Source: an uncultured Chloroflexia bacterium (GTDB lineage Bacteria; Chloroflexota; Anaerolineae; CG2-30-64-16). Taken from it: a DNA stretch of 64,000 bases. The stretch is from positions 416,001 to 480,000 of the forward strand of contig CAWEMM010000009.1 of the NCBI GenBank assembly GCA_963810095.1. Direction: 5' to 3'. The position numbers were made by a program, and so were the translations under genes. Shown here in pieces: positions 1-64,000 of the stretch (positions within the stretch are counted from its first letter, which is position 1; each line of letters starts with the position of its first letter). The notes beneath the pieces are model-generated. The model had not been told where the DNA came from. It ran no database searches and saw nothing but the letters and a program-made list of their open reading frames with translations.

Positions 1-697
1 CCGGCCCGGTAAACACCTCGCCGTCCGGCATGTTCTTGTCGCCTTCGCAGTTGACGAACGACCGGCCCTCGATGCCCACGGTGATGTCGGTGCCTTCGCC
101 CACCAGGTGGACTTCCTTCTTGCCCTTGAGATAGTCAATCAGCATCTGCTGCTTGCGGCCGACTTCCTGCCACGCTGCGACCGGGTCGGGCTGGTCGCAC
201 AGGCACGCGCCGTAGACGAAATCCTCGAAGTCGCTCAGCGACATCTCGGCGTCCTGGGCGTACGCGTCCGTCGGGAACATACACACGTTCCAGCGGAGCT
301 CGCCGGCCGCGCTGCGTTGCATGAAGGTCTGCATTAACTTGCCCAGGGCTGCGCCCCGCAGCGCCTGCTTCGCCGGGTCCACTGCAGAGAGTTCCCTGGT
401 GTTTACGGCGCTGGCGATGGAAACCCGAATGTCGAACGTCTCGACCGCCAACTTGTACGGCTCGGGAACCCACTGTAGCTGCTCATCCGAACCGGATTCG
501 TAGAGAATCGGGTCCATGCCGGGGAGCATGACGACGGGGAAGACATGGGCTCCGCACTTAAGAAACGCCCGGTACAACTCCTGGATCAAGGGTGCGGCGA
601 CGGGGCCGGCTTGAATGTATACCTTGTCGCCCTTTTTGGTCTGCACCGAGTACTCGGCAATGAGTCGGGCCAGCTTTGAAAGACGTGGGTCAGCCAT
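1..697 (-). CDS. Aminopeptidase, M29 (AmpS/AmpT) family; runs off the left edge
   Basis: Manual translation from ATG at 697: MADPRLSKLARLIAEYS...WNVCMFPTDAYAQDAEMSLSDFEDFVYGAC...GDKNMPDGEVFTGP. The NMPDGEVFTGP motif is typical of M29. Confidence 0.88.
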   Translation of the reverse strand, partial: MADPRLSKLARLIAEYSVQTKKGDKVYIQAGPVAAPLIQELYRAFLKCGAHVFPVVMLPGMDPILYESGSDEQLQWVPEPYKLAVETFDIRVSIASAVNTRELSAVDPAKQALRGAALGKLMQTFMQRSAAGELRWNVCMFPTDAYAQDAEMSLSDFEDFVYGACLCDQPDPVAAWQEVGRKQQMLIDYLKGKKEVHLVGEGTDITVGIEGRSFVNCEGDKNMPDGEVFTGP

Positions 698-715
698 GAC
701 GGATGAAATCCTTTC

Positions 716-1729
716 TCAGTTTACGGCGTTAGGAATGAAGGGCAGACCCCGGACGGTCGCCTTCACGGTTTGTTCTTCGAACACAACTTCGACCTGTGTG
801 CCGGGCTGTGCCAGCTCGCGCGGGACGACGGCAAGGGCAATGATCTTGGCCAAGGTGGGCGAGTAGGCCGCGCTGCCCACAAAGCCACCCCGCCCCGGGC
901 CGAGCACGCGCGCATTAAGAAACCTGGTTTCTGCACGAAGCCTGGTTTCCGCGTCCGCAAGCTCCAGCCCAACCAGGTTACGGGTGACCTTGTCGTAGTT
1001 GGTCTGGCGGGCGATGACCTCCTGGCCGGTGTAGCAGCCTTTTGTGAAGCTGATGGCCGGGAGCAGACCCGTCTCGAGCGGGGTGACCTGGTCGCTCAGC
1101 TCGCGCTCCCACAGCGGCAGGCCGGCCTCGATCCGAAGCACGTCGGCGGTCTCGCCGTCGAGCTGCGGCATGGTCGCCGCGAGGGCGTCGTGGACGAGTT
1201 GATAGTCCTCAGCCCGCGCCTCCAGCAACCAGCCGAAGGGCTGGAGCGGGCCGCCACGCTGCACCGAGACGGGTGCACCTTCGACCGTAGCAGTGCGCCA
1301 GCCGTAAGCGGGCAGCTCTGAAACATCGCCGGCCAGCGACGTCAGGACCGCGGGGGCTTCCGGTCCATAGAGGGCAAACTGGACGAAGCTCGCGCTCAGG
1401 TCGGCAACCTCCGCCTGGTCTTGCCAAAAGATCATGCTCTGCAGGTAACGCGCCACGCCGGGGCCCTGGCGCCGCATGGTGCGAACGAAAACCTCGTCCT
1501 GGCCCGCGCACACGATCAGGAAGGCCATCACTCGGCCCATCGCGTTTGCCAGCACCGTGGGCGCGCCCTCGCCCGGCTGAAGCTTCTTCACGTCGTTCGT
1601 CGAGATGCGGTGCAGCAGGTCCAGGCGGTCGCGGCCGGTCAGGCGGACCACGCCCAATTCGGCCGGTTCGGCGAACGCAGCCCGCTCGTGAGCCGCGTGA
1701 TAGGCGGCAAGCCGTTGTTCGTCAATCAT
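716..1729 (-). CDS. ygfZ: YgfZ/GcvT-family folate-binding protein
   Basis: KGCYTGQEVIAR signature motif and N-terminal LTGRDRLDLLHRISTND. Confidence 0.88.
   Translation of the reverse strand: MIDEQRLAAYHAAHERAAFAEPAELGVVRLTGRDRLDLLHRISTNDVKKLQPGEGAPTVLANAMGRVMAFLIVCAGQDEVFVRTMRRQGPGVARYLQSMIFWQDQAEVADLSASFVQFALYGPEAPAVLTSLAGDVSELPAYGWRTATVEGAPVSVQRGGPLQPFGWLLEARAEDYQLVHDALAATMPQLDGETADVLRIEAGLPLWERELSDQVTPLETGLLPAISFTKGCYTGQEVIARQTNYDKVTRNLVGLELADAETRLRAETRFLNARVLGPGRGGFVGSAAYSPTLAKIIALAVVPRELAQPGTQVEVVFEEQTVKATVRGLPFIPNAVN
918..949. repeat. AAACC(W)GGTTTC palindromic doublet inserted in-frame in ygfZ
   Basis: AGAAACCTGGTTTCT..GAAGCCTGGTTTC encodes AETRLRAETRFL; the same motif is intergenic at 16101, 19601 and 32044. 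Confidence 0.65.
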
Positions 1730-1885
1730 GGGGCGGAATTATAGCATTTGTGTCAAGCACGAGCCATCGGGCGCCGCGCCCGCGCATCACACAGCCGGAA
1801 TAGCCGGGTTCGCTGGCCCCGTTGCGCCCGCCGGCCTCATTGCACCGGCGCACTCTTACTGCTAGAATCGCTGTGGGGGCTTATC

Positions 1886-2548
1886 ATGAACGAGACGGTA
1901 GCGTGGCCGGGACCTGCCGATATCGAGTATCAGAGCGAGGCCCAGGCCGGCGGCTTCGGCCAAACCCTGGCAAGTTTCCTCAAGTTTCTGGACCTGCCCT
2001 TGGGCGGGGTTGTGCTTGACGTGGGCACCGGTCCGGGTCTGGCAGTGCGACTGCTCGCGGGCAGGATGCGTTTCGTGGTCGGCAGCGACCTATCGCCCAC
2101 CATGCTGGACCATCCGCGGGGGCTCTCGGCCGGTAGTGACCCGTTCGCCGGCGCCTGGGTGACGTCCGACGCGCTTCGCTTGCCCTTCGCCCGCGGCACG
2201 TTCGACGCGGTCCTCGCCACCAATCTGCTATTCCTCCTGTCCGATCCCGGGCAGGGCGTTGCCGAGTTAGCACGTGTCGTGCATCCCGGTGGAACGGTTG
2301 GCTGGTTGAATCCCTCTGCCGAACTGAACCGGGCCAGCGCGGCGGCGTTCGCCGACGAGCGAGGGCTCACCGGCTTCGGACGTTTTTCGCTCATCAATTA
2401 CGGCCGTATTGCCGAGCAGTACCACCGCCTGAGCGACGAACAGTGGGCCGCCAGCGCGGGCGAATGCGGCCTGGGCGATGTGCGGGTGGAGCGCCGGGGC
2501 GGAGGGCTGATGACGATTCTCAAGGGAAGGAAGCGCCAGGATGGCTGA
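1886..2548 (+). CDS. Class I SAM-dependent methyltransferase
   Basis: VLDVGTGPG motif I, DALRLPF, FDAV, ELARVVHPGG; ATG at 1886 chosen over the longer ORF start. Confidence 0.85.
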   Translation: MNETVAWPGPADIEYQSEAQAGGFGQTLASFLKFLDLPLGGVVLDVGTGPGLAVRLLAGRMRFVVGSDLSPTMLDHPRGLSAGSDPFAGAWVTSDALRLPFARGTFDAVLATNLLFLLSDPGQGVAELARVVHPGGTVGWLNPSAELNRASAAAFADERGLTGFGRFSLINYGRIAEQYHRLSDEQWAASAGECGLGDVRVERRGGGLMTILKGRKRQDG

Positions 2549-3893
2549 TCCACTTCTCTCGGGCAAGAAAGTGATCCTCGGGGTCACCGGCGGGATCGCG
2601 GCATACAAGGCCGCTGACCTGTGCAGCAAGCTGGTGCAGGCCGGGGCGCAGGTGGACGTGGTCCTGACCGACGCGGCGGCCCGCTTCATCGCGCCGCTGA
2701 CCTTCGCCGCGCTGAGCGGACGGGCAGCGCGGGTCGACATGTGGACCTCCCCGGGCGGCGAGCCGATTCCGCACGTCCAGATGGCGGCCGAGGCCGACTT
2801 GGTGATCGTCGCGCCGCTTAGCGCAAACACCCTGGCCAAGCTGGCGCTGGGCCTGGCGGACAACCTGCTCACGGCCACGCTCCTTGCGACGCCGGTGAGG
2901 TCGAGCGGGGGCGGTTTGGAACGCGCAGAGGGTTTGGAACGCGAAGGCGCGAGGGTGGATGAAGGGCCGAAGAGAGCGCGAAGCACGGAGCGCAAAGGGC
3001 GCGAAGCACGCGAAGCCGGCGTACCGTGGGTGCTGGCGCCGGCCATGGAATCGCACATGTGGAGCAACCCGGTGACGCAGGCTCACATGGCGGCGCTGGC
3101 CGCACGGGGCGCGGTGCAGGTCGGGCCGGGGGTCGGGCGGCTGGCCTCGGGTGCATCGGGCGCGGGGCGAATGGCCGAGCCGGCGGAAATCCTGGCCGCG
3201 GCGCGGCTGGCCTTGGCCGCGGGCGGTCCTCTGGCGGGGCGGCAAGTCGTCGTCACCGCCGGCGGCACGCAGGAGCCGCTCGACCCCGTGCGTTACATAA
3301 CGAACGCTTCGTCTGGCAAGATGGGGGTGGCGCTGGCCGAGGCGGCGCGCGATCTGGGCGCGCAGGTTGCCCTGGTGCACGCGCCCCTTGCCGTGCCCGT
3401 GCCGTTCGGCGTCGAGAGCGTGAAGGTGCGGACGGCGTTGGAAATGTGCGAAGCGGTGCTGGGCCGGCTGGGGCAGACCGACGTCCTGATTGGTGCGGCT
3501 GCCGTCGCGGATTTTCGCCCCGCCGAGCCGGCCAGTCAGAAGATCAAGAAGACGCCGGGTCAGGATGAGCTGACCGTGCGGCTGGTGCGGAATCCCGATA
3601 TCCTGGGGGAGGTGGCCCGACGGCGCGCCGGGGGCGACGGGCCGAAGGCAGTGATCGGCTTCGCAGCCGAGACCCAGGACCTCATCGAGAATGCCGCGGC
3701 GAAGCTGGCGGCAAAGAAGCTCGACATCATCGTTGCGAACGACGTGACCGAGGCGGGCAGCGGCTTCGGCGCCGACGATAACCGGGTGACGCTCCTGTAT
3801 GCGGGCGGGAGGCGCGAATCGTTGCCTATCATGTCCAAGGGCGACGTCGCCCGCCGGGTGCTCGAAGCGGTGTTGCCCTTGTTGGAGAAGTGA
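2541..3893 (+). CDS. coaBC: Bifunctional phosphopantothenoylcysteine decarboxylase/ligase, with an ~40-aa charged insertion
   Basis: GVTGGIAAYKA, APLSANTLAKLALGLADNLL, APAMES, VTAGGTQEPLDPVRYITNASSGKMG, GFAAET, IVANDV. Confidence 0.95.
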   Translation: MADPLLSGKKVILGVTGGIAAYKAADLCSKLVQAGAQVDVVLTDAAARFIAPLTFAALSGRAARVDMWTSPGGEPIPHVQMAAEADLVIVAPLSANTLAKLALGLADNLLTATLLATPVRSSGGGLERAEGLEREGARVDEGPKRARSTERKGREAREAGVPWVLAPAMESHMWSNPVTQAHMAALAARGAVQVGPGVGRLASGASGAGRMAEPAEILAAARLALAAGGPLAGRQVVVTAGGTQEPLDPVRYITNASSGKMGVALAEAARDLGAQVALVHAPLAVPVPFGVESVKVRTALEMCEAVLGRLGQTDVLIGAAAVADFRPAEPASQKIKKTPGQDELTVRLVRNPDILGEVARRRAGGDGPKAVIGFAAETQDLIENAAAKLAAKKLDIIVANDVTEAGSGFGADDNRVTLLYAGGRRESLPIMSKGDVARRVLEAVLPLLEK

Positions 3894-3905
3894 AGGAAGG
3901 TTCGC

Positions 3906-4103
3906 ATGGCACGTGTGAAGCCGGTCGAGTTGTTCGACCATTTCAACCCACAGATGCGAGCGGCGCTCGACGAGGCCATCGGCAAGGCCTTGCCCGACGC
4001 CGACCTGGACAAGCGAATGCTGTACCTGGAGTTCCGGTTGGCCCTGAACAAGAAGGTCAAGCAGTGGGAGAACGTGCCCAACTCGGCCGTGGATTCGGAC
4101 TAA
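3906..4103 (+). CDS. Small hypothetical protein (65 aa)
   Basis: AAGGAAGG RBS; directly follows coaBC; protein-like composition. Confidence 0.7.
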   Translation: MARVKPVELFDHFNPQMRAALDEAIGKALPDADLDKRMLYLEFRLALNKKVKQWENVPNSAVDSD

Positions 4104-4138
4104 GTGCAACCAAGGAGAAAGTGCGCGATGTCCCGGCG

Positions 4139-4251
4139 TCCTTCGACTGCGGCCCCTGACGGGGCCTCCGCTCAGGATGCCTGCGTGCGCTTACAAGGCG
4201 CATCCTGAGCGGAGCGAGCGCCAGCGCAGCTGGCGGAGCGAAGTCGAAGGA
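4139..4251. repeat. REP/REPIN-like nested inverted repeat
   Basis: TCCTTCGACT...CTCCGCTCAGGATGC / GCATCCTGAGCGGAG...AGTCGAAGGA. Confidence 0.65.
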
Positions 4252-4432
4252 GCGCCGGCATCCAGCAGTTTCACTTTGTTTGTACTTAAACGAGTCGCAG
4301 CGTGAAAATGTCCGCTGGGGCCGGTCTCTGACCGTGCCCCCTGGCTCGGGCGCCAGCTCCGCTGGCGTAGCAGACCGGCCAGAGCAATTTCGCCTGGCGC
4401 TTGGTTTGGGTCGTTTTGCGAAGGGGTGAGCT

Positions 4433-5305
4433 ATGTCCGACCAGCCGATGGCGGGGATTCGGGTCGTCTCGCTCGCGGTCAACCTGCCGGGCCCGTTGAC
4501 CGCAGCACGCTACGTGGAGCTCGGGGCACACGTCACGAAGATCGTGCCGCCCGGCGGCGACCCGCTGCAGTGGGTCAGCCCGGAGTGGCATGACAACCTG
4601 AAAGAGGACCAGGAAGTTCTGACGCTGGACCTCAAGTCGGAGGCGGGGCAGGCGCAGTTGGCCCAGCTTCTCTGCGACACCGACCTCTTGCTCACTGCGA
4701 CCCGGCCCGCAGCGCTGGCGCGGCTCGGGCTCGACTGGGATACGCTCCATGCGAACTACCCGAAGCTGTGCCAGGTGGCAATCGTCGGCTACGGCCCGCC
4801 CGACGAGAATCGAGCCGGACACGATCTGACCTACCAGGCGAGCGCGGGAATGCTCGAGTTGCCCGCTGGTTCGGGCGCACAGCCCGCGTTCCCGCGCATC
4901 CCACTGGCCGACTATGCCGGTTCGGAGCGGGCCGTCAGCGCGGCGCTGGCCCTACTTTGGGCCCGTGACCGGACCGGGGCGGGCGGCCTCGACGTGGTAT
5001 CGATGGTGGACGCGCTCCGACCCTACGCGCACGCGTTGTGTTACGGCTTGCTGGCGCCTGGCACGCTGCTCGGCGGCGCCTCGCCCCTGTACGGGCTCTA
5101 CCGCACGCGCGACGGCTGGGTTGCCCTGGCCGCGCTCGAGCCGCACTTTCGCGAACGCATCAAGGCCGGGCTTGGCATCGAGAGCCTGACAGGCGCGGCG
5201 CTGGGTGCCGCATTCGCCACCCGCACTTCGGCCGAATGGGACCAGTGGGCCAAGGCTCAGGATGTGCCGATGTCGGCAGTGTACGATCCGGTCTGCCCGA
5301 AATAG
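4433..5305 (+). CDS. CaiB/BaiF family III CoA-transferase (short form)
   Basis: LAVNLPGP, LDLKSEAG, RPAALARLGLD, AGHDLTYQA, catalytic Asp in PLADYAG, ALEPHF. Confidence 0.9.
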   Translation: MSDQPMAGIRVVSLAVNLPGPLTAARYVELGAHVTKIVPPGGDPLQWVSPEWHDNLKEDQEVLTLDLKSEAGQAQLAQLLCDTDLLLTATRPAALARLGLDWDTLHANYPKLCQVAIVGYGPPDENRAGHDLTYQASAGMLELPAGSGAQPAFPRIPLADYAGSERAVSAALALLWARDRTGAGGLDVVSMVDALRPYAHALCYGLLAPGTLLGGASPLYGLYRTRDGWVALAALEPHFRERIKAGLGIESLTGAALGAAFATRTSAEWDQWAKAQDVPMSAVYDPVCPK

Positions 5306-5343
5306 ACGTTCAAACTGCGTTGCGGGCCACGAGGCGTGAAATT

Positions 5344-5430
5344 GGACGCTGATTGAACGGATCCGAATGATTATCACGATCTTTTCCTGGGGGACAGAGC
5401 GGATCAGTTCAATCAGTTGCATCAGCGTCC
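5344..5430. repeat. 9-bp-periodic hairpin element, GGACGC(T/A)GAT family
   Basis: Termini GGACGCTGAT/ATCAGCGTCC; GAT every 9 nt on the left arm and ATC every 9 nt on the right arm; siblings at 24586 and 26152. Confidence 0.7.
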
Positions 5431-5504
5431 CGTTTCATCCATCGTTGCCCTGACAACGCGGGGGCGAACGTCCATTTCCGATCGGGTCAGGGGGAAGGCA
5501 AACG

Positions 5505-6506
5505 ATGAACTCAACCCTTACGGCTGTCCCCGGCATCAAGGTCGGTCATGCGGAGGACCGCGGCGGCATGACGGGCTGCACGGCCATCCTGTGCGAGGGC
5601 GGCGCGGTGGGCGGGGTCGACCAGCGCGGGGGTGCGCCCGGCACGCGTGAAACCGATCTGCTGCGGCCCATGCACCTGGTCACGCAAGTGCACGCGGTCG
5701 TGCTCGCCGGCGGCAGTGCGTTCGGCTTGGCCGCCGCGGACGGCGTCGTGCGTTACCTGCGCGAGCGCAACGTCGGGTACAAGACCGGCAAGATACGGGT
5801 TCCGATTGTGCCGGCCGCCATCTTGTTCGACCTGGGCATTGGCAGCGCGGACGTATTTCCCGATGCGGAGATGGGCTATCGGGCGGCGGTAGCCGCGACG
5901 GCGGCGCCGGTCGTGGAGGGGAATGCCGGAGCGGGCATGGGGTGCAGCGCGGGCAAGATCCTGGGGCCCGGACACGCGACCAAGACCGGCCTCGGCAGCG
6001 CAGCCGTGTCGCTCGGCGCCGGGCTGGTCGTCGCCGCTCTCATTGCCGTCAATCCGTTCGGCGACGTCGTGGACGAGCACGGTAACATCATCGCCGGCAC
6101 ACGGCGCAACGGAGCGTTCGTGAACACGCTCGACATGATGCGGTCTGTCACCGGGCGGTTGGCCCTGCGGGTAGGCGGCGCCACGGTGATCGGCGTGGTC
6201 GCAACCAACGCAAAACTGAACAAAGAACAGGCAAACAAGATGGCGCAGATGGCCCACGATGGACTGGGGCGCAGCATCCGCCCTGCACACACCATGTTCG
6301 ACGGCGACACCATCTTTAGCCTGGCGACGGGCCAGGTGCGGGCAAGCCCCACGCTGGTGGGCGCGTATGCCGCGGAAGTAGTGGCCGCAGCCATCGTCCG
6401 GGCCGCTCGCGCCGCCGAAGCCGCCGGCGGCCTGCCGGCCGGGGTTGCCGACGCGGCGCAGCGGATACGCGCCGAATCGTCCGAGGGCAATTTGCCCGCC
6501 AACTAA
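5505..6506 (+). CDS. P1/S58 (DmpA-like) peptidase
   Basis: RGGAPGTRETDLL, LAGGSAFGL, VPIVPAAILFDL, HTMFDGDTIF. Confidence 0.92.
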   Translation: MNSTLTAVPGIKVGHAEDRGGMTGCTAILCEGGAVGGVDQRGGAPGTRETDLLRPMHLVTQVHAVVLAGGSAFGLAAADGVVRYLRERNVGYKTGKIRVPIVPAAILFDLGIGSADVFPDAEMGYRAAVAATAAPVVEGNAGAGMGCSAGKILGPGHATKTGLGSAAVSLGAGLVVAALIAVNPFGDVVDEHGNIIAGTRRNGAFVNTLDMMRSVTGRLALRVGGATVIGVVATNAKLNKEQANKMAQMAHDGLGRSIRPAHTMFDGDTIFSLATGQVRASPTLVGAYAAEVVAAAIVRAARAAEAAGGLPAGVADAAQRIRAESSEGNLPAN

Positions 6507-6597
6507 CCCGTTCATCCGGTGCGGCAGAGCCGCCGGTCTTTGCATACGTTGGTTTAAATGCTAACATCGCCGCAGCACATCAGGCACGGGGAGCAGT

Positions 6598-7275
6598 ATG
6601 ACCGAGAAGATCTTGCTTGTCGACGACGAGCCGACGCTGCTGGCTACGCTGGCGCTGAACCTGCGCGCCAGCGGCTATGACGTCATCACGGCTCCCGACG
6701 GCGCAGCAGCCCTGGAAATTGCGAAGGCCGAAGCGCCCGACCTGATCGTGCTCGACCTGATGATGCCCGAACTGGATGGGCTGACCGTCTGTCGGACGCT
6801 GCGTCAGGTGTCAGATACCCCCATTCTTGTCCTCACCGCCCGCACAGGCGAGCTTGACAAGATCATTGGCCTCGAGAGCGGCGCAGACGACTACATGACG
6901 AAGCCCTTCAGCCTGGGCGAACTCCAGGCGCGCCTGCGCGCACTGCTGCGTCGCGCAGGACCCCGGCGCACGAGCGACGAAATCAGGTCCGAAGACCTCA
7001 TGCTGAACCTCGTCAGCCGCCGTGCCTTTTTGGGCGATAAGGAACTGGTGCTCAGCCCCAAGGAATTCAGTCTCCTGGCCGAGTTGATGCGCCATCAGGG
7101 CGCTGTTCTCTCGCGCGATTTGTTGTTGACCCGGGTGTGGGGATATGACTTTTACGGGGACAGCCGGACCGTGGATGTCCATGTGCGGTGGCTGCGTGAG
7201 AAGATCGAAGACAACCCCTCCCAGCCGAGCCGGATAACGACGGTGCGCGGCATCGGCTATCGCTTCGAAGGCTGA
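6598..7275 (+). CDS. OmpR/PhoB-family response regulator (likely phosphate regulon)
   Basis: REC domain (VDDE, LDLMMP, GADDYMTKPF) plus winged helix (RTVDVHVRWLREKIE); located upstream of phoU-pst. Confidence 0.92.
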   Translation: MTEKILLVDDEPTLLATLALNLRASGYDVITAPDGAAALEIAKAEAPDLIVLDLMMPELDGLTVCRTLRQVSDTPILVLTARTGELDKIIGLESGADDYMTKPFSLGELQARLRALLRRAGPRRTSDEIRSEDLMLNLVSRRAFLGDKELVLSPKEFSLLAELMRHQGAVLSRDLLLTRVWGYDFYGDSRTVDVHVRWLREKIEDNPSQPSRITTVRGIGYRFEG

Positions 7276-7281
7276 CCCGGC

Positions 7282-8460
7282 GTGACGAGCCTGGACCTCG
7301 CGTTTTTGCTTGCCCTGGTGGCGCTGACCGGCGTGATCGTCGCGCTGGGCGTCGACTTGCGCCGGGCCCGGCAGCAGGGGCTCGCGGCGTACGCCGCTCG
7401 TGCTGAGGCTGTCGCCGTGCGCGGCGCACTCGAGGCGCGCCTGCAGCGCGGCCAGGAACACCTCGATGCCCTGGGCGAATCGACCTCCGACGCGCTGGTG
7501 CTCCTCGACGACAACCGGCAGGTGGTGTGGGCTAACCAGGCCACTTGGGATCTGTTCAGCGGCGGCCAGCCCTCCATCGGGCAGCCCTTCATTGCGCTGA
7601 TCCGTGACTTCGAGCTTAACCAAGCCTTGACCGACGCATTGGCCGGGCACCGGGCGATGATGCGGCAGGCCGGGGTGGGCGAACGCACCCTCCGGATTTG
7701 GGTTACGCCGGTGCAGATCGTCCAGGGCAGCACAGTCGATGGGGCCGCAGTGGGCATCGAGGATGTGACCGAGCTCCAGCGGCTGGGACGTGCGCGGCGC
7801 GATTTCGTCGCCAACCTCTCCCACGAAATCCGCACACCACTTTCGAACATTGACCTCGCCGCTCAGACGCTGCGAAGTGCTGGCGAACGCGACGCGGAGC
7901 TGACCCGCCGCATGCTGGATCAGATACAGGTGCAGGTGCAAATTCTCAGTCAACTGAGCCAGGAGATGATGGAACTGGCGCAGATCGAGTCGGGCCAGGT
8001 GCTGCTCAAGCTGGAAAGCGCGGAGCTCGAGCCCATGGTGCGCCGTGTCGTCACCAACCTCATGCCACAGGCTGAGATGAAGCAGCAGCAGCTGGCGGTC
8101 CTCGTGCCGGCCGGCCTGACCGCGCTCATCGACGAGGCGGCGATCGGCCGTGTGATCAACAACCTGGTCCACAATGCGATCAAGTTCACGCCCGTCGGTG
8201 GCATCGTCACCGTGACTGCCGAGGCGAGCGGCGAAGACGTCCAGATATCCGTCGCCGACAACGGCCCAGGGATACCCAAGGAAGACCAGTCCCGCGTCTT
8301 CGAGCGGTTCTACAAAGCGGATCGTGCGCGCAGCCGGGGCGGCACGGGGTTGGGCCTGGCGATCGCCCGGCACATCGTTGAAGGACACGGCGGGCAGATA
8401 TGGGTTGCGAGCACGCCCGGCAAGGGCGCGACCTTTTGCTTCACCGTGCCCAGGGCTTAA
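7282..8460 (+). CDS. PhoR-like sensor histidine kinase (TM-PAS-HisKA-HATPase)
   Basis: DFVANLSHEIRTPL, NLVHNAIKFT, DNGPGI, FERFYKADRARSRGGTGLGLAI. Confidence 0.92.
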   Translation: MTSLDLAFLLALVALTGVIVALGVDLRRARQQGLAAYAARAEAVAVRGALEARLQRGQEHLDALGESTSDALVLLDDNRQVVWANQATWDLFSGGQPSIGQPFIALIRDFELNQALTDALAGHRAMMRQAGVGERTLRIWVTPVQIVQGSTVDGAAVGIEDVTELQRLGRARRDFVANLSHEIRTPLSNIDLAAQTLRSAGERDAELTRRMLDQIQVQVQILSQLSQEMMELAQIESGQVLLKLESAELEPMVRRVVTNLMPQAEMKQQQLAVLVPAGLTALIDEAAIGRVINNLVHNAIKFTPVGGIVTVTAEASGEDVQISVADNGPGIPKEDQSRVFERFYKADRARSRGGTGLGLAIARHIVEGHGGQIWVASTPGKGATFCFTVPRA

Positions 8461-8505
8461 GCACAACCGCAGGAAAATCACCAGCGGATGCCTGATAGAC
8501 GGTTT

Positions 8506-8818
8506 GGCGGGGGCGCTCTTGCCCCCGCCGCCCCCGACCAGGGGCTGCGCCCCTTGGAACCCCAAAGGTAACGCTGTGGGTACTCGTTCGCCCGGCCAAG
8601 TCACTGTGCGGGGGATGAGGCAGGGGCGGCAGGAACCATGCGTGTATTTCACTGTCCTTGAGTAAGCAGTAGGCATGGCCGCGCCCGGCACTGCCAGGGG
8701 GCCAACAGTCGAGAGCCAGCCCGCCCGCCGGGAGCGTTGCCATTGGGGGTTTCGGGGGCATCGCCCCCGAAGCGGGAGCCGCGGCAGCCGGGCGGCGGGG
8801 GCCAGCCGGCCCTCGCCA
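8506..8818. repeat. Structured GC-rich intergenic element with imperfect inverted ends (MITE/REP-like)
   Basis: Left: GGCGGGGGC..GCCCCCGCCGCCC..AGGGGCTGCGCCCCTTGGAACCCC. Right: GGGGTTTCGGGGGCATCGCCCCCGAA..GGGCGGCGGGGGC..GCCCTCGCC. Confidence 0.45.
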
Positions 8819-8930
8819 AGGAGCCTGACCTACCTTTGCGGCGCACGAACTGCGGCCAGGATCGCTGTCCTCCTTTCGCTCTTCCTGTTATCATTCCGCG
8901 AATGGATGGCTGAGTACAGGAGGGCAGACC

Positions 8931-10058
8931 ATGGCGTCTGGCAACCGGGATGGTGCAAACGGCGCGCTGCAGGCCAACGTGTCGGGGGTGCAGCGCAGCC
9001 GAGCGGAGACTTACGTTCTCATCACGCTGATCGCCCTGGCGTTCTCAGTGATCGCTACCCGCCTGTTTCTCCAGCTTACCGGCTATCCCCAACTGGGCAA
9101 CGGCACGCTGCACATCGCGCACGCGATTTGGGGCGGTCTCCTGCTCTACGCCGCCGCGCTGCTGCCGCTGGTCTTGTCCAACCGCTGGGCGCTGTATCTG
9201 AGTGCGGGGCTGAACGGGCTCGGGGCAGGGCTCTTCATCGACGAAGTCGGTAAGTTCATCACTCGCGACCTGAACTACTTCTATCCCCCCGCCGCACCCC
9301 TGGTCTATGCGTTCTTCCTGCTGAGCGTGCTCCTGTACCAGTACGTCCGGCGCATGAAGCGAGAGGCGCCTCGAACGCAGCTCTATCACGCGTTGGAGGA
9401 AATGCAGGAGGTTCTGGACGGCGACCTGGACCAGCGCGAGTACGAGCGGATCATGGGCTGGCTGCGCAGCGCACGACGCAGCGACTCGGAGAACCTCGCG
9501 CGACTCGCGGACACGCTCGAAGATTTCCTGCGGCACGACGGCACTCGGGTCCTGCCGGTCAAGCCTACGGTGTGGAGCCGGATGCAGGCGCGTGCAGAAA
9601 GCCTCGGGAAGCGGTTCAGCCCCCGCGCCCATTGGATCAGCGTACTGCTCGCGCTCGGCTCGTTGGCCGTCCTTGCGGCCGCGGGCGCGGCCCTCCTGCT
9701 CTGGTCCGCCTTCCAGCCCGGCCCATTCCGCCAGACGTTCGAGGCGGTCCTGATGGCGCGCGGGAATGTGCAGGACATGACCGATGTAGGCTGGCGGCTG
9801 TTTCGCATCGGGTTGGAAGGCGCAGTGGGCCTCATCGCGCTGGTCGCGTTCATTTATCTCCTATTAGGGCGGGTTGAGATGGGCACCCGGCTGGGCGTCT
9901 TCGCTTTCATCCTCTCGCTCACGACGGTCAACCTCCTGAACTTCTACCTGGACCAGTTTCGGGCCGTGATCACCGCGCTGGTGGAGTTTGCCGGCCTCCT
10001 CATCCTGCTCTCCTACCGGCAGTGGCGCCTCCGGCAATCCGCAGGCAAGGTGACGTGA
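8931..10058 (+). CDS. Uncharacterised multi-pass membrane protein
   Basis: GGAGGG RBS; about 8 hydrophobic segments; LHIAHAIWGG and GLFIDEVGKFIT motifs. Confidence 0.8.
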   Translation: MASGNRDGANGALQANVSGVQRSRAETYVLITLIALAFSVIATRLFLQLTGYPQLGNGTLHIAHAIWGGLLLYAAALLPLVLSNRWALYLSAGLNGLGAGLFIDEVGKFITRDLNYFYPPAAPLVYAFFLLSVLLYQYVRRMKREAPRTQLYHALEEMQEVLDGDLDQREYERIMGWLRSARRSDSENLARLADTLEDFLRHDGTRVLPVKPTVWSRMQARAESLGKRFSPRAHWISVLLALGSLAVLAAAGAALLLWSAFQPGPFRQTFEAVLMARGNVQDMTDVGWRLFRIGLEGAVGLIALVAFIYLLLGRVEMGTRLGVFAFILSLTTVNLLNFYLDQFRAVITALVEFAGLLILLSYRQWRLRQSAGKVT

Positions 10059-10198
10059 ACAAAAAGGGCGCACGCGGGCGCCTCTGTGCAGACGCACGAT
10101 CGTCCTGGCACAATCGAGCAAAAGTCGCTAGGCGTGCTTGACAGATCGCGGTATGATGAACGCACCTTAAGGGCTGATCGGAGAGATAAGGCTAAATT

Positions 10199-10864
10199 AT
10201 GAGTCCACTCCTGCGCTCACACTTCGACCTGGAGCTGGTGCGGCTTAACGAGAGCGTTCTGGATATGGGGAGCCGCGCACGCCAGGCCGTGGCAGCCAGC
10301 GTCCGCGCGCTGCTGGACAACGATCTCGACCTGGCATCAGAGGTCGTCGCCGGCGACTTGACCATCGACGAGGCGCGGCGCCGCATCGAGAAGCAGTGTT
10401 ACGCACTCCTGGTCATGGAGCAGCCCGTCGCCGGCGACATGCGCAACATCGTGGCCGCGCTGACCGTCGCCGGCGAGCTCGAGCGCGTCGGCGATCACGG
10501 CAAGCGCATTGCGAAGCTGCAGCAGCGGCAGAGTATGCTGCCCGATTCGCTTCCCATGACCGGCGTGATGCAGATGTGCGAGCTCTCGCTTCGGCTGGTC
10601 GACCGGGCCCTTCAAGCATTCGCCGGCCGGGACGTCGAGAGCGCGCGAGAGATTTGCAAGGATGACGACGAGATCGACCACCTGTACAAGCAGACCTTCA
10701 ACGTCACGCTGAGCTACATGCTCGAAAACACCCGCGCGATCGGGCCGGGCACCTACTTGATCCAGGTGGCCCACGAGCTGGAACGCGTCGGCGATCGCGC
10801 CACCAACATCGCCGAGCGGACGATCTACGCTCAGACTGGCGAGTTGATGGAACTCAATCTCTAG
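10199..10864 (+). CDS. phoU: Phosphate signalling protein PhoU
   Basis: QPVAGDMR, ELERVGDH, DDEIDHLY, LERVGDRATNIAE. Confidence 0.95.
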   Translation: MSPLLRSHFDLELVRLNESVLDMGSRARQAVAASVRALLDNDLDLASEVVAGDLTIDEARRRIEKQCYALLVMEQPVAGDMRNIVAALTVAGELERVGDHGKRIAKLQQRQSMLPDSLPMTGVMQMCELSLRLVDRALQAFAGRDVESAREICKDDDEIDHLYKQTFNVTLSYMLENTRAIGPGTYLIQVAHELERVGDRATNIAERTIYAQTGELMELNL

Positions 10865-10883
10865 CCACCCCCCGACATTGTCG

Positions 10884-11360
10884 ATGCGCTCGCTGGTCGT
10901 CTATGATTCCCAGTTCGGGAACACCGAACACGTCGCGCAGGTCATCGCGAAGGTGTTGGGTGACTACGGTCCCGCGCGCGCCGCGCACATTCACGAGACC
11001 TCGCTGACCCAACTGCGTGACATCGATCTGCTTGTCGTCGGGTCGCCCACCCAGGGCGGCCATGCGACCGCTGACATACGCGACTTCATCAAACGCCTCC
11101 CGCCCGATGCTCTCCGGCGCCCCAAGATCGCCTGCTTTGACACTCGTATGCGGGCGCCGCGCTGGCTCGGACGGTTTGCCGCACCGCAGCTTGCCCGGCA
11201 GTTCAGGCACCTCGATATTGCGCTCGTCGCGCCGCCCGAGGGCTTCATCGTGAAGGAGCGGGCAGGTCCGCTGGCGGATGGAGAGGCGGAGCGGGCCGCC
11301 GAGTGGGGACGCGCAATCGCCCGGGATATTGCACCGCAGGGTGCCCGGCCTCAGCCTTAG
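10884..11360 (+). CDS. Flavodoxin-family protein
   Basis: VYDSQFGNTEHVA, VVGSPTQG, ACFDTR. Confidence 0.88.
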   Translation: MRSLVVYDSQFGNTEHVAQVIAKVLGDYGPARAAHIHETSLTQLRDIDLLVVGSPTQGGHATADIRDFIKRLPPDALRRPKIACFDTRMRAPRWLGRFAAPQLARQFRHLDIALVAPPEGFIVKERAGPLADGEAERAAEWGRAIARDIAPQGARPQP

Positions 11361-11464
11361 TCGCCGCTGACCATCCTCGTATCCCCGCTCGAACAGGGAC
11401 TGCCGCCGGGCGACATGTTCTGAAGCACCACGCCTTGTTGTCCTCTATGCCCATGCCGGACCCA

Positions 11465-11540
11465 TTAAGGCGCCCGCTTTGTTATCTCCTCTTAATTCCC
11501 ATGCTAAGACCTCTTAACAGTACGATAACTGTACCTTAAG
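11465..11540 (+). promoter_or_regulatory. Pho-box-like array upstream of pstS
   Basis: TTAA-type cores at 11492, 11504, 11514, 11525 and 11536 (~11-bp period) in an AT-rich patch. Confidence 0.55.
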
Positions 11541-11598
11541 CGCCTTGGCCGTATACTCTTCTCTTGGTTCGTACATTCAAGAGGGGGGGAGTAGTTTC

Positions 11599-12501
11599 AT
11601 GCGGGGAAAAGCGATCGCCGGGGTGTTGGCAGTCTTGCTGCTGGCTGCCATCGCGACCGCCGGGTGTGTGGGCCGCAGTGCATCCGCGCAGGCAAGCGGT
11701 CAGGGCACGGGCGCGGCCGATGCGATCGAGAACAAGGGCTCGGACACCTTGGTGAATTTGGCGCTGGCGTGGGCCGAAGCGTACATGAAGGAACACCCTA
11801 ACGCACGCATCTCCGTTACGGGCGGCGGGTCGGGCACCGGCATCGCGGCTATGATCAACGGCACGGTCGATATTGCCAACGCGTCGCGGGAAATGAAAAA
11901 GGAAGAGATCGACGCGGCGAAGAAGAACGGGATCGACCCCGTCGAGCACACGGTCGCCAAGGACGCCATCGCCGTGGTCGTCCACCCCTCCAACCCCGTC
12001 GACGGGCTAACCCTGCAGCAGATTTCCGATATCTACACGGGCAAGATCACGAACTGGAAAGAGGTTGGTGGCGAAGACCGGCCCATCGTGCTTCTATCGC
12101 GTGAGTCCAACTCCGGAACCTACGTCTATTTCCTCGAAGAGGTGATCCGGTTGGGCAAGAAGAGCGACCTACTCTTCTCGCCCGACACCTTGCTTATGCC
12201 GTCGTCCGAAGGGATCAGCACGGAAGTGCGCCAGAACCCCAATGCCATCGGCTACGATGGTCTCGGCTACGTGACGAGCGATCAGAAGATGCTGGGCGTG
12301 GCGAAGGACGCGGGCTCACCGTACGTCTTGCCCGCCGTCGAAACCGTCAACAACGACACCTATCCGATCTCGCGCGGCCTGTATATGTACACAGCTGGCG
12401 AGCCGCAGGGCTCCGTCAAGGCCTATCTTGACTACATCCTGGGACCTGTTGGTCAGGCGCTCGTGCCAACGTTGGGTTTCGTGCCGTTGAATGGGAAATA
12501 G
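11599..12501 (+). CDS. pstS: Phosphate ABC transporter substrate-binding lipoprotein
   Basis: TAGC lipobox, KGSDTLV, GGGSGTGI, ANASR, SRESNSGTY, YPISRGLY. Confidence 0.95.
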   Translation: MRGKAIAGVLAVLLLAAIATAGCVGRSASAQASGQGTGAADAIENKGSDTLVNLALAWAEAYMKEHPNARISVTGGGSGTGIAAMINGTVDIANASREMKKEEIDAAKKNGIDPVEHTVAKDAIAVVVHPSNPVDGLTLQQISDIYTGKITNWKEVGGEDRPIVLLSRESNSGTYVYFLEEVIRLGKKSDLLFSPDTLLMPSSEGISTEVRQNPNAIGYDGLGYVTSDQKMLGVAKDAGSPYVLPAVETVNNDTYPISRGLYMYTAGEPQGSVKAYLDYILGPVGQALVPTLGFVPLNGK

Positions 12502-12626
12502 GACGGCGCTAACGCTGAGAAGGTGGATCGGCGCAGTCTCTCTGCCCTGATCCTGTGGCTCTGCGCTCGCAGATCAGCGGCGTCTGCCTCCCATTCTTCA
12601 ATCCGGAGGATTGATCTTGGCTGTTA

Positions 12627-13527
12627 ATGCTGAAGCGCCGCGGGCGCGCCGGGGTGGTCCGAGTTCGCGCTCGAATCGCTGGTGCGGATTGCCGGGTTCT
12701 CCACGATTGGTTTCGTGGTGCTGATCTTCCTGTTCCTGCTGCGCGAGGGCGTGCCGTTCTTCATCAAGACGCCGCTCACCGGCTGGGTTTCGGAGAGTTG
12801 GTATCCGACGTTCGGCAAGTTCGGCGCCCTGCCGCTGATCCTCGGTTCGCTCCTGGTCACGTTCACCTCGATCCTGATCGCCCTGCCGCTCGGCGTAGCA
12901 ACCGCGGTTTTCGTGCGTGAGGTGGCGCCGGGATGGGCCCGCGACGTCCTGAAGCCGCTCATCGAGGTGCTTGCGGGGATTCCCTCGGTCGTGTTGGGCT
13001 TCTTCGGCATGACGCTCCTGGCGCCCACCGTGCGCGACGTGCTCGGCGCGCCGACGGGTCTGACGGCCTTTACCGGCGCGCTCATCCTGGCCTACATGGC
13101 GCTACCGACCATCATTTCGGTCGCCGAGGATGCGCTGGACGCCGTGCCCAAGAGCTATCGGGATGCCAGCCTGGCGATGGGCGCCACGCAATGGCAGACC
13201 ATTTGGCGTGTGGTGGTGCCTGCAGCGAAGTCGGGCATCCTCACCGCGGTCATGCTGGGCATGGGCCGGGCGATCGGCGAGACGATGGCCGTGATGATGG
13301 TGACCGGCAACGCGGCCCGCATGCCCATCACCCTCGACTCGCTGGTGCGCCCCGTGCGCACCATGACTGCGACCATTGCCGCGGAGATGGGCGAGGTGGC
13401 CCAGGGCAGCACGCACTACCAGGCGCTCTTCGGCATCGGCATCCTCCTGTTTGTCGTGACGTTCCTGATTAACCTGGCCGCGGCATCCGCCATATTCCAG
13501 AAGCGGCGGCGGGGAGGGTTGCGCTGA
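12627..13527 (+). CDS. pstC: Phosphate ABC permease PstC (probable frameshift near 12652; intact frame from 12682)
   Basis: LKPLIEVLAGIPSVVLG, GRAIGETMAVMMVTGN; upstream WSEFALESL is in frame but lacks a start codon. Confidence 0.92.
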
Positions 13528-14414
13528 TGTTAGGCGCCGAACGCATTCAACCCGCGAACGCAGGCTCGGCCCGGCGTTACCTGGTCCAGCGGCTCGGGTT
13601 CGCGCTGCTCGTGGTGGCGACGTTGGCTGTGGTGATTCCGATCCTGTTCGTCATCATCACGATTGTCGTGCGCGGTCTGCCCGCGATCTCGCTAGAGTTC
13701 ATCTTCGGCGCGCCGAAGGAGGGCATGAAGGCGGGCGGGATCTGGCCCGCCATCGTCGGCACCCTGCTGCTGACCTTGGGAACGGCAGTGGTCGCGATCC
13801 CACTCGGCGTCGGGGGCGGAATTTACCTGTCGGAGTATGCGGGCGACACGGCGTTCACCCGGGCGATCCGGTTGTCGATCGTCAACCTGGCCGGCATCCC
13901 GTCCGTCGTCTACGGATTGTTTGGCCTGGGCTTGTTCGTCCTGTTCCTTAATTTCGGCACCTCCATCATCGCGGGCGCGCTGACGCTGTCGATTATGACC
14001 CTGCCGGTCATCATCAGCACGGCCGAAGAGGCGCTGCGTGCCGTGCCGGTGGAGTTCCGCACGGTGAGCGCATCGCTGGGCGGCACGCGCTGGCAGGGCG
14101 TTCGCAACATCGTGCTGCCACAAGCGCTGCCCGGCATCATCACCGGGGCCATCTTGGGGCTGCTGCGTGCGGTGGGAGAGACTGCAGCGATCCTGTTCAC
14201 CGCGGTCGCATTCTACTTGCCTAGCTTGCCCCATTCGCCTTTTGACCAGACGATGGCGCTGCCCTATCACCTGTACGTCATCAGTACCCAGATCCCCGGC
14301 ATGCCGCAGGACATCCAGTACGGCACGGCGCTCGTGCTGCTAGTGTTCGTGCTGTCGCTGAACCTGATTGCATCCCTGATCCGCGGCTACTATCGCCGCA
14401 AGCGGCAATGGTAA
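13527..14414 (+). CDS. pstA: Phosphate ABC permease PstA
   Basis: NLAGIPSVVYGLFG, RAVGETAAI, MALPYHLY; TGATG coupling to pstC. Confidence 0.95.
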   Translation: MLGAERIQPANAGSARRYLVQRLGFALLVVATLAVVIPILFVIITIVVRGLPAISLEFIFGAPKEGMKAGGIWPAIVGTLLLTLGTAVVAIPLGVGGGIYLSEYAGDTAFTRAIRLSIVNLAGIPSVVYGLFGLGLFVLFLNFGTSIIAGALTLSIMTLPVIISTAEEALRAVPVEFRTVSASLGGTRWQGVRNIVLPQALPGIITGAILGLLRAVGETAAILFTAVAFYLPSLPHSPFDQTMALPYHLYVISTQIPGMPQDIQYGTALVLLVFVLSLNLIASLIRGYYRRKRQW

Positions 14415-14426
14415 GGCCCGGTTCCC

Positions 14427-15194
14427 ATGAACGCTGACACCCCCACCAAGATTCAGTTCGACCATCTCTCGTACTGGTACGAGCAGCAGCAGGTGCTGAA
14501 GGACATCTCGCTCGCGGTGCCCGAGCACTCCGTGACCGTATTTCTCGGCCCCGCCGGCAGCGGCAAGTCGACACTCCTGCGGCTGATCAACCGCTTGAAC
14601 GACCTGCTCGATAGCACCCGTATGGAGGGGAAGGTCCTGCTCGACGGCGAGGACGTTTACGGGCGTGGCGTCTCGGTCACGCAGCTGCGCCGGCGGGTGG
14701 GCATGGTCTTCGCCCTGCCGCTCCCGATTCCGGGCACGATCCGCGAAAACATCCTTTACGGCCCCAAGCTTGCCGGTATGCGCGATCGCGCGTACCTGGA
14801 AGAACTGGTGGTGCGGACCTTGCAACAGGCGGCCTTGTGGGACGAGGTCAAGGACCGGCTGGATCAGCCCTCAACGTCGCTCTCGGGCGGGCAGCAGCAG
14901 CGCTTGTGCATCGCGCGCAGCCTCGCGCTCGAACCCGAGGTGCTGCTCCTGGATGAGCCGACCTCCGGATTGGACCCGATTTCGACCGGCAAGGTTGAAG
15001 AGTCGCTGCTGGAGCTGAAGAAGCAGTACACGATCATCATCGCGCCGCACAGCGTGCAGCAGGCGGCCCGGGTGGCCGACCACGCGGCCTTCTTCCTGCT
15101 GGGCGAGCTGATCGAGTACCGCGAAGGCGGCGAGTTGTTCACCTCGCCCAAGGATAAGCGCACCGAGGACTACATCACGGGTCGCTTCGGTTGA
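14427..15194 (+). CDS. pstB: Phosphate ABC ATPase PstB copy 1 (degenerate Q- and H-loop context)
   Basis: GPAGSGKST, GMVFALPLP, LSGGQQQR, LLDEPTSGLDP, EDYITGRFG. Confidence 0.9.
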   Translation: MNADTPTKIQFDHLSYWYEQQQVLKDISLAVPEHSVTVFLGPAGSGKSTLLRLINRLNDLLDSTRMEGKVLLDGEDVYGRGVSVTQLRRRVGMVFALPLPIPGTIRENILYGPKLAGMRDRAYLEELVVRTLQQAALWDEVKDRLDQPSTSLSGGQQQRLCIARSLALEPEVLLLDEPTSGLDPISTGKVEESLLELKKQYTIIIAPHSVQQAARVADHAAFFLLGELIEYREGGELFTSPKDKRTEDYITGRFG

Positions 15195-15210
15195 TCAACG
15201 AACTCCTTGC

Positions 15211-15289
15211 ACCACAAAGGCACGAAGGCACGGAGCTTCGCAAAGCCCTTGATCTTTCGTAAGCCTTTGTGTCTCAGTGTCTTTGTGGT
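15211..15289. repeat. Short-period hairpin element, ACCACAAAG family
   Basis: ACCACAAAGGCACGAAGGCACGGAG...CTTTGTGTCTCAGTGTCTTTGTGGT; siblings at 27901 and 63622. Confidence 0.7.
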
Positions 15290-15306
15290 TAATCCACGGG
15301 TGGGTC

Positions 15307-16077
15307 ATGGCGGAAATTGACGTCGAACATCTGGAATTCTACTATGGCGCGAAGAAGGCGCTGACGGATGTCAACCTGGCGGTGCCCGCGCGGCAGATCA
15401 CCGCGCTCATCGGGCCCTCAGGCTGCGGCAAGTCCACCTTCCTGCGCTGCCTGAACCGCATGAATGACACGATCAAGGGGACGCGGGTCGAGGGCTGCGT
15501 GCGGCTCAGCGGGCAGGACATTTACGCGGCCGGAATGGACGTGGTCGACCTGCGCCGCCGAGTTGGGATGGTGTTCCAACGGCCCAACCCGTTCCCCCAG
15601 TCCGTCTTTGACAACGTCGCATTCGGCCCCCGCGTGCTGGGCTTGACGCGCGAGCGGGACATCCCGCGGATCGTCGAGGAGAGCCTGCGCGGTGCCGACC
15701 TGTGGGACGAGGTCAAGGATGGCCTGAAGAAGGATGCCCTCAGCTTCTCGCTCGGCCAGCAGCAGCGCCTGTGCATCGCACGCGTGATTGCGGTCAAGCC
15801 CGAGGTGATCCTGATGGATGAGCCGGCCTCTGCGCTCGACCCCATCAGCACGCTGCGCATCGAAGACCTCATGCGCCGCCTGTGCGCGGATTACACCATC
15901 GTGATCGTGACCCACAACATGCAGCAGGCCGCCCGGGCCTCCGATTTTACGGCCATGATGATGCTGACCGATGACAAGAAGTCGGGTACGGTGATCGAGG
16001 CTGGGCCCACGGCTGAGATGTTTGTTAAGCCAAAGGACCCCCGCACGGAAGGGTACGTCACGGGCCGCTACGGGTAA
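15307..16077 (+). CDS. pstB: Phosphate ABC ATPase PstB copy 2 (degenerate signature motif)
   Basis: [46 protein letters not shown]. Confidence 0.93.
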
Positions 16078-16100
16078 GCGCGCGGCTTAAGTCGGATCGA

Positions 16101-16133
16101 GAAACCGGGTTCTTCCAGAAGCCCGGTTTTTTT
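16101..16133 (+). terminator. Hairpin plus T-run after the pst operon, built from the AAACCGGG repeat family
   Basis: GAAACCGGGTTCTTCCAGAAGCCCGGTTTTTTT. Confidence 0.7.
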
Positions 16134-16224
16134 GATGTCGGACGACTCTCCCCAAATCTGCATAATCTGCGAAATGTCGTTATAATCGCGGGGCATCTCT
16201 CAACGGAAGCGGGATTCTCACTCA

Positions 16225-17961
16225 ATGAAGGCCATCAAACGGCTCTTGATTTATCTACGCCCCTACTGGCGCGGGCTTGCAGTCACCACGGTCCTCATCC
16301 TTGCCACGACGATCCTGGGGCTCTTGCCGCCCCTCTTCAGCCGCTCAATCATCGACAATGTCATCGGCCAGAAGCAGCTGCAGCTGCTCCTGCCGCTGCT
16401 AGGCGGGCTGGTGGTCGTTTACGCGCTCGTCGCGGTCACCGATTTCGGCGACCAGTACATGCGGCACACCATCGGCGAGAAGATCCTGTATGACCTGCGC
16501 GTGGGTCTGTACGATCACCTGCAGCGCCTGTCGTTGTCGTTCTACGAACGCACTTCGACCGGCGAACTCATGTCGCGCGTCTCGAACGACGTCAACGCAC
16601 TCGAACAGTTCATGACCCACGGCACCATTCTGGCCGGCGTCGCGGTCGTCCGGCTGGTGGGCGCCACGATCCTCCTGTTGTTCCTCGATTGGCGGCTGGC
16701 GTTGATTGCCCTGCTGCCGGTGCCCATTATTGCAGGCGGCTTGCGTTGGTTCAACAGGAAGACGCGGCCGATATACCGGCGGGTGCGCGACCGGCTGGGC
16801 GATGTGAATACACGCCTCCAGGACGACCTCGCGGGCATCCGCGTCATCCAGGCGTTCGGGCAGGAAGGCTCGGAACTGGAGCGGTTCCAGGTGGCCAGCG
16901 CGGCCTACATGAAGGAGCGGATCGCGTCGATCCGGATGTGGTCCACGGTCTTTCCGGGGCTGGGCTTCTTTGTCGATCTTGGCGGCGTGCTCGTGCTGGG
17001 CGTCGGCGCCTACATGGCCGTCCTGGGGCAGATCACGGTGGGCACCCTCGTCGCATTCATGGCCTACATGGTCTCGTTCTACGAGCCCATCCGGCGCCTG
17101 ACCGACATCGACAATATCATCCAGCAGGCGGTCGCGGCCGCCGACCGCATTTTCGAGCTGCTTGACGTAACGCCCGACATCAAGGATGAACCGGGCGCGG
17201 TCGCCGTGCCCGAGGTTCGCGGCGAGCTGCTTTTCGAGGACGTACACTTCCGCTATGGCGATGGCGAAGAGGTCTTGCACGATGTGGATTTCGCGGTCAA
17301 GGCCGGCGAGGTGGTCGCGCTCGTGGGTCCGAGCGGCGCGGGGAAGACGAGTATCGCCAACCTGTTGTGCCGCTTCTACGATCCGACCCACGGGCGCATT
17401 CTCCTCGACGGGCATGACCTGCGCGAGCTGCAGGTTGCCTCACTGCGCAGCCACGTCGCCGTCGTCCTCCAGGACACATTTCTGTTCAACGGTACGGTCA
17501 GGCGTAACCTGCTGTACGGAAAGCCTGACGCGTCGCCCGAGGAGCTCGAGGCTGCTGCCAAAGCGGCGTACGCCCATGATTTCATTATGGGCATGGCCGA
17601 CGGCTATGACACGGAGATCGGCGAGCGGGGGGTCAAGCTGAGCGGGGGCCAGCGCCAGCGCCTGGCCCTGGCCCGGGCCATTCTGGCCGACCCGCGCATT
17701 CTGATCCTGGATGAAGCCACGTCGTCTGTCGACGCAGAGGCGGAGTACCTGATTCAGCAGGCGTTGGAAGAGGTGCTGAAGGGCCGCACGGCGCTGGTCA
17801 TCGCGCACCGGCTCAGCACCATCCGCAATGCCAATAAGATCATCGCGCTGGAAAACGGGCGCATACGCGAGATTGGCCGGCATGGTGAACTGCTTGCCGC
17901 CAACGGGCTGTACAGCCAGCTCTACCAGCGACAGCTGGAACTGGCCGCGGAGCGGAGCTGA
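16225..17961 (+). CDS. ABC exporter (TMD+NBD, MdlB/MsbA-like)
   Basis: Six-TM domain, GPSGAGKT, LSGGQRQR, ILDEATSSVD. Confidence 0.93.
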   Translation: MKAIKRLLIYLRPYWRGLAVTTVLILATTILGLLPPLFSRSIIDNVIGQKQLQLLLPLLGGLVVVYALVAVTDFGDQYMRHTIGEKILYDLRVGLYDHLQRLSLSFYERTSTGELMSRVSNDVNALEQFMTHGTILAGVAVVRLVGATILLLFLDWRLALIALLPVPIIAGGLRWFNRKTRPIYRRVRDRLGDVNTRLQDDLAGIRVIQAFGQEGSELERFQVASAAYMKERIASIRMWSTVFPGLGFFVDLGGVLVLGVGAYMAVLGQITVGTLVAFMAYMVSFYEPIRRLTDIDNIIQQAVAAADRIFELLDVTPDIKDEPGAVAVPEVRGELLFEDVHFRYGDGEEVLHDVDFAVKAGEVVALVGPSGAGKTSIANLLCRFYDPTHGRILLDGHDLRELQVASLRSHVAVVLQDTFLFNGTVRRNLLYGKPDASPEELEAAAKAAYAHDFIMGMADGYDTEIGERGVKLSGGQRQRLALARAILADPRILILDEATSSVDAEAEYLIQQALEEVLKGRTALVIAHRLSTIRNANKIIALENGRIREIGRHGELLAANGLYSQLYQRQLELAAERS

Positions 17962-18093
17962 ATCAACCCCGGGGGTGTGCGGATCGTGTGGGACGAATTG
18001 CAGTGAAGGGCGGGTTGGAATATCATTCTCACCGGGCCAACGGCTGCTTCCTGCAGCCGCGGCCCGTGGTCTTTGCGCATTCGGGGGGCGGCG

Positions 18094-18309
18094 TTACTTC
18101 CGCTGGCCCCGGTTGAGCGTGCGGGCGATTTCGCTGGGCAAGGCATTGCGCCTGCCAAACACGTCGCGCTGCACTATACTTTCGCCGTAAAGCTTACGGA
18201 GCTCCTCCAACAGCGCCTCTGTCGGCGTTGTGGCTGGAGCACCGCGGTCGGGCTTGCGATACTTAGCCAAGGAACACTCCAGTGGCCGGTTGACGCCGGC
18301 CGTTTTCAC
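18094..18309 (-). CDS. Possible small protein (71 aa)
   Basis: GTG start with upstream GAGG; minus-strand TACAAT near 18370; helical segment EALLEELRKLYGE. Confidence 0.35.
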   Translation of the reverse strand: MKTAGVNRPLECSLAKYRKPDRGAPATTPTEALLEELRKLYGESIVQRDVFGRRNALPSEIARTLNRGQRK

Positions 18310-18523
18310 AGTCTCGGCTGCCTCGCACCGGCGCGGCAGCGACCGCGCTTGTGGTGCTTTACACCTATTGTAACGTCGGCAGCTTAACCTTTTGTTTCAT
18401 TCGTGTATGTATTGCGTTAATTTACCGTAAAACTCCCTGAACGCAAGTCGTGCTTGCGCCGCCGGTCGTCGCGGTGCTGGGTTTCGCCCTACTCGTCGAC
18501 CTACCTGAGAGGACTCTTCCGCC

Positions 18524-19579
18524 GTGGATGTCGTCTCGACGATCTTGTTGTTCCTGCCCATCCTGCTCGTGCTCTGGCTGGCCAACTTCAGTCACAGGAA
18601 GCGTATCGAAGGGGACGTTCGCAACGAGCGTACTTTCAAGCTGCTTAGCTACGGCGTGCTGTTCCTGCTGTACGCGGTCGCGATGCTCCTGGGCCTCGCG
18701 CTGGGCGGCATTGGCCTGGCCGGCGTTCTCGCCCCGCAAGCTTTTGACGCCGCGCCCGTCACCGGGTTCCCCATCGACCGGCTGCCCTGGATGGGCCTCG
18801 GGTTGATCGTCTTTTCATTGCTGGGTCTGGTCTTGCTCACCCGGCCCGCCCGGCGCTTCTTTGCGCGTTTCACGCCGATCGACCCATCGCACCCGGTCCA
18901 TGCGGTCGCACTCTCGCTCACCGCGATGATCCTCATCAACCTGTCGTTCACGGTCGCGATTGGGCTCGACAACCTCGCCAACATGCTCCAGTCCTCGGGG
19001 CAGACCGGCGCGAATGCTAACCCCGCGCCCGGCTTGTGGGGCCAGAACCTGCTCTTCGTCGTGATGGGCCTGGTGGGGGTAGGCTTCCTGGCGCGGCGAT
19101 CGTTCCGCGCATCGCTGATTCGGCTGGGTATCGTGGTGCCGACCCTCCGCCAGGTCGCGCTCGGGCTCGGCGTCGCGGTCATCCTGGTGCCTGTGGTCAT
19201 CGCCGCGGAGGCTTTAGCCAGCAAGCTGGGCCTCGGCGCGAGCGCCGGCGTGGAGCGGTTGACCGAGCAGTTGGTCGGGCCGCTGACTCAGAACATCGCG
19301 GGCATCCTGACACTCGGGCTGGCCGCCGCGCTGGGCGAGGAGACCGTGTTCCGCGGCGCGCTCCATCCACGCTTCGGGCTCGTGTTCACCGCGCTGCTCT
19401 TTGCCCTGCTGCACAGTCAGTATGGGTTGAGCTTTTCGACGGTGGCGGTGTTCGTGGTCGGGTTGGTCCTGGGGCTGCTGCGGGCGCGGGCAAACACGAC
19501 AACTTCGATGATCACGCACGCGACGTATAACATGCTGCTGGGGTTGATCACGTACCTGGGGATTATGCAGAACACCTGA
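18524..19579 (+). CDS. CPBP/Abi (CAAX-type) intramembrane metalloprotease
   Basis: GEETVFRG, FALLHSQY, HATYN. Confidence 0.9.
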   Translation: MDVVSTILLFLPILLVLWLANFSHRKRIEGDVRNERTFKLLSYGVLFLLYAVAMLLGLALGGIGLAGVLAPQAFDAAPVTGFPIDRLPWMGLGLIVFSLLGLVLLTRPARRFFARFTPIDPSHPVHAVALSLTAMILINLSFTVAIGLDNLANMLQSSGQTGANANPAPGLWGQNLLFVVMGLVGVGFLARRSFRASLIRLGIVVPTLRQVALGLGVAVILVPVVIAAEALASKLGLGASAGVERLTEQLVGPLTQNIAGILTLGLAAALGEETVFRGALHPRFGLVFTALLFALLHSQYGLSFSTVAVFVVGLVLGLLRARANTTTSMITHATYNMLLGLITYLGIMQNT

Positions 19580-19600
19580 GGCAATGAAGCTCGGCGACGT

Positions 19601-19635
19601 AACAAACCAGGTTTCCAGCAGAAACCTGGTTTGTT
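19601..19635. terminator. 15-bp perfect inverted repeat between convergent genes (AAACC(W)GGTTTC family)
   Basis: AACAAACCAGGTTTC-CAGCA-GAAACCTGGTTTGTT. Confidence 0.7.
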
Positions 19636-19645
19636 GCTTCTGATC

Positions 19646-20491
19646 CTAGAAAAGCACCGACGCCAGCTTGTTGCGGTACTCGCGCACGAGCGGGCTTTCC
19701 TCGCCCAGCACGCCGAAGATCGCCAGCATGACCTGCCGGGCTTCGCCGTTGCGGAACTTCTTGTCCTGGCGTAGCACGTCGAGCAGGGCATCCATCGCGC
19801 CGCGCATGTCGCCCGCCGCGATCTTCTGGCCTGCCGTGTGATACAGCCCGTCGAGGCCGCCCGCCCCGTTGGTGCCGCCGGTCGACTCGAGCAGGAGTGC
19901 GGCCAGGGGACGCAGCGCAGTTGCCTGCGCGGCTTCGGGGCCTTCGTTGACCTTGTTAAGGATCTCGTTCGCTTCGGCGGCCTTCCCCTGCGCCAGCAGC
20001 GCACGGGCCAGGTTCACCTTCACAGCAGGTTCGGCGCCGTTGGTTGCTCCCATCTGGCGCAGCGCCATTTCTGCTTCAATCCACTTGCCCGCGGCCAAGA
20101 GCGTGACCGGGTCGGGCACATTGCCGGCCGGCGCCCCCGCCCCGACGTTGACGCCAAGCTTTTGCAGGAACGCCCTGACCTGCGGCTCGGGGACCGCGCC
20201 GACGAACTCTGCTGCCAACCGGCCGTCCTTGAACCCTTTTACGGCCGGGATGCCCTGGACGCCGTACTGCATCGCGGCCCGCTGGTCCTCGTCCGTGTTG
20301 ATCTTGGCCAGGATAAAACCGCCCTTATACTCGTTGGCGAGCTTCTCCAGCACAGGCCCCAACATCCGACACGGGCCGCACCACGGCGCCCAAAAATCCA
20401 CCACCACCGGCACTTGCCTGGAGCGCTCGAGCACGTCCGACTGGAACGAGCTGTCGGTTACTTCTATCACCCATTCTGACTTCGCCATCAT
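19646..20491 (-). CDS. Thioredoxin-TPR protein (CnoX/YbbN-like)
   Basis: DFWAPWCGPC plus C-terminal TPR ending YRNKLASVLF. Confidence 0.9.
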   Translation of the reverse strand: MMAKSEWVIEVTDSSFQSDVLERSRQVPVVVDFWAPWCGPCRMLGPVLEKLANEYKGGFILAKINTDEDQRAAMQYGVQGIPAVKGFKDGRLAAEFVGAVPEPQVRAFLQKLGVNVGAGAPAGNVPDPVTLLAAGKWIEAEMALRQMGATNGAEPAVKVNLARALLAQGKAAEANEILNKVNEGPEAAQATALRPLAALLLESTGGTNGAGGLDGLYHTAGQKIAAGDMRGAMDALLDVLRQDKKFRNGEARQVMLAIFGVLGEESPLVREYRNKLASVLF

Positions 20492-20691
20492 TGCCCCTTG
20501 TGTGCGTCGACCGGAGTAAATCAAGTGATATGTTTATTATATCATGGGATGGGACCCCGATCAATTCGGGACCCCCGGCGTAACGCCAACGTATCTAATT
20601 GGATGCTGCGAGCGGACCCCGCGTTACATGGGCCGCAACTCAGGCAGCAGCCGAGCGTACCACTGAGGAGACCACGGGGCAGGTGACTACC

Positions 20692-21630
20692 ATGAGCGAA
20701 ACTTCGGGTATCGGCGGGCGGCCGGTTACGGGCGACAATGACTTCTGGCGGGTGCGCGGCCTGTTGACCCGCACCGTAGGCGCGGCTCCCCCCGGCCACA
20801 ACTGGGATATGCGGCGCTGGGACGGCAAATACTTCTACAACCGCTCGGGGCGGTGGGAGGACGGCTGGGAGCAGGCCGTACGGCTGTGGGAGACCCCGGC
20901 AGGGCGGCTGGTCGGCTGCGTCAACCGGGAGGGCGCGGGCGATGCGTGGATCCAGATTGACCCGGCGTATCGCTTCCTCGAAGGCGAGATGATCGGGTGG
21001 GCCGAGTCGCACCTGGCGGTGAGCGATCCGGACTCCGGCGCCCGGGTGCTCGAGTTTCAGGTGTTTGAATATGACGCGCTCAGGCAGCAGTTGCTGGCCG
21101 AGCGGGGTTACGAGAAGATGGAATGCGGCGGCATGTATCGGCACATGCGTCTGCCCGCACACACGCTGCCCCCTGCGACCCTTGCCGAGCCTTATCACCT
21201 CCGAACGGTCGACGCAGAGGACGGCGCAGACTGCCAGCGCATCGCCGATCTGCTCAACGCGGCGTTCGGCCGCACGTTCCACAACGGGCCCGAATTCCGG
21301 TCGTTTGCGGCGCTCGCGCCGTGCTACGTGCGCGAGCTTGACCTTGTCGCAGTCGCGCCCGACGGCTCGTTTGCGGCCTACGTTGGCATGCCCTACGACC
21401 GGGAGAACCGCCGCGGGATCTTCGAACCGGTGTGCACCCATCCCCAGCACCGGCGCTGCGGGCTGGCGGCGGCGCTGATGCGCGAAGCGCTGCACCGGGT
21501 GCAGGCAATGGGCGCCGTCGACGTGACCGTAGACACCGGCGACATGGTCCCCGCGAACGCCCTTTATGATGCGTTGGGGTTCGGCGAGGCATACCGCGCG
21601 TTCGCCTGGCGCAAATGCTGGGCAGGTTGA
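20692..21630 (+). CDS. GNAT acetyltransferase (two-domain)
   Basis: FEPVCTHPQHRRCGLAAALM, ANALYDALGF. Confidence 0.88.
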   Translation: MSETSGIGGRPVTGDNDFWRVRGLLTRTVGAAPPGHNWDMRRWDGKYFYNRSGRWEDGWEQAVRLWETPAGRLVGCVNREGAGDAWIQIDPAYRFLEGEMIGWAESHLAVSDPDSGARVLEFQVFEYDALRQQLLAERGYEKMECGGMYRHMRLPAHTLPPATLAEPYHLRTVDAEDGADCQRIADLLNAAFGRTFHNGPEFRSFAALAPCYVRELDLVAVAPDGSFAAYVGMPYDRENRRGIFEPVCTHPQHRRCGLAAALMREALHRVQAMGAVDVTVDTGDMVPANALYDALGFGEAYRAFAWRKCWAG

Positions 21631-21660
21631 CACGGACGGCCGAATGCGGACAATAGGGCC

Positions 21661-22211
21661 ATGCAAGTCGTGCCCTTGAACGCCGAACAGGCCGTGGCCC
21701 TGGTGTCCCAGTTCGCAGACGTGTACCGTGCGGCCTTCGCTCCTGCGCCCTACCAGCGCCAGGAGCACGAGGTCGACGAGTTCGCCGCGCGCTGCCCTTG
21801 CAGGCTCGCCGCCAGGGGTTTCGGTCGGTGGTGGCCCGCGCCGACACGGGAGACTTTGTCGGCATCGCATACGGTTATCGCAGCCAGCCGGGCCAGTGGT
21901 GGCATGACAACGTTTCTCGTGCCCTGGGTGACCACGCCGCGCAGCTCTGGCTGGCGAGCGCGTTCCAGGTGACCGAGGTGGCCGTCGTGCCCCGGCACCA
22001 GCGCCAGGGCATCGGCAAGAGCCTGCTCGACGCGCTGCTCGAGGAACTGCCCTACGAACGGGCCGTGCTGTCGACGCTTGACGCCGAAACCGTGGGCCGA
22101 GCCATGTATCGGGCGCGCGGCTGGCAAGACCTCCTGGCCGGATTCTACTTCCCCGGCGTCCCCCGGCGATACGCGATCATGGGCCGTCTCCTGACGAACG
22201 GCGCGGACTAA
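21661..22211 (+). CDS. GNAT acetyltransferase (+1 frameshift near 21790)
   Basis: N-terminal part in ORF 21661; C-terminal part EVAVVPRHQRQGIGKSLL and MYRARGW in ORF 21798. Confidence 0.82.
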
Positions 22212-22237
22212 GCCAAGCGGACAATAGCCAACAGGTA

Positions 22238-22287
22238 AGAGACCGGACTTCTGCCACCAGCCTCGCTGGCGCAGAAGTCCGGTCTCT
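22238..22287. terminator. Inverted repeat upstream of the BMC locus
   Basis: AGAGACCGGACTTCTGC...GCAGAAGTCCGGTCTCT. Confidence 0.6.
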
Positions 22288-22338
22288 ATTTCACTTACGT
22301 TACACGCCTATTCACATTCTATCTTAAAGAATCGTGTT

Positions 22339-22426
22339 CAAACGTGTTTTGGGTGATTGACAAACGTGAGCAGTGGTGCTAATCTGTGCATGCAAATAGT
22401 GAATAGCATGATTCACAAACGTGAAT
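22339..22426 (+). promoter_or_regulatory. Sigma70-type promoter with repeated operator-like motif
   Basis: TTGACA (22357), 17 bp spacer, TAATCT (22380) with TGn extension; CAAACGTG at 22339, 22361 and 22416; palindrome ATTCAC-AAAC-GTGAAT at 22411-22426. Confidence 0.7.
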
Positions 22427-22468
22427 GACCTCTTCCATTCATCGGCGTCTCACGGAGATTACACCACT

Positions 22469-24581
22469 ATGGATATTGCCACCGCAGAGATGACGCAGGA
22501 CGCGGCCCACCGCGACGGCGGGCCACGAGAATCGAACCTTTCCCGCGAGCGTCTCCTGGAGCTGTTCTACAAGATGACCCTCACGCGTGCCTTCGAAGAG
22601 GCCGCGTGGAGCCAGTACGGCCTCGGTAAGGTACACGGGACGATGCACCTGTGCATCGGCCAGGAGGCTGTAGGCATTGGAGCCATTGCCGCGATCCGGC
22701 CCGACGACTACATCGTTTCCACCCACCGCGGCCATGCCCACGCCATCGGCAAGGGGCAAGACGTGCGCGAGATGATGGCCGAGCTGCTGGGCAAAGAGAA
22801 CGGCGTCTGCCACGGCCGGGGCGGCTCGATGCACATGGCCGACGTGAACCTGGGCAGCCTGGGCGCGAACGGCGTGGTGGGCGGGGGCTTGCCGCTGTCG
22901 GTCGGTGCGGGCCTTGCACTCAAGCTGAAGCACCCGACGGGTGATTCGCCGGTGGTGATCTGCTTCTTCGGCGACGGCGCCTCAAACGAGGGCGCGTTCC
23001 ACGAGTCGATCAACATGGCTTCCGTGTGGAAGCTCCCCGTGATCTACCTCTGCGAAAACAACCAGTACGGCATGTCGAACTCGGTCAAGAACGCCATGAG
23101 CGCCCGCCAGATGATCGACCGGGCCCCGGGCTACGGCATTCCCGGCAAGCAGGTTGACGGGATGGACGTGCTGGCGGTCTACGAGGCGATCAGCGAAGCG
23201 GCCGAGTACGTGCGAGCGGGCAACGGCCCCATCCTGATCGACGCGCTCACTTACCGCTACCTGGGGCACTCGAAGAGCGACCGGCAGCTTTATCGGACGA
23301 AGGACGAGGTCGAGGCCTGGAAGCAGCGCGATGCGATCGCCGCCTTCGAGCGTTACTTGCTGAGCGCCGGCGTTGCCTCACAGGACGAACTGGACGCCCT
23401 CAAGACGAAGGCGGACGCGGCCATCGAAGAAGCCATCGCGTACGGCGACGCCGGGCCCGAGCCGCAGGTGGCCCACCTCATGCGCGACGTATACGCCGAA
23501 GACCCGGCCGTACTGGCACAGCCGGAGCGGGTCTTGCCCAAGTGGGCGTCCGCGACATTCGGAACCGCGACCCGCATCAACCCGCCCGCAGGCGAGCGGG
23601 TGATCACCTACTCGGAGGCGCTGCGCGAGGCGATGGCCCAGGCGCTGTCCTCTGACCCGAAGGTATTCATGCTGGGCGAGGATATCGGCGTGTACGGCGG
23701 TGCATTCGGCGTCACAAAGGACCTGGTGGAGGAGTTCGGCCGCGACCGCGTGCGCGACACGCCGATCTCGGAAAACGCGATCATCGGGGCTGCCACCGGC
23801 GCGGCGGTGCTGGGCATGCGGCCGATCGCCGAAATGCAGTTCCAGGACTTCATCACGCTGGGTATGGAGCAGACGGTGCTCCAGGCCGCCAAGATTCGCT
23901 ACATGTTCGGCGGCAAGGCGACCGTGCCGATGGTCGTGCGGATGCCGGCCGGCTCGGGCACGGGCGCGGCTGCGCAACACTCGGAGAGCCTCGAATCCTG
24001 GTTCCTGAGCGTGCCGGGCATCAAGGTGGTGGCGCCTGCGAGCGCGTACGATGCCAAGGGGCTGCTGCTGGCCGCGCTGGCCGACGACAACCCGGTGATG
24101 TTCGTCGAGAACAAGCTGCTGTACAAGAGTAAGGGCGCAGTGCCCGTCGAGCCCTACATCGTGCCGCTGGGCAAGGCCGCGGTGCGCCGCCAGGGCCAGC
24201 ACGTGAGCATTGCGGCGACGTCGATCATGGTGCACCGGGCGCTCGAAGCGGCCAAGCAGCTGGAAGCCGAGGGCGATCGAGCTCGAGGTCATCGACCTGC
24301 GCACGCTGAAGCCGCTCGACAACGAGACGATCATCGCCTCGGTCAAGAAGACCGGGCGCCTGCTGGTGGTGCACGAGGCGCCGCTGTTCGGCGGCTTTGG
24401 CGGCGAAATTGCGGCCATGATTGCCCAAAGCGAGGCCTTCGCGTACCTGGAAGCGCCCATCGTGCGCCTCGGCGGCGAAGACGTGCCGATCCCGTACAAC
24501 CCGAAGCTGGAAAAGGCCGCCGTACCGCAGGTCGATAACATCGTCGCCGCCGCACGCAAGCTCGCCCGGACCGAGATCTAG
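22469..24581 (+). CDS. Fused ThDP-dependent dehydrogenase E1 alpha+beta, acetoin dehydrogenase (AcoAB)-like (+1 frameshift near 24275)
   Basis: [42 protein letters not shown]; beta part [14 protein letters not shown]; C-terminus [14 protein letters not shown] lies in the next frame. Confidence 0.9.
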
Positions 24582-24585
24582 AATG

Positions 24586-24671
24586 GGACGCAGATTGAAC
24601 TGATTCACTGATCTTCCTGATTTTATCAGCGAGGTCATGCGAATCGACTCAGTCAGTTAGATCAGGCGTCC
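24586..24671. repeat. 9-bp-periodic hairpin element, GGACGCAGAT family
   Basis: GGACGCAGATTGAACTGATTCACTGATCTTCCTGAT...AGTCAGTTAGATCAGGCGTCC. Confidence 0.7.
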
Positions 24672-24686
24672 TATTAGGGGTACGAA

Positions 24687-26141
24687 ATGCCAACACCCGT
24701 GATTATGCCCAAGTTCGAGATGACCCAGGAGACGGGCAAGGTCCTTGCGTGGCTCAAGCGTGAGGGCGAGCACGTGAACAAGGGCGAAGCACTTCTCGAA
24801 GTCGAGACCGACAAGGTCAACCAGGAAGTCGAGTCGCCTGCTACGGGCGTGCTCACCGGCATTTGCGCCGCGCCCGGGCAGGTAGTGCCGATCGCCGCTC
24901 CCATCGCCTACATTCTCAAGCCAGGGGAAACCGCTTCAGGTTTCTCTTCTCCTTCCTTGGGTGCGGCTGAGACGACCCCTGGCTCGGGCCGGGGCCCGGA
25001 GTCGTCCCAGCCGGCGCCGAGTCAGGCGGCCGACGATGCCCCGAAAGTCACACCGCTGGCCGCCCGCCTCGCGCAAGAGTATGGCGTCGACCTGTCCAAG
25101 GTCACGGGTACCGGCCCGATGGGGCGGATCACCCGGGAAGACGTGACGGCTGCATCCGCGGCGCAAGCTGAGGCCGGGCCCACGCCGCCCGTGGCCGACG
25201 GCAAGGTGCGCGCGGTTCCGGCAGCGCGACGGGTGGCTCGCGAGATGGGTGTCGACCTGCGCACGGTAAAGGGCACGGGGCCCGAGGGTCGGGTTCAACC
25301 GGAAGACGTGGCGGCCACGGGCGCGGCGCCGTCGACCCTGGCTGCATCCCAGCCCGTCGCTCCCGCCGTGCAGCCGGAACCGGCCGCTCCAGCGCTTCTG
25401 GACGCGAGTGCCGGGGGTCCCAAGGTGCGCAGGGTCGTGCCGCTCACAAATATCCGCAAGACGATTGCCGAGCGGATGGTGGCCAGCGTGCGCGAGGCGC
25501 CGCAGTTCAGCGTCAGCCTCGATGTGGACATGACCCGCAGCCTCGGCATCGTGGAAGATGTCAAGTCCGTCGTGCAAGGGCTGGCGCCGGACCCCAGCCG
25601 GCCGAAAATCACGCTCACTGCGCTGGTCGTCAAGGCCGTCGCCTATGGGCTGGCGGCACACCCGGCCGCAAACGCCTCGTATAGCACTGAAGGGATTGTC
25701 GAATACGAGGACGTCAACGTCGGCGTGGCCACCGCAATCGACTCTGGCCTCATTGTTCCGGTGGTACGCTCGGCAAACATTCTCGGCTTGCGGGGCATCG
25801 CCGTCGCATTGGGCGACCTGACGACCCGGGCACGTGAGGGCAGGCTGAAGCTGGACGACCTGACCGGCGGCACCTTCACCGTGTCCAACCTCGGAATGTT
25901 CGGGATCGAGACGTTCACCGCGATCCTGAATCCGCCGCAGGCCGCGATTCTGGCGGTCGGCAAGGTGACCAAGCGGGCTGTCGTGGTTTCGGCCCCCTCC
26001 GGGGAAGACAAGGTCGAGATCAAGCCCATGGCCTCGCTGACGCTCACCGCGGACCACCGCGTGCTCGACGGCGCCTCCGCAGCCCGGCTGCTGGCAACGA
26101 TCCAAAGCGTCCTGGAACACCCGGGACTCCTGCTGGAATAA
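24687..26141 (+). CDS. Dihydrolipoamide acyltransferase E2
   Basis: Lipoyl motif EVETDKVN; two subunit-binding domains (GTGPMGRI, GTGPEGRV); FTVSNLGMFG; DHRVLDG. Confidence 0.93.
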   Translation: MPTPVIMPKFEMTQETGKVLAWLKREGEHVNKGEALLEVETDKVNQEVESPATGVLTGICAAPGQVVPIAAPIAYILKPGETASGFSSPSLGAAETTPGSGRGPESSQPAPSQAADDAPKVTPLAARLAQEYGVDLSKVTGTGPMGRITREDVTAASAAQAEAGPTPPVADGKVRAVPAARRVAREMGVDLRTVKGTGPEGRVQPEDVAATGAAPSTLAASQPVAPAVQPEPAAPALLDASAGGPKVRRVVPLTNIRKTIAERMVASVREAPQFSVSLDVDMTRSLGIVEDVKSVVQGLAPDPSRPKITLTALVVKAVAYGLAAHPAANASYSTEGIVEYEDVNVGVATAIDSGLIVPVVRSANILGLRGIAVALGDLTTRAREGRLKLDDLTGGTFTVSNLGMFGIETFTAILNPPQAAILAVGKVTKRAVVVSAPSGEDKVEIKPMASLTLTADHRVLDGASAARLLATIQSVLEHPGLLLE

Positions 26142-26151
26142 GACAGGAACA

Positions 26152-26251
26152 GGACGCAGATTCAACTGATCGAACTGATCTACATGATCCTTCCTGCATA
26201 GGCTATCAGAAAGATCAGTTGAAATCAGTCATATCAGTCAGATCAGCGTCC
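26152..26251. repeat. 9-bp-periodic hairpin element, GGACGCAGAT family
   Basis: GGACGCAGATTCAACTGATCGAACTGATCTACATGAT...ATCAGTCATATCAGTCAGATCAGCGTCC. Confidence 0.7.
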
Positions 26252-26275
26252 CATTCCACATCAGTGAGGGGAATT

Positions 26276-27361
26276 ATGGCCGTACCTATGCTCCAGGTGG
26301 CGATGGACTACATCTCGCTGCCGCCCGCGCTCGCGATGGCCGTCAAGGTCGCGCCCGAGGTTGATATCATCGAGATCGGCACCCCGCTATGCAAGGCGGT
26401 CGGGCTAGACGGGATCCGCGCGATCCGCGACCTGGTCGGTCCAGACAAGCTGATCCTGGCCGACTTCAAAAGCCCCGACGTGGGTGGGCTGGAAGCGAAG
26501 ATGGCGTTCGATGCCGGCGCGGACATGATGACCGTGATCGGCGGCGCAGCCCTCGCTACGGTCGAGTCCGCATTGCAGGCGGCCAAGGAAGCACGCAAGG
26601 AAATGCTGATGGAGCTCACCGGCGTGCGCGATATCGTGGCCCGGGCAAAGGAATGGCGCCAGATCGGCGTGGAGCGGATGGTGTACCACCGGGGCTGGGA
26701 CGAGCAAACGTTCAACCGCCAGTGGGGCGACGACGACCGCAAGACGGTCCAGACGCTCATCGACATGGGCTTCAAGATCACCGTTACCGGCGGCATCAAC
26801 AAGAGCATGCTGCCCTTTTTCGCCTCGCTGGCCGTGTCCGTCGTCATCTGCGGTCGTGGCATTCGCGAGACGCCCGACCCGCGTCAGTCGGCGCACGAGT
26901 TCAAGGCGGAGATGACCCGCTTGTGGGGGAGCGGCGCCGCGGCGGCGCCTGCGTTTCCCGGTGGAAAAGTGGCCGCAGCCAGCGCCGCTGAAAACGCAGC
27001 CAAGGCCATCCGGTGGGGCGTGAGCGAAATGGGCTTGCTGCTGACCGCGGATGGTCGGGAGTGCCCGGGCTGTGATTCGTCGCAGCGCGTCTGCTGGGGC
27101 ACGCGCACCGAAGTCGTCGCACCGCAAGGCACACGGGCGGACGACCTCGTCAGCCGCATCGGCCAGTCCTTCGGACGCAGCGCGGCCTTCGGCAAAGTGA
27201 ATGACGCCGTCATCTTCCTCGACCCGGCCCAACTGCAGACGGGATCGATCAACGAGGTGCTCGAGTTGCTCCGTGCAGCGGGCAACGCAGCCCGGTCGGC
27301 CGGCGCAGCCATAGATGTGAGCGCCGGCGTGAATGTGGCAGACAAGATTCTGCGGAACTAA
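26276..27361 (+). CDS. ulaD: 3-keto-L-gulonate-6-phosphate decarboxylase / hexulose-6-P synthase family protein with ~140-aa C-terminal extension
   Basis: PMLQVAMD, DIIEIGT, LADFKSPD, ELTG, VYHR, DMGFKITVTGG and LWG parallel E. coli UlaD; the extension follows. Confidence 0.82.
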   Translation: MAVPMLQVAMDYISLPPALAMAVKVAPEVDIIEIGTPLCKAVGLDGIRAIRDLVGPDKLILADFKSPDVGGLEAKMAFDAGADMMTVIGGAALATVESALQAAKEARKEMLMELTGVRDIVARAKEWRQIGVERMVYHRGWDEQTFNRQWGDDDRKTVQTLIDMGFKITVTGGINKSMLPFFASLAVSVVICGRGIRETPDPRQSAHEFKAEMTRLWGSGAAAAPAFPGGKVAAASAAENAAKAIRWGVSEMGLLLTADGRECPGCDSSQRVCWGTRTEVVAPQGTRADDLVSRIGQSFGRSAAFGKVNDAVIFLDPAQLQTGSINEVLELLRAAGNAARSAGAAIDVSAGVNVADKILRN

Positions 27362-27370
27362 GCGGGCGCC

Positions 27371-27403
27371 GGACCTTCGGGGCCGGAACGGCCCCGAAGG
27401 TCC
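27371..27403 (+). terminator. GC-rich hairpin after the ulaD-like gene
   Basis: GGACCTTCGGGGCC-GGAAC-GGCCCCGAAGGTCC followed by TTTA. Confidence 0.5.
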
Positions 27404-27477
27404 TTTATCCGCTTTGAGAAACCGGTTGCTCAACACTCGTTCGACGCCGTAGTCACCCCACACCGATGGAGGTCAAG

Positions 27478-27894
27478 ATGAGCCAGTCCAATATCGACCT
27501 GGTCCGCCGCTACTACCAGGTCACGAGCGGCGATCTCGCTGGGATCGAGGAGATCGTTTCCCCCGACTTCATCGACCATCACTTCCCCCCGACCCTGCCG
27601 CAGGGTCCTGAGGGCGTCAAGGCGTTCTTCAACGACGTCCTCGGCGCCTTCACCCACCGCCGAATTGACATCTTCGACATCTTCGCGGCGGAAGACCGCG
27701 TCGGCGTGCGCTTCGAGCTTGTCGCCAACCACAGCAGCGAGTTTGCCGGCTACAAGCCGTCTGGACAGCAGATTACATGCGGCGCCATGAGCATGTTTCG
27801 GGTAGAGGACGGCAAGCTGGCCGAGGGCTGGGAAACAGCCGACCTGTTCGGCCTGTTCAAGCAGCTCCAAGCCCTGCAGACCGTAGCCGCCTAG
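27478..27894 (+). CDS. SnoaL-like ester cyclase (NTF2 fold)
   Basis: NIDLVRRYY, PDFIDH, GPEGVK, AEDRVGVR, FRVEDGKLAEGW. Confidence 0.85.
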   Translation: MSQSNIDLVRRYYQVTSGDLAGIEEIVSPDFIDHHFPPTLPQGPEGVKAFFNDVLGAFTHRRIDIFDIFAAEDRVGVRFELVANHSSEFAGYKPSGQQITCGAMSMFRVEDGKLAEGWETADLFGLFKQLQALQTVAA

Positions 27895-27900
27895 GGATTC

Positions 27901-27961
27901 AATACAAAGGCACAAAGGCACGACGGCATAGATAACCTTTGTGACGTAGTGTCGCCGTGTT
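27901..27961. repeat. Degenerate ACAAAGGC short-period hairpin element
   Basis: ACAAAGGCACAAAGGCACGACGGC...CTTTGTGACGTAGTGTCGCCGTGT. Confidence 0.55.
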
Positions 27962-27989
27962 GAGCGCTGCCGACGAAGGAAGGTCGAAG

Positions 27990-29093
27990 ATGATCAAGGT
28001 TTTTGAAGCACCTCGCAAGTATGTCCAGGGCGTGGGCGTGATGGCCGAGGCCGGCAGGTGGGTGGCTCCGCTGGGGAAGCGCGCGCTGATCGTGTGGGGC
28101 GCGACGGTCAAGCAGCAGGTCGGCGACACCCTTGTCGAGTCGCTGCTCGGCGCGGGCGTCGAGCCGATTTCGTACGAGTGTCGCGGCAACTGCACCCGCT
28201 CTCAGATTGCGGACGGCGTCGCGCTGGCCAAGGCCGAGCGCGCCGAAGTCGTCCTTGGCGTCGGCGGCGGCCGGTCCATCGACATGGCCAAAGCGATCGC
28301 CTGGGAGACGTGCAGCAAGGTCGTCTCCATCCCCACTGTCGCATCCAACGATGCCCCCACGAGCGCCGAAACGGTCTACTACACAGACGAGGGCGCGATG
28401 GACGGGTGGGGTGTTTGGCCCTACAACCCCGACGTCGTGTTGGTCGACACGCAGGTGGTCGTGGACGCACCGGTGGAATGGCTGGTGTCGGGCATGGGCG
28501 ATGCGGTCGCGACCTGGTTCGAGGCCGAGGCTGCGTACAAGGGCCGCCGCACGGCCATTGCGGGCGGCGTGTCCACCATCACAGCGCTTAAGCTGGCCGA
28601 GCTCTGCTACGACCTGCTGATGGAATACGGCGTGCAGGCCCGCCAGGACGCGGCCAACCACGTGGTCACCCCGGCCGTCGAGCGAATCGTGGAAGCCAAC
28701 ACCCTCCTTTCGGGTTTGGGCTTCGAGAGTTCGGGCGTGTGCACGGCCCACGCGGTGGCGAACGGGCTGACCGTCCGCAAGGAAACCGCCGGCTGCTCGC
28801 ACGGCCAGAAGGTTGCTTTTGGCCTGGCTGCCCAGCTCTGCCTGGACGAGGACATTACGCAGGCAGAGCGGCTCAAGGTCATCGACTGGATGGTGGCGGT
28901 GGGCTTGCCTGTCACCTTTGAAGAACTGGGCCTGGGGCACATCAGCCGCCAGGAAATCATGGACCTGGCGAGCCAGTTCGCCGGCGACGGCTCGATCGCG
29001 CATAACCACGTTCAGCAGGTCACGGCATTCGACATGTACAGCGCGCTCGTCGCGGCCGACTCGCTCGGCCACCAGCGACGCGCCTTGCAGTAA
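27990..29093 (+). CDS. gldA: Glycerol dehydrogenase family
   Basis: APRKYVQG, GVGGGRSID, PTVASNDAPTS, GMGDAVATWFEA, NTLLSGLGFES, HAVANG, HGQKVAFG. Confidence 0.88.
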   Translation: MIKVFEAPRKYVQGVGVMAEAGRWVAPLGKRALIVWGATVKQQVGDTLVESLLGAGVEPISYECRGNCTRSQIADGVALAKAERAEVVLGVGGGRSIDMAKAIAWETCSKVVSIPTVASNDAPTSAETVYYTDEGAMDGWGVWPYNPDVVLVDTQVVVDAPVEWLVSGMGDAVATWFEAEAAYKGRRTAIAGGVSTITALKLAELCYDLLMEYGVQARQDAANHVVTPAVERIVEANTLLSGLGFESSGVCTAHAVANGLTVRKETAGCSHGQKVAFGLAAQLCLDEDITQAERLKVIDWMVAVGLPVTFEELGLGHISRQEIMDLASQFAGDGSIAHNHVQQVTAFDMYSALVAADSLGHQRRALQ

Positions 29094-29153
29094 GCGCGTT
29101 CGGCTTGGCGCCGGGCACAGCCCCGTGCCAAGCCGAACAATACAGGAGGAAGA

Positions 29154-29474
29154 ATGGCACCAACACAGGTACAGATGACGGCGTTGGGGATGGTGGAGAC
29201 TCGCGGGCTCGTGGCCTCCATCGAGGCAGCCGACGCGATGAGCAAGGTCGCCTATGTCCGGCTCGTGGCGCAAGAGGAGATTGGGGGCGGATACGTCACC
29301 ATCTTCGTACGGGGCGAGGTGGGCGCGGTGCAGGCCGCAGTCGATGCCGGGGTGGCGGCTGCTAAGCGGGCCGGCGAGCTGGTGACGGCGCACGTGATCG
29401 CCAGGCCCCATGCGCTGGTCGAGAAGCTGCTGCCGACTGGCGAAACCAAAGTGGTTCGCGCGCTGGCAGACTGA
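29154..29474 (+). CDS. BMC-H hexameric shell protein (PduA/EutM/CcmK family)
   Basis: [39 protein letters not shown]. Confidence 0.95.
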
Positions 29475-29485
29475 GAGGCTGACTC

Positions 29486-30118
29486 ATGGACCTACGGACT
29501 TACGTGCTTATCGATTCCATGCAGCCGCAATATGCCGCATTGACAGGCATCCTGCTGCAGGGTGACACGCCGGTCGAGGGCATGGCGGAGATCTTCATGG
29601 AGCTTGCCCCTGCCAGCGACGTGTACGAAGTGCTCGACGCGGCGCTCAAGACCACCGACGTGCGCCCCGGCCTGCTCCGGGTAGAGCGCGAATACGGCAC
29701 GCTGGAAGTGCACGGGTTCTTCCAGGAAAACGTCAAGGTGGCCGGCCGCGAGGCGCTTGCCAAGTTCGGCCTGACCGAGGCGGACCGGTGGAAGCCGGAA
29801 GTCGTCTCTGTCAAGACCGTCACCGGGGTCGATCCCTGGGAGGCCCAGCTGGTGAACCAGGCCAGCCGCGGCGGCCTGCTGCTGAAGGGGCAGACGCTGT
29901 GCGTGATCGAGGTGGTGCCGGCGGCGTACGTCATGCTGGCGGCCAACGAGGCGGAAAAGGCTTCGAATATCACCCTCGTGCATTATCAGCCGGCGGGCAA
30001 GTTCGGCCGGCTCTACATCTCGGGCACCGAGTCTGCAGTACGGGTGGCGCGTGACGCGGCGGTAACGGCAGTCAACAGCCTGCCGGGCACTGTGCGGAGC
30101 GGCAAGGGCGCGGCCTAG
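29486..30118 (+). CDS. BMC-T permuted tandem-domain shell protein (CcmP/CsoS1D-like, BMC-Tdp)
   Basis: LRTYVLIDSMQPQ, VEREYGTLEVH, PAAYVMLAANEAEKA, FGRLYISG. Confidence 0.92.
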   Translation: MDLRTYVLIDSMQPQYAALTGILLQGDTPVEGMAEIFMELAPASDVYEVLDAALKTTDVRPGLLRVEREYGTLEVHGFFQENVKVAGREALAKFGLTEADRWKPEVVSVKTVTGVDPWEAQLVNQASRGGLLLKGQTLCVIEVVPAAYVMLAANEAEKASNITLVHYQPAGKFGRLYISGTESAVRVARDAAVTAVNSLPGTVRSGKGAA

Positions 30119-30174
30119 GCCGCACGCCAGCGTGGCTGGCGTTGGCGGAAGCGTCGACTCCGGAGGAGTCAATC

Positions 30175-30531
30175 GTGAAGACATTTATCACTGCTGAGGA
30201 CATCGAGACGCTGGCCGCTCAGGGCGTGCACGAGCTGACCGTGGATGAAGACACCGTGCTGACCGCCGTCGCTCGCGAGGCAGCGGCCCAGCGAGGGATC
30301 AGGCTGGTGGCGCCTGGCGCCAACAAGCCGGGTTTCTCTACTGCGGGCGAAGCCGGCGCGGAACCTGGTCTGGCTCCGGCGGCGGTGTCTGGCAAACCCA
30401 AAGGCTGCCAGCACGGCCCGCTCAGTGCGGGTGGCGGTGCGCCCCGCAGTGCAGCCGCGGCAGGCAGCCCGGTCGTGGACGAACTGATCGGCGCCGTCAA
30501 GCAGATGGCGCGTGTGCAGAGCACACGTTAG
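30175..30531 (+). CDS. BMC-associated small protein with a putative encapsulation peptide
   Basis: GGAGGAG RBS plus GTG; N-domain FITAEDI..VLTAVAREAA..RGIRL; Pro/Ala linker; C-terminal amphipathic VVDELIGAVKQM. Confidence 0.75.
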   Translation: MKTFITAEDIETLAAQGVHELTVDEDTVLTAVAREAAAQRGIRLVAPGANKPGFSTAGEAGAEPGLAPAAVSGKPKGCQHGPLSAGGGAPRSAAAAGSPVVDELIGAVKQMARVQSTR

Positions 30532-30562
30532 CGCTCCACGAGGCATAGACGGAGGCTTAAAC

Positions 30563-30865
30563 GTGATTATCGCAAAGGTCGTTGGCTCGGCCGTCGCTTC
30601 GATCAAGCTCGATGCGCTCCAATCCACCAAGCTCCTGGTAGTCCGTCCGGCGGACGCCCAGGGGAACGCAACCGGCGCGCCGCTGCTTGCAGTGGACCTG
30701 GTGGGTGCGGGCGAAGACGAGCTGGTCATGGTCAGCGAGGGCTCTTCGGCCCGGATGGCGTGTGCGGGCGCCCAGGGTAGTGATCGTTCGCCCGCCGACG
30801 CAGCCATTATCGGCATTCTTGATTCCCTGCGCTACTACGGGGATTTGGTTTACAGGAAGGCATGA
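30563..30865 (+). CDS. BMC-P pentameric vertex protein (EutN/CcmL family)
   Basis: AKVVGSAVASIK, KLLVV, AVDLVGAG, GSSAR, PADAAIIGILD. Confidence 0.95.
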   Translation: MIIAKVVGSAVASIKLDALQSTKLLVVRPADAQGNATGAPLLAVDLVGAGEDELVMVSEGSSARMACAGAQGSDRSPADAAIIGILDSLRYYGDLVYRKA

Positions 30866-30868
30866 CGC

Positions 30869-31186
30869 ATGACGCAACCGAATGACACCCAGACCGAGAT
30901 GGACCCGGGCATGCGGGCGCTCGGCATGATCGAAACCAAGGGACTGATCCCCTGCATCGAGGCCGCAGACGCCATGGTGAAGGCGGCGAACGTCAAGCTG
31001 CTTCAGCGCCGGGCGATCGGCGCGGGTTACATGACCGTGATGGTGCGTGGAGACGTGGGCGCGGTGCGGACTGCGCTGGAAGCGGGCAGCCAGGCCGCCC
31101 GGCGGTTGGGCCAGGTCGTTTCCGTGCGCATCTTGCCAAGTCCGCATCTGGATCTCGAGCAGATCCTGCCCGAGAGCGTGGAGTAA
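30869..31186 (+). CDS. BMC-H hexameric shell protein, second copy
   Basis: ALGMIETKGL, EAADAMVKAANV, RGDVGAV. Confidence 0.95.
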   Translation: MTQPNDTQTEMDPGMRALGMIETKGLIPCIEAADAMVKAANVKLLQRRAIGAGYMTVMVRGDVGAVRTALEAGSQAARRLGQVVSVRILPSPHLDLEQILPESVE

Positions 31187-31190
31187 GGTC

Positions 31191-32039
31191 GTGGCAACCC
31201 CTCACGTGACACCGTCGGCTCTGCGGGCCAAAAAGAACCGCGGTCAGAAGATCGTGATGCTGACCGCATACGACTTCCCGATGGCCTCGTTCATCGAGCA
31301 GGCGGGCGCGGACATCGTCTTGGTCAGCGACGCGGTCGGCACGGTGGGCAACGGTCGTGGCGAGGCGGTGTCGGTGTCGGTCGACGAGATGATCTACCAC
31401 ACGCGCTCGGTTCGCAACGGCTGCAAGCGCTGCATGGTCATCACGACGATGCCGTTCGCCTCGTACAACACGCCTGACGACGCGCTGCGCACGGCGTCCC
31501 GGCTGATGAAGGAAGGCGGCGCGGACGGCGTCCATCTCGAAGGAACGCGCCGCGAAGCCTGCTGGATCGGCGACATGACGGCCGCGGGGATTCCGGTCAT
31601 GGGCCACGTGGGCGTCACCAAGCAGAAGATCATCGCGACCGGTCGAATCAAGCTGCCGGGGCAGGACGCCGCGAGCGCACGGGAGATCATCGCCGACTCG
31701 GTCGAGATGGCGCGCCAGGGTGCGTTTGCGCTCGTGCTCGAGTGCCTGCCCGTGGCGCTGGGCCGGATCATCACCGGCAGCCTGGACATCCCGACCATCG
31801 GGATCGGTTCCGGGCCTGACTGCGACGGACAAGCGCTGGTGACACAGGACATGCTGGGACTGTTCAAGGAACTGTCGCCGCGCTTCCTGAAGGTCTATGC
31901 GGACCTGGCCGGTGTCACTGTCTCGGCGCTGACCCAGTTCCGCAAGGAAGTCGAAGGCGGAACCTTCCCGGCGCCCGAACACACGTATGCGATCGACGAA
32001 GGCGAGCTGCAGAAGCTGTTGTCTCAGCTACGCGGCTAG
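31191..32039 (+). CDS. panB: Ketopantoate hydroxymethyltransferase (PanB) paralogue with altered active site
   Basis: MLTAYD, MIYH, MPFASY, PVMGHVG, VLEC, PTIGIGSGPDCDGQ; deviations at canonical D84, K112 and S46. Confidence 0.8.
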   Translation: MATPHVTPSALRAKKNRGQKIVMLTAYDFPMASFIEQAGADIVLVSDAVGTVGNGRGEAVSVSVDEMIYHTRSVRNGCKRCMVITTMPFASYNTPDDALRTASRLMKEGGADGVHLEGTRREACWIGDMTAAGIPVMGHVGVTKQKIIATGRIKLPGQDAASAREIIADSVEMARQGAFALVLECLPVALGRIITGSLDIPTIGIGSGPDCDGQALVTQDMLGLFKELSPRFLKVYADLAGVTVSALTQFRKEVEGGTFPAPEHTYAIDEGELQKLLSQLRG

Positions 32040-32043
32040 GCGA

Positions 32044-32093
32044 GAAACCAGGTTTCGCCTCGGCTGAGCCGAGGGTGCAGAAACCCGGTTTCT
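32044..32093. repeat. AAACC(W)GGTTTC doublet with an internal hairpin
   Basis: GAAACCAGGTTTC-GCCTCGGCTGAGCCGAGGGTGC-AGAAACCCGGTTTCT. Confidence 0.7.
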
Positions 32094-32116
32094 GACGCAC
32101 GCAAGAGGAGGTTTTT

Positions 32117-32867
32117 ATGGCGGAATCTCTCAACGGGAAGGTGGCGGTCATCACGGGCGTGGGCTCCGGGTTCGGGAAGGCCACAGCCGAGTTGTTCGCC
32201 AGCAAGGACCAGGCCGGCCTGGTGCTGATCGACAGAAACGAGACAGCCCTCGCCGAAACCGCGGAGTGCTGCAAGGTCGCCGGCTCGAAGGTCGTGGCGA
32301 TTCAGGCGGACGTGACGAAGCCGGAAACTTTTGAGAAGGCGCTGGCCGCAGCGCTGGACAACTGGGGCAAGGTGGATTTCCTCATCAACTACGCCGGGCG
32401 GTGCGCTCAAGGTGGCGCCCATCGAGGAGATGGATGATGAGATCAACCGCAAGATCATCGACCTGAACCTCACCAGCGTGATCATGAGCTGCCGGACCTT
32501 CACCCCCCAATTCAAGAAGCAGGGTTTCGGCAAGATCATCAACGTCTCCAGCGCCTGCGACCGCCGGTGCTGGCAGGGTTGGTCGGTCTACTCGGCCGCC
32601 AAGGCCGCGGTGAACACGTTCACCAAGTGCCTGTACACGGAGCTCCGGCCGCACGGCGTTGCCGTCATGTTGCTCGTGCCCGGCGGCTCGAACACCGGCT
32701 TCCAGGCGGCTGCAGAGGGCGTGGGCAAGTTCGACTGGGACGAAGAGCTGGCCGTCCGGCCCGAGCACTTCGCCGACATGGTGTACCAGGCCTGCGCGCT
32801 CAGCAAAGGCGGCTGCGTGGTCGAGATGCTCGTCTATGGGCTGGCCCAGGATGTGAGCGGCTTCTAG
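32117..32867 (+). CDS. Short-chain dehydrogenase/reductase (+1 frameshift near 32397)
   Basis: TGVGSGFG, ADVT, INYAG, then IINVSS and YSAAK in the next frame. Confidence 0.88.
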
Positions 32868-33032
32868 CCAACGCGGAACCAGGAGGCGCGCTCGCCGGCA
32901 GACCACCCGTCCAAGCCTTGCCTCCACAGTGCGAGCTCCACTCTATCGCGGTTAGCGGGGATCGTCCCCGAGCAGTTGAGCGCCCAACCCGGCGCTCGAA
33001 AAGGTCTCTCAGCAAGACAGGAGGAGTCTCAA

Positions 33033-35183
33033 GTGAAGAAGCAGTTGTTCACCCTGTTGGGCGTGCTGGTCGTGATCAGCATGCTCCTCACGGCCTGCGG
33101 CGGCGCTGCGCCAGCGCCCGCGGCCGCCCCGACCGAGGCCCCGAAGGCCGCGCCGACCGCGGCCCCGGCCCCCACCGAGGCCCCGAAGGTCGAGGCCACG
33201 ACCGCCCCCGCGCCTGCGGCCGGCGAACTGAAGCCGGCGACGGACAAGCCGATGAAGATTGCGTTCTTCGTGTCTGACATGACGAACGTGTTCCACCAGG
33301 GTCAGGCGACCGAAGCGCAGAAGTACGCCAAGGATAAGTACGGGGCCGAGGTGTTCATCTTCGATGGCAAGTCCGACTCGGCGACGATGACGGCGAACGT
33401 GGATCAGATCATGGCCCAGGGCATGGATGCGGCGACGCTGCACATCTGGGACTATGAGACGGTCAAGCCGGCGGTCGAGGAGATGCTGAAGAAGGGCATC
33501 GTGCTGACGTCGTTCTTCAGCCCGTTGGGCGACAGCGGCATCCCGGTTGCGCGCTCGGACGAGAAGGGTGTCTCGTTTGAGATGGGTGCGCAGATGGCGA
33601 AGGAGTGGAAGGCGGCGCATCCCGACAAGCCGATCGTGATGATGCAGTTGGGTTGGCCGAACCACACCGAGGTGAAGTCGGGTCGTACGGATCCGTTCGT
33701 AGCGGGCGTGAAGTCGGTGGACCCGACGGCGACGGACCTGGGCTGCCAGGATGCGTCGAAGGGTGCGGATGCGGCGAAGCAGATCATCAAGGACATCGTG
33801 ACGCAGCATCCGGAAGTCAACCTGATCTACTCGGAAGCGTCGAACCTGACGGTTGGGACGATGGCCGGGCTGACCGAGGCGGGCCGCGGCAAGTACGCCG
33901 ATGGCAAGCCGCTGACGGAAATCGTGGCGTCGGTGGACTTCGACGAGTCGGAGTACAAGCAGGTCTACGACCCGAACAGCTCGCTGAAGTACTCGATGGG
34001 TCTGCCGCCCATCGAGACGGGCCAGGGCCGCATCGACCTGATCATGGACGTCGCCGCAGGCAAGCTGCCGATGGCCTCGCAGCCGGCTGCGGAAGAATTC
34101 TACAAGGCTTACAACGTCAACCACCTGACCATGCCGCAGGCGGATGCAGCCGCCTGGCTGAACAAGCAGTTCGGCACCAGCATCGCCGCACCTGCGGCTG
34201 CCGCACCTATGGCTGGCGACTTCAAGCCGGCGACGGACAAGCCGATGAAGATTGCGTTCTTCGTGTCTGACATGACGAACGTGTTCCACCAGGGCCAGGC
34301 GACCGAAGCGCAGAAGTACGCCAAGGATAAGTACGGGGCCGAGGTGTTCATCTTCGATGGCAAGTCCGATTCGGCGACGATGACGGCGAACGTGGATCAG
34401 ATCATGGCCCAGGGCATGGATGCGGCGACGCTGCACATCTGGGACTATGAGACGGTCAAGCCAGCGGTCGAGGAGATGCTGAAGAAGGGCATCGTGCTGA
34501 CGTCGTTCTTCAGCCCGTTGGGCGACAGCGGCATCCCGGTTGCGCGCTCGGACGAGAAGGGTGTCTCGTTCGAGATGGGTGCGCAGATGGCGAAGGAGTG
34601 GAAGGCGGCGCATCCCGACAAGCCGATCGTGATGATGCAGTTGGGTTGGCCGAACCACACCGAGGTGAAGTCGGGTCGTACGGATCCGTTCGTAGCGGGC
34701 GTGAAGTCGGTGGACCCGACGGCGACGGACCTGGGCTGCCAGGATGCGTCGAAGGGTGCGGATGCGGCGAAGCAGATCATCAAGGACATCGTGACGCAGC
34801 ATCCGGAAGTCAACCTGATCTACTCGGAAGCGTCGAACCTGACGGTTGGGACGATGGCCGGGCTGACCGAAGCGGGCCGCGGCAAGTACGCCGATGGCAA
34901 GCCGCTGACGGAAATCGTGGCGTCGGTGGACTTCGACGAGTCGGAGTACAAGCAGGTCTACGACCCGAACAGCTCGCTGAAGTACTCGATGGGTCTGCCG
35001 CCCATCGAGACGGGCCAGGGCCGCATCGACCTGATCATGGACGTCGCCGCAGGCAAGCTGCCGATGGCCTCGCAGCCGGCCTCGGAGGAGTTCTACAAGG
35101 CTTACAACGTCAACCACCTGACCATGCCGCAGGCGGATGCAGCCGCCTGGCTGAACAAGCAGTTCGGCACCAACATCAAGTAA
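33033..35183 (+). CDS. Sugar ABC substrate-binding lipoprotein with two near-identical binding domains
   Basis: GGAGGAG plus GTG; LLTAC lipobox; PTEAPK linker; RbsB-like domain present twice. Confidence 0.9.
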   Translation: MKKQLFTLLGVLVVISMLLTACGGAAPAPAAAPTEAPKAAPTAAPAPTEAPKVEATTAPAPAAGELKPATDKPMKIAFFVSDMTNVFHQGQATEAQKYAKDKYGAEVFIFDGKSDSATMTANVDQIMAQGMDAATLHIWDYETVKPAVEEMLKKGIVLTSFFSPLGDSGIPVARSDEKGVSFEMGAQMAKEWKAAHPDKPIVMMQLGWPNHTEVKSGRTDPFVAGVKSVDPTATDLGCQDASKGADAAKQIIKDIVTQHPEVNLIYSEASNLTVGTMAGLTEAGRGKYADGKPLTEIVASVDFDESEYKQVYDPNSSLKYSMGLPPIETGQGRIDLIMDVAAGKLPMASQPAAEEFYKAYNVNHLTMPQADAAAWLNKQFGTSIAAPAAAAPMAGDFKPATDKPMKIAFFVSDMTNVFHQGQATEAQKYAKDKYGAEVFIFDGKSDSATMTANVDQIMAQGMDAATLHIWDYETVKPAVEEMLKKGIVLTSFFSPLGDSGIPVARSDEKGVSFEMGAQMAKEWKAAHPDKPIVMMQLGWPNHTEVKSGRTDPFVAGVKSVDPTATDLGCQDASKGADAAKQIIKDIVTQHPEVNLIYSEASNLTVGTMAGLTEAGRGKYADGKPLTEIVASVDFDESEYKQVYDPNSSLKYSMGLPPIETGQGRIDLIMDVAAGKLPMASQPASEEFYKAYNVNHLTMPQADAAAWLNKQFGTNIK
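33231..35172 (+). repeat. Intragenic direct repeat, 2 x ~949 bp, period 993 bp
   Basis: 33231-34179 and 34224-35172 differ at only about 10 positions that I could see, mostly synonymous. Confidence 0.95.
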
Positions 35184-35200
35184 CGACCAGTTAGCACGCT

Positions 35201-35297
35201 TTGCCACGGAGAGCACAGAGGGCGCAGACGCGGCTGAGAGCGCAGCAACTCTCTGCCTCTCGCCCACCCTCTGAGACCTTTGTGATCTCTGTGGCAA
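35201..35297. repeat. 9-bp-periodic hairpin element, GCCACGGAGAGCACAGAG family
   Basis: TTGCCACGGAGAGCACAGAGGGCGCAGA...CTCTGAGACCTTTGTGATCTCTGTGGCAA. Confidence 0.7.
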
Positions 35298-35328
35298 CCT
35301 TGCATCCTGTCCCGGGAGGGGGCTTGGC

Positions 35329-36892
35329 ATGGAACTGACTGATAGTGGCTCGGGACGAGACAACGTTCTCGAAATTCGGGACCTGGTCAAGGAATTCCCC
35401 AGCGTGCGGGCGGTCAACAGTGTCAGTTTTGACATCAAGCGGAATACCGTTCACTGCCTCGTTGGCGAGAACGGCGCAGGGAAGAGTACGCTGATCAAGA
35501 TTCTGACAGGCGCATACCAGCGCACCAGCGGCAAGATCCTGCTGAACGGCGAAGAGTATGCGGCGGCCAGCACGAAGGAAGCCAAAGAGAAGGGCATCAG
35601 CACCCTGTTCCAGGAACTGAACGTGGTCGACCAGCTGACCGTGGAAGAAAATCTGACGCTGGGCATGGAGGACACCCGATTTGGGTTCCTGCGGAAGACC
35701 GACAAGATCAACAAGATCGTCAGCGTGATGAACAGCCTCGAGCCGTCCATCCGTCCGCAGCAGCTGGTTGCCGAGCTCAGCGTTGCGAAGAAGCAGATCG
35801 TGGAGATCGCCAAAGCGGTCGCCACCGAGTCGGACATTATCATCATGGACGAGCCGACCGCCGCCTTGTCCGAGGGCGAAATCGCCCGGCTCTTCAAGAT
35901 CATCCGCGGCTTGCGCGAACGCAATGTCACCGTGGTCTACATCTCGCACCGGCTCGACGAGATCTTCGAGCTCGGCGACTACGTCACGGTCATGCGCGAC
36001 GGCCGGCACATCGACACCAAGCCCATCTCCCAGGTCAAGGACCGGTCGGAGCTGATCAAGATGATGATCGGCCACACCGTCTTCGAGCAGTACACGCCGC
36101 GCATGCGGGACTGCGACGACCTGATCCTCGAGGTGCGCCACCTCTCCAATCACAAGCTCCAGGACGTCTCGTTCAGAGGTGCCCAAGGGCGAGATCGCCG
36201 GGTTCTACGGCCTGGTGGGTGCGGGCAAAACCGAGTTGGCCCGGGCCATTTACGGCGCGGACCCGTATACCGGGGACATCATTTTCAAGGGCAAAAAGCT
36301 GCCGCAGTCGCCCGACCGTGTTATCGAGGCGGGCATCGCATTGGTGCCCGAGGAGCGGCGCTCGCAGGGCCTCTTCACGTTGCTGACCATCCGGGGCAAC
36401 GTTCCGGTCATGAATATGAAGAAGATCTCGCGCGGCGGCTTCGTCAGCGGAGCCCACGAGCGCGAGGTCACGCTCGAATATATCGACAAGCTCAGGATTG
36501 CCACCAGCAGCATCGAGAAGGAAGCCGCGCAACTGTCGGGCGGCAACCAGCAGAAGGTGGTGCTCTCTAAGTGTCTTTTCGCCGATGCCGACCTGCTCAT
36601 GCTGGACGAACCCACCCGCGGCATCGACGTGGGCGCAAAGAGCGAGATCTACAGCATCATCCGCCAGCTTGCCGCCGACGGCAAGTCAATCCTGATCTTC
36701 TCCTCGGAGCTCCCCGAGGTCATGAACATCTGCGATACGATCTACCTGCTGTATGACGGGAGCCTAAAGGAGACGATTCGCAACGGCTGCGACGTCGACA
36801 GTGAGATGATCATGCATGCGGTGTCCGGCGTGGCAGACGCGGATGGCACGGCCACAGCTGCCGGCGCCATCAGGGCGACGGAGGGAGAATGA
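35329..36892 (+). CDS. Sugar ABC ATPase, RbsA/MglA-type tandem NBD (+1 frameshift near 36175)
   Basis: GENGAGKST, MDEPTAAL, YISHRL; second half VPEERR, LSGGNQQKV, DEPTRGIDVGAK. Confidence 0.92.
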
Positions 36893-37923
36893 GCGTCCAA
36901 ACAACTACGCCCGCGCAGAAGGCGCGTGCGACCAGCCGGATGAGCAACGAGACGTTCATCACGCTCTTCATGGCCGGCGTGCTCCTGGTCGTGTTCCTGG
37001 TGGCGTGTCTCTTCGTGCCAAACTTCTTCACCCCGAAGAACATCGTCAACATCCTGACGAACAACTGGTACATCGTCATTATCGGCATCGGCGTAACGTT
37101 CCTCCTGATCACGGGCAACTTCGACATGTCGGTGGGCGGAGTCATCGCCTTGACCGGCGTACTGTCCGTGTGGTTCGTCCAGGGGGTGAACGTCTCGCGC
37201 AACGTACTGGCGAACGGCCTGGGCCTGCCCTACCCGGTCGCCATTGCGCTCGCCCTGCTGTGTGCGATGGGCGTCGGTGGCCTCAATGCGTTCTTCATCG
37301 CGAAACTTAAGGTGCCCTCCATTATCGTCACCCTGGGCACCGCGATGCTCGCCCGGGGCACTGCCCAGGTCATTACCCAGGGCGCACAGCGCAACACGAG
37401 CCTGCCTGACATTTTCGGGGTCGTCGGCAACGCCGCGATCCCCGGCACGACCGTGAAGGTTTCCGTGCTGATTATGATTGCCCTGATGATCGCGGCCTAC
37501 ATCTTCGAGCGCAGGACGGTGCCCGGCCGGCGGACGTACCAGATTGGCGCCAACCCGGAGGCCGCCCGGCTGTCCGGCATCAAGGTGACGCGGCAGCTCA
37601 CGCTGCTGTACATCCTGAGCGCGCTGCTCGCCGGCATCACCGGCATCCTCCTGACGTCCGAATACAAAGCCGGCCTGTCGAGCCGCGCCGTGGGCTACGA
37701 GTTCGACGCCCTGGTCGTGACGCTGCTGGGCGGCGTCAGCATCGCAGGCGGCTTTGGATCGGTGCTCGGCATGTTCGTCGGCGCAATCCTGCTCTCGGTG
37801 ATGACGACCGCCGCCACGGGCCTGCTGCTCTCGCCCGACTGGCAGTTCACGCTGAAGGCCCTCGTGACCTTTGCCGCAATTCTGGCGCAGCGGTGGGCAC
37901 TTGATCGCCGCAGCAGGGGCTAA
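36889..37923 (+). CDS. Sugar ABC permease (RbsC-like)
   Basis: GNFDMSVG, IIVTLGT, IGANPEAARLSGI, YEFDAL..LLGGVSI. Confidence 0.93.
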   Translation: MSVQTTTPAQKARATSRMSNETFITLFMAGVLLVVFLVACLFVPNFFTPKNIVNILTNNWYIVIIGIGVTFLLITGNFDMSVGGVIALTGVLSVWFVQGVNVSRNVLANGLGLPYPVAIALALLCAMGVGGLNAFFIAKLKVPSIIVTLGTAMLARGTAQVITQGAQRNTSLPDIFGVVGNAAIPGTTVKVSVLIMIALMIAAYIFERRTVPGRRTYQIGANPEAARLSGIKVTRQLTLLYILSALLAGITGILLTSEYKAGLSSRAVGYEFDALVVTLLGGVSIAGGFGSVLGMFVGAILLSVMTTAATGLLLSPDWQFTLKALVTFAAILAQRWALDRRSRG

Positions 37924-38018
37924 AGGCGTAGCTGAGCGCCCCACCGGGTAACGGCCGAGCGGCTAGCCCGCCTGGTGCGCTCCGCAAGTGTGGGCGGACG
38001 AACGAAAGGGAGATACTC

Positions 38019-39063
38019 ATGACAACAAGCCAAGTGTCGATGCGTAAGACTCAGGGTCAGAACGACCGGTCAGACGCTTTGCGTTCGGCAGTGAAGAAAT
38101 ACTATATCTACGCGGTCCTGCTGGTTATCGTGATCGTCTTTAGCCTGGCCAAGGTAAACACAGTGGGGTTGTTCGGCCGCGGCGCCTTCCTTAGCCCCGA
38201 CAGCGTCATCAACATGCTGCGCATCTCGGCCCCGATCCTTACCTTAAGCGGCGCGTTCACCCTGCTGATGATCTCCGGCTACATCGACCTCTCCGTCGGC
38301 AGCGCGATGAGCCTCGCCGCTGTCGTGTTCAGCTTGCTGATCCTCAACCGGGTGCCTTTCATCCTGGCCGTTGCCGCGACCCTGGTTGTCGGCATCGGGA
38401 TGGGCTTGCTGAACGGGTTCAACGTGATGAAGCTGCGGATCACCCCCGTTATCGCGACGCTGGTCACGCTCAATCTCTTCAAGGGCATCGCACTGCTGAT
38501 CGTACCGGACGGCACCTCGGCCATCAAGAGCACGGCGGTGCAGAAAATGCCCGCGATGATTAACTACTATGCCCGGCAACCCGTGATTCTCGGTCTGCCG
38601 CTGGCCTTCTTCGTCGCTATCGCCGTGATCGTCGGGCTGGTCATCGTCCAGCGGAAGACCATCCTGGGCAAATATGCCGCGGCGATTGGCGGCAACCGCA
38701 TGGCAGCGGAATTGTCGGGCATCAGCCCCGTCAAGTACGTCTGGATCCTCTACGTGATCGTTGGGTTATTCGCCGCCGCAGCGGGCGTCGCGCCGCGCCA
38801 GTTACATGTCGCTCGGCGATCCACTCTCCGGTGATGGCATGGAGACGGACTGCATCATCGCCGTGCTGCTTGGTGGCACGTCCTTCGCCGGCGGGGAGGG
38901 CTCGGTCGCCAAAACCATGGTGGCGGCCCTGATCCTCATGTGCGTCACGACAGGCCTGATGACGGTGATTCCCGCCTATTGGCAGACTGTGGCCAAGGGC
39001 AGCGTCCTGGTGTTCGCCGTCGTGCTGAACCACGTACTCGTGCGGCGGCGGGTGTCGGCATAA
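38019..39063 (+). CDS. Sugar ABC permease 2 (+1 frameshift near 38793)
   Basis: GYIDLSVG, IATL, IGGNRMAAELSGI; next frame AVLLGGTSFAGGEGS. Confidence 0.9.
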
Positions 39064-39168
39064 GTGCAAGCAGAGCCCGGGTGACGCGGATGGACACGAT
39101 TCACCTGTTGGCCGATCATCCTCTCCACTTGCGCCTTTTGCAGCCGGTTTAACGAGAAGGGGCTTCCA

Positions 39169-40455
39169 ATGGTCAACGCTCAGGAACGAAATGCGCTGCG
39201 CTCGCTGGCCGAGCGGTGGATGGAGCACGCGGCGAATCCCGTCATGGCGGAGCGCCGTAGGTTGTGGCGGGCCGTGAAGGATCTGCGGATGGAGCGGCCC
39301 GTGATCCTCGTCGAGACGTGCATGCTGGCCGACTATATCGGGCAGGACGAACTGGTTTGCCGCGATCCCTATCTGCGCAACGTCGAGAAGTCCATGTTCG
39401 AACTCGTACGGCACGCAGATGAGATCGGCGACGACTTCATCCTGGACCCGTACTTCCGCATCCCCTGGGATATCCAGCTGTCGGACTACGGCGTGCCGCT
39501 GGCGGCCCACCACGCTGCTGCCACGGATGGCAGCGACGTCGGCTATGCCTACGACTTCGCGGTGCAGTCGGACGAGGACATCGACGGGCTGCACCTGCGC
39601 ACCCGCTGCGTGGATCGGGAGCTGAGCTACAGGCGCCTCGAACTGCTCCAGGACATCTTTGGCGACATCCTGCCGGTGCGCCTGGGCGGCTATGATTGGT
39701 TCAACACCGACCCGGGCTACCAGCAGTGGTTGGGCAATCTCTACTCCGGCCTGACCATGGACCTGTTCAAGATGATCGGCAACAAGAACCTCCTCTACTG
39801 GGTCTACGATCATCCCGACCGCATTCACCGCATCATGCAGCTGATCCACGACGACCGCGCGGGCCATTTCGCTTTTCTCGAGCGTGAGGGGTTGCTCTAT
39901 CAGAACACCGACACCTGGATGCCTTGTCCAGGCAGCTACGGGTTCGTCTCCGACCTGCCCGACGTACCGGGGCAGGATGGGCCGGTGGCACACGACGTGC
40001 AGCTCAAGGACTGCTGGGTCTGGCTCGAGGCGCAGGAATGCCAGCCAATCTCGCCGAAGATGTTCAACGAGATCTTCCTGCCCTATATCGCGGACGTGGC
40101 GAAGCCGTTCGGCCTGGCCTACTGGGGCTGCTGCGAGCAGGTGCACGACCGGTTCGAATACATCGCAAAGGCCGTTCCCAACCTACGCGGCGTGAGCGTC
40201 TCGGGCTGGAGCAACCCCTGGAAGACGGCCGAGTTGCTGGGGCAGAAGTACGTTTACTCGCGGAAGCCGACGCCGGCCTACATCAGCGGCCCGAATCCGC
40301 AATGGGACCTGGTCGAGAAAGACCTGGCCGACACGCTGACTGCGGCCCGCGACTGCAACCTCGAGCTCTGTTTCCGGGATATCTACACCGTCGACGGCGA
40401 CAGGTCACGCCTGCGCCGGTGGGTGGACATGGCCCGGGCCATGATGAATGGATAG
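39169..40455 (+). CDS. Uncharacterised UroD/MtaA-superfamily-like TIM-barrel protein
   Basis: ISPKMFNEIFLPY, YWGCCE, SVSGW, YSRKP. Confidence 0.65.
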   Translation: MVNAQERNALRSLAERWMEHAANPVMAERRRLWRAVKDLRMERPVILVETCMLADYIGQDELVCRDPYLRNVEKSMFELVRHADEIGDDFILDPYFRIPWDIQLSDYGVPLAAHHAAATDGSDVGYAYDFAVQSDEDIDGLHLRTRCVDRELSYRRLELLQDIFGDILPVRLGGYDWFNTDPGYQQWLGNLYSGLTMDLFKMIGNKNLLYWVYDHPDRIHRIMQLIHDDRAGHFAFLEREGLLYQNTDTWMPCPGSYGFVSDLPDVPGQDGPVAHDVQLKDCWVWLEAQECQPISPKMFNEIFLPYIADVAKPFGLAYWGCCEQVHDRFEYIAKAVPNLRGVSVSGWSNPWKTAELLGQKYVYSRKPTPAYISGPNPQWDLVEKDLADTLTAARDCNLELCFRDIYTVDGDRSRLRRWVDMARAMMNG

Positions 40456-40552
40456 CGCACGCGCCAAGCCCGAGTGACGGACTCGGGATGCAGTCCCGTG
40501 GGAGGCCAACGCCTGCCACCGGGACACTGCACTTCCAGCCGAAGGGGGTTCC

Positions 40553-41428
40553 ATGTCCGAGTCAATCCCGCACCTGGCGGGCGACGTCCTGGTGGGTTTG
40601 TACGAGAAAGCGCTGCCGACCGAGTGGCCGTGGGAGCAGCGCCTCGAAACGGCTGCGCGGGCCGGCTACCGGTACATGGAGATATCCATTGACGAGACGG
40701 ACGCCCGGCTCGCCCGCCTGGACAACCCGGTCGAGCAGCGCGAAATCCGCAAGGCCGTCGAGAGCTCTGGCACGCCCCTGTTGACCATGTGCCTGAGCGC
40801 ACACCGGCGGTTTCCGCTCGGCAGCGCAGATCCGGCGCTGCGGGCGCGGGGTTTTGACATCCTTCGCCGTTCCATCGACCTGGCCCTTTTCACAGGCGTG
40901 CGGATTATCCAGGTGGGCGGCTACGACGTCTTCTACGAGCCTCATACGGCCGAGACCGTCGCGCGCTGCATCGAAGGTCTGCACATCGCGACGGAGTGGG
41001 CCGGAAGCGCCGGCGTGATGTTGGCGCTCGAGAACGTCGACGTGGCCCTGACCGCCTCTCTGCGCGATAGCATGAAGCTTGTGGTCGAGATGGACTCGCC
41101 CTGGTTCCAGTTGTACCCCGATATGGCGAACGTGACTGCGGCGGGGTTTGACCCCTGCAGCGAGTTGATGTTGTGCGTGGGACACCTCGCCGCAATCCAC
41201 GTTAAGGACGGCCGGCCCGGAGCAATCCGGGGCGTCCCCTTTGGAGCCGGCGCGGTGCCGTTTGACGACGTCTTCCGCACGCTGCGCAACGCGGGGTTTC
41301 GCGGCCCAATGACGGTGGAGATGTGGGCGCAGTACGCGGCTGACCCGGTGGATGCCGCTCACCTGGCGCGCGCCTTTGTGCAAGACCTCCTGGACCGGCA
41401 CTATGGTGAATATCAGGACGCCCGATAG
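40553..41428 (+). CDS. ulaE: L-ribulose-5-phosphate 3-epimerase (L-xylulose-5-P 3-epimerase)
   Basis: GLYEKALP, EISIDETDARLARL, MCLSAHRRFPLGS, IIQVGGYDVFYE, YPDMAN, EMW. Confidence 0.92.
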   Translation: MSESIPHLAGDVLVGLYEKALPTEWPWEQRLETAARAGYRYMEISIDETDARLARLDNPVEQREIRKAVESSGTPLLTMCLSAHRRFPLGSADPALRARGFDILRRSIDLALFTGVRIIQVGGYDVFYEPHTAETVARCIEGLHIATEWAGSAGVMLALENVDVALTASLRDSMKLVVEMDSPWFQLYPDMANVTAAGFDPCSELMLCVGHLAAIHVKDGRPGAIRGVPFGAGAVPFDDVFRTLRNAGFRGPMTVEMWAQYAADPVDAAHLARAFVQDLLDRHYGEYQDAR

Positions 41429-41536
41429 GGGGATTCTGCCACCCAGAAGTACGAAGACGTGTTCGAGATCTACGAGCAGATCTATCCGGCCCTGCGACCG
41501 GTCAATCAGCAGCGGTATGCCAGGCTTGTCGGATGA
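41429..41536 (+). pseudogene. Relic 3' end of an FGGY-type kinase gene
   Basis: Translates GDSATQKYEDVFEIYEQIYPALRPVNQQRYARLVG*, resembling the terminal helix of xylulokinase-type kinases; no start codon. Confidence 0.5.
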
Positions 41537-41611
41537 TGGTGCGCTAACCACGAACGTCTGACTAATAAGCGTCCATTTCCAGACCGGGACGCCGCTGGAG
41601 GAGACATTGGC

Positions 41612-43152
41612 ATGACCAAATACTTGATGGGCATCGACAACGGCCTGACCGTCTCCAAGGCCGCCATATTCGATCTGGCTGGACACGAGATCGCTGTCGA
41701 GGGACACAAAGTCGACTTGATCTACCCCCGCCCGGCCTGGGTCGAGCGCGACATGGACGCGGTGTGGAACACGACCGCGCAGGCGATCCGCGGCGCAATC
41801 CGGAAGGCGGGCATCGACCCGCGTGACATCGTGGGAGTGGGCAACTCCGCGCACGGCAACGGGATTTACCTGTTGGATCGGGCCGGCGCACCCCTCGGCA
41901 ACGCCATTACCTCGATGGACAACCGCGCAGCGAGCATCATCCATGAATGGAGCGTGGGGGGCCAAGGTCCCTCGGTTCTGCAGCAGAACTTCCCGATCGT
42001 TATGATCACCACGTACGCGGCTCAACCACCCGCGCTGCTCGCCTGGCTCAAACGCCGCCAGCCCGAAGTCTGGGCGCAGATCGGTCACGCAGTCACCTGC
42101 AAGGACTACATCAAGTACCGGCTCACCGGGACGATCAGCACGACCTACTGCGACATCAGCGGCACGAGCATCTTTGACAGCCAAGCCCGCCGTTACTCGC
42201 CGGAATTGCTCGACCTGTATGGCATCGGCGACATCCTGCCGTGTCTGCCACAGCCTCTCGAAAGCCATGAGGTGGCCGGGCGGGTAACGCCGGAGGCTGC
42301 AGCCTTGACCGGGCTGGCAGCAGGCACGCCGGTGGTGGGCGGCATGTTCGACATCGATGCGTCCGCCGTCGGCTCAGGCGTGATTCGCGAAGGGCTCGAT
42401 GTGCGTTATCGCAGGGACGTGGAGCATCAACGAGGTGATCGCCCGGCGGCCGGTCGTAGACGAGCACCTGAACATGTGCACGCTTTTTGCCGTGCCCGGG
42501 CTGTGGTTGCTCAGCGAGTGCAGCCCCGCGTCGGCAACTAACCTCGAATGGTTCGTCAGCAACTTCTGCGCCGAAGAGAAAGCGCTGGCCGAAGCGCGCG
42601 GCGTCTCCGTGTACGAAGTTTGCAGCGACCTGGTGGCGTCCCTGCCGCCGGGCGGCACGGACGTGATCTTCCACCCGTTCCTGTTCGGCTCGAATGTGCA
42701 GGCCAACGCACGCGGTGGGGTTCTACGGCCTGGGCGCATGGCACACGAAGGCGCACCTCGTACGGGCGTTGTATGAGGGCGTGGTCTACGGGCACCTCGA
42801 CCACGTGAATCGCCTGCGGGCGGTGGGCGCGACCGTGGACCTGGCGCGCATGACCGGAGGCGGCGCACGCAGTACGGTGTGGTCGCAGATGTTCGCCGAC
42901 ACCCTGCAAATGCCGGTCGAAGTGGTGGGCGGCACCGAGATTGCTGCGCTTGGCGCGGCGCTCGGCGCGGGCGTGGGCGTGGGTGCGTTCGGCAGCTATG
43001 AAGACGCCGTCGCGCAAGCCGTCCAGGTCGTGCGCCGGCACGAACCGGACGCCAGCGCCACGCCGAAGTACCTGGAGCGCTACGAAGAGTACCGCTGCAT
43101 CGCAGATGCGATGCGCGGCCCGTGGGACCGGTTGGCCCGGTTGTCCGGCTGA
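41612..43152 (+). CDS. FGGY sugar kinase, L-xylulose/3-keto-L-gulonate kinase (LyxK)-like (+1 frameshifts near 42397 and 42718)
   Basis: GIDNGLTVSKA, SAHGNG, CKDYI, GGMFD, IAGTWSINE, SPASATNLEW, FHPFLFGSN, GGGARS. Confidence 0.88.
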
Positions 43153-43175
43153 CCCACCGTTCAGAGGAGCTTATC

Positions 43176-43970
43176 TTGACTCATCTACGTGAGATAAAAC
43201 ATCTCGTCATCGACATGGATGGCGTGCTCTACCGCGGCAACGACCCGCTGCCCTGCCTGCCCGAGTTTATTGCCTTTCTGCGCCGGCAGGGCATCAAGTT
43301 CGTGATGGCGACGAACAACTCGGGCCTGACGCCTGTGCAATATGCGGCCAAGCTGGCGAAGATGGGCACGACAGTGGAGCCCGGCGAGATCATGACCTCG
43401 GGCACCGCCACCGCGTCATGGCTGGCCCGGCGGTTCCCTCCGGGGACGCGGGTGCACGTCTTCGGTGAGGATTCGCTGCGGCGGGCCATGACGGATCAGG
43501 GTTTCGTCCTGGCAGACGAGGATGTCCAAGTCGTCGCTGCCAGCATCGACTGGGGCGTCAACTTCGAGAAGATCAAGCGGGCGGCGGTACTGGTCCGCAA
43601 GGGCGCCCTTTTTGTGGCGACCAATCTCGATCCGACCCGGCCGACCGAAGAAGGGTTGGTGCCCGGAACCGGGGCATTGATTGCGGCGATTGCGGTCGGG
43701 GCAGAGGTTCAGCCGACGGCGATTGGCAAGCCCGAGCCGACGATGTTCGAGATGGCGGTGGCGCAGATGGGTGCAACCCCCGAAACGACGGCCACGTTGG
43801 GCGACCGGCTCGACACGGACATGGAAGGGGGCAAGCGGGCAGGGCTGCACACCATCCTGGTGCTCTCGGGCTCCACGGGTCGGGCCGAGGCGGAGGCTTA
43901 CCAGGCCACCGAAGGTTTGGACTTCATCTTCGAGGACATTGCAGATCTCTTGCAGGCATGGCAGGGCTAA
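43176..43970 (+). CDS. HAD-IIA sugar-phosphate phosphatase (NagD/AraL-like)
   Basis: DMDGVLY, TNNS, IGKPEP, GDRLDTD. Confidence 0.92.
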   Translation: MTHLREIKHLVIDMDGVLYRGNDPLPCLPEFIAFLRRQGIKFVMATNNSGLTPVQYAAKLAKMGTTVEPGEIMTSGTATASWLARRFPPGTRVHVFGEDSLRRAMTDQGFVLADEDVQVVAASIDWGVNFEKIKRAAVLVRKGALFVATNLDPTRPTEEGLVPGTGALIAAIAVGAEVQPTAIGKPEPTMFEMAVAQMGATPETTATLGDRLDTDMEGGKRAGLHTILVLSGSTGRAEAEAYQATEGLDFIFEDIADLLQAWQG

Positions 43971-44101
43971 CCACAGGAACCATTGCCCCGACGGCTCACA
44001 AAACATCTTGCAGGTCTTCGGCTGACCGGTTCGCTGTGGTAAAATGTGAGCGTGAACGGGAATAAGTGAGAAGCAGGGGGTTAGGTTCGATGGGGGTGGT
44101 T

Positions 44102-45100
44102 ATGATGGAAGACGAGCGCCTCGAGCTACTGGCGCAGGTCGCCATGTGGTATTACGAAGAGCGGCTCGATCAGGCCGCTATCGCCGAGCGCATCGGCAAG
44201 TCGCGTTCGATGGTCTCGCGGTTGCTGGATCAGGCGCGTGAGGCCGGATTGGTCGAGGTCAGAGTACACTACCCCCTTCGCACTGATGCTGATCTCGAAG
44301 CGCAGTTGTGCCACGAGTTCGGGCTGCAGAGCGCCCATGTCTTGGCCGAGCCGCCCGAGGATTACTCGGTCATGCTGAAGCGGCTGGGCGAGCTCGCTGC
44401 CCGCTGCGTGACCCAGGCGCTGCACCCCGGTATCATCATTGGGCTGAGCTGGGGCACGGCGGTGCATTCGGTCGTGCGCGCTATGCCGACTGTCCCGCTC
44501 TCCGACGCCACGGTCGTCCAGCTGATTGGCGCCGTCGGTCAGGGCGATCCGCTGGTCGACGGTGCAGAGTTGGGGCGGTGGCTGGCCCAGAAGCTGCACG
44601 CGTCATTTCGGTTCTTGTCCGCGCCATTGCTCGTGGAAGACGAGCGGGTTGCGAAAGCACTGCGCCGGGAGCGTACCATCGAGGAAACCTTGGCATTGGG
44701 GGCCCAGGCAGAAGTTGCAATCATCGGCATCGGCACGCCTGAGCCCGACCACTCCAGCCTGCTGCGGGCGGGCTACCTGACGCGTGCGGAGCTGCAGGCG
44801 CTGCTGGACCAGGGGATTGTGGGCGATGTCGTGGCGCACCAATTTGACGCAGACGGCTGCCTGCCCGACATCCCGGCGAACCGGCGTGCGATCAGCCTCG
44901 ACGCGGACTCGTTGCGACGGATCCCGCGGGTCGTAGCCGTATCGGGCGGCGAATCCAAGAGGGTCGCCATTCATGCGGCGTTGTTAGCGCACTTCTGCAC
45001 CTGCCTCGTGACGGATGCGGCGGCAGCCCGCGGCGTGCTGCAGATGCAGGCCGCCCGTCGTGCACGCCGGCAGGTGCCCGAGGCGGTCGCCGGTGGCTGA
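44102..45100 (+). CDS. SorC/DeoR/LsrR-family sugar-binding transcription regulator
   Basis: YYEERLDQAAIA..SRSMVSRLLDQAREAGLV HTH; GLSWGT; GGESK; LVTD. Confidence 0.93.
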   Translation: MMEDERLELLAQVAMWYYEERLDQAAIAERIGKSRSMVSRLLDQAREAGLVEVRVHYPLRTDADLEAQLCHEFGLQSAHVLAEPPEDYSVMLKRLGELAARCVTQALHPGIIIGLSWGTAVHSVVRAMPTVPLSDATVVQLIGAVGQGDPLVDGAELGRWLAQKLHASFRFLSAPLLVEDERVAKALRRERTIEETLALGAQAEVAIIGIGTPEPDHSSLLRAGYLTRAELQALLDQGIVGDVVAHQFDADGCLPDIPANRRAISLDADSLRRIPRVVAVSGGESKRVAIHAALLAHFCTCLVTDAAAARGVLQMQAARRARRQVPEAVAGG

Positions 45101-46390
45101 CCTCCCCGTACACGCGCCGCGCATCTATATCGGCGACGATGCAGTGGGGGCGCTGATCGACTACGCGCGCGAGCAGGAGCTGCGCCTGACCCTCGTGGCC
45201 GACGCAAACACCTATCAGGCGCTCGCGCGTCGGGTGGAGGAACAGGCAGCCGCGCTGGGGCTGGACGTAATCACGGTTGTGGCCAAAGGGCCGGAACCCA
45301 TCGTGTCGGACGAGCGCCGGCTGGTCCAGGTCCTGATCGATGCGGGCGCCTCTGAGCGCGCGTACGTGGCGGTCGGATCTGGAACGGTGACGGACATCAC
45401 CCGGTTCGCGAGCTTTCATGCGCGCAACCGCTTCATATCTATGCCGACCGCGGCGTCGATGGACGGCTACGCGACGAGCAATAACACTCTGAGCGTGGCC
45501 GGGCTCAAGATCAGTGTGCCGCGGCCACCCGCCCGAGGCAATCTTCTGCGACTTGCCCACGCTTGGGGCCGCGCCCAGGGCAATGAACGCGGCCGGGCTG
45601 GGCGACACCCTCGCCAAGTTCACCTCCGTTAACGATCTGCGGCTCGGGCACTTGGTGTGGGGCGAGCGGGCGGACACCTGGGAGCGGGACGCGCCCATCG
45701 CGGACCGGATGGAGCGGCTGGCCCAGACGGCGATCGGACGGGCCGGCGAGATTGCAGCCACAGAGCCCGAGCCGCGCCGGTCCGGCGTTGCGTTCCTGAT
45801 CCGTGCCCTGATCGATTCCGGCCTCGCAATGGCGGACTTTGGGAACTCGATGCCGGGCGCGGGCGCAGAGCACCATATCTCGCACTGTTGGGAGATGCGT
45901 GCGCTTTCGCGTGGCGAGCATGCCGGCTCCGGCCCCCTGCTCCTGCACGGCGCGAAGGTCGGTGTCGGCACGGTGATGGCCGCGGGCTGGTACGCGGCGA
46001 TCCGCGAGATGACGCAGCGCGAGGCGGCCAACCGCCTGGCCGAGCGCGCGTTGGCCCAGCGCCGAGTCGGAGATCGAGGCGATTGAGCGGGCCTACGGGC
46101 CGCTGGCCGAGGGCATCATCGCGACGCAGCAGCCGTTCCTGCAGGTAACCGGGGACCAGTGGTCCGCGCTCAAGTGGCGGATCGTCGAGCACTGGGACGA
46201 GATCCGGGCGCTGGCGGCGCGCATTCCCCCGCCCGGCACGCTGGCAGATGCGATGCGCGCCGCGGGTGGGCCGGGGTCGCCTGAGGAGCTCGGGCTGAGC
46301 GCCGCAGAGATCGAGATCGGCGCGCGGTACGGGCATTTCACTCGGCCGCGCTTCACCATCGCACGGTTGCGCCTGTTGCTCGGGATTTAG
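45093..46390 (+). CDS. sn-glycerol-1-phosphate dehydrogenase (AraM/EgsA-like; +1 frameshifts near 45520 and 46055)
   Basis: VGSGTVTDITR, PTAASMDGYA, AGLGDTLAK, GAEHHISHCWEM, LHGAKVGVGT, RPRFT. Confidence 0.87.
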
Positions 46391-46397
46391 CTCATTT

Positions 46398-46452
46398 CGT
46401 TACATGGGGCGCGTGGCGGCGCCAACGGCGCCGCCACGCGCCCCATGTAACG
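46398..46452. repeat. Perfect 26-bp-stem hairpin
   Basis: CGTTACATGGGGCGCGTGGCGGCGCC-AAC-GGCGCCGCCACGCGCCCCATGTAACG. Confidence 0.8.
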
Positions 46453-46485
46453 GCAGGTGCGTTCTCACCTAGAAAGGCCTCAATT

Positions 46486-47373
46486 ATGTCCCTTCGCATG
46501 GAAATCGAGCCTCTCGCCCACCTGGAGCTGGAACTTGGCGAGAGCCCCCGCTGGGATGCGGCGGAGCAAGCCCTCTACTGGCTCGAAATCTGGAACCCTC
46601 CGTCGATCTTCCGCATGGACCTCGCGACACGCGCCATCACGCGCTGGTCACCCGGTGTCCACGTCACCGGCCAGGCACGCCGCGAGGGCGGCGGCTTTGT
46701 CCTCGCATCCCGGACCGGGCTCTACTTCTGGGACGAGCGCACGAACAAGCTCGAGTTCATCAATGACCCGGAGGCCGGCAACGCGCCCGTACGTTTCAAC
46801 GACGGTTCGGCCGACCGCCAGGGGCGCTTCTGGGCGGGCAGCACGTACGCCGACGACCAGTTTCGCCCCGACGGCTCGCTCTACCGGCTGAACCCCGACT
46901 GCGGCGTTACGAGGATGGCGGGGGGCCTTGCGTGCTCGAACGGCCTGGGGTGGAGCCCCGATAACAAGGTGATGTACGTGACCGCCCAGTTTGCGTACGA
47001 GCTGCTGGCCTTCGACTTTGACCCGGCGACCGGCGAACTCGCCAACCGCCGCAGCTTCGCAAAGGTGCCCGAGGCCGACGGTCTTCCCGACGGCCTGACC
47101 GTGGACAGCGAGGGGTGTGTGTGGAGCGCGCAGTGGGGCGGCTGGCGTCTCACGCGCTACGACCCGGACGGCAAGGTCGAACGCGTCGTCAAGCTGCCCG
47201 TGCCCAATCCGACGAGCTGCGTGTTCGGCGGGCCTGACCTCACGGACCTCTACGTCACCTCGGCGTGGCTGATGCTCAGCGAGGCCGAGCGCCAGGCGGC
47301 TCCCGGGTCAGGCGACCTCTTCGTCGTCCACACCGATATCAAGGGCTTGCCCGAGCCGAAGTTCGCCGGGTAA
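46486..47373 (+). CDS. SMP-30/gluconolactonase/LRE family sugar lactonase
   Basis: LGESPRW, RFNDG..GRFW, SNGLGWSPD, PDGLTVDSEG, PTSCVFGG. Confidence 0.93.
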   Translation: MSLRMEIEPLAHLELELGESPRWDAAEQALYWLEIWNPPSIFRMDLATRAITRWSPGVHVTGQARREGGGFVLASRTGLYFWDERTNKLEFINDPEAGNAPVRFNDGSADRQGRFWAGSTYADDQFRPDGSLYRLNPDCGVTRMAGGLACSNGLGWSPDNKVMYVTAQFAYELLAFDFDPATGELANRRSFAKVPEADGLPDGLTVDSEGCVWSAQWGGWRLTRYDPDGKVERVVKLPVPNPTSCVFGGPDLTDLYVTSAWLMLSEAERQAAPGSGDLFVVHTDIKGLPEPKFAG

Positions 47374-47399
47374 AGCCGGGGCCGCACTCCATGAGTTGA

Positions 47400-47451
47400 A
47401 CGAATGACACGAGTTGCGGCAGTGAAAACTCATCCAACTCGTGTCATTCGT
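47400..47451. terminator. 17-bp inverted repeat between convergent genes, overlapping the ABC gene stop codon
   Basis: ACGAATGACACGAGTTG...CAACTCGTGTCATTCGT. Confidence 0.55.
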
Positions 47452-49279
47452 CGCCGTCTGTCGTGGCCGCCACGTACTGCCGCTCGTAAAGCTGCCGGTA
47501 AACCCCGTCGTGGGCCAGCAGTTCCTCGTGCGTCCCCCGCTCCATAATCCGGCCCTCGCTCACCACACAGATGAGGTCGGCCCTTCGAATCGTGCTCAGG
47601 CGGTGCGCAATCACGAGCGCGGTGCGGTTCGACAACAGTCTTTCCAGCGCCTCCTGGATCAGCAGCTCGGTCACCGTATCCACGCTCGAGGTTGCCTCGT
47701 CAAGGATCAGAATGCGGGGGTTCGCGAGCGCCGCCCGCGCGATGCTGATCAGCTGCCGCTCGCCGGCCGACAGGTTGACCCCGCCTTCCCACACTTCGGT
47801 CTGATACCCGGCAGGCAGCCGCATGACGAACGCGTGCGCGTTGGCAAGCCTGGCCGCCTGCTCCACCTCTTCGTCGCTCGCGCCGGGGCGGCTGAAGCGG
47901 ATGTTCTCCGCCACCGTCCCGCCAAACAGGAACGCGTCTTGGGGCGCAAGCCCGAACTGCCCGCGCAGCGATGCCTGGGTCACCGAGCGGACGTCGCGGC
48001 CGTCGATGAGCACCGCGCCTTCGGTCACGTCATAGAACCGGGCGACGAGGTTCGCCAGCGAGGTCTTTCCGGCGCCCGTGGGACCCACCAGCGCGACCGT
48101 CTGGCCGGGCAGGATGTGCAGGTTGACGTCGTGCAGCACGGGCTGGCCCGGCTGGTAGGCAAACGACACGTCGCGGAACTCGATCTCGCCGCGAATCTCC
48201 GGCATGATTGCGCCGTCCCGTGGATCGCGCACGGCCGGTTCACTGTCGAGCAGCTCCAGCACACGTTCGCCGCCGGCCATCGCGGCCTGCATCGTCGTGT
48301 AGAGTTGGCTCAGTTCCTGGATGGGCTGGAAGAAGCGGGTGACATAGGCCAGGAACGCGACGACCACGCCGAGGGTCAGGTCGCCCGCCGCGACGGCCCG
48401 GCCGCCGAACCACAGCACCATCGCCGTCGCCAGCATGCTGATCAACTCGACGGAGGGCAGGAAGATGAACGAGAGGTTCATCGCGCCGATGTTGGCATCA
48501 CGCGAAGCCGCATTCACCTCGTCGAAGCGTTCCTCCGAAGCTGACTCTTGCGCAAACGCCTGGATCACCCGCATGCCCGTGATGTCTTCGGCCAGCCCGC
48601 CGATGACCGCCGCCACTCGCGCCCGGGTCTCGCGGAAGGCCGACTGCGCGCGGCGCGTGAAGAGCCACGTCGCAAGGAGCATCAGGGGCAGCACCGCAAA
48701 GGCCAGCAGCGCGAGCGGCGCGCTCATGCTGAGCATGATGGCCACGATGCCGAGGAGAACCAGCACGTCGCCCACCAGGGTGACCAGGCCCTGGGAGAGC
48801 AGGTCGTTGATCACGCTCACGTCGCTGATGACGCGGGAGATGGTCACCCCGACGATATGGGTGTCATGATAGCCCAGGTGCAGCTCTTGCAGGTGCCGGA
48901 AAAGCTGGTCGCGCATGGTTGCCAGCACGCGCTGCCCCACCCAGCTGAGCTGGTACTGCTGCGCCCAGGTGAAGAAGAACAGCGCAATGAAGGTCAGCAG
49001 CAGGAGTCCGGCAGTACGCAACAGGCCGGCTACGTTTCCACCCGAGATGTCCGTGTCGATCGCCACCTTGATCAGGTAGGGGGCGAGCAGGGATAGGCCG
49101 GACGTAATCAGCGTCACGACGAGCGCGAGCAGTAGCCGCCGCCAGTGCGGCTTGAGGAACGCGAGCAGGCGCAGCAGGACGCGCCGGTCGAAGGGCTTGC
49201 CGCCCGAGTTGCCGCCGAAGTTTTCGAGCGCGCCCGCGGGCCCCATGTTCGAACCGGACGAACCGAAGGACACCGTCAT
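47444..49279 (-). CDS. ABC exporter half (TMD+NBD)
   Basis: GPTGAGKT, LSAGERQ, ILDEATSSVD, IAHRLST. Confidence 0.93.
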   Translation of the reverse strand: MTVSFGSSGSNMGPAGALENFGGNSGGKPFDRRVLLRLLAFLKPHWRRLLLALVVTLITSGLSLLAPYLIKVAIDTDISGGNVAGLLRTAGLLLLTFIALFFFTWAQQYQLSWVGQRVLATMRDQLFRHLQELHLGYHDTHIVGVTISRVISDVSVINDLLSQGLVTLVGDVLVLLGIVAIMLSMSAPLALLAFAVLPLMLLATWLFTRRAQSAFRETRARVAAVIGGLAEDITGMRVIQAFAQESASEERFDEVNAASRDANIGAMNLSFIFLPSVELISMLATAMVLWFGGRAVAAGDLTLGVVVAFLAYVTRFFQPIQELSQLYTTMQAAMAGGERVLELLDSEPAVRDPRDGAIMPEIRGEIEFRDVSFAYQPGQPVLHDVNLHILPGQTVALVGPTGAGKTSLANLVARFYDVTEGAVLIDGRDVRSVTQASLRGQFGLAPQDAFLFGGTVAENIRFSRPGASDEEVEQAARLANAHAFVMRLPAGYQTEVWEGGVNLSAGERQLISIARAALANPRILILDEATSSVDTVTELLIQEALERLLSNRTALVIAHRLSTIRRADLICVVSEGRIMERGTHEELLAHDGVYRQLYERQYVAATTDGDE

Positions 49280-51099
49280 GCCGTTCCCTGCCTGCCCGTT
49301 GAGGGACCTTCGAGGGACGCTGCCGCGTCGGAGCTCTTCTCTGCGACCTGGTGTTGGTACACCTCGGTGTAAAGTCCCGACGTTCGCAGCAATTCCTCGT
49401 GCGTGCCCGACGCAACCACCCGCCCTCGATCGAGCACCAGGATCAAGTCGGCGGTGCGCAAGGTGCTGAGCCGCTGCGCAATCACGAAGGAGGTCCGGGC
49501 CCGGCCCCCGGCTGGTCGCATGAGCCGGCGCAGCGCCTCCTGGATGAGATGTTCGGTCGCAGTGTCCACGCTTGCGGTAGCGTCGTCGAGGATCAGGATG
49601 GCAGGGTCTTTGAGCAAGGCGCGGGCGATGGCAACCCGTTGTTTCTGTCCGCCCGACAACGTCACCCCCCGCTCCCCCACCGGCGTGTCGTATCCTTGCG
49701 GCATCGCCACGATGAACTCGTGCGCTTGCGCGGCCTGCGCCGCTGCGATCACTTCGTCCAGAGCTGCGCCCGGCCGGCCAAAGGCGATGTTCTCGCGGAT
49801 GCTGGCGGCAAACAGCAGCGTCTCCTGGAGCACGATCCCCACCTGGCCGCGCAGCGAGTTAAGCGTGACCTCGCGAATGTCGTACCCGTCGATAGTGATG
49901 CGTCCGTAGGTCGGATCGTAGAAGCGCGGCACCAGGTTAATAATGGTGGATTTTCCCGACCCGGTCGCCCCCAGCAGGGCGATGACTTGCCCGGGCTGTG
50001 CCTCGAAAGAGACATCAGATAGCACTGTGTGTTGGCCGAAATACGCGAATGAGACGTTTTCGAAACGCACACGGCCGGCCACGGGCGGCAGCGGCGCCGC
50101 ACCTGGCTCGTCGTGCACCTCAGACTCGGTATCGAGGATCTCAAAAATGCGCTCGCTGGCCGCGGAGGCGATCGCCAGCGCGGGGATGATGTTGCCGATG
50201 CGCCTTACAGGCTGGATCAATTGAGCCAGGTAGGTGGTGAAGGCAACCAGCTCGCCGATGCTCAACGTTCCCCGGATGGCAAGGACGCCGCCGATCGCGA
50301 TAACGATGGTCGTGCCCAGATTGGCAAGCAGCGCGAGTTGCGGGTCGTTGCGAGACTGCAGCGCGGCTTGCTGTGCCGAGAGCATGAACCAGCGATCGTT
50401 CTCCGCGGCAAAGCGTGCCACCTCCGCATCTTCCTGGCTAAACGCCTTGACGATGCGCGCGCCCCGCAGGTTCTGCTCAAGACGAGTGGTGATCACGGCC
50501 AGTTGGCGCTGGATGCGCAGGCCAAGCGGACGGAGCCGGCGGCCGAACTGGAATGCGTTGAGCGCGAGCAGTGGGACGATGACCATGGTGAGGGACGCAA
50601 GCAGCGGATTCATGATGTAGAGCGCGATCATCGTGGCGATCGCCAGCACGATGCCTTCTGCCAACCGTTGGATGGCCCGGCCGGTCAGGAAGCGGACCCG
50701 CTCGACGTCCTGCACCGCTCGGGAGAGAAGTTGGCCCGTCTCCGCACGATCATGGTAGGAGAACGAGAGGGTTGCGAGCTTGCGGTGGATGTCACGCCGA
50801 AGGTCGTATGCCACGCCCTGCGAGGCCGTCTCCGTGAAGCGGCCCTGCACGTAGCTGAACCCGCCCTTGAGCACGGTCAGGCCGATCAGCCCGAGCACTG
50901 AGCGCGTCAACAGGGCGAGGTTGCCCTTCTCGATGCCCTCGTCGATGATGAAGCGGATAAACTGCGGAATGATCAGCGCCAGGCCCGTCACGGCGAACAT
51001 GCAAACGTAAGCAACAGCCGTGAGACGCGCGTACGGCCGGAGGCGACTGAGTGCGGCCAGCAGCGGCCGGCGCCGGTGATTTGTCCCCATGCCGGGCAT
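49276..51099 (-). CDS. ABC exporter half (TMD+NBD), heterodimer partner
   Basis: GATGSGKS, LSGGQKQR, degenerate ILDDAT and IAQRLS (TM287/TM288-type asymmetry); ATGA overlap. Confidence 0.92.
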   Translation of the reverse strand: MPGMGTNHRRRPLLAALSRLRPYARLTAVAYVCMFAVTGLALIIPQFIRFIIDEGIEKGNLALLTRSVLGLIGLTVLKGGFSYVQGRFTETASQGVAYDLRRDIHRKLATLSFSYHDRAETGQLLSRAVQDVERVRFLTGRAIQRLAEGIVLAIATMIALYIMNPLLASLTMVIVPLLALNAFQFGRRLRPLGLRIQRQLAVITTRLEQNLRGARIVKAFSQEDAEVARFAAENDRWFMLSAQQAALQSRNDPQLALLANLGTTIVIAIGGVLAIRGTLSIGELVAFTTYLAQLIQPVRRIGNIIPALAIASAASERIFEILDTESEVHDEPGAAPLPPVAGRVRFENVSFAYFGQHTVLSDVSFEAQPGQVIALLGATGSGKSTIINLVPRFYDPTYGRITIDGYDIREVTLNSLRGQVGIVLQETLLFAASIRENIAFGRPGAALDEVIAAAQAAQAHEFIVAMPQGYDTPVGERGVTLSGGQKQRVAIARALLKDPAILILDDATASVDTATEHLIQEALRRLMRPAGGRARTSFVIAQRLSTLRTADLILVLDRGRVVASGTHEELLRTSGLYTEVYQHQVAEKSSDAAASLEGPSTGRQGTA

Positions 51100-51220
51100 A
51101 CGGTAACACAGACCCTACCGCGGCACAAGGCCGGGCGCTTGTGTCGAAAACACTTGCCCCGCGTGGCACGCCCAAGCCGGGGCCGGCGCATGGGACTCGC
51201 GCCGCCGCATGCCAACTCCG

Positions 51221-51249
51221 TTGACGCGTCCGCCATCTGGTACTATGAT
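51221..51249 (+). promoter_or_regulatory. Sigma70-type promoter of the CHAT gene
   Basis: TTGACG, 17 bp spacer, TATGAT. Confidence 0.6.
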
Positions 51250-51283
51250 AAGGACGTAAGAATTCTCCCGTTCGGACGGTCCA

Positions 51284-54160
51284 GTGCCAGACTTGATTTC
51301 GGAACTGCTTTCCGCGCCCGACGCCTCGAATCAGCTCGCGATCGTCGACGAATGGCCGCTTGAAGGCCTCGACGAGGCGCAACTCGCGTCCATCAAGGCT
51401 AAGGCCGCCGAGGTCCTACGAGTCGATGTGCACAAGTCACGGGCTCTGGCCGAACTCATGCTCCGAGCCGCAGACCGCACCGGGACGCCTATCCACCGGG
51501 CGCTGGGCCTCATTTCCCTTGCGAACGCCTACTCCCTCGGGGGGCTCGGCCGCGACGCAGAGGCGATTCCGCTCTATGACGAGGCCGCAGCGATCTATCG
51601 CGCCGCCCAACGTCCCGTGGACGAGGCGAACGCTCAAATCGCCAAGATATTGGCTCTGTCCAACCTGGATCGCCACGAAGATGCCTTTGCGGCAGGCCGA
51701 TGGGCGGCCGGAGTTCTTGCGGAGCACGCAGAGTGGCTGCGATTGGGAAAGCTGACCGCCAACCTCGGTAATCTCAACTTTCGCCGGGGGGAGGTGGCCC
51801 AGGCACTCGTCATGTTCGACCGGGCACGCGACACCTTCGCCCGTCTTCCGGATGACCCTGCCGCACGGGCGGCGCTAGGCCGGATGGAGCACAACCGCTC
51901 CGCCGTGCTCCGCGATCTCGGTCGCTTCGATGAGGCGATTGCTACGGCGAAAACGGCCCTTGACATCCTCCATGAGACAGGCCAGATCGCCGAGATCGCG
52001 CGCTGCCAGCTCAATCTCGCTATCACGTATGGCATCCTCGGTCGCTACAACGACGCGCTGACCTTGCTGGCCGAGTCGCGCGGCTTCTTTGCCTCTGACG
52101 GCCGCCAGCGTGACGCGGTCATGGTCGGCATCTACGCCGGCCAGTGCCTTCTCCAGTTGCGGCGCTTTGACGAGGTTCTGGCACTGGCCCGTGAGGCCTC
52201 GGACCTGTTCGGGCGCTGTGGCGAGCAGTTCTACGTCGCGCAGGCCGTGCTGAACGAGGCGACGGCATACGCGGGGTTGGGAGACTACGACAGGGCATTG
52301 GCCGCATTGATCGACGCCCGCGGGCGCTTCGAGGCGGCCGGCAATCAGATGTGGGCTGCCCTCACCGACCTGGGTACGGCGGACGTGCTGCGGCGGCTCG
52401 GCCGGCTCGAGGAGAGCCTGGACTTGGCGCTCCGCTGCTCCGCCTCGTTCTGCAAGGGTGAGCTTCCCGTCGAGCAGGCGCAAGCCGAACTGGTGGCCGC
52501 CCGTGCGGCCCTCGCGCTGGGCCAGGACTCGGCAGCCGAGCGGCTGCTCACCGGCCCCGAGGCACTTGGCCGAAGCGACGATCTTCCGTCGCTGCTGTAC
52601 GCGTGCCACCAGCTTAGGGCTGCGCTCGCCGAACGCCAGGGAGATTTGCAGGCCGCGCTTACGCTTGCCGAGGCGGCGATGAACGAAATCGAGCGGCTGC
52701 GCGGCCAACTGATGATCGAGCACCGGGTCGAGTTTCTGGAGGATAAGGGCGCCGTCTATGAAGACGCAGTCGCCCTGGCGCTCGAGCTCGACCGGCCGCT
52801 GCAAGCGCTGTTCTTCGCAGAACGGGCGCGCTCGCGGGCTCTGATCGAGCTGCTCGACCACCGCCTGCAGATCGGCATCCGGGCGGCGACGCCCGAGGAT
52901 GCTCCCCTCGTAGACGAGCTTCTGTGTCTGCGCAGCGAGCGTGACGCGCTGTATCGCCACTGGATGACGCAAAGCGACGTAACGATGCGCGCCTGGATGT
53001 CGCCCGGGGAGGAGCGGCGGCAGGTCGAATCACAGGTCCTGTCGATCGAACGGCGTACGGGCGAGCTGTGGCGGCAGCTGCTGGTGCGCAATGCGAGCTA
53101 TATCGAGCAGGCAAGCCTATGGCGGTCGGTCGCTCGGCCCACGTCTTTAGGCCTGCCGTCCGGGTCAGTGTTGGTCGAGTACACCGTGGCGCGCGGGCGC
53201 CTACTGGCCTTTGTCGCTTGCGGGCAAGAGGTACGCTGCGTGTCGCTCGCGATGCGGCCTGATGAGGCAGGGGCGCTCCTAAACCTGCTGCAAGTTAATC
53301 TCCGCACGGTAGCGCTCCACGGACGAGGGATGGCGGGGCGCCTGCGTGTGAACGCAGATGGCCTCCTCGCCCGGCTCTACGACGGCCTGATTGCACCCAT
53401 CGCCGCGCTGCCCGACTCCCCGTTGGACACCGCACGACAGTTGCTCATCGTTCCCCATGGCCCTCTTCACTACCTCCCTTTCCACGCCCTGACCGATGGC
53501 AGTCGCTACCTGGCCGAGCGTTGGGAGGTAAGCTATTTACCGAGCGTCGACCTGCTGTCGCGCTTGGCCAAACGAGCTAACCCAACCGGGCACGCGGTCG
53601 CTCTCGGCCTGTCGGGCGGGGGCGGGCTAGCGCACGCGGTCGACGAGGCGCGGCAGGTGGCCGGCCTGCTAAACGGCGCCGCGTTCGTCGAAGAGGCCGC
53701 GATCGTCGAAACGCTGCGCCTGCATGCTGCGCACGCACCCGTGGTGCACCTGGCAACACATGCCGAGTTCCGAGCCGACAACCCGCTTTTCTCGGGGCTC
53801 AAGCTGGCCGATGCGTGGCTGACGACCTTGGATATCTTCGGTCTCGAGCTGGATGCGTCGCTCGTGACCCTGAGCGGCTGCCACACCGGACGGAACGTGG
53901 TGGGCGGGGGCGAAGAGTTGTTGGGCCTGGCGCGCGCCTTCCTGGCTGCAGGCGCGGCCTCGCTCCTGCTTTCACTCTGGGCGGTCGAGGACAGCTCCAC
54001 CGCCCAGTTCATGGTGCACTTCTATTCCGCACTCACCGGGGGCCAGACGAAGGCCGGTGGGCTGAGGCACGCCCAGTGCGCTTTCCTGGCCGACGAGCAG
54101 TTCTGCCACCCGTACTATTGGGCGCCCTTCGCGCTTATGGGCGATACGGGGCGGCTATAA
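51284..54160 (+). CDS. TPR-repeat CHAT-domain (caspase-like) protease
   Basis: Long TPR array; ERARSRAL; IVPHGPLHYLPFHAL; HLATH and LSGCHTG dyad; SLWAVED; HPYYWAPF. Confidence 0.92.
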   Translation: MPDLISELLSAPDASNQLAIVDEWPLEGLDEAQLASIKAKAAEVLRVDVHKSRALAELMLRAADRTGTPIHRALGLISLANAYSLGGLGRDAEAIPLYDEAAAIYRAAQRPVDEANAQIAKILALSNLDRHEDAFAAGRWAAGVLAEHAEWLRLGKLTANLGNLNFRRGEVAQALVMFDRARDTFARLPDDPAARAALGRMEHNRSAVLRDLGRFDEAIATAKTALDILHETGQIAEIARCQLNLAITYGILGRYNDALTLLAESRGFFASDGRQRDAVMVGIYAGQCLLQLRRFDEVLALAREASDLFGRCGEQFYVAQAVLNEATAYAGLGDYDRALAALIDARGRFEAAGNQMWAALTDLGTADVLRRLGRLEESLDLALRCSASFCKGELPVEQAQAELVAARAALALGQDSAAERLLTGPEALGRSDDLPSLLYACHQLRAALAERQGDLQAALTLAEAAMNEIERLRGQLMIEHRVEFLEDKGAVYEDAVALALELDRPLQALFFAERARSRALIELLDHRLQIGIRAATPEDAPLVDELLCLRSERDALYRHWMTQSDVTMRAWMSPGEERRQVESQVLSIERRTGELWRQLLVRNASYIEQASLWRSVARPTSLGLPSGSVLVEYTVARGRLLAFVACGQEVRCVSLAMRPDEAGALLNLLQVNLRTVALHGRGMAGRLRVNADGLLARLYDGLIAPIAALPDSPLDTARQLLIVPHGPLHYLPFHALTDGSRYLAERWEVSYLPSVDLLSRLAKRANPTGHAVALGLSGGGGLAHAVDEARQVAGLLNGAAFVEEAAIVETLRLHAAHAPVVHLATHAEFRADNPLFSGLKLADAWLTTLDIFGLELDASLVTLSGCHTGRNVVGGGEELLGLARAFLAAGAASLLLSLWAVEDSSTAQFMVHFYSALTGGQTKAGGLRHAQCAFLADEQFCHPYYWAPFALMGDTGRL

Positions 54161-54161
54161 A

Positions 54162-54197
54162 GCGGCAGCGCGGGTGCAGATGCACCCGCGCTGCCGC
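54162..54197. terminator. Perfect 17-bp hairpin between convergent genes
   Basis: GCGGCAGCGCGGGTGCA-GA-TGCACCCGCGCTGCCGC. Confidence 0.6.
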
Positions 54198-54239
54198 ATG
54201 TCGACGAGAGCGCGACCGAGCGTCTTGGCCCACTTCGCC

Positions 54240-55497
54240 CTACGGGCGTGAGCTTTCCACGGCTGTCTCGCCAAGCGGAGTCCTTGCCGCCAATCCCGGC
54301 CGCGCAACGAGCGTGCCCACCAGGAACGCGGCGGCCGCGGCAACAAAGAGGACGACGTAGCCCCTTCCACTCCCCAGCCGCGCCCCAACATCGAGCAGCG
54401 GACCCAGCAGGCCCGCCACGGCCGCCGCCGCAAGCGTCGCCAGGTTGGCGAGGCCCTTGAACTTCGTGGATTGGACGGCCGGAATGAGCTCGTTCGCCAG
54501 CGCACTGTTGCTGGCGATGAAAGCACTGCTGCCAAACGCGATGGATAACATGCCGGCCAGAACATAGACCATGCTGCCCCCGAAGACGAGCACAGCCATG
54601 CCAACAGCCGCGGTCAACGCGCCGGCCGCCATGACAAAGCCATGGCCGAACCGTTCCGCCAGGCTCGCAGCGAGGGGGGCAAACAAGGCGGCCACGAGGA
54701 CCAGCCCGCCCAGCAGCAAGCCCGACTGCTCCGCGGCGCTCCATGCGTCGATCCCGAAACGGTCCACGAGGAACAGCAGCAGGTAGCGGCTGATCGCGAA
54801 CACGCCGACCATGAACAACCCGCGAGAGACTACCAGCCACGTAAAGCGGCGGTGGGTCCGGAAGTCAAACCGGTACAGGTCGTCCCAGGTCGGACTCGAG
54901 TGCCGCACGCCGTGTACCTTCGGGCGTTCGCCTAGCAGGAGGACGGTGAGCAGAAACGCCACGGTCAGCACCGCGCCGATCAGCATGAGCCCCGTGCCGA
55001 GGGCTGCTGCGGCCAGCAGGCTCCCCAGGACCAGAAAGCCGAGCGCCGAACCGGCGGCCGACATGCCCTCTTGGGCCAGTTCCGCCCGGCCCGTTTTGTC
55101 GTACGGCAGCAGGTCAGGGATGAACGCGGAGAGCGCGCCCCGCCCGATGCTCGCTGCGACCTGGATCAAAAGGTAGGCGACAAACAGGCCGACGAGGTTT
55201 TGGCCCAAACCCAGAGCGAACAAGCCGGCCAGGACGCCGAGAAGGGCCATGGCAATGGTGCCCGTGCGGCCCCACGTTGCCGCGCAGGCGGTCGCTCCAT
55301 TCGCCCGCCATCGGCTGAATGACTAGGGCAGCCAGCAGGCCGGCGAAGGTGAGCAGACCGAGTGTCGTCGCAGCCGGCCGCACCCCACCCAGGTGCAGCA
55401 GTTCCACTGGTAATACAATGCTGTTCAGACCGTCCATGAGCAATGCCAGGCCCAGCCAGAACACGCTCATGCCAATCAGGAGCTTCGTTCTCTTCAT
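54240..55497 (-). CDS. MFS transporter (+1 frameshift near 55278)
   Basis: QPMAGEWSDRLRG motif A in ORF 55114-55533 joins the multi-TM ORF 54240-55250. Confidence 0.85.
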
Positions 55498-55605
55498 CTT
55501 CACACCGACCCCCCAACCCACACTATGTCTCAATACGCTGCTTCACTTAACGTCGTACCTGGCCCGAAACGTTGCACGCTTTTTGAACGTCGTATGATAA
55601 GGTTG

Positions 55606-55652
55606 GGTTCTCCCGTCCGGGGATCTGCTCCAGATCCCCGGACGGGAGAACC
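55606..55652. repeat. Perfect 22-bp-stem hairpin in the divergent intergenic region
   Basis: GGTTCTCCCGTCCGGGGATCTG-CTC-CAGATCCCCGGACGGGAGAACC. Confidence 0.75.
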
Positions 55653-55678
55653 GGAAGGCAAGAAAAGGGAGGTGACGA

Positions 55679-57291
55679 TTGACCAAAGTGCGCGTGCCGA
55701 TGATGGTCGACGACGCCCGGTTTGCGCCGCTGGGCCGGCCCGAGGCAATCGAAGGCTACGATATCACCGGCGAGACCTGGTTCGCCGACGGTCCCGCGAC
55801 GGACAGGGTCGCAGTCGTGGATCGCGATCTGGCAAAGGGGACGGTTTACCCGCCTGCCCGTTTCGTGCCGCCCCCCAAAGGTCGGGTGCTTGGCCGCTAC
55901 GCGATCCAGGAACCCTACCAGGTAGACTCGCGCACCTTCAACCAGGTCAGCACTTTTGCGACGATCATGAAGACCGTGCGCATGTTTGAGGAAGCGGACG
56001 CGCTTGGGCGGCGGGTCACCTGGGCCTTCGCCCAGCCGCAGCTGACCGTGCTCCCGCGGGCGGATCAAGGCGAGAACGCTTACTATCGCCGCGAACGCGC
56101 CAGCCTCGAGTTCCACTATTTCCGCAGCCGCCATGACCCTTCGCAGACCATCTACACGAGCATGGCCCGCGATATCGTCGCCCATGAAGCGGCCCACGCC
56201 ATTCTCGATGGGATCGCACCCCGGCTATGGGAGGCGGTGACGACCCAATCCCTCGCGCTTCACGAGGCGGTCGCAGATCTGACCGCGCTCTTGGTGTCGA
56301 TTCGCAGCCGCATTCTGCGCAGCGCGGTTTTGCGCCGCACCGGGGGCTCGATCGAACACTCTTCGCACTTCAGCGCGATCGGGGAGGAATTCGGGCTGGC
56401 GCGCGGCTCGGGCGCGCTGCGTGACCTGAAGAACGACCTCACCATGAGCACGGCTCCTAACGATCCTTACCGCCTGAGCCAAGTCCTGACCGGCGCACTC
56501 TACGCTCTCCTTGTCAAGATGCACGCGCAGCGTACTGCGGCGGAAGCGGCCCGCCGGGGCAGTTCGGCGTACTCGGCTTCGGGGTATGGGCTGTGGACGG
56601 CGGCGGAGCACCTGAAGCGGATGACCCTGCGCGCGTTGGACTATCTGCCGCCGGGCGAAGTCTCGTTCGCCGACTACGGCCGCGCGATCCTTGCTGCCGA
56701 CGTGGCCTCCCACCCCGATGACCCCATCGAGCGCAAATGGCTGGCCGACGAGTTGCGTCCGGCGCGAGATTGTGGCGAGCCAGGAAGCGCTCGAACCGGA
56801 CGCCCTCGGTCTGGCTCGGACCATCGCACTGCTGGCCGGCACCTCGCTCAACGAGTTGGTTGCGAGCGATGCCGCGGCCCGCGCGTTCGTGAACAGCCCG
56901 CTCGGTCACGACGTGCTGCGCATACCGGCCGGGGCACAGGTGGTGCTCGAACCGAGGCTTGTGGTTGCCAAGGACTACTACCACCGGTCTCCGGACGGCG
57001 TCGTGTGGGCGGTGACGGTGCGCGAGGGGCTCTTGAAGGTGTGGTGGATGGAGTGGGAAGAAGGGGGCTCGCCGCCCGCGGCCTGTCCGCCACGCCAAAT
57101 CGCGGTCGGGACGACGCTGTCTTGGGACTGGGACTCGGGGCGCGCCGCGGGTACTCCTCACGACCGGCTCGGGCCGCCCGCCGGGCGAGTTCGCCCTTCA
57201 GGGAATGGGGCAGGACCGGGGCCTCGGCTTACGCCAGGCTGAAACGCCGCCGGGAGATCTGCCGGAAGTTCAGCGTGGTGAATGTGGGTAG
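55679..57291 (+). CDS. Gluzincin (M4/M36-like) zinc metalloprotease; frameshift near 56757, probably another near 57140; 3' end uncertain (57242 or 57291)
   Basis: GGAGGTG RBS plus TTG; NAYY; DIVAHEAAHAILDG; LHEAVAD; RALDYLPP. Confidence 0.8.
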
Positions 57292-57413
57292 CGTCGCGAG
57301 TGTGAGTAGCGTGGCTGACGAGCACCGCTCGCCGCACGAGGAAGACGGGCCAGGGGACTGCTGGCTTTCGGGTGCTGTGTTGGCGTCCCCTGTCCCTCCC
57401 CCGCTGTCTGCAC

Positions 57414-58163
57414 TTACCGCTTTGGCTTCGGATACATCTGGCCGATGAACTGCTTGTCGGTGTCAGACAGGCGGGTGTTCCAACCAATCGTGAAGCCGCC
57501 GGTCGTGATCTCGGGCGGCACGGGGTACTCCATGATGGACGTCGGATCGAACTTCGTGAATTGGGTCAGGAGCTTGTTGTAGCGTCCAAAGACTTGCGCG
57601 TCCACCTCGGCCCGGCTCCAGCCGTTCGTCTTGCCGTAGTAGTCGTAAGCCTTCTCCTTGTCCCACGGAATGCCGGCGTCCGGGCTTTGATGCTCGTGGA
57701 TGCACCCAAGCGCATGGCCGAACTCGTGGAGCACCACCCGGCTGTATTCCTGGTCCTCGGTTTCGGGCGTTAACCAGCCGTAGTTCATCGTCGGCTTGTC
57801 CTGGTGGAACCACTGGACGAGGTTGCCGACGCCGAGAAGCGACCACGATCCTGCATTAGGGGTGAAGGCGACTCGGATGACGGCCGGGCCTTCGTCAACG
57901 AACTTGAAGGTGATGTTAGCGAACTCTTCCCATTGGTGGGCGTACTTCTCGACACGGTCCCGCACCGTCTTGTCGCCGCCCAGGAAACGTGCGGTGAGGA
58001 CGCTGCCATTGAGCCAACGGCTCGAAACTGCCAACTCGCCTTCGCCGGGGTCCTCCACCAGGCCCAGTGAGACTGCAACCTGGCTGGCTTGTTGCCGCTC
58101 ATTGAGGGTCAGGTCCTTGTCCAGACAGATTTTGATGACCTTGTTTTCCTCTGTAGCCTGCAT
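57414..58163 (-). CDS. Astacin-like (M12A) zinc metalloprotease
   Basis: GSWSLLG, TMNYGW, HEFGHALGCIHEHQSP, Met-turn SIMEY; GGAGG RBS before ATG 58163. Confidence 0.9.
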   Translation of the reverse strand: MQATEENKVIKICLDKDLTLNERQQASQVAVSLGLVEDPGEGELAVSSRWLNGSVLTARFLGGDKTVRDRVEKYAHQWEEFANITFKFVDEGPAVIRVAFTPNAGSWSLLGVGNLVQWFHQDKPTMNYGWLTPETEDQEYSRVVLHEFGHALGCIHEHQSPDAGIPWDKEKAYDYYGKTNGWSRAEVDAQVFGRYNKLLTQFTKFDPTSIMEYPVPPEITTGGFTIGWNTRLSDTDKQFIGQMYPKPKR

Positions 58164-58579
58164 AGTGCGCCTCCTGCATATTTGAACGGTGCTTGTGCCT
58201 ATTTTACGCCTGGATTTTCTACTGTCAATGGCGTTGTTAATGAAGAAACCAGGCACTACGGGTGGGTAGATGCCTGGTTCCTCCGGACCGGACGCCAGCA
58301 AAAAGCGGGGAAAGGTCGATTCTTACGGCACGGTCATGCGTAGGCTCGCATCCGTGCCAACTATCCAAGCGCGTTATTGCACTCGCAACGTAGTTGCACT
58401 CACTCTACAGGCGGGGACCCTTGCCGCGCTTCGGCGGGCCGTGCCCGCCTCCACGCCGAACTGCACTATCCGTCCGATCCGGCTCCATCATCGCGCGGAC
58501 TGATTAAGCCGAAGTGAACGGCACGCCTGGACGATTATGACAGGTCTTTAATCGTTCATCCCCACTCGCCGCGGGGCCG

Positions 58580-58768
58580 TTATTTCTGACCGAACATGCC
58601 GCCTAGGCCGCTCAGGTCGGTCTTGCCCGACACGACGCCGTCGACCTGCGACGCCAACTGCGGCGGCAGCTTCTGCTTGACGAAGTCGAGCACGGTCGCC
58701 ACCGCGGCCTGCGCCTGCTGCTCGGTGATGCCGGCCTTCTGCGAAACGAGTTTCACCAATTCGTCCAT
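58580..58768 (-). CDS. Small helical protein (DUF2267-like)
   Basis: GGAGG RBS; MDELVKLVSQKAGITEQQAQAAVATVLDFVKQKLP. Confidence 0.75.
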   Translation of the reverse strand: MDELVKLVSQKAGITEQQAQAAVATVLDFVKQKLPPQLASQVDGVVSGKTDLSGLGGMFGQK

Positions 58769-58899
58769 CGATAGCCTCCTGATGCTGAATGCCGCCCCAT
58801 AGGGCAGCCGGGGCACAGTATCGCGCTACCGGGCCCCCGAGGTTGTGGCGATTCTTACTCTATTTGCACCTCGGGATGCGCAAGCGTATCATCCGCTGT

Positions 58900-59871
58900 G
58901 TGGACGCACCTGTCATCACCGCCAATCAGCTTACCCGGCGTTTCAAGCGCCGTGCAGCCGTCGACGGGCTCGATCTTGCCGTCCGGCGCGGCGAGGTGTT
59001 CGGATTGATTGGGCCCGACGGCGCGGGAAAGACGACGGCGATCCGCCTGTTGGCGGCCGTGATGCGGCCCACGGCGGGGAGCGCGCATGTGATGGGTTAC
59101 GACACGAGGCGCGATGCCGAGCGGGTGCGCAGCAGCGTCGGGTATATGCCCCAGAAGTTCAGCCTTTACGGCGACCTGACGGTGAGCGAAAACCTGGCTT
59201 TCTTCGCCGACATCTTTGGGGTGCGCGGCCGCGAGCGCAAGGAGCGGATCGACCGGCTGCTCTCGTTTGCCCGGCTGGCCGAGTTTACGGGCCGGCGCGC
59301 CGCCGCGCTATCGGGCGGCATGCAGAAGAAGCTCGCGCTGGCGTGTACGCTCGTGCACGCGCCGCCCGTCATCTTCCTGGACGAGCCGACGACCGGCGTC
59401 GATCCGATCAGCCGGCGCGAGTTCTGGGACATCCTGGCCGACCTCCATGCGCAGGGCGTGACCTTGTTCATCAGCACGCCCTACATGGACGAGGCCGAAC
59501 GGTGCAGCCGGGTGGGGTTGATGTACGAAGGCCGGCTCATCGAGTGCAACACGCCCGCGGCGTTGCGCGCTTCGGTGCCGGGCGAGTTGATCGCCGTCTC
59601 GACCTCCCAGGTGATGCCGGCCCAGGATGCGGTGCTGGCTGCGAACCTGCCGCAAGTGCTGGAGCTGCAGGTGTACGGCGACCAGTTGCACGTCTTCGTG
59701 AACGACGCGACATCGGCAGAAATCCGGCTCCGCGCAGTCCTCGCCGCGGCCGGCATCCCGGTTGCCGACGTTCGGCGGGCGCAACCGAGGGTGGAAGAGG
59801 CCTTCATCTCGCTCATTCGTAAGCAAGCAGGGGCAGGCGCCCAACCCGCGCCGAAGGAGAGCGAGGGGTGA
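58900..59871 (+). CDS. ABC-2 type ATP-binding protein (start approximate)
   Basis: GPDGAGKTT, GYMPQKFSLY, LSGGMQKK, LDEPTTGVDP, STPYMDEAERC. Confidence 0.92.
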   Translation: MDAPVITANQLTRRFKRRAAVDGLDLAVRRGEVFGLIGPDGAGKTTAIRLLAAVMRPTAGSAHVMGYDTRRDAERVRSSVGYMPQKFSLYGDLTVSENLAFFADIFGVRGRERKERIDRLLSFARLAEFTGRRAAALSGGMQKKLALACTLVHAPPVIFLDEPTTGVDPISRREFWDILADLHAQGVTLFISTPYMDEAERCSRVGLMYEGRLIECNTPAALRASVPGELIAVSTSQVMPAQDAVLAANLPQVLELQVYGDQLHVFVNDATSAEIRLRAVLAAAGIPVADVRRAQPRVEEAFISLIRKQAGAGAQPAPKESEG

Positions 59872-59974
59872 AACAGGACGCGGACGGCGGAGATACTTCG
59901 CGGGTCCCTGCGGCCTTGATGACCACTCTCCAGCTGCAGCACCTGCGTCTCGTCGTCATGGGATGTGAAAGGCA

Positions 59975-60899
59975 GTGGTGGAAACAGAAGCAATTCGCAC
60001 CGAGCAGTTGACGAAAAAGTTCGAGCGTTTCACCGCCGTGGACGGCATCAGCTTCACCGTCCCGCGCGGCACGATCTTCGGGTTTCTGGGTCCCAACGGC
60101 TCGGGGAAGACGACGACCATCCGGATGCTGCTCGGCCTGCTCAAGCCGACCTCGGGCGTGGCCCGCGTGCTGGGCTATGACTGCGCGCGGCAGACGCAGG
60201 AGATCCGGCGGCGGGCCGGGTACATGTCGCAGCGCTTCAGCCTGTACAACGACTTCACGGTGGGTGAGAACCTCCGGTTCTACGCGGGCGCGTACGGGGT
60301 GGGCCGCACGCGCTTCGCGCAGCGCAAGGCCTACGTGCTCGAAATGGCCGGGCTGCACGGACGTGAGCGCGAGCTGGCCGGGAACCTGTCGGGGGGCTGG
60401 AAACAGCGGCTCGCACTGGGTGTCGCCATCCTCCACGAGCCGCAGATCGTGATCCTCGACGAGCCCACCGCCGGCGTCGACCCGGTGTCGCGACGCCAGT
60501 TCTGGGAACTGCTTTATGGGCTGGCACGCGACGGGACGACCATCTTTGTCACCACCCATTACATGGATGAGGCCGAGCAGTGCCGGGCGCTGGCGTTCAT
60601 CCATCGCGGCAAGCTCATCGCAGAGGGCAGCCCGGCCGAGATCAAGGCCGGGCAGATGCGCGGGCAGGTGCTGGAGATCGTCTGTGAGCCGACGGACGTG
60701 GCGCTGCCCGTGCTCAAGGGCATGGGCGTTTTTGACGAGGTTGCCTTATACGGCGCGACAATTCATGTCGTGGCCGAGCGGGTTGTCAGAGCGGATTCCC
60801 GCGATCCGCGCAGCGCTCTCGGAGGCAGGCGTGAACGTGGGTAACATGCTGGTGATTCCGCCGAGCCTGGAAGACGTTTTCATCTCGCGGATCCGCTAG
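59975..60899 (+). CDS. ABC-2 type ATP-binding protein 2 (+1 frameshift near 60788)
   Basis: GPNGSGKTT, LSGGWKQR, DEPTAGVDP, TTHYMDEAE; C-terminal PSLEDVFI in the next frame. Confidence 0.9.
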
Positions 60900-60924
60900 A
60901 TTTGTAGGTTCAGGGTGATGGTCA

Positions 60925-63595
60925 ATGCGTAGGTGGACTCGGATTGTGGCGCGGTGCTCGTCGTCGTGGTCGCGGCGGCGCTCGTGGGCGCCGCGGGCGT
61001 ACTTCTGGCGCGCCCCGCTGAATTGACTGGGGCAGGGCCGCGTGGGCGCGGAGTGACTGCTGCACCGGCCCCGGCGAGCGTGACCGGACCCCTGATTGCT
61101 TCCGGCGTCGTCGAGGCCCAGGCGCTTGACGTCGCCGCGCCGGTCTCCGGCCGGATTCGGTCCGTGCAAGTGTCGGAGGGCGAACGGGTCGTCGCGGGCC
61201 AACCCATCGCGCGGCTGGATACGGCGCTGCTCGAAGCGCAGATCGAGGCGGCCTCGGCTGCCGTGGAGGTCGCGCAGGCCCAGGTGGCCCAAGTGCGCGC
61301 CGGGCCGCGGGAAGCGGACCTGGAGGTCGCGCGTGGCGGCGGTGGGCCAGGCGCGGGCAGCAGAAGCTGCAGCACGCACCGCGGCGCAAGATGCCCGGAC
61401 GCTGGTCGGCGCGCCGGCCATCATCGACGCGCAAATTGCCCGGGCCGAGACGGATTTGCAGGTGGCCGCGGAACGGGCGAACGCGGCTGCGGCCGGGGCG
61501 ACCGCGGCCGATCTCGAACAGCAGCTCTGGGGGCGCATCGTGCAGCGCCTCGAAGCCGGGGCGGACGTGCCCTTGCCGCCTCAGCTCGGGGGCGGGACGA
61601 AGCACGTGGACGCGCCGGCCGACAAACTGGCCGAAGCACGCCTGCAGTGGAACCTGAAGAGCCAGGCTGCGTGGCAGGCCCACGCGCAGCAGGCGACGGC
61701 TGTGGCGGCGCAGAGTGCCGCCCGGCAAGCGCTCGCCGATCTCCGCACTCAGAAGGCCGATCCCGTGTTGCTGGAGGGGCAGGCGCGGACAGCAGAGGCC
61801 GCGGCGCCGGTGGCTGCGGCTGCGGTCGAGAGCGCGAGCGCAAGCCTCGAGCTGCTCCGGGCCGGGGCGCAGCCCGAGCAAATCGCGGTCGCCGAGGCTG
61901 CGGTGGGCCGCGCCGAGGCGAGCCGGCAGGTTCTCGCGGCGAAGCTTCCGCAGTACGCGGTGCTGGCGCCGCGCGACGGTGTGGTGAGCGAGCTGGTGCT
62001 GCACGCGGGTGAAGTCGCCGCCGCCGGCGCACCGATTGCCCGCCTGGAGCAGAGCGGGGCCGCCATGCTGACCGTCTACGTGCCCGAGCCGCGCATGGCC
62101 GCGGTGCTCGTCGGCGCGCCCGTCGCAGTGGCAGTCGACGCGTTTCCCGGGCGGACGTTTGGTGGGACGGTGACCTCGATCGCCGGAGAGGCCGAATTCA
62201 GCCCGAAGAACGTGCAGACGCGGGAAGAACGGGGCAGCACCGTTTTCGCCGTGAAGATTTCTGTCCCGAATGACGACGCGGCGCTGAAGGCCGGGATGCC
62301 AGCCGACGCATTCTTCTGCCCGGGCGACACGGCGTGTGAGTATCCGTTTGCCGCGCTCGCGGAGACGCAGCAGAGCCAGGTTGCCGACTTCATCGCCCGC
62401 GTGCTTCCTGCGACCCACGGCTGCGCCGGCCGCGCTCGCCCGACCTGCCGGGTCCGGCTATGCCGGCGCGTTGGAGGCGACCGAAGTGCGCGTGGCGGCC
62501 GAAGTCGGCGGGCGAGCTGTGGCGGTCGAGGCCGCGGAGGGCGACAGCGTAGAGCTTGGCCAGCTGTTGGTGACGATCGAAGGCGAGGAACTCGCCGCCC
62601 AGGCTGCGGAGGCCGAGACTGCGGTTGCGGCGGCGAAGGCGGACTTGGCCCGTGTCGCAGCGCGGCCTCAGGCCGAGCGGGTAGCCCAAGCCGAGGCTGC
62701 AGTCACGCAGGCCGAGGCCGTCGTGGGGGCTGCGAAGGCGCGGCTCGAGGCCGCCCAGGCGCAGCGCGAGCGGCCGCAAGATCTTGACAGCCAGATAAAC
62801 AACGCCCGCCAGCAGATCGCGGCGGCGACGGCAGCAGTCGATGCGGCGAAAGCCCAGCTTAAGTCGGCCCAGGTGCTGCAGGAAAGCCTCCCCAATCCTG
62901 GATCGGACGAGGACAAGACGCGCCGGGCGATTTACGACGCGCAGGTGGCCGCTGCAACGGCAGACGTGCGCGCCGCAGAAGCACAGCAGATCGGCGCACA
63001 GAAGGTCCTGGCGCGGCTGTCTGCCATCCGTGCGAACCCGGTGGCGCTTGACGCGGTGGTGCACCGGGCCGAGGGCGACGTGGCGACGGCCCAGGCGGCT
63101 GTGGCGGTTGCGCAGGCGGTGGCGGTGCAAGCGACGGCCGGTCCACCCGAGGAGGCCATGCTGACAGGCCGGGCGCGGGTGGCGCAGGCCGAGGCCGGGC
63201 GAAGGGCGGTCATGGTGGCGCTGGAAAAGCTGAAAGTGACAAGCCCCATCGCCGGGCAGGTCACGGCTCAGGGGATACACGCGGGCGAGGTAATCAGCCC
63301 GGGCGCGCCCCTATTCACCGTTGCAAACCTCGGACGCCTGAGGCTGCTCGTCTATGTGCCGGTGACGGAGATTGGCACGGTGCGGGTCGGTCAGCCCGCG
63401 ACCGTGGCGGTCGATGCGTATCCGGGGCGGGCGTTTCCGGCCACGGTCACCCGCATCGCGGAGCAGGTCGAGTTCACGCCCAAGAATGTCCAGACCGCAG
63501 AAGAGCGCGCCAAGATGGTGATCCCGGTGGAACTGACGCTGGACAACCGTGACGGCGCGCTGAGGCCGGGCATGGGTGCCGAGGCGCGTTGGTAG
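60925..63595 (+). CDS. HlyD/YbhG-type membrane-fusion protein, apparently two MFP modules in tandem (frameshifts near 60951, 61333 and 62415)
   Basis: Two complete sets: ASGVVEA..VSGRI..EGERV..AEFSPKNVQTREER..LKAGMPAD and AGALEA..VGGR..EGDSV..VEFTPKNVQTAEER..LRPGMGAEA. Confidence 0.78.
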
Positions 63596-63621
63596 TAACC
63601 GGGCCCGCCTGGGCCGGTTTC

Positions 63622-63688
63622 ACCACAAAGACGCCAAGACGACACTAAGGCCCACGAAGTCAGCTTTGTGTCTTTGAGTCTTTGTGGT
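63622..63688. repeat. Short-period hairpin element, ACCACAAAG family
   Basis: ACCACAAAGACGCCAAGAC...CTTTGTGTCTTTGAGTCTTTGTGGT. Confidence 0.7.
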
Positions 63689-63707
63689 CTGCCAACTCGC
63701 CTGGGCT

Positions 63708-64000
63708 CTACTCCAGCCGGCGGGTTGCCGTCCGGATGGCGACCGTCCCCACCACCAGGCCGATGGCCAGCAGGCTGAGGGCCTGGGGCCATAGAATGTC
63801 GAGCCCGGCGCCTTTGAGCATGATGCCGCGGATCACGACCAGGTAATGCTGCAGCGGCGAAGCCTGCGCGAGCGTCGCAAAGACGGGCGGCATGTTCTTG
63901 ACCGGCGCCAGGTAGCCGCTGAGCGCGATGTCCAGCATCGCGAGCACGAACACGTAGAGCACGGCTTGCTGCTGGGTGCGCGCAAAGCTCGACAGGATGA
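63708..64000 (-). CDS. ABC-2 permease (YbhR/YbhS-like), 3' end only
   Basis: SSFARTQQQA, LSGYLAPVKNMP, PLQHYLVVIRGIMLKGAGLDILW. Confidence 0.88.
   Translation of the reverse strand, partial: ILSSFARTQQQAVLYVFVLAMLDIALSGYLAPVKNMPPVFATLAQASPLQHYLVVIRGIMLKGAGLDILWPQALSLLAIGLVVGTVAIRTATRRLE

Follow-up and report, generated by a model that had tools for sequence, protein, structure and literature searches.

Most metabolosomes rely on an aldehyde dehydrogenase to process acetaldehyde or propionaldehyde, and in most of them the cargo is loaded by short helical peptides. The two enzymes KGPDC (the decarboxylase of 3-keto-L-gulonate 6-phosphate) and hexulose-6-phosphate synthase (HPS) are the textbook pair for evolution through promiscuity. 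The window analyzed here, a stretch of 64,000 nucleotides from an uncultured Chloroflexia bacterium (genome G000), contains a microcompartment (BMC) locus headed by a gene in which a barrel related to both of these enzymes is fused to a C-terminal extension. Whereas canonical metabolosomes carry an aldehyde dehydrogenase gene (PF00171) in the locus, none is present in the fusion locus of G000, where the nearest PF00171 match lies ~60 kb away; a second BMC locus of this genome (C11:285981-290076) has its own aldehyde dehydrogenase (PF00171). In lacking this enzyme, the fusion locus resembles the BUF-type BMCs, especially BUF3 as it appears in the type descriptions of PMC8217296, but the BUF3 cargo described there (deamidase, ferredoxin oxidoreductase and CoA-binding protein) is unlike that of the fusion locus. 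None of the type descriptions, as covered by seven supplements of PMC8217296, names pfam00215 or pfam02548; two large archives, which might list such loci as unassigned, lie outside this set. A full-text literature search, with subscription journals outside its range, yielded no title or abstract describing the locus or the fusion, and no paper combining a microcompartment with ketopantoate hydroxymethyltransferase. Within these searches, the locus appears to be a new BMC subtype, with a new domain architecture and an intermediate enzyme clade. It seems that the catalytic domain was exchanged and a folded enzyme domain retained as a tag, in an organelle without aldehyde dehydrogenase.

The fusion gene (26276..27361, on the forward strand, as are the genes and domains listed below up to 47373) is a single ORF for a protein of 361 aa, with a GAGGGG site directly 5' of the ATG. 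Residues 1-218 (26276..26929) are an OMPDC-suprafamily barrel, as judged by PF00215 (E 7.6e-33), the fold match to KGPDC, the tree and the residue table, and the barrel terminates in RLWG, as in E. coli UlaD. It is followed by a variable, unconserved Ala/Gly/Ser/Pro linker (residues 219-237; 26930..26986) of low pLDDT (<50 at residues 220-235), which continues into the first helix of the extension (residues ~238-361; 26987..27358). The extension holds ECPGCDSSQRVC and both helices quoted in a preliminary description made from the letters of the sequence, which took it for an unknown ~140-aa domain; a separate Cys domain does follow the linker, but its true size is ~125-130 aa and its origin is identifiable. 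Directly after the stop codon is a perfect 14-bp GC-rich hairpin followed by TTT (27372-27407), and imperfect ATCAG/CTGAT repeats form an inverted repeat upstream of the gene (26150-26265) that is partly matched by contigs from elsewhere and is possibly a dispersed repeat.

Because the source genome has frameshifts in other genes of the region (E1, SDR, ABC and FGGY), the fusion itself was tested for an artefact. Residues 232-361 match 163 proteins of 198-632 aa (E<=0.01), and among the 120 matches listed most are 350-372 aa long and contain PF00215. The barrel and the extension occur together in 12 of 60 relatives (one frameshifted inside the extension, one cut by a contig end), and contigs from two studies, either of which may be the source sample, span the LWG junction without gaps (X1 26866-27016, X5 26871-27021). 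A frameshift at the G-run after LWG is ruled out by these matches, fused relatives and junction-spanning contigs; the fusion, first proposed from the single ORF, is real and not an assembly artefact.

Upstream of the gene are those for a TPP-dependent E1 alpha-beta, with a frameshift close to its end, and for a lipoyl E2 (22421..26141), which are found in or near most loci of the fusion operon. Downstream, after an insert encoding a SnoaL-like protein and a glycerol-dehydrogenase-like Fe-ADH (27478..29093; also in L016 and L021), comes the cassette proper: a BMC-H shell protein (29154..29474; PF00936), a CcmP-like BMC-T(dp) shell protein (29486..30118; NF053796, E 1e-60 but below the cut-off), a conserved small protein (30175..30531), a BMC-P pentamer (30575..30865; PF03319), a second BMC-H (30869..31186; PF00936) and a paralogue of PanB with a rebuilt active site (31194..32039). 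The small protein has a TIGR02536-like N-terminus, an invariant PxGC(x)H motif whose Cys is present in 49 of 49 rows, and a C-terminal helix that by inspection looks like an encapsulation peptide; it is a candidate adaptor. In the PanB paralogue, GDS has become SDA, ADLPF TTMPF, VKLEG VHLEG and TPQ TKQ; it is the likely signature enzyme of the cassette, and the source genome has three other PF02548 genes. The operon continues with a frameshifted SDR and a sugar ABC transporter comprising a binding protein, an ATPase and two permeases (32117..39063), and then with genes for a URO-D-like protein, a UlaE-type 3-epimerase, a frameshifted FGGY kinase, a HAD phosphatase, a DeoR/LsrR-type regulator, an Fe-ADH-2 protein and an SMP-30 lactonase (39169..47373). 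The URO-D-like product (39169-40455, 428 aa) has no Pfam match; its Atlas neighbours are URO-D-like and corrinoid-associated clusters.

A scan of a genome collection gave 51 fusion loci, 50 from Chloroflexota and one from a Thermoleophilia MAG. In 50 of the 51, a BMC-H gene follows the fusion, the exception stopping at a contig edge, so the restriction of the extension to BMC loci, raised in the preliminary description, is supported. The PanB-like gene is present in 41 loci and seven of the ten misses stop at contig edges; in the other three (L062, L064 and L066), shell genes are present and the 10 kb examined contain no PanB-like gene. Genes of the core follow the order fusion, BMC-H, BMC-T(dp), small protein, BMC-P, BMC-H, PanB-like gene, SDR and sugar ABC transporter; BMC-H and BMC-P genes occur together, as defines a main BMC locus. 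The fusion family is rare, being found in none of 400 further genomes of a phylum sample.

The origin of the extension was traced through distant relatives. Pfam and NCBIfam gave nothing useful (a Pfam TGS match with E 0.023 was rejected as weak), and an ESM Atlas search with the extension gave no usable match. An hmmsearch of 1.84 billion (1.84e9) proteins with a profile built from 11 extension sequences yielded 35 matches, four of them full-length class-V aminotransferases (PF00266) matched over their C-terminal ~120 residues (E 3.3e-22 for P0132); between extension and aminotransferase, identity is 36% over 123 aa, the Cys loop included. No clear standalone extension is found among the 35 matches, the short ones of which look like fragments, and three (P0126, P0130 and P0148) look chimeric. 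In the PDB, pyridoxamine-pyruvate aminotransferase (2z9u) and AGT1 (6pk1, E 1.3e-5) are found by a 57-row profile. A model of the domain by itself (pLDDT 86.5) aligns with serine:pyruvate aminotransferase 3zrp over 118 residues (Z 15.5, rmsd 2.1 A), and its list of fold matches is filled by small domains of PLP fold-type-I enzymes, the class-V members 3zrp, 2z9u, 6pk1 and PucG (3isl) sharing the C-terminal small-domain fold at Z 13.8-15.5. The extension is thereby identified as a class-V PLP aminotransferase's C-terminal small domain. Unlike these enzymes, it lacks the PLP-binding large domain with the catalytic Lys, the small domain alone being present, and the FRVG motif of the intact aminotransferases, the Arg of which we take to bind the substrate carboxylate, is FxLD in the fusions; the replaced motif and the absent PLP domain indicate that the extension is non-catalytic. 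The amphipathic helices of the preliminary description are ordinary helices of a class-V aminotransferase small domain and do not represent add-on encapsulation peptides. A degenerate BMC shell domain was also considered, given that P0118 carries PF00936, and was rejected: P0118 results from reading through into the BMC-H gene that follows, and the fold is that of the aminotransferase small domain instead.

The inserted Cys loop C263-x2-C266-x6-C273 (27062..27094), otherwise seen here only in uncharacterised aminotransferases, has all three Cys invariant in 102 of the 102 full-length relatives (among 121 sequences), and is a candidate metal site with one open ligand. A fourth Cys, at position 282, is present in 70 of these 102 relatives and is Ala in the source protein; the loop itself was modelled without metal, at pLDDT 50-66. 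Across several Anaerolineae families the extension is 39-65% identical, with differences mostly at third codon positions, and the 16 extensions tested all form one clade (SH-aLRT 100, quick tree). A metal-binding or targeting role of the extension, as proposed in the preliminary description, would fit the three invariant Cys and the co-loss with the shell cassette described below.

Intact aminotransferases and unfused barrels serve as natural experiments. Among 80 examined loci of aminotransferases related to P0132, seven have the 3-Cys loop of the extension, and six of the seven hold shell or PanB-like cassette genes: five have shell genes, one has a PanB-like gene on a 2.5-kb contig, and the seventh is a 1-kb contig. 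Cassette genes are found in none of the 22 loci of aminotransferases with a 4-Cys loop (CxxCxxC-x6-C), only six of which have at least 4 kb on both sides, many being near-identical or on short contigs, and likewise none in L072, a 50% relative without the Cys. The 4-Cys insertion, located in the small domain of uncharacterised class-V aminotransferases away from BMC genes (L073-L076, L080-L095, L097 and L099), is likely a structural metal site. Five metagenome loci (L067, L068, L069, L070 and L077) represent a sister cassette with an intact Cys-loop class-V aminotransferase; L077 has the gene order of the fusion (aminotransferase, BMC-H, BMC-T, small protein, BMC-P, BMC-H), L068 further includes an amino-acid ABC transporter along with SHMT, alanine dehydrogenase and a Ser/Thr dehydratase, and L070 has an FtsA/PilM-like (EutJ-like) gene. 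The converse case is provided by unfused barrels of the fusion clade in three genomes (G518, 98% complete; G811, 71%; G697, 85%), where the operon reads E2, barrel, SDR and ABC transporter, followed by UlaE and AraD where the contig permits. The extension (searched with a positive control), the shell genes and the PanB paralogue are all missing there; the PanB copies in G518 and G697 are only 42-43% identical, and G811 has none. In a quick tree, the unfused barrels fall within the clade of fused ones, a position suggesting that the loss was secondary. Both natural experiments indicate that the extension is part of the cassette and that the barrel is part of the sugar pathway, and the simplest history would be a single recombination event in which the barrel took over the position of the aminotransferase's PLP domain. 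L060 encodes both an unfused A169 barrel and a fused T169 barrel, and in L062, L064 and L065 A169 barrels are fused to extensions related to that of L060; the conflict between the quick barrel and extension trees in these four loci makes a second barrel swap possible.

The barrel itself combines features of two enzymes. Its best solved relative is E. coli KGPDC (UlaD; E 5.6e-48, ~41% identity), with a TM of 0.95 to the KGPDC structure. Its scores are below the UlaD-type cut-offs (195 against 294 bits for NF009831, and 200.7 against 250 for the SgbH-type NF009832) and below the HxlA cut-off (169.7 against 200 bits for TIGR03128), so that by these sequence models the barrel belongs to neither KGPDC nor HPS. 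Residues were compared using Table 1 of PMC5980557 and an alignment in which six UlaD/SgbH-type rows and six annotated HxlA rows served as references. In UlaD numbering, used here unless source-protein positions are given, E33, D62, K64, D67, E112, H136 and T169 are kept (source-protein E33, D63, K65, D68, E113, H138 and T171), as is R192 (R194), whereas R139 is replaced by Trp (W141), which is present in all 102 full-length relatives. R139 is kept in all 11 KGPDC-type rows, where position 72 is L, V, F or I but E in the barrel family as in HPS. The mixed active site noted in the preliminary description is supported: P37, E72, G88, G138 and the hydrophobic W139 are HPS-like, as are the GTPL and GxLEA segments, and E112, T114, T169 and R192 are KGPDC-like. 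Compared with KGPDC, with which it shares the fold, the catalytic residues and the UlaE and AraD neighbours, the barrel differs by R139 to W, L72 to E, I37 to P and C88 to G, by its separate clade, by its C-terminal extension and by its BMC locus. Compared with HxlA (3ajx, 3f4w), with which it shares the HPS-like positions, it differs by its KGPDC-type residues, and a PHI gene is often nearby; the HPS set D112, A169 and G/S192 is E, T and R in the source protein, and the HPS-type A169 occurs only in one sub-branch (L062, L064, L065, L194 and the unfused barrel of L060). The domain fused here is none of the PHI, Fae and RraA found in the known HPS fusions (HxlAB, Fae-HPS and HPS-RraA), and the NCBIfam models for such fusions match the barrel only, not the extension. 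In a 55-row quick tree, the barrel family is apart from both the HPS and the KGPDC references; a long branch (1.1, SH-aLRT 100) connects it with the KGPDCs, and HPS is separated from the two (99). On these residues and this tree, the barrel family is a clade between HPS and KGPDC, a natural intermediate open to direct assay. A separate Anaerolineae clade of KGPDC-like proteins beside UlaE and AraD (L014, L195, L196, L209 and L210) keeps R139 and has K64R and D67E at the suprafamily catalytic positions.

The KGPDC mutations E112D/R139V/T169A appear in PDB titles, with D-ribulose 5-phosphate bound. These mutations are reported to raise HPS activity. We take T36, I37 and L72 of KGPDC to line the carboxylate pocket and E112, T169 and R192 to be among four HPS-switching positions. 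If these roles hold, the C1 pocket of the barrel would be HPS-type and its recognition of the sugar tail KGPDC-type, which predicts formaldehyde chemistry on the L-xylulose-5-phosphate series, a prediction that matches the UlaE and AraD neighbours. The occurrence of the barrel in operons that have UlaE and AraD but no PHI, together with its KGPDC-type E112, T169 and R192, favours both this series and cleavage. The reading we prefer, to which we give about an even chance, is that the fusion protein is a formaldehyde (retro)aldolase acting on L-xylulose-5-phosphate-type sugars inside a microcompartment free of aldehyde dehydrogenase; its extension probably loads this formaldehyde-handling enzyme into the organelle.

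Under this retro-aldolase reading, recombination would have joined a sugar-catabolic barrel gene to the aminotransferase gene that headed the cassette, with the small domain alone retained as a tether of the carrier enzyme to the organelle, whose fixed parts would be BMC-H, BMC-T(dp), the small protein bearing the Cys motif and putative encapsulation peptide, BMC-P, BMC-H and the remodelled PanB. The tether may act through a metal site made of three Cys and a ligand from a second chain, and the change from four to three Cys makes the small cassette protein a candidate source of the fourth ligand; complex prediction for the extension, Zn and this protein gave ipSAE 0.02 and a mark of 0.32, values that count neither for nor against such a contact. 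The barrel would carry out HPS-type chemistry (Mg-enediolate +/- formaldehyde), cleaving an L-xylo-type hex-3-ulose 6-phosphate into L-xylulose 5-phosphate and formaldehyde, and UlaE and AraD would convert the former to D-xylulose 5-phosphate. The shell would retain the formaldehyde, and the PanB-like enzyme would move it onto THF or a 2-oxoacid; in the aminotransferase version, the PLP enzyme would supply formaldehyde or a 2-oxoacid. Against this scheme stand the unfused-barrel operons without a shell, the absence of the PanB-like gene from L062, L064 and L066, the three of four HPS-switching positions (E112, T169 and R192) that are KGPDC-like, and the 25 of 49 fusion genomes in which PHI is missing. 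If the organelle does hold formaldehyde, it would give synthetic methylotrophy a natural template; the toxicity of formaldehyde is named as a bottleneck of that field in the abstract of PMC13424408. We put forward only tentatively a broader version, a formaldehyde microcompartment with interchangeable front ends, either a PLP enzyme or a hexulose-phosphate aldolase, which would carry the same ~125-aa domain with a 3-Cys site completed by a partner chain; if true, the domain would be a portable cargo tag that is folded and metal-bridged, and the barrel would provide a 'reverse RuMP' reaction of the L-series with a catabolic role.

The genomic links to one-carbon metabolism bear on the direction of the reaction. 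PHI (TIGR03127, over the cut-off) is present in 24 of 49 fusion genomes, and in a sample of relatives (61 genomes) it occurs in 3 of the 13 that have the fusion and in 1 of the 48 that lack it, counts that come from kin genomes that are not independent and from incomplete MAGs on the fusion side. In 11 genomes it lies on the contig of the fusion, within ~25 kb, and two further genomes have it in a matching operon on a different contig. Rows L178 and L171, whose contigs differ in length from those of the fusion, were dropped, and nothing turned up for L171. In the source genome, PHI is unlinked to the fusion. That gene (G000:C1:154363-154884, L149) is an orphan PHI (HxlB) beside an ORF that by inspection resembles ketopantoate reductase. 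Within their family, PHI is confined to the three genomes with the SnoaL/GldA insert after the fusion (G000, G004 and G007). Fhs, FocA and FolD occur together in 4 of 17 extended regions, in two of these on the contig of the fusion; FolD and Fhs could act on methyl groups supplied through the URO-D-like and corrinoid genes and not on free formaldehyde. The enrichment and linkage of PHI favour the same architecture and tether with the opposite direction, in which the barrel would fix formaldehyde, converting D-ribulose 5-phosphate to hexulose 6-phosphate and, via PHI, to F6P, the formaldehyde being made in the shell by the PanB-like enzyme (retro-aldol cleavage of a hydroxymethyl 2-oxoacid) or by E1/E2 (ketol cleavage). 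Further points in its favour are the order PHI, UlaE, fusion, shell, E1 and E2 in L062 and L064, with HPS-type A169 barrels, and the source genome itself, which has PHI and no HPS-like PF00215 match other than the fusion besides the likely PyrF. We nevertheless consider formaldehyde fixation unlikely as a general function, since T169, E112 and R192 are retained in most fused barrels, PHI is missing from half of the genomes with the fusion, and all four unfused-barrel genomes lack PHI yet keep UlaE; it is best suited to the A169, PHI-adjacent loci L062 and L064. Of the initial suggestion that the enzyme may fix formaldehyde, the link to formaldehyde is supported by PHI and the FolD/Fhs neighbours, but fixation is the weaker reading for most loci.

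The resemblance to UlaD/SgbH, the best match by HMM, sequence and fold, and the joining of the barrel clade with KGPDCs against HPS in the tree (SH-aLRT 99) raise a different possibility, namely that the barrel is a divergent 3-keto-L-gulonate-6-phosphate-type decarboxylase releasing CO2, with the extension serving for tethering or oligomerisation and with the PanB-like enzyme alone responsible for aldehyde chemistry in the shell. The FGGY kinase, UlaE, AraD and lactonase of the operon, classic KGPDC partners plus a lactonase, fit an acid substrate and release of CO2, and to that extent speak against the retro-aldolase reading. Decarboxylation still appears improbable in view of the change of R139 to W in all family members and of L72 to E as in HPS, and of the scores below the UlaD cut-offs; it would leave the PHI linkage without a reason, and in G001 and G014 a further KGPDC-like gene that keeps R139 is present elsewhere in the genome. 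Very improbable, finally, is a structural add-on (a Zn-stabilised oligomerisation domain) or a relic of cassette insertion with no role in encapsulation: the C-terminal helix is shared with the aminotransferases that match the fold best, presumably tetramers, and co-loss with the cassette might reflect one deletion of adjacent DNA, but the identity retained across several Anaerolineae families, with invariant Cys and differences at third codon positions, and the change from four to three Cys that tracks BMC residence in the intact aminotransferases argue otherwise.

Two observations concern the downstream part of the window. The sugar-binding protein of the ABC transporter (33018-35183) contains two nearly identical tandem PF13407 domains, with one to three copies among the loci. 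At 51284-58301, three products stand out by inspection: one is TPR/CHAT-like, one resembles a peptidase, and a small one resembles an HExxH metalloprotease.

Follow-up and report, generated by a model that had tools for sequence, protein, structure and literature searches.

A PanB-like protein with a remodelled active site, linked to the shell genes of a seemingly undescribed microcompartment type

PanB, the ketopantoate hydroxymethyltransferase (KPHMT) of pantothenate synthesis, is a (beta/alpha)8 enzyme with solved structures from E. coli (1M3U) and M. tuberculosis (1OY0), among others. Formally, PanB chemistry is the aldol reaction of 4-hydroxy-2-oxo acids, and the HPS and KPHMT families both handle formaldehyde-level carbon. 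In E. coli KPHMT we take D45, D84 and E114 to be the metal (Mg2+) ligands, S46 and K112 the contacts of the 2-oxo acid and E181 the proposed base. A literature search on KPHMT residue roles and PanB paralogues gave nothing usable on these roles, and the portion of PMC4814558 available holds nothing on the residues. The Ula/Sgb pathway for L-ascorbate and 2,3-diketo-L-gulonate employs the enzymes UlaD/SgbH, UlaE/SgbU and UlaF/SgbE. To our knowledge the Ula system of E. coli contains neither a microcompartment (BMC) shell operon nor a PanB-like enzyme.

Among the described microcompartments, SPU metabolosomes are defined by DeoC (pfam01791), RpiB (pfam02502) and AldDh in the available portion of Sutter et al. 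2021 (PMC8217296). Like the classes in that portion, the locus described here has a shell of BMC-H, BMC-T(dp) and BMC-P proteins; it resembles the SPU class in that it appears to handle sugar phosphates, and the BUF class in having no AldDh gene in the scanned ORFs. The HMM table of the same study (Supplementary Data 6) contains no PF02548, PF00215 or PF00676; it does not extend to the locus diagrams, in which an unnamed equivalent may be present. A search of literature listings found no paper tying the KPHMT/PanB or UlaD/HPS families to a natural BMC, and the microcompartment type seems to be undescribed. The archaeal Fae-Hps family (NF009833) is comparable in another respect, as it pairs an HPS-family enzyme with a formaldehyde-to-pterin enzyme. 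Unlike the present pair, which would be co-encapsulated as separate proteins, Fae-Hps is a fusion, uses tetrahydromethanopterin instead of folate, and its Fae part is unrelated to PanB.

The locus lies in a stretch of 64,000 nt from an uncultured Chloroflexia bacterium (contig CAWEMM010000009.1, positions 416,001-480,000 of the forward strand, assembly GCA_963810095.1), referred to below as the window. Its PanB-like protein, here labelled PanBx, is encoded at 31191..32039 (+) by an intact ORF of 282 aa with GTG as start codon. PanBx is a paralogue within the PanB/KPHMT family, passing PF02548 (301.1 bits, cut-off 28.7) as well as the NCBIfam PanB models NF001452 (296.9 bits, cut-off 272) and TIGR00222 (269.6 bits, cut-off 207.55). 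The best Foldseek matches of its AF2 model (pLDDT 86.2, pTM 0.87) were PanB structures (1o68, 3vav and 1m3u; TMq 0.77-0.83, TMt 0.86-0.89), followed by members of the ICL/PEPM superfamily, including the decarboxylase 3b8i. PanBx thus shares family and fold with PanB, at 32-43% identity in fold alignments, and differs from it by seven fixed replacements, by forming a clade of its own and by being linked to shell genes instead of panC.

A sequence-only reading of this DNA had pointed to four non-canonical motifs in PanBx, all of which are present in the translated ORF: LVSDAVG (aa 44-50), VITTMPF (83-89), GVHLEGT (113-119) and GVTKQ (141-145). The E. coli residue numbers given with them were borne out by HMMER alignment to KPHMT 1m3u_A, in which PanBx residues D47, A48, T86, H115, E117, H139 and E184 are equivalent to D45, S46, D84, K112, E114, H136 and E181, and S46 and K144 to G44 and P141. 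In E. coli numbering the replacements are G44S, S46A, T57A, R74N, D84T, K112H and P141K, with D45, E114, H136 and E181 retained; the remodelled site is also evident in alignments to 1oy0, 3ez4, 3vav and 1o66. Residues expected of a PanB equivalog are thereby missing, namely metal ligand D84 (T in 46/46 clade loci) and the 2-oxo-acid contacts S46 (A, or V in one locus) and K112 (H in 46/46 clade loci).

The replacements are strongly conserved. In PanBx numbering, S46, D47, A48, H115, E117, H139, K144 and E184 are identical in all 121 sequences of a set with 120 close homologues, and T86 in 120 of them. Each of the 46 genome loci with >=58% identity carries the signature, as SDATHEHKE in 45 and SDVTHEHKE in one, compared with GDSDKEHPE in 32 of 33 canonical panB loci. 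Across 111 canonical sequences all seven replaced positions are 87-100% conserved (G44 100%, S46 98%, D84 98%, K112 99%, P141 98%), and at the latter five positions 45 clade members hold S, A, T, H and K at 98-100%. In a phylogenetic tree the 45 BMC-linked sequences form a single branch (SH-aLRT 99, length 0.57), and PanBx does not group with canonical PanB; the PanBx clade is monophyletic and separate. A BMC-linked clade sharing T84 and H112, for which the sequence-only reading had proposed a search, thus exists. With dN/dS values of 0.076-0.141 in the three closest pairs, and with the substitutions conserved in homologues, decay or sequencing error is ruled out as their origin. One truly broken PanBx copy was seen (L052, also G002, with two TGA codons). 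The clade comprises at least 46 species-level genome loci, mostly from Anaerolineae of anaerobic habitats, and many metagenome proteins; linked loci occur in MAGs labelled Chloroflexota, Desulfobacterales, Spirochaetales and Bacteroidota.

Pantothenate synthesis appears to be served by other genes. The same genome has two canonical panB copies, of which the one on contig 11 adjoins panC, so that PanBx is not redundant with the pantothenate panB. In agreement with the earlier remark that panC and panD are not nearby, neither was found among the ORFs Pfam-scanned in the region of the window from ~10 to ~54 kb, and the sole Pantoate_ligase match of the genome lies on another contig. PanBx was found in 9 of 41 related genomes, all 9 of which also have canonical matches, at 37-43% identity. 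Automated pipelines name PanBx, and public sources its relatives, 3-methyl-2-oxobutanoate hydroxymethyltransferase, so that the clade is invisible in annotations. This naming and the passing of both NCBIfam PanB cut-offs would suit a working ketopantoate hydroxymethyltransferase, encoded by an extra panB copy that by chance came to lie in a BMC operon. We regard that explanation as extremely improbable, since five to seven positions with 87-100% conservation among canonical sequences all differ in PanBx, the clade is separate and strictly shell-linked, and the genome holds two canonical copies, one in a panB-panC pair. The gene comparisons thus support the view, already put forward from the sequence, that PanBx is not the pantothenate enzyme.

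On balance we think it likely that PanBx is a PanB-fold enzyme that has left pantothenate synthesis and acts in the lumen of the microcompartment, performing carbon-carbon bond chemistry on a substrate that is held unlike a 2-oxo-acid carboxylate. It would still form a metal-stabilised enolate or enediolate and make or break a C-C bond. The sequence-only reading had suggested a hydroxymethyltransferase or (retro)aldolase for a different, possibly non-carboxylate substrate, which would be a reasonable form of such chemistry.

The shell operon directly precedes PanBx. It encodes a first BMC-H protein (29154..29474, +; PF00936 in the genome search, NF053791 and NF012018 at 107-111 bits), a double-domain, CcmP-like BMC-T protein (29486..30118, +; PF00936, with NF053796 CcmP at 204.9 bits, under its cut-off of 340), a BMC-P pentamer protein of the EutN/CcmL family (30512..30865, +; PF03319, 84.6 bits) and a second BMC-H protein (30869..31186, +; PF00936, 95.6 bits). 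The stop codon of the latter, whose identity as BMC-H was confirmed, is separated from the PanBx start by 4 nt, as had been read from the sequence, and GGAG is found 8 nt 5' of the GTG. From this arrangement, translation of PanBx is predicted to be coupled to that of the last BMC-H gene. A BMC-H gene lies directly 5' of PanBx in 44/44 related loci with upstream DNA, and shell genes were found at none of the 33 canonical panB loci; the PanBx gene thus abuts the shell operon across taxa, as expected of BMC cargo. AldDh (PF00171) and PTAC (PF06130) were absent from the Pfam scans, which covered chosen window ORFs at ~10-54 kb and five related loci, and the AldDh plus PTAC core of classical aldehyde-oxidising metabolosomes is thus missing from the scanned ORFs.

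The earlier proposal that PanBx is a signature enzyme of this BMC holds as far as the clade is strictly shell-linked. PanBx is not alone in this position, as an UlaD/HPS-family enzyme with an R139W replacement is co-inherited with it, its gene being present in all 22 long loci (>=16 kb) for which neighbourhoods were counted. In the window this enzyme, of the OMPdecase suprafamily, is encoded at 26219..27361 (+; PF00215, 114.5 bits) and carries a C-terminal CPGC...C domain of ~140 aa. It stays under the cut-offs of its models, with 200.5 bits for NF009832 and 169.5 bits for TIGR03128, and at 194.8 bits it also falls below the UlaD (KGPDC) equivalog cut-off of 294; UlaD models score higher than HxlA. 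When aligned to KGPDC 1kv8, W139 is present in 39/39 UlaD-like sequences, and E112 (38/38), T169 (36/39) and H136 are retained. The solved E112D/R139V/T169A chains of KGPDC are mutated at three positions, one of which is R139. The UlaD-like enzyme is probably a co-cargo of the shell, and it and PanBx would then be the two luminal enzymes.

The surrounding genes resemble the Ula/Sgb system. Directly 3' of PanBx the window has an SDR oxidoreductase in two overlapping frames (32117..32867, +; PF00106 on both pieces). An intact orthologue of 249 aa is found in L025, SDR genes occur in 15/22 long loci, and its closest relatives of solved structure are dehydrogenases of xylitol, sorbitol, sorbose and glucose. 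It is followed by a sugar ABC transporter (32976..38834, +) consisting of a Peripla_BP_4 binding protein (PF13407), a frame-split ATPase (PF00005) and two permeases (PF02653). The binding protein is present in 17/22 long loci, with a GAT-type PTS instead in three others; it has no close solved relative as a clue to its ligand, the best being a ribose-binding protein at 34.9 bits. Further downstream an UlaE/SgbU-like L-ribulose-5-phosphate 3-epimerase (40553..41428, +; NF009689, 285 bits, cut-off 200; 17/22 long loci), an FGGY sugar kinase in three frame-split pieces (41612..43152, +; PF00370, PF02782) and, by Pfam matches, a HAD phosphatase, a SorC-type regulator, an Fe-ADH_2 fragment and an SMP-30/gluconolactonase (43122..47373, +) are encoded. 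An UlaF-like gene is found in 13/22 long loci, at 282.7 bits and over the cut-off in related loci. By these gene assignments import, SDR, kinase and UlaD-, UlaE- and UlaF-like enzymes would form an Ula/Sgb-type route to D-xylulose-5-phosphate. Unlike the Ula/Sgb pathway, this route surrounds a BMC shell operon together with the PanBx gene, and its UlaD-like enzyme has R139W, the CPGC domain and scores under the UlaD and HxlA cut-offs. The locus would accordingly encode an Ula-like sugar-phosphate microcompartment with a new cargo-type enzyme, and with no aldehyde dehydrogenase gene in the scanned ORFs.

Two groups of genes vary between loci. A SnoaL-like gene (27466..27894, +; PF07366) and a gene for a GldA-type Fe-alcohol/glycerol dehydrogenase (27957..29093, +; PF00465; NF006941, 394.6 bits) separate the UlaD-like gene from the shell genes only in the window and L009. 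An accessory module of a PDH-like E1 (fused alpha-beta, 22421..24538) and E2 (24687..26141), together 22421..26141 (+; PF00676, PF02779, PF00198, PF00364), scores near the PDH equivalog, the alpha part of E1 reaching 376 bits against a cut-off of 393.85. The E1/E2 genes lie 5' of the shell operon in the lineage of the window and directly 3' of PanBx in L032, L034, L036 and L039. PanBx could then be a class-II-type aldolase that splits a 4-hydroxy-2-oxo acid, namely a 2-keto-3-deoxy sugar acid, into an aldehyde and pyruvate within the shell, with E1/E2 yielding acyl-CoA from the pyruvate or 2-oxo acid and replacing the missing aldehyde dehydrogenase core. The reaction type of PanB itself and the aldehyde-reducing enzymes of some loci (the GldA-type enzyme, and aldo-keto reductases in L026, L030 and L048) also fit such a role. 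However, E1/E2 are adjacent in only 6/22 long loci, the residues taken to hold the carboxylate (S46 and K112) and metal ligand D84 are the very ones replaced, the scanned loci showed no sugar-acid dehydratase that could supply a 2-keto-3-deoxy acid, and the constant pairing with the UlaD-like enzyme would go unexplained. We consider the aldolase reading unlikely.

The PTS-type loci L032, L034 and L036 encode UlaD-like and UlaE-like enzymes, and among the ORFs scanned in L034 neither an UlaG-type lactonase nor an SDR was found, which leaves a step open beside PanBx. This step might be taken by a PanBx that has kept the enolisation half-reaction only, as a proton-transfer enzyme (tautomerase, epimerase or isomerase type) or a decarboxylase, performing no C1 transfer. 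Its substrate would be an Ula intermediate such as the phosphate of an ascorbate-type enediol lactone or of a 3-keto sugar acid, and PanBx would prepare or consume the substrate of the UlaD-like enzyme. The retention of E181, H136, D45 and E114 with loss of the carboxylate-binding residues is in line with this, as are the ICL/PEPM fold matches with decarboxylase 3b8i among them. Proton transfer, however, gives no obvious need for a shell, the PanB family offers no precedent for it, and a sister locus (L085, see below) suggests folate-linked chemistry. Such a restricted role, too, has little probability in our view.

The remaining gene of the shell region, unk129 (30142..30531, +), encodes a small adaptor-like protein that is co-inherited with PanBx and has no match in Pfam or NCBIfam. 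In an alignment of 24 orthologues (A1) an N-terminal domain of 45 aa is conserved; the protein further has a Pro/Ala linker, the motif KPxGCQHGP and, at its C-terminus, an amphipathic helix similar to an encapsulation peptide. In locus L026 unk129 is fused to the UlaD-like enzyme. The C-terminal domain of the UlaD-like enzyme, unk129 and a further protein, unk428, had no match in Pfam (E up to 5) or NCBIfam, and a PDB profile search gave a best E of 1.1. Unk428 was also compared with an URO-D/MtaA-like gene of Desulfobacterales-type loci and found to be unrelated to it. PanBx itself ends in a helix (aa 270-281) in which I268, E272, K275 and L276 are conserved and which is not preceded by a linker; no clear encapsulation peptide was found on it, since C-terminal tails are likewise present on the canonical PanBs of the genome.

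A predicted complex of PanBx with unk129 was rated as weak support, with a score of 0.58 (median of three runs; best of three controls 0.00). Of 80 solved complexes 58 attain the score mark, as do 2 of 110 mismatched pairs; scores up to 0.60 comprise only 7 of the 80 solved complexes and both passing mismatches, and custom alignments make these counts rough. The runs agreed in at least 26% of contacts, with a partner pLDDT of at least 56. Together with the short gap before the PanBx start codon and the conserved C-terminal helix, this prediction hints weakly that PanBx is cargo. Binding to unk129, the large oligomers formed by PanB (5-10 chains in solved entries) and the loss of metal ligand D84 and substrate lysine K112 would be compatible with a catalytically dead PanBx that serves as a scaffold nucleating or organising the cargo core. 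The polar replacements S44, T84, H112 and K141, however, are invariant in 45/45 or 46/46, as are the remaining catalytic residues, and this pattern, with dN/dS of 0.08-0.14, is that of a re-tuned and not of a relaxed site. A dead scaffold is therefore very unlikely, and catalysis by PanBx remains the preferred reading.

The rebuilt active site that had been read from the sequence is real, but several of its features also occur outside BMCs. Sister variants outside the BMC context (P0125, P0126, P0132 and a tandem pair in L085) share S44, A46 and K/R141 and also lack D84 and K112, with E or I at position 112 and A, T or S at position 84. They form the sister group of the BMC clade (SH-aLRT 98), which suggests that the active site was rebuilt before the BMC clade arose. 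In L085, the one metagenome locus of this kind recovered, the two PanB variants lie next to an MTHFR-like gene and FolB; a TRAP transporter, a ferredoxin and an aldehyde:ferredoxin oxidoreductase are also encoded, and shell genes are absent. A search of 401 Chloroflexota genomes for L085-like variants gave only canonical PanBs in the five fetched loci of other genomes; the sixth locus was the PanBx gene of the window itself.

PanBx probably performs new carbon-carbon chemistry inside the microcompartment. In our preferred scheme for this, which is tentative, formaldehyde would be relayed within the shell from the UlaD/HPS-like enzyme to PanBx. The UlaD/HPS-like enzyme would cleave a 3-keto-hexose (or hexonate) 6-phosphate into L-xylulose-5-phosphate and a C1 unit, and PanBx would capture this carbon, at the formaldehyde level, by joining it to tetrahydrofolate or to an enolisable acceptor. 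As this capture would take place inside the shell, free formaldehyde would never appear in the cytoplasm. The scheme follows the logic of the archaeal Fae-HPS fusion family, and is favoured by the families of the co-inherited pair (HPS, by TIGR03128, and KPHMT), the MTHFR-like/FolB context of L085, the invariant W139 and the polyol and sugar dehydrogenase relatives of the SDR. Against it stands that the UlaD-like enzyme keeps the KGPDC-type residues E112 and T169 and may simply release CO2, that the SMP-30 lactonases encoded at some loci are a sign of sugar acids rather than polyols, that the MTHFR link comes from a single sister locus, and that tetrahydrofolate would need either a way into the shell or recycling within it. 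No folate or C1 genes were found among the Pfam-scanned BMC-linked ORFs and ORF clusters. For any activity of PanBx, whatever the scheme, the absence of D84 and K112 may instead reflect lost catalysis. A carboxysome-like, CO2-channelling reading was set aside on thermodynamic grounds alone.

More tentatively still, this could be the first natural microcompartment that confines formaldehyde, in which an UlaD/HPS-type lyase and a PanB-derived C1 transfer would operate in a shell lacking an aldehyde dehydrogenase core. Fermentative Anaerolineae could in this way shorten a hexose-level phosphate to L-xylulose-5-phosphate, the C1 carbon not first being oxidised to a carboxylate.

The PanBx clade marks a widespread microcompartment type, and it makes testable the question what is confined by a shell whose locus lacks an aldehyde dehydrogenase gene. 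If PanBx is active, S44, A46, T84, H112 and K141 would represent a sequence route for the re-tuning of a vitamin-pathway enzyme, and PanBx itself would be a candidate natural biocatalyst for formaldehyde or C-C bond chemistry.

PanBx, a paralogue of the PanB (KPHMT) family encoded at 31191-32039 (+), is an open frame of 282 amino acids with a GTG start and a GGAG sequence 8 nt upstream of it. It matches the Pfam family Pantoate_transf over its full length (301 bits) and passes the cut-offs of both NCBIfam PanB models. The gene is directly preceded by a BMC-H gene (30869-31186), and the 4-base gap between the BMC-H stop and the GTG was confirmed. The four motifs quoted in the sequence-only reading are all present, at amino acids 44-50, 83-89, 113-119 and 141-145. 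Numbering (that of E. coli KPHMT unless marked otherwise) was fixed by HMMER alignment to the sequences of five solved PanB structures, E. coli 1m3u among them. These alignments bore out both the claimed retention of D45, E114, H136 and E181 and the claimed replacement of S46 by A, D84 by T and K112 by H, and revealed two further changes, G44 to S and P141 to K. The residues of the E. coli enzyme reportedly act as metal ligands, oxo-acid contacts and base, as described in KPHMT structure papers from 2003.

The rebuilt site is shared by homologues. In the best 120 database relatives (70-94% identity) plus PanBx itself, S-D-A, H-x-E, H, K and E are kept in all 121 sequences and T86 (query numbering) in 120. 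With one genome scanned per species, 80 loci were obtained. Nine key positions read SDATHEHKE in 45 of the 46 loci of 58-90% identity, here called the clade, and SDVTHEHKE in the remaining one (L035); in 33 loci of 40-46% identity they read GDSDKEHPE (32) or GDTDKEHPE (1). The T84/H112 pair was found in none of 79 representative proteins of 255-320 amino acids from a library of 1.8 billion. Three of these (P0125, P0126 and P0132) have S44, A46 and K or R141 in common with PanBx, but position 84 is A, T or S in them and position 112 is E or I. When 45 members of the clade were compared with 111 canonical sequences, 16 positions proved clade-specific; at seven of them (G44, S46, T57, R74, D84, K112 and P141) the canonical set is 87-100% conserved. 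Several of the 16 lie in two low-confidence loops (amino acids 50-59 and 220-229) of an AlphaFold2 model based on 24 orthologues (pLDDT 86.2, pTM 0.87), which also has a C-terminal helix at 270-281. Foldseek matched the model best to PanB structures (TMt 0.86-0.89), followed by 2-methylisocitrate lyases and an oxaloacetate decarboxylase of the ICL/PEPM superfamily. The dN/dS values of the three closest orthologues against the window gene are 0.076, 0.084 and 0.141, dS being near or at saturation in more distant pairs. PanBx is firmly a re-tuned, selected protein of the PanB fold. Decay or chance as the source of its changes was ruled out by the conservation across homologues and the low dN/dS. 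That it persists as a dead scaffold, a reading on which the replaced D84 and K112 and the retained E181 both bear, is very unlikely. A broken copy (L052:10001-10847; G002:C8:62948-63736) with a frameshift, two TGA stops and 56% identity over the match occurs in a genome of the same genus, where the surrounding BMC locus is otherwise conserved.

The genome contains four Pantoate_transf matches. The second, canonical panB that had been proposed as a point to check exists twice (GDS, D, K, P; 391 and 343 bits), and the sole Pantoate_ligase (panC) match lies ~1.1 kb from the 391-bit copy. Intact PanBx of at least 74% identity occurs in 9 of 41 related genomes, including six of the eight of the genus, and a copy with two stops in one more; all nine also have canonical PanB matches at 37-43% identity. 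Pantothenate supply of this genome does not depend on PanBx. With the family-model scores on one side and the canonical copies on the other, it is extremely improbable that PanBx is a plain PanB. The fourth match (C15:62129-63043, L004:1405-2319; 139 bits, key positions GD-YLMHGE) is highly divergent; its neighbours encode an SDR and a protein with the C-terminal domain of trigger factor.

A BMC-linked clade sharing T84/H112, as envisaged in the sequence-only reading, was recovered both in the locus comparison and in a maximum-likelihood tree of 110 rows. Representatives in this tree were restricted to 255-320 amino acids and, the three variants apart, reduced to one in three; L009 (cut by a contig end), L030 (cut N-terminally) and L052 (frameshift) were left out. 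The 45 BMC-linked rows form one branch (SH-aLRT 99, length 0.57) with P0125, P0126 and P0132 as sisters (SH-aLRT 98); the method was a 'quick' one, and the stars are therefore to be read with some caution. Searches by tblastn with the window proteins found the order BMC-H, BMC-T, unk129 (a family-less adaptor-like ORF), BMC-P, BMC-H, PanBx in 44 of 44 clade loci having DNA 5' of PanBx (L030 and L050 start at PanBx), and shell-gene matches in none of 33 canonical loci. Clade MAGs are labelled mostly Anaerolineae/Chloroflexota, with a few Desulfobacterales or delta-proteobacterial, Spirochaetales and Bacteroidota. Elsewhere in this genome (C11:285981-290076) lies another BMC locus, unrelated to the present one, in which PF00936 matched three times.

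The operon begins with PDH-like E1 and E2, a UlaD/HPS-family enzyme, a SnoaL-like protein and a GldA-type dehydrogenase, followed by BMC-H, a CcmP-like BMC-T, unk129, BMC-P, BMC-H and PanBx. Behind PanBx lie an SDR, a sugar ABC transporter, unk428, a UlaE-like epimerase (L-ribulose-5-P 3-epimerase match, 285 bits, above cut-off) and an FGGY kinase, and at the end a HAD phosphatase, a SorC regulator, an Fe-ADH fragment and an SMP-30 lactonase. The SDR (32117-32867), ABC ATPase (35329-36892), FGGY kinase (41612-43152) and Fe-ADH (45015-45632) are frame-split in the window and intact in related loci; the splits are probably indel errors of assembly and not pseudogenes. The 428-aa unk428 (39169-40455, after the ABC permeases and before the UlaE-like gene) has no Pfam or NCBIfam family, and tblastn matches to it also occur in L010 and L052. 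A 958-aa TPR and CHAT-domain protein is encoded downstream of the locus (51284-54160). In 22 clade loci of at least 16 kb, the UlaD-like gene is present in all, its C-terminal domain in 21, the UlaE-like gene and the ABC binding protein in 17 each, the SDR in 15, a UlaF-like 4-epimerase (282.7 bits, above cut-off) in 13, E1/E2 in six and a galactitol/ascorbate-family PTS in three. PanBx is firmly co-inherited with the shell and a UlaD/HPS-type enzyme, within a Ula-like route to D-xylulose-5-P. A PanBx acting in proton transfer on a Ula intermediate is unlikely; equally unlikely is a 2-oxo-acid aldolase supplying the PDH-like complex. Pfam scans of chosen window ORFs between about 10 and 54 kb and of five related loci found no PF00171 aldehyde dehydrogenase and no PF06130 phosphotransacylase. 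PanBx is followed in three loci of Desulfobacterales type by a methyltransferase-like gene of the URO-D/MtaA family (e.g. L050:1643-2749), which weakly matches methylcobamide:CoM methyltransferase models.

The UlaD-like enzyme, the only such gene in the genome, keeps E33, D62, K64, D67, E112, H136 and T169 of E. coli KGPDC (1kv8), whereas R139 is replaced by W. Among orthologues W139 is invariant (39 of 39), as is E112 (38 of 38), and T169 is kept in 36 of 39. Positions 112, 139 and 169 are those altered in the solved KGPDC chains E112D/R139V/T169A, mutants reportedly designed for higher hexulose-phosphate synthase activity. The UlaD-like enzyme further carries a conserved domain of ~140 amino acids with CPGC...C (26933-27361) that matched no family. 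The adaptor-like unk129 (30142-30531) has a conserved domain at its N-terminus and an amphipathic helix at its C-terminus, besides a Pro/Ala linker and the motif KPxGCQHGP, whose Cys is invariant. In one locus (L026:8301-9320) the UlaD-like enzyme carries the N-terminal domain of unk129 as a fusion at its front and ends in a similar helix, a single case that suggests a role of unk129 in anchoring cargo to the shell. This fusion lacks the CPGC domain as well as the GCQ motif, a hint that the two Cys motifs are joined between molecules, through a metal or a disulfide, in cargo tethering. A predicted PanBx-unk129 complex was classed as 'weak support' (median score 0.58 over three runs, best of three controls 0.00; contact agreement at least 26%, partner pLDDT at least 56). 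Of 80 solved complexes 58 reached the mark, as did 2 of 110 mismatched pairs; passing scores of 0.60 or less came from only seven of the 80 and from both of these mismatches. These counts hold only roughly here, as custom alignments were used as input.

We infer that PanBx is luminal and still performs enolate chemistry on a differently held substrate; K141 and S44 may take over from K112 and S46, and H112 may stand in for D84 at the metal. Formaldehyde-level carbon is the only ligand class common to HPS-type and PanB-type enzymes, and aldehydes are what shells usually confine. For these reasons a scheme is preferred, tentatively, in which the UlaD-like enzyme frees a C1 unit and PanBx traps it. 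The former would split C1 off a 3-keto-hexose or 3-keto-hexonate 6-phosphate, and the resulting L-xylulose-5-P would feed UlaE and UlaF. Circumstantial points in favour are the existence of a Fae-HPS fusion family, the loss of R139, the polyol and sugar dehydrogenases that are the nearest solved relatives of the SDR, and a metagenomic sister locus (L085:4701-8274). The latter has two tandem non-canonical PanB-like genes (SDASEEHKE and GNAHKEHAE) behind a TRAP transporter and before an MTHFR-like gene, a ferredoxin, an aldehyde:ferredoxin oxidoreductase and FolB; PanB-type enzymes may serve there in a catabolism linked to folate. However, the UlaD-like enzyme retains the KGPDC-type E112 and T169, folate genes were not found in the scanned BMC loci, and the lactonases of some loci suggest acid substrates.

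In the literature sampled, no link was found between the KPHMT/PanB/UlaD/HPS families and any natural BMC. The 2021 BMC catalogue characterises BUF types by their lack of AldDh and SPU types by DeoC together with RpiB (PMC8217296). PF02548, PF00215 and PF00676 are absent from its HMM table, the part of the catalogue compared here (PMC8217296). We regard the PanBx clade as functionally new within a known enzyme family; the BMC type in which it occurs appears to be undescribed.
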